A DNA stretch of 25,176 nucleotides from Acidobacteriota bacterium (GTDB lineage: Bacteria > Acidobacteriota > Blastocatellia > Pyrinomonadales > Pyrinomonadaceae), in contig JANOXW010000255.1 of NCBI GenBank assembly GCA_031418635.1, positions 1-25,176 of the forward strand, read 5' to 3'. The notes under the pieces are model-generated. The model searched no databases. It saw only the letters and a list, made by a program, of their open reading frames with translations, and had not been told where the DNA came from. The translations under genes were made by a program, and so were the position numbers. This document shows, one piece after another, positions 1 to 25,176 of the stretch (its first letter is position 1; the number at the start of each line of letters is the position of its first letter).

Positions 1-1
1 A

Positions 2-94
2 GAGCGTTACCGCAATCGGAGGAGACGACTCGGACTCAGATTTAATCTGATTTCAGGCATCTACAACTTTGAACTCAAAGCTCTCAAAATTTAA
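2..94 (+). mobile_element. C-terminal end of an IS5-family (ISL2/IS702-like, DDE_Tnp_4) transposase, truncated by the window edge
   Basis: Not in the ORF track. Frame 2 reads ERYRNRRRRLGLRFNLISGIYNFELKALKI* (TAA at 92-94), matching the characteristic RYRNRRKRFGLRFNLIAxIYNxEL tail of this transposase group. Confidence 0.85.
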
Positions 95-110
95 TTTCGC
101 AAGAGGTCTA
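95..110. mobile_element. Probable right terminal inverted repeat of the IS
   Basis: TTTCGCAAGAGGTCTA directly follows the transposase stop; its reverse complement TAGACCTCTTGCGAAA resembles IS ends I recall for this group. The left end is outside the window, so the pairing cannot be confirmed. Confidence 0.55.
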
Positions 111-116
111 TTCAAA

Positions 117-142
117 AATTCGCGTCAATTCGTGGACAAAAA
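117..142. repeat. Orphan half of a nonamer-based REP-like palindrome
   Basis: AATTCGCGTCAATTCGTGGACAAAAA has two ~9-nt AATTCG(C/T)G units like the right arm of the 1274-1339 hairpin; there is no complementary arm in the window. Confidence 0.5.
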
Positions 143-166
143 GTTTTAATACAAACTCAAGAATTT

Positions 167-1249
167 CTATGGTTTCGGCGGACGCTTATCAGCCGGCACA
201 TTTTTATAAACTTCATCGTAAGAAGCGTAACCGTCTTTGATAACCGTATCCATCAAATTATTTTTATCAACCACCTGAACTTCCAACAAAATCGCTTGAA
301 TATCCTTTTTGATATTGTCATTCGTAAAAGGTTTTGCGTCCGCCAAAGGTTCTTTTTTAGCCAACTTGATAGCGGCTTCAACGGCGGCATTTGCCAGTGG
401 AATAATCGGTTTATAGACTGTCATCGTTTGCTTACCTTCGGCAATACGTTGCAAAGCGTCTTTTTGCGCGTCTTGTCCGGTAACGAGAATTTTACCTGCC
501 AACCCGCGTTTTTCGAGCGCGGAAACGACACCGCCAGCCATTCCGTCGTTGGAAACGACAAACGCTTTGATATTGTCATTGTATTGCGTCAAATTATTTT
601 CCGCCATTTTTAAGGCTTCGTCGGGATTCCAATCGGTGATAAATTGGTCGGCAACGATTTTGATTTTTCCGCTGTCAAGTGCCGGTTGCAAAACGGCGAG
701 TTGCTCTTTTTTCATAATCACGGCGTTGTTGTCGGTTGAGGAACCATAAACCATCACATAATTTCCTTCCGGTGCATTTTTAAGTGCGTAATCAGCGATT
801 TTTTTACCGATAACCGGAACTTGATGCGAAATATAAAGGTCTATTTTGTCGGAATTTATCAAGCGGTCATAGCTGATAACCGGAACACCTTTTGCTTTTG
901 CTTTTTCAACCAAAGTCGCCGCTTGCGTTGCGTCTTGCGGCGCAATAACCAAAACATCAATGCCTTGTGTCAGAAGATTTTCGACATCGTTTGCCTGTTT
1001 ATCGGCTTTGTTGTCGGCAACCGGAACAAGACATTCGACGTTCATTTGTTTGCAATGCGCCTCGAAAGCGTCGTGGTCGCGTTGCCAGCGTTCCTCTTTG
1101 ACCGTCGCCATCGAAAAACCGATTTTGATTTTTTTATTCGGGTCTTTCGGCGCGTTTGTTTGCGCCGTATTACTTGTGTTTTGCGGTGCTTGCACACAAG
1201 CCGAAAGCAGAATGGCAAAAGCCAAAAATACTAAAAGTTTTAATCGCAT
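167..1249 (-). CDS. xylF: Monosaccharide ABC transporter substrate-binding lipoprotein, XylF/ChvE-like
   Basis: 360 aa; lipobox LSAC; XylF-type motifs ERWQRD, QIENLL-like QANDVENLL, VISYDRLI, VAxNDG-like VVSNDGMAGG, VTGQDA, QTMTVYKP; RBS AAGGAG upstream. Substrate is not proven. Confidence 0.9.
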   Translation of the reverse strand: MRLKLLVFLAFAILLSACVQAPQNTSNTAQTNAPKDPNKKIKIGFSMATVKEERWQRDHDAFEAHCKQMNVECLVPVADNKADKQANDVENLLTQGIDVLVIAPQDATQAATLVEKAKAKGVPVISYDRLINSDKIDLYISHQVPVIGKKIADYALKNAPEGNYVMVYGSSTDNNAVIMKKEQLAVLQPALDSGKIKIVADQFITDWNPDEALKMAENNLTQYNDNIKAFVVSNDGMAGGVVSALEKRGLAGKILVTGQDAQKDALQRIAEGKQTMTVYKPIIPLANAAVEAAIKLAKKEPLADAKPFTNDNIKKDIQAILLEVQVVDKNNLMDTVIKDGYASYDEVYKNVPADKRPPKP

Positions 1250-1273
1250 TAAAGAGTATCTCCTTTTTGTTTT

Positions 1274-1339
1274 TTAACCGTGAAATATACGAAAAATCAA
1301 ATAGATTTTTTTCTCGCTTTTCGCGTATTTCGCGGTTGA
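1274..1339. repeat. REP-like imperfect hairpin between xylH and xylF
   Basis: Left arm TTAACCGTGAAATATACGAAAA (1274-1295) pairs with right arm TTTTCGCGTATTTCGCGGTTGA (1318-1339); the mismatches are transitions. Confidence 0.75.
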
Positions 1340-1354
1340 ATATCTTCTCTGAAT

Positions 1355-2503
1355 TTAAGATTTCTTACCAATCATATCAACTCCGACGGCGGCAACCAAA
1401 ATCGAACCTTTGATTAGTTCCTGCATAAAGTCCCGCACGTTAAGAAGCGACATTCCGTTGTCCAAACTTGCCATAATCAACGCGCCCAGACACGCGCCGA
1501 AAATCGTGCCGCGTCCGCCCATCAAACTTGCGCCGCCGATAACGCACGCCGCAATCGCGTCCAATTCCTTCAAAACTCCGGCATTCGGCAAGGCATTTCC
1601 TTGTCGTGCCGTGAAAATTATCGCCGCTACACCAATCAGAAAACCAAGCAGAGCATAAACTTTCAAAATATTCAATTTTGTGTTAATGCCCGAAAGTCGC
1701 GCCGCATCTGCGTTGCCGCCGATAGCATAAAGATAACGCCCAAATGTTGTCGAATTGGTAATAAAAGTCCCGATTAGCGCGACGACGAGAAAAATCATCA
1801 CCGGAAGCGGAACACCGCCCGCCTTATTCATTACAGAAATAAAGCCGATAATCACTGCAATCGGCAAAATTGCTTTGAGTAGTTCGCCGCCGAGAGTTGC
1901 TTCGCCGAGTCCGTAAGTTTTCTGTGATTGAACACGGCGATAAACCAAAAATAGCAAAAACGCAATACCGATTGCTGCCAAAATCCAACCCGAAATCGGT
2001 GTCATATTGCCTTGTCCGATTAGCTTGAAGGTTTCATCGGAAATTGGTATGGTTTCCGAATTAGAAATGCCTTTTATCGCGCCACGCCACGCCAATAATC
2101 CACCCAAAGTTACGATAAACGCCGGAATATTGAAATAAGCCGTTAGAAAACCTTGAAATAAGCCGATTAAAACAGCAACGGCAATCGCCACCGCAAACGC
2201 CGGAAGCAGTCCGTAACCTTGATTAGTGATCAAAATCGCCGCAATTCCGCCGGCAAGTCCCATTACCGAACCAATTGACAAGTCAATGTTTCCTGAAACA
2301 ATGACCATCAACATTCCAACCGCCAAAATGCCCGTAACCGACATCTGCAGCAACAAATTGGAAAGATTGCGCGGATCTAGAAAGACTCCGTTCGTCTGCC
2401 ATTGAAAGAAAAGCCAAATCAAAACCATCGCGCCAAGCATCGTATAAGCCCGAAGCGATGTAGTTTCTATCTTAAAGCCCGTTTTTTCTATTGTTTCACT
2501 CAT
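1355..2503 (-). CDS. xylH: Sugar ABC transporter permease, XylH/GguB-like
   Basis: 382 aa; many TM segments; motifs IVSGNIDLSIGS, IPAFIVTLGG, TTFGRYLYAIGGN, ELDAIAACVIGGASLMGG. Confidence 0.92.
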   Translation of the reverse strand: MSETIEKTGFKIETTSLRAYTMLGAMVLIWLFFQWQTNGVFLDPRNLSNLLLQMSVTGILAVGMLMVIVSGNIDLSIGSVMGLAGGIAAILITNQGYGLLPAFAVAIAVAVLIGLFQGFLTAYFNIPAFIVTLGGLLAWRGAIKGISNSETIPISDETFKLIGQGNMTPISGWILAAIGIAFLLFLVYRRVQSQKTYGLGEATLGGELLKAILPIAVIIGFISVMNKAGGVPLPVMIFLVVALIGTFITNSTTFGRYLYAIGGNADAARLSGINTKLNILKVYALLGFLIGVAAIIFTARQGNALPNAGVLKELDAIAACVIGGASLMGGRGTIFGACLGALIMASLDNGMSLLNVRDFMQELIKGSILVAAVGVDMIGKKS

Positions 2504-2507
2504 CTTT

Positions 2508-2894
2508 TTAGTTTATTTGGTCTGATTCCAAATCAGTCACCGGCAGTTCAGTCATCCGAATTCGGTTTTCTTCAACAACGGAAAAATGTCCGTGCCAATC
2601 ATCACGAGATTCGAGTGCAGTAACGGCGAAAGTTGCAATATGCGCTACCGATTTCGGAACAATGCGAAATAAAATTATGCCGATTTTTGCTGTGTTCAAC
2701 CGTTGTTTGAAAGCAAGTTCACCGAAATCTTTGTCAAATGTTATAAGTAATCGTCATTCGGTTTAGGCAATTCGTAAAACTTCCACGTCAGCGATGCCGG
2801 GTTTTTCTTCCCTCACCCAAAAAAGATTGTGTCCGCGTTCTCGTAATGCGTCAACCGCATCTTTCGGGAAATTTTCATTGGCTAAAATTCGCAT
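2508..2894 (-). pseudogene. DUF5615-family PIN-like (VapC45-type) toxin, inactivated by two in-frame stops
   Basis: From ATG 2894 the frame reads MRILANENFPKDAVDALRERGHNLFWVREEKPGIADVEVLRIA*TE*RLLITFDKDFGELAFKQR...GIILFRI...WHGHFSVVEENRIRMTELP. Stops are TAA at 2763-2765 and TGA at 2754-2756. The start overlaps the DUF433 stop (TAATG). The 63-aa track ORF is its C-terminal half. Confidence 0.88.
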
Positions 2895-3124
2895 TATTGA
2901 ACGTGCAAAGGATAAACTTTTTCAGCTTTTAGAGTTGCGCCTGCATATTGCAAGCAAGCCACAATATCTTCGTGCGTAATGCCCGGATAATTGCGGAAAA
3001 TTTCCGCTTCAGTCCATTCGTTTGCTAATAATTCAATAATAAACTCAACCGCCAATCTCGTATTTTTTATCACCGGCTTGCCTGTCAAAACAGTCGGGTC
3101 AACCGTAATTCTTTCTTGCCACAT
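2894..3124 (-). CDS. DUF433-family antitoxin (VapB45-like)
   Basis: 76 aa; RITVDPTVLTGKPVIKNTRLAVEFIIELLA...YPGITHEDIVACLQYA is the DUF433 signature; RBS GGAGG; coupled to the PIN gene. Confidence 0.92.
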   Translation of the reverse strand: MWQERITVDPTVLTGKPVIKNTRLAVEFIIELLANEWTEAEIFRNYPGITHEDIVACLQYAGATLKAEKVYPLHVQ

Positions 3125-3137
3125 CTTGCCTCCAAGT

Positions 3138-3387
3138 TTATTTGTCGTTATTTTTCCGAATTTTTATCGCTTCAATATCAAGCGGTTTCGATTCGCCGTT
3201 TTGCGATTGTTCAAAACCTCGCAAAATGTGTGCTCGAAGTTTTTTAATACGCATTTTCTTTAATACTTCTTGTTCTTTCAAAAGCCGCAAACCATCTCGC
3301 ACGACTTCGCTTGCTGAAAAATACATTCTACTGGCAACCAATTCGCCGACAAAATTTTCAAGTTCTTTATGTTAATGAAACATTCAT
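3138..3387 (-). pseudogene. parD: ParD-family ribbon-helix-helix antitoxin with a +1 frameshift and probably a truncated C-terminus
   Basis: ATG 3387 gives MNVSLT then TAA. Removing one base near 3369 restores KELENFVGELVASRMYFSASEVVRDGLRLLKEQE..., the ParD pattern MNVSLTxELExFV...YxSASEVVRxGLRLL. No parE follows. Confidence 0.85.
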
Positions 3388-3443
3388 AAAATTTACTTCT
3401 GTATTGAAGAAAATTTTACCATTGAATAACACTTATTGCTATC

Positions 3444-3515
3444 AAAAGTGAAAAAGTGGAAATGTGCAAATGTAAAAAAGCCGGTAGCGAAAAGCAACAA
3501 AACTTTTTCACTTTT
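3444..3515. repeat. Octamer-built inverted repeat just downstream of xylG
   Basis: Perfect 14-bp arms AAAAGTGAAAAAGT (3444-3457) and ACTTTTTCACTTTT (3502-3515). The left side continues as degenerate 8-mers (AAAGTGAA AAAGTGGA AATGTGCA AATGTAAA). Confidence 0.7.
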
Positions 3516-3527
3516 ACCCTTTTTCAG

Positions 3528-5051
3528 TCAAACCATTACTTTCGATTCGCCCGTCGCCGCGACCATCACTTTTTCAGGTGTAGCTTCGGTGCGTGAAAAT
3601 TCGCCTGTTAATTTGCCCTCGTGCAGAACTAAAACTCGGTCCGACAAGCCCAAAACTTCGGGCAATTCTGACGAAACCATAACGATTGCCAAACCTTCTT
3701 TGGCAAGTTTGTTGATTTCGGCATAGATTTCCTGCTTTGCGCCGACATCAATGCCGCGTGTCGGTTCGTCTAAAAACAAAACTTTCGGATTGGTCAAAAG
3801 CCATTTTCCCAACACGACTTTTTGCTGATTTCCGCCCGAAAGTGTTCCTGCAATTGTCATCGGCGAATTGGCTTTGACATGCAAGGATTGCATAACTTTT
3901 TTGGTCGCAATAGTTTCACGCGAAAGATTGGTCAAAAATGCGCCCGAAATTTGTTTTAATCCGGCAAGCGTCGAATTATCCAAAATCGTCTGTTCCAAAA
4001 TTAAACCGAACCGCTTTCTGTCTTCGGTAACAAAACCGATGCCGTTTTTTATCGCGTCCAAAGGCGAATTTATTTTTGTTTGTTCTCCTTCGACAAAAAT
4101 CTTGCACGAATTTTTGCCTTGCCACGCGCCGAAAATCGTCATCAAAAGTTCGCTTCGTCCTGCGCCCATCAATCCGGCAATGCCGAGGACTTCGCCTTTT
4201 TTGACGGAAAAAGAAACATCATCAACGAGCTTTTTGTTCGGATTATCAGCGTCAAAAGCAACTAGATTTTTGACTTCCAAAACCGTTTCGCCGAATTCGT
4301 GCAAGGCTTGGGGGAAAATATCGCCGACCTCACGCCCGACCATTAAGGCAATAACCTTATTTTTATCCAACGCCGAAGCATTTTCCGTCCCGACTGTTTT
4401 TCCGTCGCGCAAAACCGTGATTCGGTCGCTCATCATAAACACTTCGTCGAGTTTGTGCGAAATGTAAATCATTCCGACACCGCGCGATTTCAAATCTTTA
4501 AGGATGGTAAAAAGCGTTTCAACTTCCGATTCGGTCAGCGCGGCAGTCGGTTCGTCGAGAACTAAAATTTTCGCTTTTTGGGAAAGTGCTTTGGCAATTT
4601 CGACGAGTTGTTGTTGCCCGATGCCGAGATTTCCAACCTTTGTGCGCGGATTCAGCGGCAGATTCAAATCCTTTAAAAGTTGCGAAGATTTTTGATAAAT
4701 TTCCGCCCAATTTATGACACCGAAGCGATTCGGTTCTTTTCCCAAAAAGATATTTTCGGCAACGGTTAATTCTTTTACTAACGATAATTCTTGAAAAATA
4801 ATAGCGATTCCGGCTTCTTCGGCTTGGCGTATGTTTTGAAACTGTCTGACTTCACCTTCAACAGCAATATCGCCGCCGTAAGTTCCGAACGGATAAACGC
4901 CCGACAAAACCTTCATCAAAGTAGATTTGCCCGCGCCGTTCTCGCCGACCAGCGCGTGAAATTCGCCTTCGTGCAAATCGAAAGTTACACCGTCCAAAGC
5001 CTTTACGCCCGGAAATTCCTTTGTGATTTGCCTCATTTCGAGCAACGCCAT
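3528..5051 (-). CDS. xylG: Sugar ABC transporter ATP-binding protein with two NBDs, XylG-like
   Basis: Walker A GENGAGKS; LDEPT twice; LSGGNQQKVVLGKWL; DEPTRGIDVGAK. Likely start is ATG 5051 (MALLEMRQITK), not TTG 5099. Confidence 0.95.
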   Translation of the reverse strand: MALLEMRQITKEFPGVKALDGVTFDLHEGEFHALVGENGAGKSTLMKVLSGVYPFGTYGGDIAVEGEVRQFQNIRQAEEAGIAIIFQELSLVKELTVAENIFLGKEPNRFGVINWAEIYQKSSQLLKDLNLPLNPRTKVGNLGIGQQQLVEIAKALSQKAKILVLDEPTAALTESEVETLFTILKDLKSRGVGMIYISHKLDEVFMMSDRITVLRDGKTVGTENASALDKNKVIALMVGREVGDIFPQALHEFGETVLEVKNLVAFDADNPNKKLVDDVSFSVKKGEVLGIAGLMGAGRSELLMTIFGAWQGKNSCKIFVEGEQTKINSPLDAIKNGIGFVTEDRKRFGLILEQTILDNSTLAGLKQISGAFLTNLSRETIATKKVMQSLHVKANSPMTIAGTLSGGNQQKVVLGKWLLTNPKVLFLDEPTRGIDVGAKQEIYAEINKLAKEGLAIVMVSSELPEVLGLSDRVLVLHEGKLTGEFSRTEATPEKVMVAATGESKVMV

Positions 5052-5111
5052 AATTATTTTTAGAAAAATATATTTGTTTGGTTTTACCAATAATCCCAAA
5101 CTTTTACAAAT

Positions 5112-6470
5112 TTAATATAAAGAAATTCGCTTTAATGCCCGATGGATTTCAGGATTTTGCATAAACCATTGCCAATTTTTTCTGGTTCGCAAATTTTCCG
5201 CGCTCAACAGCGTAATGCCGACATCAATGCCAATGACATATTGATTTACCCAACCGTTATTCGGATTAAAAGCGTCGGCAAATCCATAATTTCCATAAAT
5301 TGTTTTTCCGAACCGCGATTTCATTTCTAAAAGCGCGGGCAGTGTAATTTCCGGCATAAACATCAGCGAACCGGCGGGCGCACACGGCACGACTGTTCCG
5401 TCAATTGCCGCATCACGCGGCGGTGCGCCCCAAGCAATATAACCTTTTTGACTGTCCGAAGCCGTCAAGCCCCAAATGTTTTCCGAATAGCCCGCAAATT
5501 GTTTGGTCAAAGTCTGGAAAAAGGCTTTCTGCGCTTTAGTTGCGTTGACCGAATTTTCAAAATAATCGGTGTATGGACGACGGCGTTCACGTTTCCCGCG
5601 AAAATCAATCCAAGCGTGTGAATATTGGTGAATAAAAAGCGGCGAAACGGCGGCAAGATAACGATAGCCGTAAAATGTGCGCCATTCTCTTTTCCAAGCA
5701 TACCAAACTTTCGGCGAAACCGAATGCGTCGGCGAACCGATTGCCAAAATATACAACAACATCTGTTCGCTGTAATCTCTCCAACGCGCCGTTAAAAATC
5801 CCGTTTCAGGCTTCCAGCCGTGCGAAAAAAGATTTGAACTTCCCGCCAACATCCACGGAAAATCAACTCTTTCGTAAATCTGTGTGGCTAACTTAACGAT
5901 TTCTTTATCGTCCGAAAAACATTGCCGCACGGTTAAAACTCCGCCAAGCAGAAGCGTGGTATCAATCGAAGAAATCTCGCTGTTCCAACGCCGTTCGCCC
6001 GTCTGTTTGTCCAACCAATGATAAAACCAACCGTTTTTATGCGGTGCGCGATTGAGCAAAAAATCGAGCGATTTTCGGGCGCGTTCTTTGGCTTCGACAG
6101 ATGTTACCCAATTATTATCTGCCGCAATGCACAAACCCGACAAACCGAAACCTTCCGCGCCAACACTAGCAATATTATAACTCGGATGCGTTGTTGGTAA
6201 AGGCTTTCCGTCAGTTCGTGCGCGGTCAAGCGTCAAACCCGTTTCCGCGTCGGATTGTTCCCAAAAATAAAGAAAAGCGCGATGTTCTAAATCTTCTAAA
6301 AAAGCCTCGTCGGTTTCTGTTAGCTGATAAACCTTTGGCTTTTGTTTTCTGCTTTGACGACTTTGCGCTGTCGCAAAATTGTTGCCGACAAACGACAGCA
6401 AAAGCAAAAACAAAGTGAGAAAATAGCTCAAACGCAGTAAGCTGTTTTTCTCAGGTAATCGAAAATTCAT
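5112..6470 (-). CDS. Secreted Glycoamylase-domain (PF10091-type) glycoside hydrolase, GH144-like endo-beta-1,2-glucanase
   Basis: 452 aa; signal peptide; motifs RAFLYFWEQ, GFGLS, EISSIDT, DYSEQMLLYILAIGSP, PLFIHQYSHAWIDFR, WGLTASD, DGTVVP, YGFADAFNP, IGIDVG. The exact subfamily within the beta-1,2-glucanase clan is not resolvable by eye. Confidence 0.8.
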   Translation of the reverse strand: MNFRLPEKNSLLRLSYFLTLFLLLLSFVGNNFATAQSRQSRKQKPKVYQLTETDEAFLEDLEHRAFLYFWEQSDAETGLTLDRARTDGKPLPTTHPSYNIASVGAEGFGLSGLCIAADNNWVTSVEAKERARKSLDFLLNRAPHKNGWFYHWLDKQTGERRWNSEISSIDTTLLLGGVLTVRQCFSDDKEIVKLATQIYERVDFPWMLAGSSNLFSHGWKPETGFLTARWRDYSEQMLLYILAIGSPTHSVSPKVWYAWKREWRTFYGYRYLAAVSPLFIHQYSHAWIDFRGKRERRRPYTDYFENSVNATKAQKAFFQTLTKQFAGYSENIWGLTASDSQKGYIAWGAPPRDAAIDGTVVPCAPAGSLMFMPEITLPALLEMKSRFGKTIYGNYGFADAFNPNNGWVNQYVIGIDVGITLLSAENLRTRKNWQWFMQNPEIHRALKRISLY

Positions 6471-6474
6471 AAAC

Positions 6475-8688
6475 TTATTTTCCGGTTATAGTAAAATCGC
6501 CTTCCAATCCGTCAAGTGAATTGTCTCCGACATAAACTTTAAAATCTCCCGGTTCGACGACAAATTTCATCTGCGCGTTGTAAAAGCCGAGATGTTCGGG
6601 CTTGAGCGTAAAAGTAACGGTTTTCTTTTCGCCTGATTTCAACGTAATTCTTTGAAAACCTTTTAATTCACGAACCACCGGCGAAATACTCGCCACCATA
6701 TCGCGGATGTAAAGTTGAACGACTTCATCGCCCGTTTTTTTGCCCGTATTTTCTACGTCAACTATAACATTTAACGAACCGTCAGGGCGAATTTGCTTCG
6801 CGCTCAAACGCAAATTTTGCATACGAAACTTTGTATAACTCAAGCCGTAACCAAACGGATAAAGCGGCGTGTTCGGAATATCAAGATATTTTGAAGTGTA
6901 TTTGTTTTCGGCTTCAAACGGTCTGCCCGTGTTTCTGTGATTGTAAAAAATCGGAATTTGTCCGACGCTACGGGGAAATGTAACAGGCAATTTTCCGCCC
7001 GGATTTGCGTCGCCGAAAAGCGTATCGGCAATCGCGTTGCCGCCTTCTGTTCCCGCAAACCACGTTTCCAAAATCGCGGGCGACATTTCCGCCAACCAAT
7101 TTATCGTCAAAGGTCTGCCGTTCATCAGAACAACCGCGTAAGGCTTGCCGATGGAGTGAATCGCTTTGACCAAATCGAGTTGCTTGCCGGGCAAATCGAG
7201 CGAACTGCGCGACGACGCTTCGCCACTCATTCCCGCGTCTTCGCCAACTACCAAAATCGTAAAATCAGAATCTGTTGCGGCATTTACCGCGTCTTGAAAA
7301 TCGTCGAAATTTTCGCAAGCTATTTCGCAACCTTTCGCATAATTGATTTTTGCATTGTTTCCGAGTTTGTTTTTGATGCCTTGCAAAACCGTAACGGCAT
7401 CTTCGTCGCGCCCGTCGCCTGCCCACGAACCGTTCATAATTCGCTGATTATCGGCAAGCGCACCGATAACCGCGACGGATTTGATGTTTTTGGAAATTGG
7501 CAGAGTTTCGTTGTCATTTTTCAACAAAACAAATGATTTATTAGCAATCTCACGGGCGGTTCTTCGATTTTCAGCAGTTAATAAAGTTTTGCCTTCTAAA
7601 CTTTCATCGGTAAAAGGTTTGTCAAAAAGTCCGAGTCGAAATTTAATCCGTAAAATTCGGCGCACGGCTTCATCAATCGTCGGCATCGAAAGTCGTTTGT
7701 CTTTAACGAGTTCTGCGCCTGTTCGATTGTAAAAACGGCTGACCATTTCCATATCAACACCCGCGTTGAGCGCGAGTTGCGCCGCGTCCGCTTCGTCTTT
7801 TGCATAGCCGTGTTTCAACAGTTCCATTACGGCGGTATAATCGCTGACAACAAAACCATCAAATTTCCACTGACCACGCAAAACGTCCGTCAAAGTCCAA
7901 CGATTTCCCGAAGTCGGAACGCCGTTGAGATCATTAAACGCGCTCATAAATGTTCCAACACCCGCATCTTTGGCGGCTTTGAACGGCGGAAAATAAATAT
8001 TATACAAAGTGTTTTCGGAAATATCAGTCGTGTTGTAATCGCGCCCGCCAAAAGCCGCGCCGTAGCCAACCCAATGTTTGGCACAAGCGACAACTCGATC
8101 ATTCGCGCTGTAATCTTTTCCCTGAAAACCAAGCACACGCGCTCGCGCAAACTCCGCGCCCAGAAATGTATCTTCGCCCGCGCCTTCGACAATTCTTCCC
8201 CAACGCGGATCGCGGGCAATATCAACCATCGGCGCAAACGTCCACGCCACGCCAGCCGCACGAGATTCTTTTGCCGCGATATACGCCGAAAGTTCAGCAA
8301 GTTTTATATCAAAAGTCGCCGCCTCGCCAAGCGGCACGGGAAAAATCGTGCGATAGCCGTGAATCACGTCAAACGCGAAAAGATGTGGAATCTTTAAACG
8401 CGATTTCATCGCCTCCCGCTGTAATTCATTGACTTTTGCTGCGCCACGCACATTTAAAGTCGAACCGAGCAAGCCGTTTTTGACAAGTTCGAAATGTTCG
8501 GGACGAGAGTTTCCGTTCGCCTCGCCGTCCAAAATTTGAAGTTGTCCGAGTTTTTCCGCCAAAGTCATTTTGGCAATCAAGGCATTGACTTTTCTTTCGA
8601 TGTCCGCCTGTTTTGTTTGTGCGGAAATTGAAAAAGCAAAAAGAATGAGTAGCAAAAAGATGATAAATCTCGTTTTATTTAATCGCAT
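6475..8688 (-). CDS. bglX: Periplasmic GH3 beta-glucosidase, BglX-like
   Basis: Likely start ATG 8688 (MRLNKTRF..., signal peptide); DVIHG, RDPRWGRIVEGAGED, ACAKHW, nucleophile motif VVSDY, GEASSRSSLDLPG, YPFGYGLSY, C-terminal Fn3-like domain. Confidence 0.95.
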   Translation of the reverse strand: MRLNKTRFIIFLLLILFAFSISAQTKQADIERKVNALIAKMTLAEKLGQLQILDGEANGNSRPEHFELVKNGLLGSTLNVRGAAKVNELQREAMKSRLKIPHLFAFDVIHGYRTIFPVPLGEAATFDIKLAELSAYIAAKESRAAGVAWTFAPMVDIARDPRWGRIVEGAGEDTFLGAEFARARVLGFQGKDYSANDRVVACAKHWVGYGAAFGGRDYNTTDISENTLYNIYFPPFKAAKDAGVGTFMSAFNDLNGVPTSGNRWTLTDVLRGQWKFDGFVVSDYTAVMELLKHGYAKDEADAAQLALNAGVDMEMVSRFYNRTGAELVKDKRLSMPTIDEAVRRILRIKFRLGLFDKPFTDESLEGKTLLTAENRRTAREIANKSFVLLKNDNETLPISKNIKSVAVIGALADNQRIMNGSWAGDGRDEDAVTVLQGIKNKLGNNAKINYAKGCEIACENFDDFQDAVNAATDSDFTILVVGEDAGMSGEASSRSSLDLPGKQLDLVKAIHSIGKPYAVVLMNGRPLTINWLAEMSPAILETWFAGTEGGNAIADTLFGDANPGGKLPVTFPRSVGQIPIFYNHRNTGRPFEAENKYTSKYLDIPNTPLYPFGYGLSYTKFRMQNLRLSAKQIRPDGSLNVIVDVENTGKKTGDEVVQLYIRDMVASISPVVRELKGFQRITLKSGEKKTVTFTLKPEHLGFYNAQMKFVVEPGDFKVYVGDNSLDGLEGDFTITGK

Positions 8689-8723
8689 ATTTGTTCCCTT
8701 TGGCTTTGAAACTTGTTTAGATA

Positions 8724-8741
8724 TACTAAAACCATTGTGCT
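8724..8741. promoter_or_regulatory. Possible weak LacI operator upstream of bglX
   Basis: TACTAAAACCATTGTGCT matches the reverse complement of operator 2 (TACTAAAACGATTTAGTG) at 13 of 18 positions but lacks the central CG. Confidence 0.3.
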
Positions 8742-8852
8742 GATAGTAGATTGACAATTTAAAATCATATTTAAACCGCAGATGAAAATAGATAAACATA
8801 TGATAAGAAAAGGCGCCAATACAAAAACGACTTTGCGTAAGATAAATTATTA

Positions 8853-10199
8853 ATGAAAAATCAAATTATCGCTCAAATCGAATCTTTCAAGTTTCTCAGC
8901 TATTATCTGTGTCTATGTCTTTTGGGCTTTTCGACAGTTTCAGCGCAATCTAATCAAACAGTTATCAAACTTTTGCAAGAATCTGCCGCGTTGATTCAAG
9001 CGGGAAATTTTAGCGAAGCCGAACCACTTTTGCGTCATGCTGTTTCGATTGCGCCGACAAATTCCGACGCGCATAATCTTCTCGGTATCGTGTTTGACCA
9101 ACAAGGCAAAATCGTCGAAGCCGAAAAATCTTACCGCATCGCGCTGAAATTAAATCCGAAAGCCGTTTCACCGCTTGCCAACTTGGGCGTTTTGCTTGCC
9201 CGCACGAAAAAATATGAACAAGCCGCGCAAATTTTTGAAAATATCTTAAAAGTTGTGCCAAATCATCCGCAAGCCACTATCAATCTCGGACTGCTTTACA
9301 CTTCGTTGAGCAAATACGAAAAAGCCGTCAAACTTCTCCAAATTGCTGACCAAATTCAGCCTGATTCTTTTGACATTATTTTCAATCTCGCGCTGTCGCT
9401 TTATCATTTGCAACGCTTTGACAGAGCAAATGCGGTTTTCACGGAAGCCGCTAAACTTTCGCCAAATGCGCCCGAACCGTTTTATTATCTCGGCTTAATC
9501 GCTTTTGAACACAAACAAGATGAAACAGCGGCGGATTTTTTTGATAAAGCCGTCAACTTGCGCCCAACTTACGCCGAAGCCAATTTTATGCTTGGCGAGA
9601 TTTTGCGAAAAAACAATCGGCTCGACATTGCCAAAGATTTTTACGAAAAAGCATTGGCGCAAAATCCTTCGCAAGCCGTCAATTATATTCGTCTCGGCGG
9701 CGTTTATTTGGTCTTAAACGATTTTGCCAAAGCATTGGACGTTTTCACCAAAGCAGCAAAACTTTTTCCGAACATCCCTGAAATTTATTACTTTCTAAGC
9801 ATCACGGCTCGCGCTCAAGGAAATTACGATTTAGCTCTCGCGTCGCTTAGAAAATCCCTTGCGCTGAAACCCGAAAACGCGGATGCGTTAGCACTTTTAG
9901 GCGCAATTTTAGCTGATAAAAATGAACTCGTCGAAGCTGAAAAACTTCTTCGTCAAGCGATAAATCTCGACAAAAATCATTTCAATTCGCATCACGATTT
10001 GGGTAAGTTATTGGTCAGAAATCGTCGTTACGAAGAAGCCTTGCCGATTTTGCAACGCGCTTCGTCGCTCAAACCCGAAAATCCTGATGTGCATTATCAA
10101 CTTTTCCTGACTCTTTCACGGCTTAAACGCCAAATCGAAGCTGACCAAGAGTTGGCTATTTATAAAAAATTAAGCGATGTGAACAAAAATCCAAAGTAA
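8853..10199 (+). CDS. Secreted all-TPR protein (about a dozen repeats)
   Basis: 448 aa; signal peptide ending VSAQ; repeated 34-aa units such as AHNLLGIVFDQQG..EAEKSYRIALKLNP; no other domain visible. Confidence 0.9.
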   Translation: MKNQIIAQIESFKFLSYYLCLCLLGFSTVSAQSNQTVIKLLQESAALIQAGNFSEAEPLLRHAVSIAPTNSDAHNLLGIVFDQQGKIVEAEKSYRIALKLNPKAVSPLANLGVLLARTKKYEQAAQIFENILKVVPNHPQATINLGLLYTSLSKYEKAVKLLQIADQIQPDSFDIIFNLALSLYHLQRFDRANAVFTEAAKLSPNAPEPFYYLGLIAFEHKQDETAADFFDKAVNLRPTYAEANFMLGEILRKNNRLDIAKDFYEKALAQNPSQAVNYIRLGGVYLVLNDFAKALDVFTKAAKLFPNIPEIYYFLSITARAQGNYDLALASLRKSLALKPENADALALLGAILADKNELVEAEKLLRQAINLDKNHFNSHHDLGKLLVRNRRYEEALPILQRASSLKPENPDVHYQLFLTLSRLKRQIEADQELAIYKKLSDVNKNPK

Positions 10200-10240
10200 T
10201 AAAGACGCGGAAAACCAATTTATTTTCCGCGTCTTTATTA
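10197..10240. terminator. Bidirectional terminator hairpin between the convergent TPR and TBDR genes
   Basis: Perfect 18-bp stem TAATAAAGACGCGGAAAA / TTTTCCGCGTCTTTATTA with an 8-nt loop. Confidence 0.8.
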
Positions 10241-10245
10241 CCGTT

Positions 10246-13200
10246 TTAGAAACTAAATCTCGCTTGTAATTCAATAACTCGACCAGCGAGTCCGGTAGTC
10301 GCTCTGCCGAATCTCGGATTCGGATTATCGTCGTTATTGATTCTCGTGCTGTCGGAAGCAAAACCGAACGGAGCAAGATTAAGATTGTTAAAGGCATTGA
10401 AAAGATTAACCCGTAAATCTAAACCCGTGTTTTCACTTATACGCAGACCTTTCGGCAAATCAAACCGCTTGGAAATACTTATATCGGTTGAAAAGTATCG
10501 CGGACCGCGAAAACCGTTTCGTCCGATTCCAGGCGGATTAACCAGAAAAGATGTCTGACCCATCAAATTGCGGTTGAGAGTTGTCTGGAAAATCCGATTA
10601 CAGCCAACTCCCATAGCAGCTCTACAGTTAGCTCCCGCAATAAAACTTCCCGTAAAGTTGCCGTTACCGTTAAGAAATGTATCGTTGGAAGTATTATTTC
10701 CGGCTCCGCCGAAAAATCCAATCGGGCGGAAAGGTCCGAATTCAGCCCCGCTTGCCGAGCGAATTCCCTGATTGGCGACGACCGGTGTAAATGGAAAACC
10801 GGTATGCCAAGTTACGATTCCGTTGACTTGCCAACCGCCGAGAAAAGTTCCGACCAAATCATTACGATTGCGGAAAATCGGCAAATCCCACAAACCGAAA
10901 ACATTCAAATTATGTCTAACGTCAAAATCTGAAGGTCCGTATTCCGAATCATTATCAACCGGAAAAGTTTGGTTGGTTACAAAACCGGGACCAGAATTTG
11001 ATAAATTATCGAGACTTTTGGCAAAACGATAATTTGCCTGAAACTGAAAACCGTTGGCAAATCGTCGTTCAAGCGTTGCCAACAAAGCGTTGTATCTCGA
11101 AATGACATCAGGTGTCGGCAAAAATGCCTGAAAAATACGCGGATTTACATTGGCAAAGATAAAGTTTTGATTAACCAATCGAATCAGGTTTTGATTCGCA
11201 CTTCCTTGATAGCCGACTGTCGCCGTCAATTTGGCGGGCAATTGATATTGTCCTTCGAGCGAATAACGAAAACTTTGAGCATTCGGCTGGTTTTGCGGCG
11301 AACCGTAAATTTCTACCGAACTGTTGAACGGCAATCCGGTCATCGGGTTGATTCCGCCGCCCAAAAGCGGATTTCTCGGAAAACTATTGGGCGAATTACT
11401 GCTTCCCAACGCATATAAAATCTGTCCGTCAACAAAAGGCGAACCGAAACCGTCGCCACCGGCAGGTCCAGCCGTTCCGCAACAAATGCCGAAGCGCGAA
11501 AAGAACGGCGGATTAGCCAACGAATTGATAAAGACGACGCTCGGTATGCGGTTATAGCCGATGCCGAATCCGCCGCGAATAACGGCTTTATTTTTTAAGA
11601 AACCGGGACTGTAAGCAATGCCGATTTGCGGTCCGAAATTGTTTTTGTCCGATTGAAAGAATTGATCAACAAGTTCAACTCTCGAATCGGATAATCCGTT
11701 TGGTCCGAAAATAAGATTGGTTTGCTGATTTAATCCATCGCTAATCGGCGGAAAAAATTCATATCTCAAGCCTAAATTGACAGTCAGATTCGGTCTGACT
11801 TTCCAATCATCCTGCACAAAAAAAGCATAATCATTTGTTCTGTATCTACGCTCCGCACTCGCCGGTGTGCCGGTGTTCGGATCGGCGTTAATACCTTCAA
11901 AAATCGGCGTGTCGTTTGCCAAATTAAAGAATCCGGTAAAAGTAAAAATCGGACGCGCACCGCCGATCAGACTTCTTTCGTTAATATCAAACCGAAGTTG
12001 TGTGCCAAACTTAAGCGCGTGATTGCCTATCAGCCAGTTGAATGTGTCGCTGAAATCCACACTTTTTTCCGACAAAATGCCGGGCGTATTTTCATTTTGC
12101 GGTGCGCCGAATCTGATGCGGTCAAACGGAAGTTGCTCGATTTCAATGCGCGGAATACCGAAGTTTGAACCCGGATTCGAGGCAACCTCGTCATACGAAA
12201 AACCACTGTAATTGACACGCGCCTGATTAAATTTAGTAGCTGAAATGGTGCGGTTATAAATTGCCGCGACCGAAAAACTCAGCCGATCCGAGATAATGTC
12301 GCCAATCGGACGACTGCGCCCGGCAATATCCGAACCGTTGGCTAAAGTTGGTGTAAAAAAGGTTGAAACGGCAATGCTGTCTTTTGCGGTTGCGTTGTAA
12401 TCAACCCGTGTAAAATATTGGTTTCCGGCAAAAGTATTCGGAACATTTAAGCGGACAAATTGAACGTCGGGAATACCATCAAAACCGCCGCCGATATTAG
12501 CTCTGCCAACTCCGTCGCCGAATGGCAAATAAACATTTCGTGTGCCGGTAATCGAACCAATATCTAGTCCGCCACTGACTGCCTGACATCTTTGCGGTCC
12601 ATAACCAGCCGCCGCGCAAGTGGTCGGAAGCACGGACAAAATACGCGGTGCGATGCCCGGTGCGCCGAAAACTCGTGCCGTTACACCATTCGGGCGCAGA
12701 GCGCGAACTGCGTCGCGGAATTGCGATGTTTCGACAAAAGCATCGGATGTTGTATTCGTGTTATTACGCAAGCCCTCATACGCAAAAAAGAAAAACAATT
12801 TATCTTTGCCGCTGGTTGCAAACGGACCGCCTTCACCAAAGTTCAAAAACGGCAAAGGTCCGCCGAAACTGCCGCCGAATTGCTTGAGCCGTTGGGTAAC
12901 TCGTGCCGGTGCATTGGGAAATTTATTAAAGGAATTTAATCCGGGATCATTATATTTAAAAAAACCGCTTCCGTGATAATCGTTTGTTCCGTTTTGGCTG
13001 ACGACTTTGACAACTGCGCCGGAATTTCGCCCATCTTCCGCCGAATAAGTGGATGACGAAATGTTGACTTCCTTGACGGCTTCTTGGCTTGGCGTGATAA
13101 TCGCGCCGCCGCCATTGGTTTGGCTGTTGACGCTTACACCGTCTATCTGAAAGTTGTTTGCTTCGACTCGTTGACCGTTTGCCGTAATCGGAACTTGGTT

Positions 13201-13794
13201 TTCAGTTTGGAAAATCGAACTGTTGGAACCGCCCGGACCGGGCGAATTCGGAAAACCGCTCGAACCTCCGTTGCCGCCGCGTGCGCCGTCGCCAAAAATT
13301 CCCGGCGTTAAGCGTGCTAACTCGTAAGGATCGCGCCCAACCTGCGGCAGACGCAAAATTTCCTTAGTCGAGAGAGTGTTGTCAATGTTCGCGTCTTCAG
13401 TTTTGAGCGTTTCTGCTTCACTCGTTACCGTCACGATTTCGCTGATTCCGCCGGTTTCGAGCGCAATATTTAAACCTTGCAAGCCGTCTGCCCCGACCTC
13501 TACTTTTTCAACCACGTATTGTTTGAAATTTGTTTGCGTAACGACAAGTTTGTAGTTTCCCGGAGCAAGTCCGTTAAAACGATAAAATCCATCATTATTT
13601 GATACTGTGCTGACTTCTTTGTTGGTTTCGGTATTTGTCAAAACGACATTTGCGCCAACTACGGAAGATCCGCTTGAATCAGACACAGTTCCTTGTAATA
13701 CTGCCTTGAATTGCGCGTTGGCAATCAGCGCAAAACACAGAATTAAAACGCTACAACTTAAAAAGCGTTGTAAGCCGGAAAACTTTCGGTTCAT
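10246..13794 (-). CDS. TonB-dependent receptor, acidobacterial Oar-like type with an N-terminal carboxypeptidase-regulatory-like domain
   Basis: About 1180 aa; signal peptide; N-terminal LQGTVSDSSG...G.Y.L.V domain; plug motifs NNFQIDGVS, YSAEDGRNSG; barrel motifs YAFFVQDDWKVRPNLTVNLGLRYE and DKNNFGPQIGIAY; C-terminal F. RBS GGAGGTG favours ATG 13794. Confidence 0.93.
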   Translation of the reverse strand: MNRKFSGLQRFLSCSVLILCFALIANAQFKAVLQGTVSDSSGSSVVGANVVLTNTETNKEVSTVSNNDGFYRFNGLAPGNYKLVVTQTNFKQYVVEKVEVGADGLQGLNIALETGGISEIVTVTSEAETLKTEDANIDNTLSTKEILRLPQVGRDPYELARLTPGIFGDGARGGNGGSSGFPNSPGPGGSNSSIFQTENQVPITANGQRVEANNFQIDGVSVNSQTNGGGAIITPSQEAVKEVNISSSTYSAEDGRNSGAVVKVVSQNGTNDYHGSGFFKYNDPGLNSFNKFPNAPARVTQRLKQFGGSFGGPLPFLNFGEGGPFATSGKDKLFFFFAYEGLRNNTNTTSDAFVETSQFRDAVRALRPNGVTARVFGAPGIAPRILSVLPTTCAAAGYGPQRCQAVSGGLDIGSITGTRNVYLPFGDGVGRANIGGGFDGIPDVQFVRLNVPNTFAGNQYFTRVDYNATAKDSIAVSTFFTPTLANGSDIAGRSRPIGDIISDRLSFSVAAIYNRTISATKFNQARVNYSGFSYDEVASNPGSNFGIPRIEIEQLPFDRIRFGAPQNENTPGILSEKSVDFSDTFNWLIGNHALKFGTQLRFDINERSLIGGARPIFTFTGFFNLANDTPIFEGINADPNTGTPASAERRYRTNDYAFFVQDDWKVRPNLTVNLGLRYEFFPPISDGLNQQTNLIFGPNGLSDSRVELVDQFFQSDKNNFGPQIGIAYSPGFLKNKAVIRGGFGIGYNRIPSVVFINSLANPPFFSRFGICCGTAGPAGGDGFGSPFVDGQILYALGSSNSPNSFPRNPLLGGGINPMTGLPFNSSVEIYGSPQNQPNAQSFRYSLEGQYQLPAKLTATVGYQGSANQNLIRLVNQNFIFANVNPRIFQAFLPTPDVISRYNALLATLERRFANGFQFQANYRFAKSLDNLSNSGPGFVTNQTFPVDNDSEYGPSDFDVRHNLNVFGLWDLPIFRNRNDLVGTFLGGWQVNGIVTWHTGFPFTPVVANQGIRSASGAEFGPFRPIGFFGGAGNNTSNDTFLNGNGNFTGSFIAGANCRAAMGVGCNRIFQTTLNRNLMGQTSFLVNPPGIGRNGFRGPRYFSTDISISKRFDLPKGLRISENTGLDLRVNLFNAFNNLNLAPFGFASDSTRINNDDNPNPRFGRATTGLAGRVIELQARFSF

Positions 13795-13861
13795 AGAAAA
13801 CACCTCCAGAGCAATTTTTTTAAATATTTAGAATTATTTGAACAACTGTCGAAAAACGAAT

Positions 13862-13892
13862 TAGTAAATCGTTTCACTAAATCGTTTTAGTA
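13862..13892. promoter_or_regulatory. Two overlapping LacI-type operators
   Basis: Imperfect palindromes with central CG: TAGTAAATCGTTTCACTA (13862-13879) and CACTAAATCGTTTTAGTA (13875-13892); the core TAAATCGTTT repeats at 13-bp spacing; they lie between divergent lacI and TBDR genes. Confidence 0.7.
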
Positions 13893-13902
13893 ATGTTACA
13901 AA

Positions 13903-13930
13903 TTTATACTAAACATTAAGTTCCCGTCAA
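13903..13930 (-). promoter_or_regulatory. Putative sigma70 promoter for the TBDR
   Basis: Minus strand TTGACG (13925-13930), 16-nt spacer, TATAAA (13903-13908). The predicted start near 13896 lies just upstream of the operators. Confidence 0.55.
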
Positions 13931-13997
13931 CAACAAATCATAAAATGTTGGTTAATAATAAAATTTTCAGCCTATTCTTGTCTTAAAAGGTTTAGTT

Positions 13998-15089
13998 ATG
14001 CGACACTTACCACAACGTCGGGCGATAATGATGAAAAAAGACAAATCCAACGGGTTTTCAAAAGTTATGACCAAGCCAAAAGCGGTTAGCCTTAAAGAAC
14101 TTGCTGCGTCGCTCAAACTTTCGCCAACGACGGTTTCATTAGTTTTGAACGCTGCGCCGACGGCGAGTTCGATTCCGACCGGAACGCAAGATCGCATTTT
14201 TGAAGCAGCGCGAAATCTGAAATATCGCCCAAATCACATCGCCCGTTCATTACGCGCCCAACGCACACATACTATTGGCGTTTTGATTCCCGAAATGAGC
14301 GAAGGTTATTCGGCGACGGTTTTGAGTGGTGTCGAAGAAAAATTGTTGGAAGAAGGATATTTTTACTTCGTCGTCAGTCATTGGCATCGTGAAGCACTTA
14401 TCGAACATCATTCGCGTTTTTTTGTTGAAAGATGTGTCGAGGGAATTTTAGCGGTTGATACGCCGCAACATCATCAAACCTTTTTGCCGGTTGTTTCAAT
14501 TTCTGGACACGACGAAACCAAAGGTGTTACAAATATCGTCTTAAATCATGAACAAGCCGGACTTCTGGCGGTTGAACATCTGGTCAAACTCGGACATAAA
14601 AAAATCGCCGTCATCAAAGGACAATCATTTAGCTCTGATACAGAAGCGCGTTGGAACGCGATTCGGACAGCGGCGGCGCGATGTTCAATTCCGATAAAAG
14701 AAACTTTGGTTGCACAACTTGTCGGAACTAATCCGACACCCGAACCCGGATATGTTGCCGCCAAAGAATTATTAGCCGCTAAAGCTGAGTTTACGGCACT
14801 TCTTGCTTTTAATGACATTTCTGCTATCGGTGCAATTCGCGCTCTGAATGAATCTGGCAGACGAGTTCCCGAAGACGTTTCGGTCATCGGGTTTGACGAT
14901 ATTTACGCGGCGGAATTTCATAATCCGTCGCTTACGACCATTCGCCAACCGCTGAAAGAAATGGGTTGTTTGGGCGCGGAATATTTGTTGAAAAGAATCC
15001 GCGAAAATCAAAGCGACGATTTTCCCGCCGACGTAACCGTTGAGCCGGAATTAGTAATTCGTCAATCAACCGCCGCAGTCAAAAACTAA
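13998..15089 (+). CDS. LacI-family transcriptional regulator
   Basis: HTH VSLKELAASLKLSPTTVSLVLN; hinge YRPNHIARSL; sensor motifs FNDISAIGAIRAL and VPEDVSVIGFDD...PSLTTIRQP. The start could be a downstream ATG. Confidence 0.95.
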   Translation: MRHLPQRRAIMMKKDKSNGFSKVMTKPKAVSLKELAASLKLSPTTVSLVLNAAPTASSIPTGTQDRIFEAARNLKYRPNHIARSLRAQRTHTIGVLIPEMSEGYSATVLSGVEEKLLEEGYFYFVVSHWHREALIEHHSRFFVERCVEGILAVDTPQHHQTFLPVVSISGHDETKGVTNIVLNHEQAGLLAVEHLVKLGHKKIAVIKGQSFSSDTEARWNAIRTAAARCSIPIKETLVAQLVGTNPTPEPGYVAAKELLAAKAEFTALLAFNDISAIGAIRALNESGRRVPEDVSVIGFDDIYAAEFHNPSLTTIRQPLKEMGCLGAEYLLKRIRENQSDDFPADVTVEPELVIRQSTAAVKN

Positions 15090-15133
15090 AGCGGTCAATT
15101 TATCCTGCAATTTCAAAATTAGGAGATTTCTAA

Positions 15134-18256
<3,123 letters not shown>

Positions 18257-18280
18257 TGACATCAAGCAAATCCAACAGAG

Positions 18281-18358
18281 AAGAATAATTGCCACAAAAA
18301 AGCAAAAAACCGCAAAAATAAAACCCCTATTTTTGTGCTTTTTTGTGGCTAATTTCTT
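18281..18358. repeat. Nonamer-built REP-like hairpin, possible terminator
   Basis: GCCACAAAAAAGC (18291-18303) pairs with GCTTTTTTGTGGC (18337-18349). The left arm has three ~9-nt units and the right arm two. Confidence 0.75.
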
Positions 18359-18399
18359 AACTTGATTGAAGCCTGTGCAAATTAAAAAATAAAGAAATG

Positions 18400-18449
18400 C
18401 TTCGGAATAAGTGATAAGTCAAATCTATCAGGTATCACTTATTTCGGAG
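18400..18449. terminator. Second hairpin between the convergent VPS10 and CHAT genes
   Basis: AATAAGTGATA / TATCACTTATT perfect 11-bp core, imperfectly extendable to about 17 bp, with a 16-nt loop. Confidence 0.5.
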
Positions 18450-18518
18450 AGGTTAAAGTATTGAAAATAACACTACTTTAATTTGTAAAGGCTTCACTTA
18501 ATCTAGCCAAAATAACAG

Positions 18519-21500
18519 CTATTTCGGTTCGCCTTGAAGCGTGAAAGTCGCCCAGAAATATGGATTTTGCCAGCGTTTGTCTTTGAGCAGAGAAATCTGT
18601 GCTTGTCGCAAAGCGGACGCGGGCGACAATTTTTTGCCGCCGAGCATTTCGCGGTAAAAATTCGCCATCAATTCGGCAGTTCCCTCGTCGTTCACGTCCC
18701 AAAGACTGACGACGACGCGCTTTGCGCCCGCATACATAAAGCCGCGTGTCATTCCGATTAAGCCTTCACCGCGAATTTCTTTGCCCAAACCCGTGCGGCA
18801 ACCACTTAGAACAACCATTTCCGCCGGCAGTTTCAGATTAAAAATATCGTTGACGCGCAGAAATCCATCTTGCTCTTTGCCGCTTTCGTCAATCGTCGAA
18901 AAAACGATGCCCGAAAGTTCGGGATTTTCGTTGTTGATAAAACCGTGCGTGGCAAAATGAATGTAACGATAATTTGCCAATTCGGGCGACATTGCTGAAC
19001 TTCGATTTGCCGCAAAATCTAACATTTTTTCTTTTTGATTTTCGGCAACCAACGCACTTATCGAATCGGCTTCGCGCCGCGTGAACGGCAATCGCAGCAA
19101 ATCCATATCGCCAACGTCAGAACTTCGCAGACGTTTTTTTGAAACAGCGACAAACTCCGTTGGCGGTTTATTTTGCTCCGCCATCAATTGAAATCTCTCG
19201 TCCGTTTTATCAAAAATCGGGTCAGCCAAAACCGCCAAAGTTTTCGCCGCAAGCGGTCTGCCGTTCATTTCACGCCGTAAAATCGCCAAAGCTGACGCAG
19301 AAGGTAAATTAACAATTTCGTGTTCTTCAATTAAAAATCGTTCTTCGACTTTGGACTTTGGACTTTGGACTTTGGACTTTGGAACAGTAAGCGAAGCGAA
19401 CGGAACATATTGCAACGCGCCGTCGGCGACGATTAGCAGACGTTTGCTTTCTAAAAACGGCGCAGCAGGCGCGAGGATTTGTTGGCTCAATTCCTTTGAA
19501 AATTTCTGCAAATCCGAATCGGTGATAAAGATTCGGTCGGCGCGTTCATTCGCGGTTTCAAATTCGATTTGCTTGTTTCGCGCTGTTAGAGATTCGTAAA
19601 ATTGCCGCGCCGTTTTTTCGATAATGGATTTCGCGGGCAGTTCGACGGTGCGAAAATTATCTTTTGAAACAATCCACAGATAGCTTTTTTCTTCGCCCAA
19701 AGCGTATTCGAGCAAAACGGAATCGGTATCTAAAAGTTCGCTTTGAATTTCTTTGAGAGTCAATGTTTTCGGTTGTTTAAGTGCTGCATAACGCGGATTT
19801 TGGCGACGAATTTGCGATTGTGTTTGTTCGTAATCGGTGCGGAGTTGGGCGATTTCGTTTTTTAGCTCGGCGATTTTCACCGCCTCCGATTTTCGACTTA
19901 AAGCCTTTGTCAAATTTTCAAATCTTGCCGTCAACGAGTTTCCGAGTTCTTTTTCCTTAGCCAAAAGACTTTCGTTCACGCCTTGCCGAATATCAATGTT
20001 TGATTCGGTTAAAAGATTCAAAAGACCGCGGGCGCGGGCGCGTTCATTTGCTTGAAGCGCAAGTTCGGCGAAGTTTTTGTTTGGTTCGAGTTTCTGACGT
20101 TGCATCAAAAGTTCGATATACGCGCTATAATAATTGTAAATCGTCGTCGAAAAAGAATCGCGTAAAGTGTTATTACTCATCTCGGCGCGAAAACCCTCAA
20201 TCAAGTTTAAGGCTTCTTCGATATGAGTTTGCGCTTCGTCCGTTTTTCCTAATCGGCTTTTGATCTTTGTTAGCAAATATAATGTTTTGGTAATGCGCGT
20301 CGGGTCTTCGATGGTGCGATATATGTCTAAAGATTTCTCCGCAAACTCCGTTGCTTCTGCCAATTTGCCGAGTTTTAAGTAAAATTCACCGAGAGTTTTC
20401 AAGAAAAACGCTTCGTTAGATTTATCGCTCTGTGTTTGTGCGATCTTCAAGGCTTCGTTTAGATATTCAAAGCCTTTGTCGGTGTTGCCGAGTTGAAAAT
20501 ATGAACGACCTAAGTTGCTGAAATAGCTTGGTTCAGGTTGTCTGCCAGACAAACTTTTATGCAAAGCAATCGCTTTTTCGTAATATTCGACGGCTTTTTG
20601 ATAATCCTTGTTTTCGTTGACGCAGTTTCCCATATAATTTAGCGTGATTGCCTGATTATATTTGTCATCGGTTTCTTCAAAGAGTTTGAGAGCCGCAACG
20701 TGATAGCTTTCGGCACGCGGCGCATCTTGCAAGCGGTAATAAATCGCGCCGATTCCATTGAGCGCAATGCCTTCGGTTTTTTTATTTTTCACTTCCTTTG
20801 AAAGTGCGAGCGATTCCGTCAAAATTTCGATTGCCTTTTGTCTTTCGCCGAGATACGCATAAACTCTGCCAAGACTATTTAATGCGTAGGATTGTTGTTT
20901 TTTATCGCCAATCGCCCGAAAAATTTCCAAAGAACGCTGATGAAATTCGATAGCTTTGCGTCGTTCGCCCAATCCTGTCAGTAAAATTCCGATGTTATCG
21001 AGAGCGACGGCTTCGGGTTTCTGTGCTTGTGCAAACTGAAATTTTTCGATTGCTTCCTGAAATTTTTTGATAGCGATTTGGATGTTTCCGAATGATGAAT
21101 CGGCTTTGATGAGTATTTCCATCTCGCTCATTATTCGTTTGCCGTCGGTGTAGCTGAATTCCTTTTCGGTTGCCGTGCGTAATTCGATAATGTTTAAGCG
21201 ATAATTTCCGTCGGTTTTATCAGCTGTGGTAACGCTTATTTGATAATCGCCCGCTTTTCTGACGGCGGCGTTGAGCGTTTCGGTTTCGTTCGTCGAACTG
21301 ACGGTTATTCCGTCCAACATAAACTTCCCGTCGGGTTCAAACATACTGACAGCGATAATGCCGTTGGTCGAAGTCGCGCTAATCTTTACAAATTGCCCAT
21401 TTTCGAGATGAATTTTGTAAAGATGTTTTTGCTTCGGCGAAACTTCGCGTGTTATCGCTTGTCCTTCTGACAGCGTTTTGACCTCTTCGGCAGTCTGACT

Positions 21501-21575
21501 TTGCGCGTTGGTCGGCAAAAACAGTAAAACTAAAATAAAATTGGCGGCAATTATTTCGATAAATCTATTTTTCAT
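18519..21575 (-). CDS. Secreted TPR-CHAT (caspase-like HetF/CHAT) protease with an N-terminal PPC-like beta-sandwich
   Basis: RBS AAGGAG spacing favours ATG 21575. Signal peptide (ILVLLFLPTNA-QSQ); PPC-like domain (KHLYKIHLENGQFV...); about 7 TPRs; CHAT motifs LLIVADGALQYVPFASL, IHFATHG (His codon 18945-18947), VVLSGCRTG (Cys codon 18798-18800), VVVSLWDVND, PYFWATF. Confidence 0.93.
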   Translation of the reverse strand: MKNRFIEIIAANFILVLLFLPTNAQSQTAEEVKTLSEGQAITREVSPKQKHLYKIHLENGQFVKISATSTNGIIAVSMFEPDGKFMLDGITVSSTNETETLNAAVRKAGDYQISVTTADKTDGNYRLNIIELRTATEKEFSYTDGKRIMSEMEILIKADSSFGNIQIAIKKFQEAIEKFQFAQAQKPEAVALDNIGILLTGLGERRKAIEFHQRSLEIFRAIGDKKQQSYALNSLGRVYAYLGERQKAIEILTESLALSKEVKNKKTEGIALNGIGAIYYRLQDAPRAESYHVAALKLFEETDDKYNQAITLNYMGNCVNENKDYQKAVEYYEKAIALHKSLSGRQPEPSYFSNLGRSYFQLGNTDKGFEYLNEALKIAQTQSDKSNEAFFLKTLGEFYLKLGKLAEATEFAEKSLDIYRTIEDPTRITKTLYLLTKIKSRLGKTDEAQTHIEEALNLIEGFRAEMSNNTLRDSFSTTIYNYYSAYIELLMQRQKLEPNKNFAELALQANERARARGLLNLLTESNIDIRQGVNESLLAKEKELGNSLTARFENLTKALSRKSEAVKIAELKNEIAQLRTDYEQTQSQIRRQNPRYAALKQPKTLTLKEIQSELLDTDSVLLEYALGEEKSYLWIVSKDNFRTVELPAKSIIEKTARQFYESLTARNKQIEFETANERADRIFITDSDLQKFSKELSQQILAPAAPFLESKRLLIVADGALQYVPFASLTVPKSKVQSPKSKVEERFLIEEHEIVNLPSASALAILRREMNGRPLAAKTLAVLADPIFDKTDERFQLMAEQNKPPTEFVAVSKKRLRSSDVGDMDLLRLPFTRREADSISALVAENQKEKMLDFAANRSSAMSPELANYRYIHFATHGFINNENPELSGIVFSTIDESGKEQDGFLRVNDIFNLKLPAEMVVLSGCRTGLGKEIRGEGLIGMTRGFMYAGAKRVVVSLWDVNDEGTAELMANFYREMLGGKKLSPASALRQAQISLLKDKRWQNPYFWATFTLQGEPK
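19347..19383. repeat. Perfect heptamer tandem repeat (GACTTTG)x5 inside the CHAT domain
   Basis: Five exact copies at 19347-19381 plus GA; translated as VPKSKVQSPKSKV between FASL and RFLIEEHEIV. Confidence 0.95.
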
Positions 21576-21766
21576 TTCCATCTCCTTCTCGCTTGTAAAA
21601 AAAATCGAATATTTAAGACAGAATCAATTTACCGAAAAGGCAGGTTGATAATCTTTAGAGAAATCTGAATGTTTTATGAATATTTTATGATGAAATTATT
21701 TGACGGTTGGGCATAATTTATCGCGTTTGCGGTGGTTTGTAAGTATTTATGCACACTATGCAGGCA

Positions 21767-21955
21767 AATTTTATCACTACAAAACTATTTCTTAGTGCTA
21801 CAAAGTCATTTCGTAGCGATACAAAACCATTTTGTAGTGGTATGAAATGACTTTGTAGTGCTATAAAATCATTTCGTAGTGGTATGAAATTATTTTGTAG
21901 TGCTACAAAACTATTTCGTAGTGGTATGAAACCATTTCGTAGTGATAGAAAATTA
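21767..21955. repeat. Tandem array of eight (plus one partial) 21-bp palindromic units
   Basis: Units start at 21788, 21809, 21830, 21851, 21872, 21893, 21914 and 21935; consensus TTTYGTAG-TG-STAYRAAA-NNA. The unit at 21893 (TTTTGTAG TG CTACAAAA) is a perfect 8-bp inverted repeat. Confidence 0.92.
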
Positions 21956-22079
21956 CTTTTTATCGCAAAAAAGGCGGTAAATTGACAGGAATCGGACAAA
22001 AAATAAACTGCATTAGCAAAAAATCTTTCAGATTCGGTTAAATTTATTGTTGCGCGATTGATTCATACACCAACTTCAA

Positions 22080-24236
22080 TTATTTTGTCTGCTTTGTTTT
22101 CGCTAAATCGTTGGCAATTCGCGCTGAAAGTTTGGAGATTGCGCCGACGTATTTCCAACCTGAAACACGCTTTCGAGTTGGATAAACGACGAAGCCTTGA
22201 GAATTTACAAGCCGCACAATCGCCGTCGTTGTTTCGTCTGTCGGATTGTTTGCGTCAGATTCGCGGCGCACAAAAATCATCAAACGCGCGTCAGCTTTTT
22301 CTTTCGGCACAATCGTAAAAGTTCCGTTTTTGAAAATCTCGGCAGAAATTTGTTCCTTAATTTGTCTGCTAAAACTTTCGTCGCCCGAAATATCGAGATA
22401 AATATGCTTGATTTCGCCCAAAGACTTTCCGCGTTTGATCGGACTGCGAACTTCTTTACGCTCATCAATATTATTGCCCTTTTCTCTAATCGGCAATCGC
22501 CAAACTTCCGTCGGGTTTGCATCGTTCGGTAAATTTTTCGGCTTGTTATTTTGCGCCTGTAACTCTTTTGGCGGAGTTTCAACCACGATTTCTTTTTTCG
22601 GCGCGACTCGCTTTTTATCTTCCGAGTTCGGCTTTTTGTCTTTTTTAATTACTGAATCGTTTTGTTCTTTAACCTTCGGCGGCGAAACGATTTTTTCGGA
22701 CGTTTCTTTGTCATCTTTGACAATTTCCTTTGATGGTTCGGGAATTTTGATGTCGTCCGTTTGCTTTTTCGGCGTTGGATTATCGTGAGCAACATCTTGT
22801 TTGTTCGCGCCAATCATTTGCCGATAAAACAGCCAACCGATTGACATTGCCAAAAGAATCAGTCCAAACGCCAACGCCGGTTTGAACGCCCAACTTAGAT
22901 TGTTGAACCAATTTGACAGCGAAAATCCGACGTTTTCGGAAGCCACAATCAAAGGTTTCGGCAATTCCGTTTCGGCATATTCGACACCGCAATTTATTCC
23001 GACGACTTCGCCGTATTCGTCCTTTGTCGGTTGCAAATTGAACGAAACTTTTTGTCCGCCTTCGAGCAAAACCGATTGGAGTTGATTGCCGTTTTCCAAG
23101 TCTTCAAAGCTCAAAAGATGCGTCGCTAAAATCACTTCGCCGTCTTTTTCAACTACGCGAACCTCGATTAATTCGGCTTCGTCGCCCAAATCGAAATTTA
23201 CTTGGTCGGTTTCTTCAAGATTGATTTTCGCTCTTTCGTTGCCGTCCACGACGACGCGCAAAAGGTTGGCGGACAGTGCGCGACGGCTTTCGGCTTGCGC
23301 CGCGAGAAGGTCTTTGATGGTTTGCAATTCGTCCGCTTCAAGATTCGGCGGATTGCGCCAATCGTCGTTGTTCTCGTTTGGTTGAATGTTTGAAAGCATA
23401 AATTTGGGAATCTCCATTTTTTCTTTGGGCGCAGGCAAATTCAAAGCGTCGGTCAAACGCGCAAAGCATTGCGGATGTAAAGCCGCGTGAATGCGGTTGA
23501 CCTCGATGCGATGTTCCGCGTCGGGATTTTGTTTGTCGAAATGAAACGGCGCGATGATGTCGTCAAACGGATTAAATTTGTCGGGAATCGCGCAAGAACT
23601 GTTCCAAGGCGTGAAAAATTGTAAGCAATCTTTCGCCGTTTCTGATAATTTTTCCGTGTCTGTTTGATGATTAAACCGTTCTTCGCCGCGATTGACTTTA
23701 ACGACTTCGAGAAGTTCGCCGAAACGCGCCTTTAATTCCTTCATCAAAACGCCTTTCCGCGAACGATAATAGTAATCGTCGTGAACTCGGTCAGCGTCTT
23801 GAACGACGATATTATAGATTTCCATCGCGTCATTCGTGCCGTAATTGTGCAAAATCCGCGAAATGCCAAGCGTTACATAAAACGAATTGCGCTTTAACGA
23901 AATACGAACTAAGTGTTTGATGAAATAGACGAGCAAGTTTCTTTCACTCGTCTTTTTCGTCGCTTCATTTTGTTTTTCAAAGTTCTCCGATTCGACAAAA
24001 ACGAGCCGTTGCAAAAGTTGTAAATCATTTAAAGAAACACGGCTGCGCGTCGCCCGCGAAGTTTCAGCGCGTCCGACGGGCGTGTAGTAATAGCGTTTGA
24101 ACTGCGCGTTGGAAGCGGTTTCGAGTTTGTTCATCGCAGACACAGCAATTTGCTTGGCGATGTCGCGCTTGCCATGTATAAAAAAAGCAAGCTGAAACGC
24201 CTTGTTAAGCCAATCGTCTATCTGATTTGTCTTCAT
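22080..24236 (-). CDS. Single-pass membrane protein; putative divergent ECF-sigma / zinc anti-sigma fusion with a periplasmic C-terminal domain
   Basis: 718 aa; no signal peptide. Residues 9-38 follow an ECF sigma2 pattern and residues 118-172 a sigma4 pattern. H250-x3-H254-x2-C257 plus C204/C215; one TM near residues 450-470; K/E/P-rich linker; alpha/beta C-terminal domain. The ORF is certain; the domain call is inference. Confidence 0.6.
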   Translation of the reverse strand: MKTNQIDDWLNKAFQLAFFIHGKRDIAKQIAVSAMNKLETASNAQFKRYYYTPVGRAETSRATRSRVSLNDLQLLQRLVFVESENFEKQNEATKKTSERNLLVYFIKHLVRISLKRNSFYVTLGISRILHNYGTNDAMEIYNIVVQDADRVHDDYYYRSRKGVLMKELKARFGELLEVVKVNRGEERFNHQTDTEKLSETAKDCLQFFTPWNSSCAIPDKFNPFDDIIAPFHFDKQNPDAEHRIEVNRIHAALHPQCFARLTDALNLPAPKEKMEIPKFMLSNIQPNENNDDWRNPPNLEADELQTIKDLLAAQAESRRALSANLLRVVVDGNERAKINLEETDQVNFDLGDEAELIEVRVVEKDGEVILATHLLSFEDLENGNQLQSVLLEGGQKVSFNLQPTKDEYGEVVGINCGVEYAETELPKPLIVASENVGFSLSNWFNNLSWAFKPALAFGLILLAMSIGWLFYRQMIGANKQDVAHDNPTPKKQTDDIKIPEPSKEIVKDDKETSEKIVSPPKVKEQNDSVIKKDKKPNSEDKKRVAPKKEIVVETPPKELQAQNNKPKNLPNDANPTEVWRLPIREKGNNIDERKEVRSPIKRGKSLGEIKHIYLDISGDESFSRQIKEQISAEIFKNGTFTIVPKEKADARLMIFVRRESDANNPTDETTTAIVRLVNSQGFVVYPTRKRVSGWKYVGAISKLSARIANDLAKTKQTK

Positions 24237-24247
24237 ATTACTGAATA

Positions 24248-24325
24248 GAATTAACAGGGATGAAGGAGATGAAGAGGATATAAAAAATCTTTTATCCCTT
24301 TCATCCTATTCATCCCTGTTAATTC
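24248..24325. repeat. Nonamer-built REP-like long hairpin immediately upstream of the 718-aa gene
   Basis: Perfect 17-bp outer arms GAATTAACAGGGATGAA / TTCATCCCTGTTAATTC, continuing imperfectly inward through GATGAA units. Confidence 0.88.
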
Positions 24326-24530
24326 TTCTTTAATTCATCGGTTAATTCTTCCTCGCTTAATCCACCAACATATTACTCCAACAAGCAAATTTCAGCGTGT
24401 AATTTTCGGAATTCACAAAATAACACGCAGTTAATTTTCAATGTGCGCGAAACTCATCGTGTTGATAACGAAAAATCAATCTGCTGAGAAGCGATTCTCA
24501 AGCAAAACTTTTTTGAAGGAACAAACATAA

Positions 24531-24926
24531 ATGAGAAGCACATTAAAAATTTTGAGTCTGATTATTTTGGTTTTGGCATTTGCCAGCCAAGCGAAAATCA
24601 ACGCCGCCGAAACCGCCGATTTTTCGGTTGAGGTTTTAGAGATAAAAGATTTGGGAATCTCGGCAAATGACGATTCCAAATCAATTGTCGAAGTGCGTTG
24701 GCGCGTCAATCCGACTCTCGTTGCCAATGTCGCTTCTTTCAATTTAGTTCTTTCCGTAACTTACGCCGACGGAACAACGACATATATCAAAAGACAAACC
24801 GATGGAAAATCGCTGTCAATGCGCGTCGAAGTTTCAAGCGTGAACATTTCAAAAGGTAAGTCCACAGCATTTATCAAAAAGCTGAACGCTACGGTAACTG
24901 CCGTGATTCCAGAAAAACAATTCTAA
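24531..24926 (+). CDS. Small secreted hypothetical protein, predicted beta-sandwich (Ig/Fn3-like)
   Basis: 131 aa; signal peptide ending ASQA; alternating beta-strand patterns (IVEVRWRV, FNLVLSVTY, MRVEV); GAAGGA RBS-like site upstream. Confidence 0.75.
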   Translation: MRSTLKILSLIILVLAFASQAKINAAETADFSVEVLEIKDLGISANDDSKSIVEVRWRVNPTLVANVASFNLVLSVTYADGTTTYIKRQTDGKSLSMRVEVSSVNISKGKSTAFIKKLNATVTAVIPEKQF

Positions 24927-24988
24927 ATTCCAAAACACAAACTTCTTAAATAAAAGAAGAGATAAAACTAAAAAGAGGACATAAAAAA

Positions 24989-25176
24989 ATGAAAAAATTA
25001 ACAGTAACAGCAATTTTCGGTTTGGCATTAGCCATCGCTTTAGGTTTCGGATTTATCCCGTCAATGGATCAATCAGCTGCTTGCGCCGATTGTAATAACG
25101 ACGACGCAACCGTCGCCAAGAAAATTTACGATAAGTTCACCGAGGAATGTGCCAAGTTGATTCCCGACCCGAAAGT
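24989..25176 (+). CDS. Secreted Cys-containing hypothetical protein, partial (runs off the window)
   Basis: Not in the ORF track. RBS AGAGGA; reads MKKLTVTAIFGLALAIALGFGFIPSMDQSAACADCNNDDATVAKKIYDKFTEECAKLIPDPK with no stop; hydrophobic N-terminus; C32, C35, C54. Confidence 0.8.
   Translation, partial: MKKLTVTAIFGLALAIALGFGFIPSMDQSAACADCNNDDATVAKKIYDKFTEECAKLIPDPK

What the first reader, a model, noticed from the sequence alone, without database searches (positions are those of the whole stretch)
18519..25176. Candidate trans-envelope proteolytic signalling system: secreted TPR-CHAT protease plus membrane-tethered sigma/anti-sigma fusion plus divergent secreted proteins
Seen: the 718-aa membrane protein and a signal-peptide-bearing TPR-CHAT protease are co-oriented and separated by a palindromic array, and two small secreted ORFs are transcribed divergently. 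Established: CHAT proteases are TPR-gated caspase relatives; in type III-E CRISPR, Csx29 cuts Csx30, which is linked to a sigma factor; ECF sigmas are commonly freed by regulated intramembrane proteolysis. Inference: ligand binding to the PPC/TPR part activates CHAT in the periplasm, it cuts the K/E/P-rich linker as a site-1 protease, and the cytoplasmic sigma-like part is released to activate the divergent genes. There are no cas genes or nucleotide sensors here. I know of no characterised equivalent but could not search.
Basis: partly seen in the sequence, partly recalled or inferred. Interest (0 to 1): 0.85.

Follow-up and report, generated by a model that had tools for sequence, protein, structure and literature searches.

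The report
Membrane sigma-like protein with exported CHAT protease
A soil acidobacterium carries a conserved two-gene unit: a membrane-spanning protein whose inner part looks like a hidden sigma factor joined to its own inhibitor, and a caspase-like protease exported to the periplasm. It is probably a new split version of a little-studied way of passing signals across the membrane by proteolysis.

Summary

**Linkage.** Homologues of the 718-aa membrane protein lie next to an orthologous signal-peptide TPR-CHAT gene in 27 of 28 loci from other genomes. The orientation is tandem in some and convergent in others. In two lineages the two genes are fused into one protein of about 1,600 aa.

**Compartments.** They fit the reading. 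The N-terminus is cytoplasmic, and the tail has an LptE/TolB-N-like periplasmic fold.

**The N-terminal 180 aa.**
- There is no Pfam hit and no significant profile match.
- Four structure libraries nevertheless give ECF sigma factors as the best match, though weakly.
- A nearly invariant C..HxxxH/DxxC motif follows, which is ZAS-like.

**Candidate cut site.** An ExTR motif with a near-invariant Arg597 lies in the disordered periplasmic tether.

**Not supported.**
- The palindromic array is a roughly 380-bp insertion of a dispersed repeat. The nearest relatives lack it.
- The small divergent genes accompany the pair only in one sublineage.
- Characterised analogues do exist: DdvA/DdvS, and the IutY and ECF52-type sigma/anti-sigma hybrids.

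No cleavage has been shown. This scan has noted analogous split sigma/anti-sigma/CHAT modules in other phyla, and a homologue of this membrane protein in another genome.

The parts
18519..21581 (-). Exported PPC-like/TPR/CHAT caspase-like protease, 1020 aa (P0001). Signal peptide about aa 1-26, weak PPC-like beta domain aa 53-118, TPR region aa 170-470, CHAT domain aa 693-1017.
   Evidence: Pfam CHAT E 5e-68, TPR_12 E 3e-45 and PPC E 0.023. Orthologues in 18 genomes all begin with a signal-peptide-like segment.
18798..18947 (-). Catalytic dyad of the CHAT domain: His879 (codon 18945-18947) and Cys928 (codon 18798-18800).
   Evidence: The HFATHG and LSGC(R/K)TG motifs are invariant in 18 partner proteins. 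The dyad is kept in the fused protein P0217.
21700..22076 (.). Insertion of about 380 bp in the spacer between the two genes. It carries the array of 21-bp palindromic units at 21777-21960. It is not a conserved part of the module.
   Evidence: TRF and repeat finder. Absent from the 120-160-bp spacers of the three closest relatives. Related arrays sit at two other contig ends of the same genome, C649:1-164 and C167:4872-5010.
22080..24236 (-). Single-pass membrane protein of 718 aa (P0002). It belongs to a Pfam-less family confined, among the genomes searched, to Blastocatellia.
   Evidence: No Pfam or NCBIfam hit. More than 966 homologues. 991 clusters at 50% identity. AF2 model with pLDDT 77.
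23961..24236 (-). Sigma2-like helical domain, aa 1-92, with a disordered insert at aa 46-67.
   Evidence: VIA and Foldseek hits: BldN (67 aa at 2.3 A), SigC and SigR sigma2 (67 aa at 2.5-2.7 A) and sigma70 domain 2. hhalign places it in register with region 2.1-2.2, but P is only 0.004.
23706..23951 (-). Sigma4-like helix-turn-helix domain, aa 96-177, containing the invariant NSFYV and DDYYYRSRKG motifs.
   Evidence: Sigma-E region 4 (2h27_D) aligns over 69 of 69 residues at 2.7 A, and sigma-H 3mzy also matches. A collinear hhalign alignment is not significant. Invariant columns are listed.
23418..23654 (-). ZAS-like region, aa 195-273: Cys215 ... His250-x3-His/Asp254-x2-Cys257 across a helix-helix junction.
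   Evidence: C215 129/131, H250 130/131, H/D/E254 130/131 and C257 129/131 among representatives less than 50% identical to each other. Helices 240-253 and 255-264 come from the model.
22971..23282 (-). Cytoplasmic beta-sandwich domain, aa 319-422, C2-like, function unknown.
   Evidence: AF2 strands 325-422. Weak VIA hits to C2 domains, Z about 6.
22803..22886 (-). Transmembrane helix, aa 451-478.
   Evidence: AF2 helix 451-478 over a hydrophobic stretch. It is conserved as a hydrophobic segment in alignment A1.
22437..22802 (-). Disordered periplasmic tether, aa 479-600, rich in K/E/P. At its distal end is an (E/D)-x-T-R motif with Arg597 (codon 22446-22448), the candidate protease site.
   Evidence: pLDDT below 50 for 478-574 and 587-599. 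R597 is kept in 121/123, Thr at P2 in 92/123 and an acidic P4 in 83/123 representatives, and R597 is invariant in A1.
22083..22424 (-). C-terminal periplasmic alpha/beta domain, aa 605-718, LptE/PelC/TolB-N/DUF4136-like fold.
   Evidence: VIA Z 8-10.7 to periplasmic lipoprotein folds: 5tse, PelC, TraT, TolB N-domain and LptE. Foldseek hits to DUF4136, LptE and FlgO clusters.
24395..24428 (+). 34-bp imperfect palindrome about 100 bp upstream of the 131-aa gene. It is a candidate operator or regulatory site of the divergent genes.
   Evidence: Conserved in 8 genomes down to 55% protein identity. This includes L032, where another gene has been inserted between it and the membrane-protein gene. 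It occurs once in the own genome. Its sequence changes are not compensatory.
24531..24926 (+). Divergent 131-aa protein with a signal peptide, no known family.
   Evidence: Homologues are adjacent only in the closest sublineage: L031-L034 and L076-L078, and more distantly in L038.
24989..25176 (+). N-terminal 62 codons of a protein that is 203 aa long in relatives (hydrophobic N-terminus). The gene is cut by the contig end.
   Evidence: Full-length 203-aa genes follow the 131-aa gene in L076-L078.

Best explanation
This is a conserved two-gene trans-envelope signalling module of Blastocatellia (Acidobacteriota).

**Gene 1** encodes a single-pass inner-membrane protein with these parts, in order:
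- a cytoplasmic, strongly diverged ECF-sigma-like sigma2-sigma4 fold;
- a Cys/His zinc-type anti-sigma-like region;
- a beta-sandwich;
- one TM helix;
- a roughly 120-aa disordered periplasmic tether;
- a small LptE/TolB-N-like end domain.

**Gene 2** encodes a Sec-exported TPR-CHAT caspase-like protease with an intact His-Cys dyad.

**Shown:** the domain anatomy, the membrane topology, the conserved pairing, the natural fusions and the presence of RseP.

**Inferred:**
1. A periplasmic cue received by the TPR (and, where present, PPC-like) part activates CHAT.
2. CHAT cuts the tether of gene 1's product, most likely after the near-invariant Arg of the ExTR motif (Arg597), acting as the site-1 protease.
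3. The shortened protein becomes a substrate for RseP.
4. The cytoplasmic sigma-like part is freed to change transcription.

This would be a split, one-polypeptide-sigma version of the mechanism proposed for DdvA/DdvS.
For: **Linkage.**
- 19 of 20 loci in the same family and all 8 loci from other families of the class have an orthologous CHAT gene adjacent.
- The orientation is tandem or convergent, so proximity itself is kept.
- The flanking genes differ between loci.

**Natural fusions.** P0217 (1574 aa, seen in 3 assemblies) and the ORF L090:1975-6783 (1602 aa) join the same N-terminal domain and TM helix to TPR-CHAT.

**Co-absence.** Three of four same-genus genomes lack both the membrane protein and a full-length orthologue of the protease.

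**Topology.**
- The membrane protein has no signal peptide and its N-terminal part carries a Cys/His motif.
- The C-terminal fold matches periplasmic lipoproteins at Z 8-10.7.
- All CHAT orthologues carry signal peptides.

**Protease competence.** The dyad is invariant.

**Sigma-like fold.** ECF sigmas are the top family in PDB Foldseek, exhaustive VIA, AFDB Swiss-Prot and ESM Atlas searches.

**Other support.**
- ZAS-like motif.
- ExTR with near-invariant Arg in an otherwise unconserved disordered region. Separase-type CHAT relatives cut after Arg in ExxR (PMC11506125).
- An RseP-type M50 protease with two PDZ domains is in the genome.
- Precedents: DdvA (PMC11506125), IutY (PMC5411451), ECF52 (PMC8999054).
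Against: - No cleavage or expression data exist.
- Sigma likeness is weak: Foldseek E is above 0.1 and VIA Z is 5.2-6.3, below the level the tool calls reliable for helical folds. There is no Pfam sigma or zf-HC2 hit. hhalign probability is 2-8%.
- The third zinc ligand is His/Asp rather than the Cys of the ZAS signature.
- A cut at Arg597 would leave about 120 periplasmic residues, more than RseP substrates usually keep, so further trimming would be needed.
- No ECF-type promoter was recognised. The conserved upstream element is a palindrome.
- Even for DdvA, CHAT cleavage has not been demonstrated (PMC11506125).
Confidence: 0.45

Rival explanations
1. The membrane protein is a proteolysis-controlled, membrane-tethered DNA-binding regulator of the ToxR/CadC/VtrA kind, not a sigma factor. 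Its sigma4-like helix-turn-helix binds, as a dimer, the 34-bp palindrome beside its own gene. The exported CHAT protease tunes it by acting on the periplasmic end domain.
For: - The only conserved non-coding element near the gene is a 17+17-bp imperfect palindrome, typical of dimeric regulators and unlike asymmetric ECF promoters.
- There is no sequence-level sigma signal.
- There are weak fold hits of the periplasmic part to the CadC and VtrA/VtrC periplasmic domains.
Against: - The palindrome exists only in the sublineage that has the 131-aa gene. It is absent from most loci that keep the pair.
- The best fold matches cover both sigma2 and sigma4, in the order found in ECF sigmas.
- The Cys/His motif sits where a fused anti-sigma domain would be.
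Confidence: 0.2
2. The signal flows the other way, or the output is periplasmic. The membrane protein anchors, inhibits or positions the CHAT protease through its end domain, as securin does for separase. The real substrates are other envelope or foreign proteins, for example in defence or cell-surface remodelling. The cytoplasmic domain is a sensor or scaffold.
For: - The conserved pairing and the fusions show that the two act as one unit, but not which is the substrate.
- In the fusions the CHAT part replaces the end domain.
- TPR-CHAT proteins are used in conflict systems. DdvA controls a defence island (PMC11506125).
Against: - A 300-aa cytoplasmic domain with 60% mean column identity and an HTH-like fold is hard to explain as a mere anchor.
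- There is no PADLOC match apart from generic TPR.
- No defence genes are conserved nearby.
Confidence: 0.2
3. The two genes are neighbours by descent only and do not interact functionally.
For: Related genomes share gene order, and no biochemical data exist.
Against: - Adjacency survives inversion of one gene, replacement of all flanking genes and divergence down to 22-35% identity across five families. The genes were also fused twice.
- Only 1 of the 9 CHAT genes in the genome has this neighbour.
Confidence: 0.05

Closest known systems
DdvA/DdvS of Myxococcus xanthus (transmembrane ZAS anti-sigma with periplasmic TPR-CHAT, plus ECF sigma; PMC11506125)
   Same: - A periplasmic TPR-CHAT with a His-Cys dyad is coupled to a single-pass membrane protein with a cytoplasmic Cys/His domain.
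- A flexible periplasmic linker is the proposed target.
- RseP is the second protease.
- Fused relatives of the window's pair (P0217, L090 ORF) have the DdvA layout.
   Different: - Here the protease is a separate Sec-exported protein.
- There is no separate sigma gene. Instead the membrane protein carries a roughly 180-aa sigma-like fold upstream of the zinc motif.
- The membrane protein has its own periplasmic end domain.
- There is no sequence similarity outside CHAT/TPR.
- The phylum is different.
- No defence island is nearby.
Sigma/anti-sigma hybrid proteins: IutY of Pseudomonas putida (ECF243; PMC5411451) and the ECF48/52/53 groups such as SCO4117 (PMC8999054)
   Same: - One polypeptide carries a sigma part, an anti-sigma (zinc-finger) part, a TM helix, a proline-rich extracytoplasmic stretch and an outer globular domain.
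- Activation by proteolytic release is shown for IutY (Prc plus RseP) and proposed for ECF52.
   Different: - Those proteins have sigma2/sigma4 domains that Pfam detects. This family does not.
- Their site-1 step uses Prc or is unknown, and no CHAT gene is linked to them.
- This family has an extra cytoplasmic beta-sandwich.
ECF54 group, with CHAT, subtilase or carboxypeptidase genes in its conserved neighbourhood (reviewed in PMC8999054)
   Same: An ECF-type regulator is genomically linked to a CHAT protease and predicted to be controlled by proteolysis.
   Different: ECF54 members are ordinary soluble sigma factors without a fused anti-sigma or TM part. They remain a bioinformatic prediction only.
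Type III-E CRISPR craspase (Cas7-11/Csx29 cutting Csx30, with sigma factor CASP-sigma; PMC10028731)
   Same: A TPR-CHAT protease cuts a regulator of a sigma factor.
   Different: - That system is cytoplasmic, RNA-guided and cas-linked.
- There are no cas genes in the window, and the protease here is exported.

Membership tests
CHAT peptidase (PF12770, caspase/separase-like clan) | CHAT domain above the Pfam cut-off | tested here: met
   P0001 residues 693-1017, E 4.7e-68, 230 bits against a cut-off of 24.
CHAT peptidase (PF12770, caspase/separase-like clan) | His-Cys catalytic dyad | tested here: met
   His879 and Cys928 are invariant in 18 orthologues and in a fused relative.
ECF (group 4) sigma-70 family | Sequence-detectable sigma2 (PF04542) and sigma4 (PF08281/PF04545) domains | tested here: not met
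   No Pfam hit for P0002 or for any of 42 homologues at E up to 1. hhalign against 12 ECF sigmas of the same genome gives probability 2-8% and P 0.004-0.024.
ECF (group 4) sigma-70 family | Two-domain sigma2-sigma4 fold | tested here: inconclusive
   ECF sigmas are the top family in four structure libraries. Domain-level fits are 2.3-2.7 A over 63-69 residues. Overall, however, Z is only 5.2-6.3 and Foldseek E is above 0.1.
ECF (group 4) sigma-70 family | Binds RNA polymerase core and directs promoter recognition | not testable with these tools
   Needs biochemistry. No ECF-type promoter motif was recognised upstream.
ZAS (zinc-binding) anti-sigma domain | H-x3-C-x2-C signature with an upstream H/C ligand; Pfam zf-HC2 | tested here: not met
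   The motif found is C215 ... H250-x3-(H/D)254-x2-C257, nearly invariant. This is a variant, not the signature. There is no zf-HC2 hit. Zinc binding was not tested.
DdvA-type transmembrane anti-sigma with periplasmic TPR-CHAT | Cytoplasmic sigma-binding domain, TM helix and periplasmic TPR-CHAT in one chain | tested here: not met
   In the window these are two genes. The one-chain form exists in relatives P0217 and L090:1975-6783.
DdvA-type transmembrane anti-sigma with periplasmic TPR-CHAT | Adjacent gene for a separate cognate ECF sigma | tested here: not met
   No sigma gene adjoins the pair in the window or in the relatives' loci annotated with Pfam.
DdvA-type transmembrane anti-sigma with periplasmic TPR-CHAT | RseP-dependent intramembrane proteolysis after loss of the periplasmic part | not testable with these tools
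   Only the gene's presence is shown: Peptidase_M50 plus two PDZ domains at G000:C581:7045-8397.
Sigma/anti-sigma hybrid (IutY, ECF52 type) | Sigma domains, anti-sigma domain and TM helix in one polypeptide, with an extracytoplasmic extension | tested here: inconclusive
   The architecture matches at fold and motif level, but the sigma and anti-sigma identities rest on weak similarity.
Type III-E CRISPR craspase system | Cas7-11 and Csx30 partners; cytoplasmic TPR-CHAT | tested here: not met
   The other genes of the window are sugar-uptake and glycosidase genes, with no cas genes. The protease has a signal peptide.

The most novel reading that the evidence does not exclude
The 718-aa family is a previously unrecognised group of membrane-tethered, self-inhibited ECF-like sigma factors that profile libraries do not detect. 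Its release would be triggered by a dedicated periplasmic caspase-fold protease cutting after an invariant Arg (ExTR). This would be the first case of a CHAT/separase-like enzyme serving as the site-1 protease of regulated intramembrane proteolysis. It would also be a tractable two-protein model for the step still unproven in DdvA.
Probability: 0.3. Interest if true: 0.8.

Novelty: new variant of a known kind. Interest (0 to 1): 0.6.

Why it matters
**A gap in DdvA work.** For DdvA, the only studied anti-sigma with a periplasmic CHAT domain, the trigger and the cleavage event are still unknown (PMC11506125).

**Why this module could help.** A naturally split version has protease and presumed substrate as separate proteins, with a sharply defined candidate site (Arg597). 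The key step could therefore be tested by simple co-expression.

**A family missed by domain-based surveys.** This family of about a thousand sequence clusters appears to hide a sigma/anti-sigma-like architecture from Pfam. ECF surveys based on domain models would miss it.

**Relevance to Acidobacteria.** These bacteria are abundant in soil but their signalling is poorly understood.

Tried and rejected
**Negative or uninformative searches.**
- Sequence searches of the membrane protein against Pfam, NCBIfam, PADLOC and PDB sequences gave nothing beyond low-complexity matches.
- Foldseek with the whole 718-aa model found only the C-terminal domain. The N-terminal 300 aa had to be folded separately.
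- hhalign against the genome's own ECF sigmas was run three ways. The alignments were collinear but not significant.
- Rfam gave only sub-threshold miRNA-like hits on the palindromic DNA.
- Promoter and terminator scans were no better than shuffled sequence.
- I tried to read an ECF-type -35/-10 pair in the conserved region upstream of the 131-aa gene, but the spacings were inconsistent between genomes.

**Readings considered and rejected.**
- The array as a regulatory part of the system. It is an insertion absent in relatives and is repeated at other contig ends.
- A conserved short motif (ILRLPIRE, aa 578-585) as a general docking site. It is confined to close relatives.
- The other eight CHAT genes of the genome as sharing this kind of partner. 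Their neighbours differ: a VgrG-like gene, a subtilase, and a weak DUF928-like gene.
- The 407-aa 'CHAT plus N-terminal domain' protein P0115 as a third fusion. It is a deletion or assembly chimera joined at a shared KEKM.

Full report
**What is there**

The window is one whole contig of a metagenome-assembled genome (G000:C255). Homologues of its genes come from records named Pyrinomonadaceae, which belongs to Acidobacteriota, class Blastocatellia.

- A 1020-aa ORF at 18519-21581 (-). It has a signal-peptide-like start, five TPR_12 stretches and a CHAT domain (PF12770, E 5e-68). The PPC match is only sub-threshold, E 0.023.
- A 718-aa ORF at 22080-24236 (-), without any Pfam or NCBIfam hit.
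- A tandem array of 21-bp palindromic units at 21777-21960.
- Two divergent ORFs with hydrophobic N-termini at 24531-24926 and 24989 to the contig end.
- The rest of the window is a sugar-uptake and glycosidase cluster with no cas genes.

**Linkage**

- The 718-aa protein has more than 966 homologues, all unnamed. It forms 991 clusters at 50% identity, almost all 590-780 aa long.
- It is an accessory gene. It was found in 27 of 151 genomes of the same family, a tally that includes the unpublished genome G032. No other claim here uses G032.
- It was found in none of four other genomes of the same genus. Outside the family it was found in 5 of 300 genomes of the phylum, all in the same class.
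- I fetched 20 loci from the family. In 19 of them the homologue lies directly beside an orthologous TPR-CHAT gene, with CHAT domains 50-71% identical.
- All 8 loci from other families of the class, including paralogues at 22-35% identity, also have the CHAT gene adjacent or within about 5 kb.
- The orientation is tandem in close relatives and convergent in others, and the flanking genes differ. Proximity itself is therefore maintained.
- The own genome has nine CHAT genes but only one copy of the membrane protein.
- Three of four same-genus genomes lacking the membrane protein also lack a full-length orthologue of this protease.
- Two natural fusions exist: P0217 (1574 aa, three assemblies) and the 1602-aa ORF L090:1975-6783. 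Each joins the same N-terminal domain and TM helix to TPR-CHAT.

**Compartments**

- All 18 partner proteases start with a signal-peptide-like segment once the likely start codon is chosen.
- The membrane protein has no signal peptide. It has 450 N-terminal residues with a Cys/His motif, then a helix at 451-478, a disordered stretch at 478-574 and a folded end domain.
- That end domain matches periplasmic lipoprotein folds (LptE, PelC, TraT, TolB N-domain, DUF4136) at VIA Z 8-10.7.
- In the fusions, the TPR-CHAT part sits on the same side as this end domain.
- Three lines thus agree on an N-in, C-out topology, with the protease and the tail together in the periplasm.
- The His879/Cys928 dyad is invariant.

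**The cytoplasmic part**

- Sequence methods see nothing. hhalign against the genome's own 12 ECF sigmas gives only a collinear, non-significant alignment (P 0.004-0.024).
- An AF2 model of residues 1-300 is confident (pLDDT 86, pTM 0.86).
- In four libraries the best-matching family is the ECF sigma factor:
  - SigW, PhyR, EcfG and SigH in PDB Foldseek;
  - SigW at Z 5.2, with roughly half of the top 50 being sigma factors, in an exhaustive VIA search;
  - EcfG, SigE and SigL in Swiss-Prot models;
  - 8 of 10 rows in the ESM Atlas.
- At domain level, residues 1-88 fit sigma2 (63-67 residues at 2.3-2.7 A). Residues 96-177 fit sigma-E region 4 over all 69 of its residues at 2.7 A.
- These scores are below what the tools call reliable for helical proteins. 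I rate a sigma-like fold at about two in three, and its function as a sigma factor as open.
- Directly after it lies C215 ... H250-x3-(H/D)254-x2-C257, kept in 129-130 of 131 representatives. It spans a helix-helix junction, as the ZAS motif does. It is a variant of the ZAS signature, not a match to it.
- A C2-like beta-sandwich (aa 319-422) follows.
- The overall order is sigma-like, zinc motif, TM helix, proline/lysine-rich tether, outer domain. This is the order described for ECF52-type and IutY-type sigma/anti-sigma hybrids (PMC8999054, PMC5411451).

**A candidate cut site**

- The periplasmic tether is unconserved, except for one Arg (R597) about 12 residues before the end domain.
- R597 is invariant in alignment A1 and present in 121 of 123 representatives. 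Thr is at P2 in 92 of them and Glu/Asp at P4 in 83.
- Separase-type relatives of CHAT cut after Arg in ExxR motifs (as cited in PMC11506125).
- This is an inference, but a sharp and testable one.
- An RseP-type site-2 protease is encoded in the genome.

**What does not belong**

- The palindromic array sits in an insertion of about 380 bp that the three closest relatives lack. Their spacers are 120-160 bp.
- Related arrays occur at two other contig ends of the same genome. It is a dispersed repeat.
- The 131-aa and 203-aa genes accompany the pair only in one sublineage.
- Upstream of the 131-aa gene there is a 34-bp imperfect palindrome (24395-24428). It is conserved in eight genomes, even where another gene has been inserted, and it is unique in the genome.
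- Its changes are not compensatory, so it looks like a protein-binding operator rather than an RNA hairpin or an ECF promoter. Whether the membrane protein's N-terminal part binds it is unknown.

**Comparison with what is known**

- The closest characterised system is DdvA/DdvS of Myxococcus xanthus. DdvA is a transmembrane zinc anti-sigma whose periplasmic part is a TPR-CHAT module. That module is proposed, but not shown, to cut the linker of the neighbouring protomer before RseP acts (PMC11506125).
- The window's pair is a split form. The protease is separate, there is no separate sigma gene, and the membrane protein carries its own sigma-like fold.
- IutY shows that a fused sigma/anti-sigma protein can be activated by sequential proteolysis (PMC5411451). 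ECF54 sigmas are already noted to be linked to CHAT genes (PMC8999054).
- I found no paper on Acidobacteria linking CHAT and sigma factors.
- Earlier notes of this scan report analogous split sigma/anti-sigma/exported-CHAT modules in several other phyla, and a homologue of this membrane protein in another genome. I reached DdvA independently through the literature search.

**Verdict**

- The pairing, topology and fusions are solid. The sigma/anti-sigma reading is plausible but weakly evidenced. The proteolytic mechanism is inferred.
- It is a new variant of a known kind, of moderate to high interest because it offers a simple two-protein test of a step that is unresolved for DdvA.

Noticed in passing
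window 21777-21960; G000:C649:1-164; G000:C167:4872-5010: The 21-bp palindromic tandem array is a dispersed repeat. Two further copies lie at contig ends, so such arrays probably break the assembly and more copies may exist.
   Followed up: partly
window 24340-24530 (alignment A3): About 190 bp upstream of the 131-aa gene is almost invariant among four genomes whose neighbouring proteins are only 77-84% identical. It includes the 34-bp palindrome and a second block around GCGCGAAACT.
   Followed up: partly
protein P0115 (407 aa, ENA metagenome contig): A chimeric ORF joins residues 35-274 of the membrane protein to the last roughly 165 residues of the CHAT protein at a shared KEKM. It is either a real deletion between the two genes or an assembly misjoin.
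   Followed up: partly
L076:768-5738, L077:1-3209, L078:125-1189: In close relatives the divergent side is a longer row of genes with no confident Pfam match (131, 203, 92, 773 and 405 aa). The window ends inside the second of them.
   Followed up: partly
window 19347-19383: Five perfect GACTTTG heptamers lie inside the CHAT gene, in a loop before the catalytic residues. The tract was not found in the CHAT genes of any fetched relative.
   Followed up: partly
G000 contigs C581, C676, C452, C517, C578, C685 (L098-L103): Eight other CHAT genes are in the genome, several with signal peptides, and their neighbours differ. One is divergent from a VgrG-like gene (Phage_GPD/gp5), one is followed by a subtilase, and one is preceded by a weak DUF928-like membrane protein.
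   Followed up: partly
window 167-18256: The rest of the contig is a carbohydrate-use cluster: an ABC sugar importer, GH3, a glucoamylase-like enzyme, a TonB-dependent-type barrel, a LacI regulator and a BNR/sortilin-like protein.
   Followed up: no
G166 (L090 and L091), G248 (L093, L095), G236 (L096, L097): Some genomes of other families in the class carry two copies of the module. In G166 one copy is split and the other is fused.
   Followed up: partly

What the first reader, a model, noticed from the sequence alone, without database searches (positions are those of the whole stretch)
21767..21976. Array of 21-bp palindromic units (about two helical turns each) between the sigma-like and protease genes
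Seen: eight contiguous units, each an inverted repeat around a 2-nt centre with a 3-nt spacer. In the overlapping minus-strand ORF, Leu is always CTA and most changes are non-synonymous, which points to DNA/RNA-level constraint. Established: a 21-bp period places sites on one helix face, as in iteron or operator arrays. Inference: a multi-site platform for a dimeric DNA-binding protein (possibly the released N-terminal domain), or serial hairpins that tune read-through into the protease gene. There are no unique spacers, so it is not CRISPR.
Basis: partly seen in the sequence, partly recalled or inferred. Interest (0 to 1): 0.65.

Follow-up and report, generated by a model that had tools for sequence, protein, structure and literature searches.

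The report
Solo 21-bp repeat array, recent insertion
The 21-bp repeat array is real and non-coding, but it is a recent insertion that the sister species lacks: a stray copy of a kind of exactly-21-bp array that normally sits upstream of an uncharacterised ~230-residue protein gene, so it is not a built-in control site of the two flanking genes.

Summary
The array is confirmed: nine 21-bp units at 21777-21965, each a 17-bp AT-rich imperfect palindrome plus a GYGN spacer, and non-coding. The closest relative (G001) keeps both genes 113 bp apart with no array. The window instead carries a 376-bp insertion (21702-22077), bounded by a direct AATTATTT and weak terminal inverted repeats. The same unit family lies between unrelated genes (DUF58/VWA and a 188-aa ORF) in this genome. 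This Pyrinomonadaceae MAG holds at least 61 tandem arrays of exactly 21 bp, each with its own unit; 49 are intergenic.

Key result: a family of ~200-235-aa proteins (helical N-terminus, fn3-like C-terminus, no Pfam) has such an array upstream at 9 of 9 testable loci here. In 14 of 15 loci from six other genera the strongest upstream period is also 21 bp. The scan noted this pairing before on other DNA (e1-3851900). In G001 the window's unit type sits 168 bp upstream of such a gene. The window array is therefore a solo copy.

Best reading (0.45): a phased DNA-level binding platform for a trans factor. A functionless remnant is nearly as likely (0.30). The function of the class is unknown.

The parts
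21777..21965 (.). Tandem array of nine 21-bp units (17-bp imperfect AT-rich palindrome TAnnAAA-NNN-TTTnnTA plus GYGN spacer); non-coding
   Evidence: register and pair counts; non-coding; identical in three assemblies
21702..22077 (.). 376-bp insertion relative to the sister species G001; it contains the array plus 75 bp (left) and 112 bp (right) of sequence found nowhere else in the genome
   Evidence: Alignment A1 with L022; flanks have no other copy; ends located
21694..21701 (+). Left copy of the direct repeat AATTATTT that bounds the insertion (target-site-duplication-like)
   Evidence: read directly from the sequence
22078..22085 (+). Right copy of the direct repeat AATTATTT; overlaps the stop codon of the 718-aa gene
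21702..21725 (+). Left arm of an imperfect terminal inverted repeat of the insertion (17 of 22 aligned positions match the right arm, two gaps)
   Evidence: local alignment score 15, shuffle p 0.03; single copy in the genome
22053..22077 (-). Right arm of the imperfect terminal inverted repeat
21982..22009 (+). Sigma-70-like promoter match (TTGACA-16-TAAACT, 10/12) 17 bp right of the array, pointing away from it and antisense into the 3' end of the 718-aa gene; it lies where two array-gene modules have a promoter-like site
   Evidence: compare. A consensus match only
21582..21690 (-). Promoter-like block directly upstream of the CHAT gene, conserved in seven relatives (TTCATAA..TTCAGA..TCTAAAGATT); the insertion lies upstream of it
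21718..21999 (-). 93-aa open frame across the array (heptad L-R/Q-N-x-F-x-x); judged not a gene
   Evidence: only a sub-threshold Pfam match, below the family cut-off
18519..21581 (-). Flanking gene: 1020-aa TPR + CHAT protein; its start lies 195 bp from the array
   Evidence: CHAT 4.7e-68
22080..24236 (-). Flanking gene: 718-aa protein with no Pfam, NCBIfam or PADLOC family; its stop lies 115 bp from the array

Best explanation
The array is a solo copy of a class of non-coding arrays with an exact 21-bp period. Their home context is a two-part module: an array, then 40-470 bp downstream a gene for an uncharacterised ~200-235-aa protein with a helical N-terminal part and an fn3-like C-terminal domain.

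Shown:
- The array arrived in this lineage inside a 376-bp insertion just after the stop codon of the 718-aa gene.
- Its unit type (TACAAA...TTYGTAGYG) also occurs in the older array at the DUF58 locus, with which it shares a 46-nt stretch at 98% identity.
- In the sister species this unit type is the upstream array of a module gene.

Inferred:
- In the modules the arrays work on DNA. Identical sites every two helical turns present one face of the helix to a factor that binds cooperatively and is specific for the unit type. The cognate family protein or a partner is the candidate.
- Units are homogenised within an array by unequal exchange or conversion.
- Solo copies arise by insertion or ectopic copying.
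- At this locus the solo array, about 90-110 bp upstream of the conserved CHAT promoter block, could bring the CHAT gene under that factor's control. It is dispensable for the gene pair, and the 718-aa protein is not its binder.
For: Insertion and its absence in the sister species.

Same unit family at unrelated loci: the C167/C649 array between a DUF58/VWA gene and a 188-aa ORF. G001's orthologous locus L031 confirms that these two contig ends are contiguous. The 46-nt stretch at 98% identity is. A third locus lies in G001.

Class: the tandem-repeat period histogram of the genome peaks at 7 bp (379 loci) and 21 bp (61 loci), with 7 loci at 20 and none at 22-23. 49 of the 61 are intergenic although about 86% of the genome is coding. 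None of 36 intergenic arrays shows codon periodicity.

Gene pairing: 9 of 9 family genes with upstream sequence have a lag-21 array (identity 0.63-0.77; null 99th percentile 0.63). Two more genes are cut at contig ends. In 14 of 15 loci from six other genera the best lag among 15-27 is exactly 21. The gene next to G001's TACAAA-type array matches the family profile at 95% probability, E 2.9e-8.

Co-occurrence: G000 and G001 have both genes and arrays. G019 and G047 have neither in the samples taken.

Four of nine gene-linked arrays share a unit type with solo arrays elsewhere. Arrays at orthologous positions in G000 and G001 keep the period and a similar copy number while the units change in concert. 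Promoter-like sites lie between array and gene in two modules, and at the matching side of the window array.
Against: No DNA binding was shown. The family protein's model has no recognisable DNA-binding fold; only the fn3 domain finds matches.

The distance from array to gene varies from about 40 to 470 bp. A promoter-like site between array and gene was seen clearly in only 2 of 5 modules scanned, so the arrays could lie in 5' leaders.

Some arrays keep hairpin potential through compensatory changes. Array2 has 69/77 paired positions against a shuffle mean of 60.7 (p < 0.0005). The C48 array shows 2-3 double changes between species. This points to structure rather than base-specific protein contacts.

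In this genome no family gene lies next to any TACAAA-type array, so a cognate factor may be missing. The window array has no covariation and degenerate arms, as expected for a decaying copy.
Confidence: 0.45

Rival explanations
1. Functionless remnant. The array is a dispersed, selfish or neutral minisatellite copy that landed in a tolerant spot just after a stop codon. It does nothing for either neighbour and is decaying.
For: - It is absent in the sister species, where the gene pair is intact.
- Variable arm positions do not covary, and 5 of 9 units carry arm mismatches or wobbles.
- The same site holds other, unrelated hairpin or repeat inserts in four more distant relatives.
- 21-bp arrays are under-represented in divergent promoter regions (4 of 39 against 28% of background intergenic regions), as expected if insertions are merely tolerated near 3' ends.
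- No cognate family gene was found next to this unit type in this genome.
Against: The array is identical, with no indels, in three samples from two studies, although contigs hide rare variants. The period is still exact and nine units are retained. Other arrays of the class stay in position between species.
Confidence: 0.3
2. RNA-level element. The array is transcribed as the 3' untranslated region of the 718-aa mRNA and folds into serial hairpins or one long imperfect hairpin that blocks read-through into the CHAT gene or protects the mRNA 3' end.
For: - Both strands fold far better than shuffles: minus strand -58.8 kcal/mol, z -6.7; plus strand -76.3 kcal/mol, z -9.6.
- The array lies 115 nt downstream of the stop codon, on the path to a co-oriented gene.
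- Relatives carry other hairpin-forming inserts at the same spot.
- 96 of 379 heptamer arrays in the genome form inverted pairs in intergenic DNA.
Against: - G-U-compatible mismatches are split between the strands (8 on plus, 6 on minus), and the non-coding plus strand folds better.
- No U-tract terminator was found.
- The sister array lies in a divergent 5'-5' region.
- Only about 10 of 46 arrays of the class have a clearly palindromic unit, so hairpins do not define the class.
- No RNA run could be listed, and Rfam gives only sub-threshold hairpin noise.
Confidence: 0.12
3. REP-like element. The palindromic, GTAG-containing units are single-strand DNA hairpins recognised by an HUH/Y1 transposase (RAYT-like), which would also explain their dispersal.
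For: - Units contain GTAG/CTAC beside the stem.
- Tandem head-to-tail REP clusters are described (PMC3733652).
- The genome encodes at least five Y1_Tnp proteins.
- The insertion has a target-duplication-like repeat.
Against: - Only two loci exist, not hundreds.
- The G of GTAG sits at a variable position and is replaced in array2 (CTAG, ATAC, TTAG).
- No Y1 gene is flanked by this unit; only one of five lies near any 21-bp array, and that array belongs to a family gene.
- Stems are AT-rich and weak.
Confidence: 0.05
4. Locus-specific operator. The array is the binding platform of the released N-terminal domain of the neighbouring 718-aa protein.
For: Physical proximity, the 21-bp phasing and the dyad symmetry of the units.
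Against: - The array is absent from the closest relative, whose 718-aa protein is 84% identical, and from all seven other relatives with the gene pair.
- The same units sit at unrelated loci.
- No sigma or DNA-binding family was detected in the 718-aa protein.
Confidence: 0.03
5. Coding. The 93-aa minus-strand frame encodes a heptad-repeat protein, and that explains the 21-bp period.
For: The frame is open across the whole array in the window. A similar frame is open in G001's DUF58-locus array.
Against: - Array2 of the same family has stops in all six frames.
- There is no codon periodicity.
- The start is TTG with no Shine-Dalgarno-like sequence upstream (read).
- Because the unit is a palindrome, both strands give similar 'peptides'.
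Confidence: 0.02

Closest known systems
Iteron and operator arrays (e.g. the seven 22-bp iterons of R6K gamma ori, the 22-bp iterons of pPS10; AraC/XylS half-sites spaced 21 bp) - from my own knowledge, not tested here
   Same: Head-to-tail repeats of 17-22 bp with a period close to two helical turns. In the home module they lie next to one particular gene. The units are specific to each locus.
   Different: No replication or regulator gene is adjacent in the window. The partner gene family has no recognisable DNA-binding fold. There are dozens of arrays per chromosome, many of them solo. Binding is untested.
The '21-bp upstream array + ~230-residue protein' pairing noted earlier in this scan (e1-3851900); not found in Pfam, NCBIfam, PHROGs, PADLOC or in my literature searches
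   Same: Exact 21-bp period and non-coding DNA, with a different unit sequence at each locus. The window's unit type sits upstream of a family gene in the sister species.
   Different: In the window no family gene is adjacent, so this is a solo copy inside a 376-bp insertion.
REP/BIME elements, GTAG-tagged palindromic repeats (PMC3733652)
   Same: Short extragenic palindromes that can be reiterated in tandem, with GTAG next to the stem.
   Different: There are two loci rather than hundreds. The GTAG is not conserved. Stems are AT-rich. No cognate RAYT gene is present.
Bacterial minisatellites/VNTRs and heptamer repeats (cyanobacterial STRR; TAACTGA repeats, PMC4679880; Xanthomonas/Nostoc heptamers, PMC4692102)
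   Same: Intergenic and fast-evolving, with concerted evolution within an array. They coexist with 379 heptamer arrays in the same genome, and 21 = 3 x 7.
   Different: The period is locked at exactly 21 bp across unrelated unit sequences. The arrays pair with one gene family. No copy-number variation was seen in three samples.
CRISPR arrays
   Same: Partly palindromic repeats in tandem, homogenised within an array.
   Different: There are no spacers at all, and the units are 21 bp and contiguous.

Membership tests
CRISPR array | Repeats separated by unique spacers of similar length | tested here: not met
   Units are contiguous at exact 21-bp spacing.
REP/BIME (GTAG-tagged REP) | High copy number of dispersed palindromes (usually >100 per genome) | tested here: not met
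   Only C255 and the C167/C649 locus carry the unit.
REP/BIME (GTAG-tagged REP) | Conserved GTAG tetranucleotide at one end of the stem | tested here: not met
   GTAG is present in most window units but replaced by CTAG, ATAC or TTAG in array2. The G occupies a variable stem position.
REP/BIME (GTAG-tagged REP) | Cognate RAYT (Y1 transposase) gene flanked by the REPs | tested here: not met
   At least five Y1_Tnp genes exist; none is flanked by this unit.
Iteron/operator array | Phased direct repeats of about 17-22 bp | tested here: met
   Nine units at exactly 21 bp.
Iteron/operator array | Adjacent gene for the protein that binds the repeats | tested here: not met
   No family gene or recognisable regulator lies next to the window array. 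In G001 the same unit type lies 168 bp upstream of a family gene, but that protein shows no DNA-binding fold.
Iteron/operator array | Sequence-specific protein binding to the unit | not testable with these tools
   Needs EMSA, DAP-seq or ChIP.
21-bp array + fn3-family gene module (scan class e1-3851900) | Non-coding tandem array with a period of exactly 21 bp and a locus-specific unit | tested here: met
21-bp array + fn3-family gene module (scan class e1-3851900) | Family gene within about 500 bp downstream of the array | tested here: not met
   No member on contig C255. Met for the same unit type in G001. Hence 'solo copy', not a full member.
Type III toxin-antitoxin antitoxin RNA (ToxI-like) | Tandem repeats (about 34-40 nt) directly upstream of a ToxN/AbiQ-type endoribonuclease gene | tested here: not met
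   The period is 21 bp. The neighbours are a TPR-CHAT gene and an unassigned 718-aa gene. The 718-aa neighbour has no PADLOC match.
MITE (non-autonomous transposon) | Terminal inverted repeats plus target-site duplication | tested here: inconclusive
   8-bp direct repeat at both junctions; terminal inverted repeat matches 17 of 22 positions, shuffle p 0.03.
MITE (non-autonomous transposon) | Multiple copies sharing the ends | tested here: not met
   The ends and flanks of the insertion are unique in the genome.
Heptad-repeat protein gene | Open frame kept in all copies, with variation concentrated at synonymous positions | tested here: not met

The most novel reading that the evidence does not exclude
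The window array is a stray copy of the cis element of an undescribed and widespread two-part system. A length-locked (exactly 21 bp) but sequence-free tandem array is coupled to a small helical+fn3 protein. Each protein paralogue would recognise, or even generate and disperse, its own unit type. Solo arrays such as this one would then wire unrelated genes (here a TPR-CHAT protease gene) into that protein's control.
Probability: 0.25. Interest if true: 0.8.

Novelty: new variant of a known kind. Interest (0 to 1): 0.55.

Why it matters
On its own the array is a lineage-specific repeat with no demonstrated role, and the attractive story of a sigma/anti-sigma protein binding it does not hold. 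It matters as an entry point. It belongs to a class of arrays whose length is fixed at exactly 21 bp while the sequence is free, and which accompany one uncharacterised protein family in several genera. The language-model protein atlas lists look-alike clusters from other phyla. Something in these cells measures or requires two helical turns (or three heptamers). The sister-species pair G000/G001 gives natural 'with array' and 'without array' versions of the same promoter region, which makes the question testable.

Tried and rejected
- **Rfam scan of the region:** only sub-threshold miRNA-type hairpin matches, all below the gathering scores. Rejected as noise from self-complementarity.
- **Coding reading:** rejected.
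- **CRISPR, ToxI-like and REP readings:** rejected on defining features (see the membership table).
- **Common leader or flank motif beside all 21-bp arrays:** the enriched k-mers came from degenerate array edges of two families. No shared motif was found.
- **Other copies of the insertion's non-array flanks or ends:** none. Alignment of these flanks with the array-to-gene spacer of G001's module gave no convincing similarity.
- **Exact-consensus search in 60 relatives:** no array outside G000. This count includes the unpublished genome G017, and the DUF58-locus survey includes the unpublished G015. G458 was left out.
- **My own errors:**
  - The two metagenome pattern scans used patterns that I later found do not match the window itself: one base too long, and a misplaced W.
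  - The phylum-wide pattern missed even G000.
- **RNA runs:** none could be listed, so transcription is untested.
- **Libraries for the family protein and neighbours:**
  - PHROGs and PADLOC gave no hits.
  - The PDB profile search found only weak matches: myomesin fn3 domains (E about 0.001) and designed TPR-like repeats (E 0.0035, 0.48).
  - The fold search found only fn3 domains.
- **Link to the 188-aa neighbour of array2:** it is not a family member.
- **Literature searches:** no description of 21-bp period-locked arrays in bacteria.

Full report
**1. The observation**

The window comes from a fragmented metagenome-assembled genome (G000: 869 contigs, 4.5 Mb, 89% complete). Record titles of related loci place it in Acidobacteriota, Pyrinomonadaceae.

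Tandem Repeats Finder finds a 21-bp period with 8.4 copies and 76% matches at 21777-21952, plus a 42-bp super-period at 81%. The repeat finder gives eight copies at exact 21-bp spacing. In register there are nine units, 21777-21965, each TAnnAAA-NNN-TTTnnTA followed by GYGN. The upstream regions of 325 random genes reach a best lag-21 identity of only 0.39 (median) and 0.63 (99th percentile).

Three sediment-metagenome assemblies from two studies carry the whole stretch with an identical array. They show no indels and two SNPs, both outside the array.

**2. Not coding, no known RNA family**

- The 93-aa minus-strand frame is open here, but the sister array of the same unit family has stop codons in all six frames.
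- Unit variation shows no codon periodicity (13/5/8 by phase, p 0.41).
- Because the unit is a palindrome, both strands translate to similar heptads.
- Rfam gives only sub-threshold hairpin noise.
- Both strands fold much better than shuffles (z -6.7 and -9.6), as any self-complementary array must. G-U-compatible mismatches are split between the strands (8 against 6).
- Within this array the variable arm positions do not covary (48/63 paired, shuffle mean 49.9, p 0.91).

**3. The locus and its relatives**

The array lies between the stop codon of a 718-aa gene (22080-24236, minus strand; no Pfam, NCBIfam or PADLOC family) and the start of a 1020-aa TPR-CHAT gene (18519-21581, minus strand).

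- Eight related loci were fetched. In seven of them a CHAT-type gene follows the 718-aa homologue; the eighth locus ends just past that gene.
- The closest relative, G001, is in the same genus and its 718-aa protein is 84% identical. It has a 113-bp spacer and no array.
- Alignment A1 shows a clean insertion in the window, 21702-22077 (376 bp). The insertion is bounded on both sides by AATTATTT; the right copy overlaps the stop codon.
- The ends of the insertion form a weak inverted repeat (17 of 22 positions, shuffle p 0.03).
- The 110 bp next to the CHAT start (21582-21690) is conserved in all seven relatives and looks like the promoter region. The insertion lies upstream of it.
- Four more distant relatives carry other, unrelated hairpin or repeat inserts at the same spot.
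- The non-array parts of the insertion have no other copy in G000 or G001.

**4. The same unit family elsewhere**

A second array lies at the end of contig C167 and the start of C649. The two ends overlap by 23 nt. The orthologous locus of G001 (L031) proves they are contiguous: DUF58/VWA gene, then array, then a 187/188-aa ORF.

- This 'array2' shares a 46-nt stretch at 98% identity with the window array.
- Its units are better palindromes with real covariation: TAG/CTA, TAC/GTA, TAT/ATA, TAGG/CCTA and TATG/CATA. 69 of 77 positions pair, against a shuffle mean of 60.7 (p < 0.0005).
- G001's array at that locus keeps the position and the period, but its units have changed in concert. One change is compensatory: TAGAAAA/TTTTCTA became CGAAAA/TTTTCG.
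- G001 has a third locus with TACAAA...TTYGTAGCG units.
- In 60 relatives no other genome has the consensus (this count includes the unpublished G017).

**5. A genome-wide class**

- A tandem-repeat census of G000 gives a period histogram with two peaks: 7 bp (379 loci) and 21 bp (61 loci). There are 7 loci at 20 bp and none at 22-23 bp.
- 49 of the 61 arrays are intergenic although about 86% of the genome is coding.
- Each array has its own unit. The 62 arrays analysed (the 61 plus one weaker upstream array) fall into 39 unit types.
- None of 36 intergenic arrays shows codon periodicity.
- Only about 10 of 46 have a clearly palindromic unit. The exact period, not the hairpin, defines the class.
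- No common flank motif exists.
- Arrays at C808 and C48 are kept in position in G001 with diverged units. C48 shows 2-3 compensatory arm changes.

Sampling of other genomes:

| Genome | Relation | Sample | Heptamer arrays | 21-bp arrays |
|---|---|---|---|---|
| G001 | sister species | 232 kb, unbiased | 12 | 2 |
| G019 | same genus, complete genome | 400 kb | 13 | 0 |
| G047 | another family, 60% GC | 400 kb | 0 | 0 |

**6. The gene family**

Clustering the genes that flank the arrays revealed a family of ~200-235-aa proteins with no Pfam, NCBIfam, PHROGs or PADLOC match apart from a weak fn3 signal.

- A profile search of all G000 open frames finds twelve pieces, about eleven genes.
- All nine genes with upstream sequence have a 21-bp array within 500 bp upstream (lag-21 identity 0.63-0.77). 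Two more genes are cut at contig ends.
- Seven of 30 other genera of the family Pyrinomonadaceae carry the gene, with up to 14 copies per genome.
- In 14 of 15 loci from six of these genera the strongest upstream period among 15-27 bp is exactly 21. Downstream controls score 0.31-0.56 (the unpublished G458 was left out).
- G001 has ten copies. G019, G008, G028 and G047 have none. This matches where 21-bp arrays were and were not seen.
I found the ~230-aa flank-gene cluster with upstream arrays before reading that note and tested the pairing afterwards.
- The gene 168 bp downstream of G001's TACAAA-type array matches the family profile built from G000 members alone (probability 95%, E 2.9e-8, 174 columns).
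- Four of nine gene-linked arrays share their unit type with solo arrays elsewhere.
- The family protein models as a helical N-terminal part plus an fn3 domain. Only the fn3 domain finds structural matches, so no DNA-binding fold is evident.

**7. Interpretation**

The window array is a solo copy of a module-type array that was inserted recently. It is not a component of the 718-aa/CHAT pair.

For the class, an exactly conserved period with free sequence, an obligatory position upstream of one gene family, and concerted evolution are best explained by a DNA-level, phased multi-site platform. I hold this at 0.45 because:
- no binding protein is identified;
- promoter-like sites between array and gene are seen clearly in only two of five modules scanned;
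- compensatory changes in some arrays point to hairpin formation.

A functionless remnant (0.30) fits the degenerate arms of the window copy. An RNA hairpin barrier (0.12) cannot be excluded without transcript data. The 718-aa operator (0.03) and coding (0.02) readings are contradicted.

**8. Limits**

- My three wide pattern scans were mis-specified and say nothing.
- Gene positions in G000 come from a crude longest-ORF call.
- Co-occurrence of arrays and the gene family rests on four genomes.
- Contig-level read laying hides rare length variants.

Noticed in passing
G000 genome-wide; in the window e.g. 19347-19383: There are 379 heptamer tandem arrays, mainly AAAATCC (80 loci) and AAAGTCC (53 loci); 12 are of the TAACTGA type. 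96 have an inverted copy of the same heptamer array within 120 nt and so form long hairpins. The (GACTTTG)5 tract inside the CHAT gene belongs to the AAAGTCC family, so it is one of many such tracts and not a locus-specific switch.
   Followed up: partly
G000 contigs C260, C301, C600 and others: Eight of eleven PF05635 (23S rRNA intervening-sequence protein) genes have a heptamer or octamer array within about 100 nt. Three are bracketed by inverted arrays. This agrees with earlier scan notes that heptamer arrays form the arms of IVS-like cassettes.
   Followed up: partly
window 21582-21690 (minus strand) and L022-L029: A promoter-like block (TTCATAA..TTCAGA..TCTAAAGATT) directly upstream of the CHAT gene is conserved in seven relatives that carry the 718-aa/CHAT pair. 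It is a candidate target of a dedicated regulator.
   Followed up: no
L025, L027, L028, L029, just after the 718-aa homologue's stop codon: Four relatives carry different long inverted-repeat or heptamer-hairpin inserts at the same position as the window's insertion, so the site is an insertion hot spot or a terminator position.
   Followed up: no
G000:C676:2683-5784 and array 5891-5990; same unit at C38:5890-6062: A second TPR-CHAT paralogue (31% identical over 1032 aa) has a different 21-bp array 106 bp downstream of its stop codon.
   Followed up: no
G000:C840:13697-15123: One array (14455-14551) lies between a family gene (13697-14299, minus strand) and a Y1_Tnp transposase gene (14767-15108, minus strand). 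This is the only Y1 gene near a 21-bp array.
   Followed up: partly
G000:C600:561-1784: Here the family gene is followed directly by a PF05635 gene flanked by heptamer arrays, so the two repeat systems sit side by side.
   Followed up: no
G467 (14 copies), G001 (10), G000 (about 11); none in G019, G008, G028, G025: The fn3-family gene is patchily distributed within one genus and multi-copy where present. This suggests horizontal spread or mobility of the module.
   Followed up: partly
G000:C648:8431-8540: One 21-bp array is truly coding (the heptad MNAANTA repeated, with variation concentrated at one codon phase, p 0.03). A minority of the 21-bp arrays are therefore heptad-repeat protein segments.
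   Followed up: no

Follow-up and report, generated by a model that had tools for sequence, protein, structure and literature searches.

A membrane-tethered acidobacterial protein with a putative sigma-like head, a TPR-CHAT protease partner and a conserved promoter element

The DNA analysed here, a stretch of 25,176 nucleotides from an Acidobacteriota bacterium (the window), contains a 718-aa gene, P0001 (positions 22080..24236, minus strand), and raises the question of what kind of protein it encodes. The first-pass annotation had proposed an ECF sigma factor and an anti-sigma factor on one polypeptide. The open reading frame is real, and all sequence strings quoted from it occur at the residue numbers given for them. 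It is present as a single copy in the host genome. Pfam and NCBIfam gave nothing at E<=1, PADLOC was also empty, and PDB sequences, compared with the protein by phmmer and profile search, yielded a single match, to a polyketide-synthase, by chance. The protein belongs to a family without a name, which has 958 representatives at 50% identity, nearly all from Acidobacteriota; the best 150 matches of the representative search were listed, and the distant tail, with E values from 1e-10 to 1e-3, comprises 189 proteins, among which a bridge to canonical sigma factors might be found. No RNA run was found to contain the stretch.

The domain order proposed earlier agrees with two AlphaFold2 models, one of residues 1-300 (model 1; pLDDT 86, and predicted to be compact, with a pTM of 0.86) and one of residues 296-718 (model 2; pLDDT 78). 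A sigma-like head (1-176) is followed by a Cys/His segment (195-273), a beta-sandwich (325-422), a transmembrane helix (449-476), a linker and a periplasmic domain (611-717).

The head is all-helical in model 1. Its sigma2-like part, delimited from the model, fold matches and hhalign, contains three helices (residues 1-96; 23949..24236, minus strand) and a loop, 48-71, that is conserved yet disordered; this part is the most conserved region of the protein. The sigma4-like part, delimited from the model and fold matches, consists of four helices (residues 98-176; 23709..23945, minus strand), with an eight-residue loop (146-153) in place of the helix-turn-helix turn. In the putative recognition helix (154-175), Y156, R158 and K161 are invariant, and S159 and R160 are conserved in 88-95%.

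ECF sigma factors come up, at weak scores, in each of the five structure searches made with the head and align colinearly over residues 1-172 up to 1-195. These weak matches include SigW/RsiW (Z 5.5, 117 residues aligned over model residues 1..194), CnrH/CnrY (Z<=5.5, colinear over 1..195), and SigH, SigL, SigV and SigX (residues 1-172). Among the 50 best rows in one structure search of the head, some 20 are sigma2 domains, and many ECF sigma2 domains align to model residues 1..96 at Z 4-5.3. Foldseek lists sigma factors in both PDB and AFDB (best E 1.3e-2, probability 0.99, aligned region 13-274). For the model that the ESM Atlas itself provides, the ten nearest fold sets are all ECF sigma clusters (TM from 0.38 to 0.46, with nine between 0.42 and 0.46), and one of these clusters carries a fused zf-HC2 domain. 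The matches suggest a colinear sigma2 and sigma4 fold in the head, and none of them is significant individually (Z<=5.5, TM<=0.46, Foldseek E>=0.01): a Z of at most 5.5 is too low to count among helical proteins, and the same scores are reached by a prenyltransferase and by Cse1. PhyR is also among the weak matches.

Profile comparison bears unevenly on the two parts. Against 13 ECF sigma factors of the same genome, hhalign placed residues 5-68 on sigma2 in the register that had been proposed, with a marginal P=0.003; its global mode produced meaningless output. The sigma4-like part gave no signal against the ECF sigma factors of the same genome (P=0.44); the lengthened helix-turn-helix turn described earlier is seen in the model. 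When 87 family members were compared with the Pfam sigma models, none gave a match at E<=10; elsewhere in the host genome the same models gave 17 matches, 16 of them above the family cut-off. The acidic region-2.2 motif of sigma factors contacts the beta-prime subunit of RNA polymerase (RNAP). The core-binding motif of regions 2.1/2.2 (DAEDLxQE-like) is not kept in the protein, in line with the degenerate DAED motif remarked on in the first-pass annotation: the aligned stretch reads D-R-E-x-A-K-x-I-A, with the acidic and Gln positions gone. For this reason the head may no longer bind RNAP. A complex prediction of residues 1-116 with the beta-prime clamp-helix region (P0264:173-295) scored 0.00, with both chains poorly folded without alignments and no controls, and speaks neither for nor against such binding. 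Homology of the head to ECF sigma factors is not established; concordant fold matches, each non-significant singly, and one marginal profile match suggest it, and from these we infer a sigma ancestry.

The segment that follows (residues 195-273; 23418..23654, minus strand) is, from the model and from conservation, a candidate built-in anti-sigma or metal site. It contains C204, C215, H242, H250, H254 and C257, and model 1 places helices at 195-207, 240-253 and 255-264. The stretch H250-A-A-L-H254-P-Q-C257 (23466..23489, minus strand) spans a helix-break-helix junction. Among 262 homologues, H250 is conserved in 99%, C215 in 96%, C257 in 92% and H254 in 84%, being otherwise N or D. H254, C257 and partly C215 are lost jointly in one clade of 19 sequences, and the candidate site is retained in the most divergent family members. 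The motif can be written as C215...H250-x3-[H/D/N]-x2-C257, with C215, the best upstream candidate, 35 residues before the H250 motif. In the ZAS domain (zf-HC2, PF13490) the motif is H-x3-C-x2-C, with an upstream Cys or His ligand about 25 residues earlier; the family differs from it by H, D or N at the middle position and by the distance of C215. Homology of the segment to ZAS is statistically unsupported: hhalign against 11 zf-HC2 domains of the same genome gave P=0.62, though in the expected register, and there is no Pfam match. Of the HxxxHxxC zinc motif put forward as a mirror of ZAS, the conserved H250 and C257 hold, whereas H254 reaches only 84% and the ZAS profile lends no support. 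Judged by residue conservation, metal binding by C215, H250 and C257 plus H or D at 254 is probable, and the segment may inhibit the head within the same chain.

A long helix and an eight-strand beta-sandwich (residues 301-422, strands at 325-422; 22971..23336, minus strand) follow in model 2. The beta-rich domain expected on the cytoplasmic side ahead of the membrane is therefore present; its fold matches are weak and C2-like (Z about 5.5). The protein has one transmembrane helix (residues 449-476; 22809..22892, minus strand) and no signal peptide. The periplasmic part begins with a disordered linker rich in Lys, Pro and Glu (residues 477-578; 22503..22808, minus strand), which varies in length and sequence and is a candidate region for site-1 cleavage. 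An invariant R597 precedes the fold of the C-terminal alpha/beta domain (residues 579-718, fold 611-717; 22083..22502, minus strand), which resembles PelC, LptE, TolB-N, CsgG and LpoB. Foldseek matched it to PelC at E 3.9e-6, and VIA gave, over model residues 312-423, Z scores of 10.7 for a minor lipoprotein (5tse), 10.2 for PelC, 8.7 for CsgG and 8.2 for TolB-N, with LptE between 10.7 and 8.2. The fold is one known from periplasmic lipoproteins and the match spans the whole domain, which bears out, at the level of fold, the earlier CsgG/TolB-N-like guess. VtrA (Z 6.5) and CadC (Z 6.4) are matched as well, through their periplasmic domains.

Downstream of P0001 lies the gene of a 1020-aa exported partner (18519..21581, minus strand), composed of a signal peptide, a PPC-like region, TPR repeats and a CHAT protease domain with His879 and Cys928. 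A CHAT gene is found directly downstream of the family gene in 49 of 57 loci (86%), co-directional in 13 and convergent in 36. Signal-peptide-like N-termini are present in 42 of 46 full-length partners, and the His-Cys dyad (H879, C928) is 100% conserved among 51 partner proteins. In two proteins, P0215 and L126:176-4981, which are 40% identical over about 1600 aa, the two genes are fused, with the TPR-CHAT part placed after the transmembrane helix. M50 proteases are encoded in the host genome. No separate cognate ECF sigma gene recurs in the loci, where the sigma-like module is in cis, and no other regulator recurs in them.

The promoter region of P0001 contains a 17-bp element, TTCCGAAAATTACACGC (24395..24411, minus strand; family consensus TTCCGAAAATGCCACGC), at roughly -49 to -33, with a -10-like hexamer, TAATAT (24370..24375, minus strand), 19 nt downstream. 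Across the loci of the family, the element occurs 143 times, where about 6 occurrences would be expected, and is present in 76 of 81 sources; about 100 of the 143 are followed by a TATAAT-like box at 19-21 nt. The -10 consensus beside the element is TATAAT, with no recognisable -35. Within the element, which is centred near -41, two blocks are conserved at a distance of roughly one helical turn. Promoters of ECF groups, which are usually autoregulated, have upstream and -10 elements at a fixed spacing, and the arrangement at the family gene may reflect this. TATAAT is a -10 of the housekeeping type, not of the ECF type, and a 17-bp element at this position has the look of a class II activator site. 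The family gene is driven by 58 of the 143 elements, and elements are also located at neighbouring genes for secreted proteins; only one of 142 elements lies directly before a CHAT gene. The neighbours of the family gene encode secreted proteins and do not form a defence island (PADLOC gave no matches). One such neighbour in the window is a divergent gene for a 131-aa signal-peptide protein (24531..24926, plus strand); in other loci, copies of the 17-bp element precede its homologues.

A degenerate second half-site with three mismatches (24412..24428, plus strand) abuts the first and faces this divergent gene, and together they form a 34-bp imperfect palindrome (24395-24428). An obligate-dimer operator was rejected as its explanation: half-sites stand alone with their own spaced -10 (68 are unpaired, 50 of these with a correctly spaced -10), and the gaps in pairs vary from 0 to 17 bp. 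An RNA hairpin is unlikely, because the palindrome lies upstream of the -10 box; Rfam searches of the intergenic regions gave sub-threshold matches to microRNA precursors, that is, generic hairpins, and nothing else. Reading the TGGCA of the element as a sigma-54 -24 box was rejected by eye, because the GC expected at the -12 distance is missing. In a matrix scan of the host genome the promoter of P0001 was the sole passing site, and no wider regulon of the element was found in that genome. Exact copies are confined to genomes that carry the gene (six sites in 3 of 7 genomes, versus none in 394). The 718-aa protein itself would be the factor that reads the element.

The closest architectural parallel is DdvA of Myxococcus, an anti-sigma factor with the order ZAS, transmembrane helix, linker and periplasmic TPR-CHAT (PMC11506125). 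CHAT was proposed as its site-1 protease and RseP was shown to be the site-2 protease; DdvA-like proteins were found only in Myxococcota and one Comamonas (PMC11506125). DdvA and the system described here share a cytoplasmic helical Cys/His segment, one transmembrane helix, a flexible periplasmic linker, a periplasmic TPR-CHAT module and the availability of an RseP-type protease, and the fused subfamily has the DdvA order on one chain plus a sigma-like head. In contrast to DdvA, which acts with a separate ECF sigma factor, the family has its sigma-like module in the regulator's own chain; in most loci, including that of P0001, the TPR-CHAT protein is separate and exported and the regulator ends in the PelC/LptE-like domain; the neighbours are not those of a defence island; and the phylum is Acidobacteriota instead of Myxococcota. 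Neither the CHAT partner nor the fused protein showed a sequence link to the solved chains of DdvA beyond the TPR repeats.

ECF sigma factors fused to anti-sigma domains are known as IutY (ECF243) and as the actinobacterial ECF48, ECF52 and ECF53, for example SCO4117; proteolysis, by Prc and RseP, was shown to activate IutY, and activation by proteolysis has been suggested for ECF52 (PMC8999054, PMC5826349). In them one polypeptide combines a sigma head, a zinc-finger or anti-sigma segment, transmembrane helices and an extracytoplasmic part, a layout that the 718-aa family would share through its putative sigma-like head and candidate anti-sigma segment. Unlike the family, which has no Pfam sigma or zf-HC2 match, these proteins are classified ECF sigma factors and are described with a typical ZAS zinc finger. 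The family further differs by the cytoplasmic beta-sandwich, the periplasmic domain, the CHAT partner, the C...H-x3-[H/D/N]-x2-C pattern, and the 17-bp upstream element with a TATAAT-like -10. ToxR, CadC and VtrA share with it an N-terminal DNA-binding head (putative here), a single transmembrane helix, a periplasmic alpha/beta sensor domain and a periplasmic partner; their head is a winged helix of the OmpR type that is active while tethered, whereas the family has a sigma-like head and a protease partner.

The almost constant pairing with a CHAT protease, sometimes as a fusion, together with a conserved promoter element of its own, makes the family look like a variant of protease-triggered envelope signalling, and P0001 is probably a membrane-tethered transcription factor controlled by proteolysis. 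It had been described as self-inhibited, membrane-tethered and in need of proteolysis. The tethered architecture stands in the models, and this overall reading is favoured by the CHAT gene adjacent in 86% of loci, the fusion, the DdvA parallel and the co-occurring element. We give a probability of about 0.4 to a divergent ECF-derived regulator that is released by CHAT-initiated proteolysis and serves as a sigma-type factor at promoters with the 17-bp element. P0001 would be a single-pass inner-membrane regulator whose head derives from the two-domain ECF fold and has diverged strongly from it. The Cys/His segment, held by its probable metal site, may pack on the head and keep it inactive like a built-in anti-sigma factor, while the beta-sandwich and the transmembrane helix would tether the inhibited head to the membrane, with the linker and the PelC/LptE-like domain in the periplasm. 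The exported TPR-CHAT protein, a caspase-like protease, would sense a signal and cut the periplasmic part (site-1 cleavage), and an RseP-type intramembrane protease would then release the head. Once free, the head would serve as an alternative specificity factor of the sigma type for promoters with TTCCGAAAATGCCACGC located 19-21 nt upstream of a TATAAT-like -10. Its targets would be genes for secreted proteins in the vicinity and, in a positive autoregulation that probably includes the protease gene, its own promoter. In a tentative proposal that we hold to be doubtful, the family would form a far-diverged and so far unrecognised branch of the sigma-70 superfamily; it would still bind core RNAP, read both the element and the TATAAT-like -10, and be freed by a caspase-like periplasmic site-1 protease in trans, as a split DdvA.

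The promoter data can also be read in another way. After the same CHAT-initiated release, the head might bind DNA as a monomeric activator at about -41 and recruit the housekeeping holoenzyme to TATAAT, as MarA/SoxS-type monomers do at class II promoters. The TATAAT consensus without a recognisable -35, the two blocks a helical turn apart, the loss of the region-2.2 motif and the failure of all sigma HMMs agree with such an activator; the colinear retention of both sigma domains does not, nor does the fact that conservation within the protein peaks in the sigma2-like part, superfluous for a plain activator. We rate this activator as rather unlikely. Resemblance to sigma and anti-sigma factors could even be coincidental, the head being an unrelated helical domain, such as a scaffold or a PhyR-type decoy, with no role in DNA binding and with another factor reading the element. 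All fold scores are within the chance range of helical bundles, no HMM or significant profile match was obtained, and PhyR is among the weak matches. Yet independent models and libraries keep returning sigma factors, the element is found strictly together with the gene, no other regulator is conserved nearby, and in architecture the protein resembles both DdvA and the ECF52-type fusions; mere coincidence seems improbable.

A regulator of the ToxR/CadC/VtrA kind would bind its promoter while in the membrane, and the periplasmic domain and TPR-CHAT would modulate its activity or turnover without release. The N-terminal putative DNA-binding head, the single transmembrane helix and the small periplasmic domain with its VtrA and CadC matches are compatible with this arrangement, and the long helix and beta-sandwich could serve as a spacer. 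The tight linkage to and fusion with a protease that has a fully conserved dyad, the long disordered linker typical of site-1 substrates, and the RseP proteolysis of DdvA, the closest architectural precedent, argue for release and leave permanent tethering very unlikely.

If the preferred reading, an ECF-derived regulator freed by proteolysis, is true, CHAT-protease-linked envelope signalling extends from Myxococcota to Acidobacteria. Surveys of ECF factors built on Pfam region models would miss the family, because no such model matches it; if it is sigma-derived, such surveys overlook some of the sigma repertoire. The activity of the DdvA CHAT domain has so far not been triggered experimentally. 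Because the present system has its protease and its presumed substrate on two polypeptides, each can be purified and the two combined, and the proposed site-1 role of CHAT becomes directly testable. The dedicated 17-bp element provides a ready reporter and a route to defining the regulon; in these soil and sediment bacteria its members seem to be mainly secreted proteins without a known function.

The 718-aa protein is encoded by a minus-strand ORF (22080-24236), and all residue strings quoted from it in the first-pass annotation were recovered in place, HAALHPQC being residues 250-257. It has no match in Pfam or NCBIfam, even at E<=1, and no meaningful match among PDB sequences. It is nonetheless no orphan. 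Full-length relatives numbered 966 in a word-indexed search, every one unnamed or "hypothetical", and an exhaustive profile search hit 958 of the 50%-identity representatives, 514 with E <1e-30. Family records bearing a name are nearly all from MAGs of Acidobacteriota (Blastocatellia/Pyrinomonadaceae). The distribution is patchy: a species-level genome collection contains 126 loci encoding a relative, of 401 genomes drawn evenly from the phylum just 7 have the gene, and it is absent from all 27 other genomes of the organism's own family. The source genome has one copy. The DNA was found in freshwater sediment metagenomes and in none of the RNA data searched.

A confident AlphaFold2 model of residues 1-300, built from 87 homologues (pLDDT 86, pTM 0.86), places helices at residues 2-21, 24-48, 72-92, 98-114, 118-129, 134-145 and 154-175 in the N-terminal head (residues 1-176). 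Residues 48-71 form a disordered yet conserved loop, and the "lengthened HTH turn" described earlier corresponds to the loop 146-153. A short beta-hairpin follows, and then helices 195-207, 240-253, 255-264 and 270-273. In a second model (residues 296-718, pLDDT 78), a long helix (301-323) and an eight-strand beta-sandwich (325-422), with weak C2-like matches (Z about 5.5), precede a single TM helix (449-476), a Lys/Pro/Glu-rich linker that is disordered and highly variable (477-578) and a compact alpha/beta domain (611-717). As modelled, the latter clearly matches periplasmic lipoprotein folds: PelC at Foldseek E 3.9e-6, and by VIA Z 5tse (10.7), PelC (10.2), CsgG (8.7) and the TolB N-domain (8.2), with LptE and LpoB also matching. 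The original guess of a CsgG/TolB-N-like domain was thus right at the fold level. The N-terminus is probably cytoplasmic and the C-terminus periplasmic, because the protein has no signal peptide, one TM helix and a periplasmic-type C-terminal fold, and because one subfamily carries an exported-type domain at that end.

Between the head and the membrane lies a Cys/His segment (residues 195-273), a candidate built-in anti-sigma domain. Among 262 homologues, the most conserved positions are H250 (99%), C215 (96%) and C257 (92%), followed by H254 (84%, otherwise N or D), H242 (81%) and C204 (77%). A clade of 19 sequences has both H254 and C257 replaced (by N and T) but keeps H250, and eight of the 19 have lost C215 as well; joint loss of this kind would be expected of a shared metal site. 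C215, H250 and C257, with position 254, are candidate ligands of such a site. The most divergent members always keep H250 and C257, have H, D or N at position 254, and keep C215 in all but one, which has His there. The H250-C257 motif spans a helix-break-helix junction in the model, as in ZAS domains. The HxxxHxxC variant of the ZAS motif proposed initially stands in its H250 and C257, but H254 varies and the motif is properly C215...H250-x3-[H/D/N]-x2-C257. Profile comparison gave no statistical support for homology to ZAS: against 11 zf-HC2 domains of the same genome the expected register was found at P=0.62, and the Pfam zf-HC2 model does not match the segment. What the segment shares with ZAS domains is its position and logic.

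The neighbouring gene, also on the minus strand (18519-21581), codes for a protein of 1020 aa in which a signal peptide, TPR repeats and a CHAT caspase-like domain (E 4.7e-68) were recognised. Among 57 related loci that extend 3.5 kb or more downstream, 49 (86%) have a CHAT ORF of about 1000 aa within 2.5 kb. Its direction is that of the family gene in 13 loci, those of the closer relatives, and convergent in 36; the adjacency therefore survives a change of orientation. Forty-two of 46 full-length partners start with a signal-peptide-like hydrophobic stretch, and all 51 aligned partners retain both catalytic residues, His (H879) and Cys (C928). Two fused proteins, 1574 and 1602 aa long, unite the head, beta-sandwich, TM helix, TPR repeats and CHAT domain in a single chain; their identity is 40% from end to end, and the fusion is therefore a real subfamily. 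Several M50 (RseP-type) proteases are encoded in the source genome. The gap between the regulator and CHAT genes is 498 bp in the window and 117 bp in the closest relative (locus L021); in the window it contains about 8.4 copies of a 21-bp unit (21777-21960, with higher-order periods of 42 and 63).

A k-mer screen found GAATTCCGAAAATGCCACGCTG upstream of the family gene in about 50 of 78 loci, with less than one expected. The full 17-bp half-site, TTCCGAAAATGCCACGC, occurs 143 times with at most three mismatches in 76 of 81 sources (1.13 Mb); 40 shuffled loci contained three, which corresponds to about six expected. About 100 of the 143 are followed 19-21 nt downstream by a TATAAT-like hexamer, 57 at exactly 20 nt, which places the half-site at roughly -49 to -33; these promoters show no housekeeping -35. 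The family gene is driven by 58 half-sites and other genes by 63, mostly genes for signal-peptide proteins, including relatives of the divergent 131-aa ORF of the window; one lies directly before a CHAT gene. Twenty-nine abutting pairs form a 34-bp palindrome between divergent genes, and seven pairs are separated by 5-17 bp. An obligate dimer operator is ruled out by the 68 unpaired half-sites, 50 of them with a correctly spaced -10; a single half-site together with its -10 thus makes up the unit. In the window, the half-site (24411->24395, minus) is followed by the -10-like hexamer TAATAT (24375->24370, minus) and has a degenerate partner at 24412-24428.

A matrix scan of the source genome found the family promoter as the sole site, and none in a shuffled genome. 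Across the 401 genomes, exact copies occur at six sites in three of the seven gene-bearing genomes, one just upstream of the gene in all three; the 394 gene-less genomes have none, and one-mismatch matches there occur at the rate of the control pattern. No other regulator recurs in the loci; the neighbours seen repeatedly are the CHAT gene and several families of secreted proteins. Most simply, the family protein would read the element and autoregulate. In one gene-bearing genome (G050), four further exact or near-exact copies lie away from the regulator gene (C7:68868-68901, C13:169961, C23:41219), pointing to a larger regulon in that genome. At least eight loci (L073, L080, L083, L084, L086, L089, L091, L098) have, past the convergent CHAT gene and some 6-7 kb downstream of the family gene, a solitary and correctly spaced element in front of a gene for a protein of ~325 aa that begins "...RRRFLGLS..EASFAKRGF".

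Sigma ancestry of the head is likely; no single test is significant and all point in the same direction. A Foldseek-independent search of 48,161 PDB representatives gave a best Z of 5.6, and sigma-70-family proteins take about 20 of the best 50 rows. Many ECF sigma2 domains align there on model residues 1..96. SigW, as bound to RsiW, covers 1..194 with 117 aligned residues (Z 5.5), and CnrH, as bound to CnrY, covers 1..195; the score of SigW is equalled by a prenyltransferase and by Cse1. Foldseek against PDB, AFDB clusters and Swiss-Prot models listed SigW, SigH, SigL, SigV, SigX, EcfG, RpoE/NepR and PhyR, colinear over residues ~1-172 (E 0.01-3). For an independent ESM Atlas model of residues 1-190, all ten nearest fold sets are ECF sigma clusters (TM 0.38-0.46), one of them a sigma-zf-HC2 fusion; for our own head model five of ten are. 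The Pfam sigma models matched none of 87 family members. The sigma2 parallel drawn in the first-pass annotation was reproduced in register, with residues 8-35 on region 2.1/2.2 (P=0.015 against 13 ECF sigmas of the same genome), and residues 5-68 fell on sigma2 at P=0.003 after eight more divergent members were added to the profile; the acidic region-2.2 motif, however, is replaced in the family. The sigma4 parallel has no profile signal (P=0.44). That the resemblance is coincidental seems improbable.

On our best reading, the protein would be a self-inhibited, membrane-tethered, sigma-derived factor, the head of which would be released by CHAT-initiated regulated intramembrane proteolysis and would then work at its own and neighbouring promoters. 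We tentatively propose, at a probability of about 0.4, that the head, once freed, takes the place of sigma on core RNA polymerase, and count for this the retained and extremely conserved sigma2-like half. The same half speaks against the somewhat less probable alternative, a monomeric activator of class II type that cooperates with the housekeeping sigma; this role is favoured by the TATAAT -10, the 17-bp length of the element, its centre near -41 and the loss of the region-2.2 motif. A ToxR-like mode, in which the head would act without release, is improbable.

The sigma-derived reading joins two ideas that are already known. One-polypeptide sigma/anti-sigma fusions include IutY in ECF243 and groups ECF48/52/53 (PMC8999054). 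A TPR-CHAT anti-sigma is DdvA of Myxococcus, with a zinc-bound ZAS domain, TM helix, flexible linker and periplasmic TPR-CHAT, for which CHAT was proposed as site-1 protease and RseP shown to be site-2 protease; outside Myxococcota, a single Comamonas was the only reported source of DdvA-like proteins (PMC11506125). The fused subfamily shares the DdvA layout; the CHAT partner and fused protein match solved chains in the TPR repeats alone, and the likeness is therefore architectural. CHAT is never mentioned in the large ECF reclassification (PMC7826278). What is new is the combination of both ideas in a form undetected by Pfam and NCBIfam sigma models, with a variant metal motif, an extra beta-sandwich, a PelC-like periplasmic domain, a mostly separate (trans) protease and a cis element of its own. 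PADLOC defence-system models matched neither the protein nor its neighbours, save for a generic TPR model on the CHAT protein.

The predicted 5' leader of the family gene (24242-24326, minus) folds in silico into a very stable hairpin of ~85 nt (-45.6 kcal/mol, z = -6.2, 0/200 shuffles as good) ending a few bases before the start codon; as folded, it could mask the ribosome-binding site. Rfam gave sub-threshold microRNA-precursor matches alone for it. Divergent from the gene, two small signal-peptide proteins are encoded on the plus strand (24531-24926 and 24989-25174), with homologues in 20 and 18 of 80 related loci, respectively. Homologues of the former, which has no Pfam match, often stand behind the 17-bp element, and both proteins may be outputs or signals of the system. 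The region 167-15089 encodes a sugar ABC importer, GH3 and glucoamylase-like glycosidases, a TonB-dependent-type outer-membrane barrel, a LacI-family regulator and a BNR/sortilin-like protein, and is a carbohydrate-utilisation cluster unrelated to the regulator.
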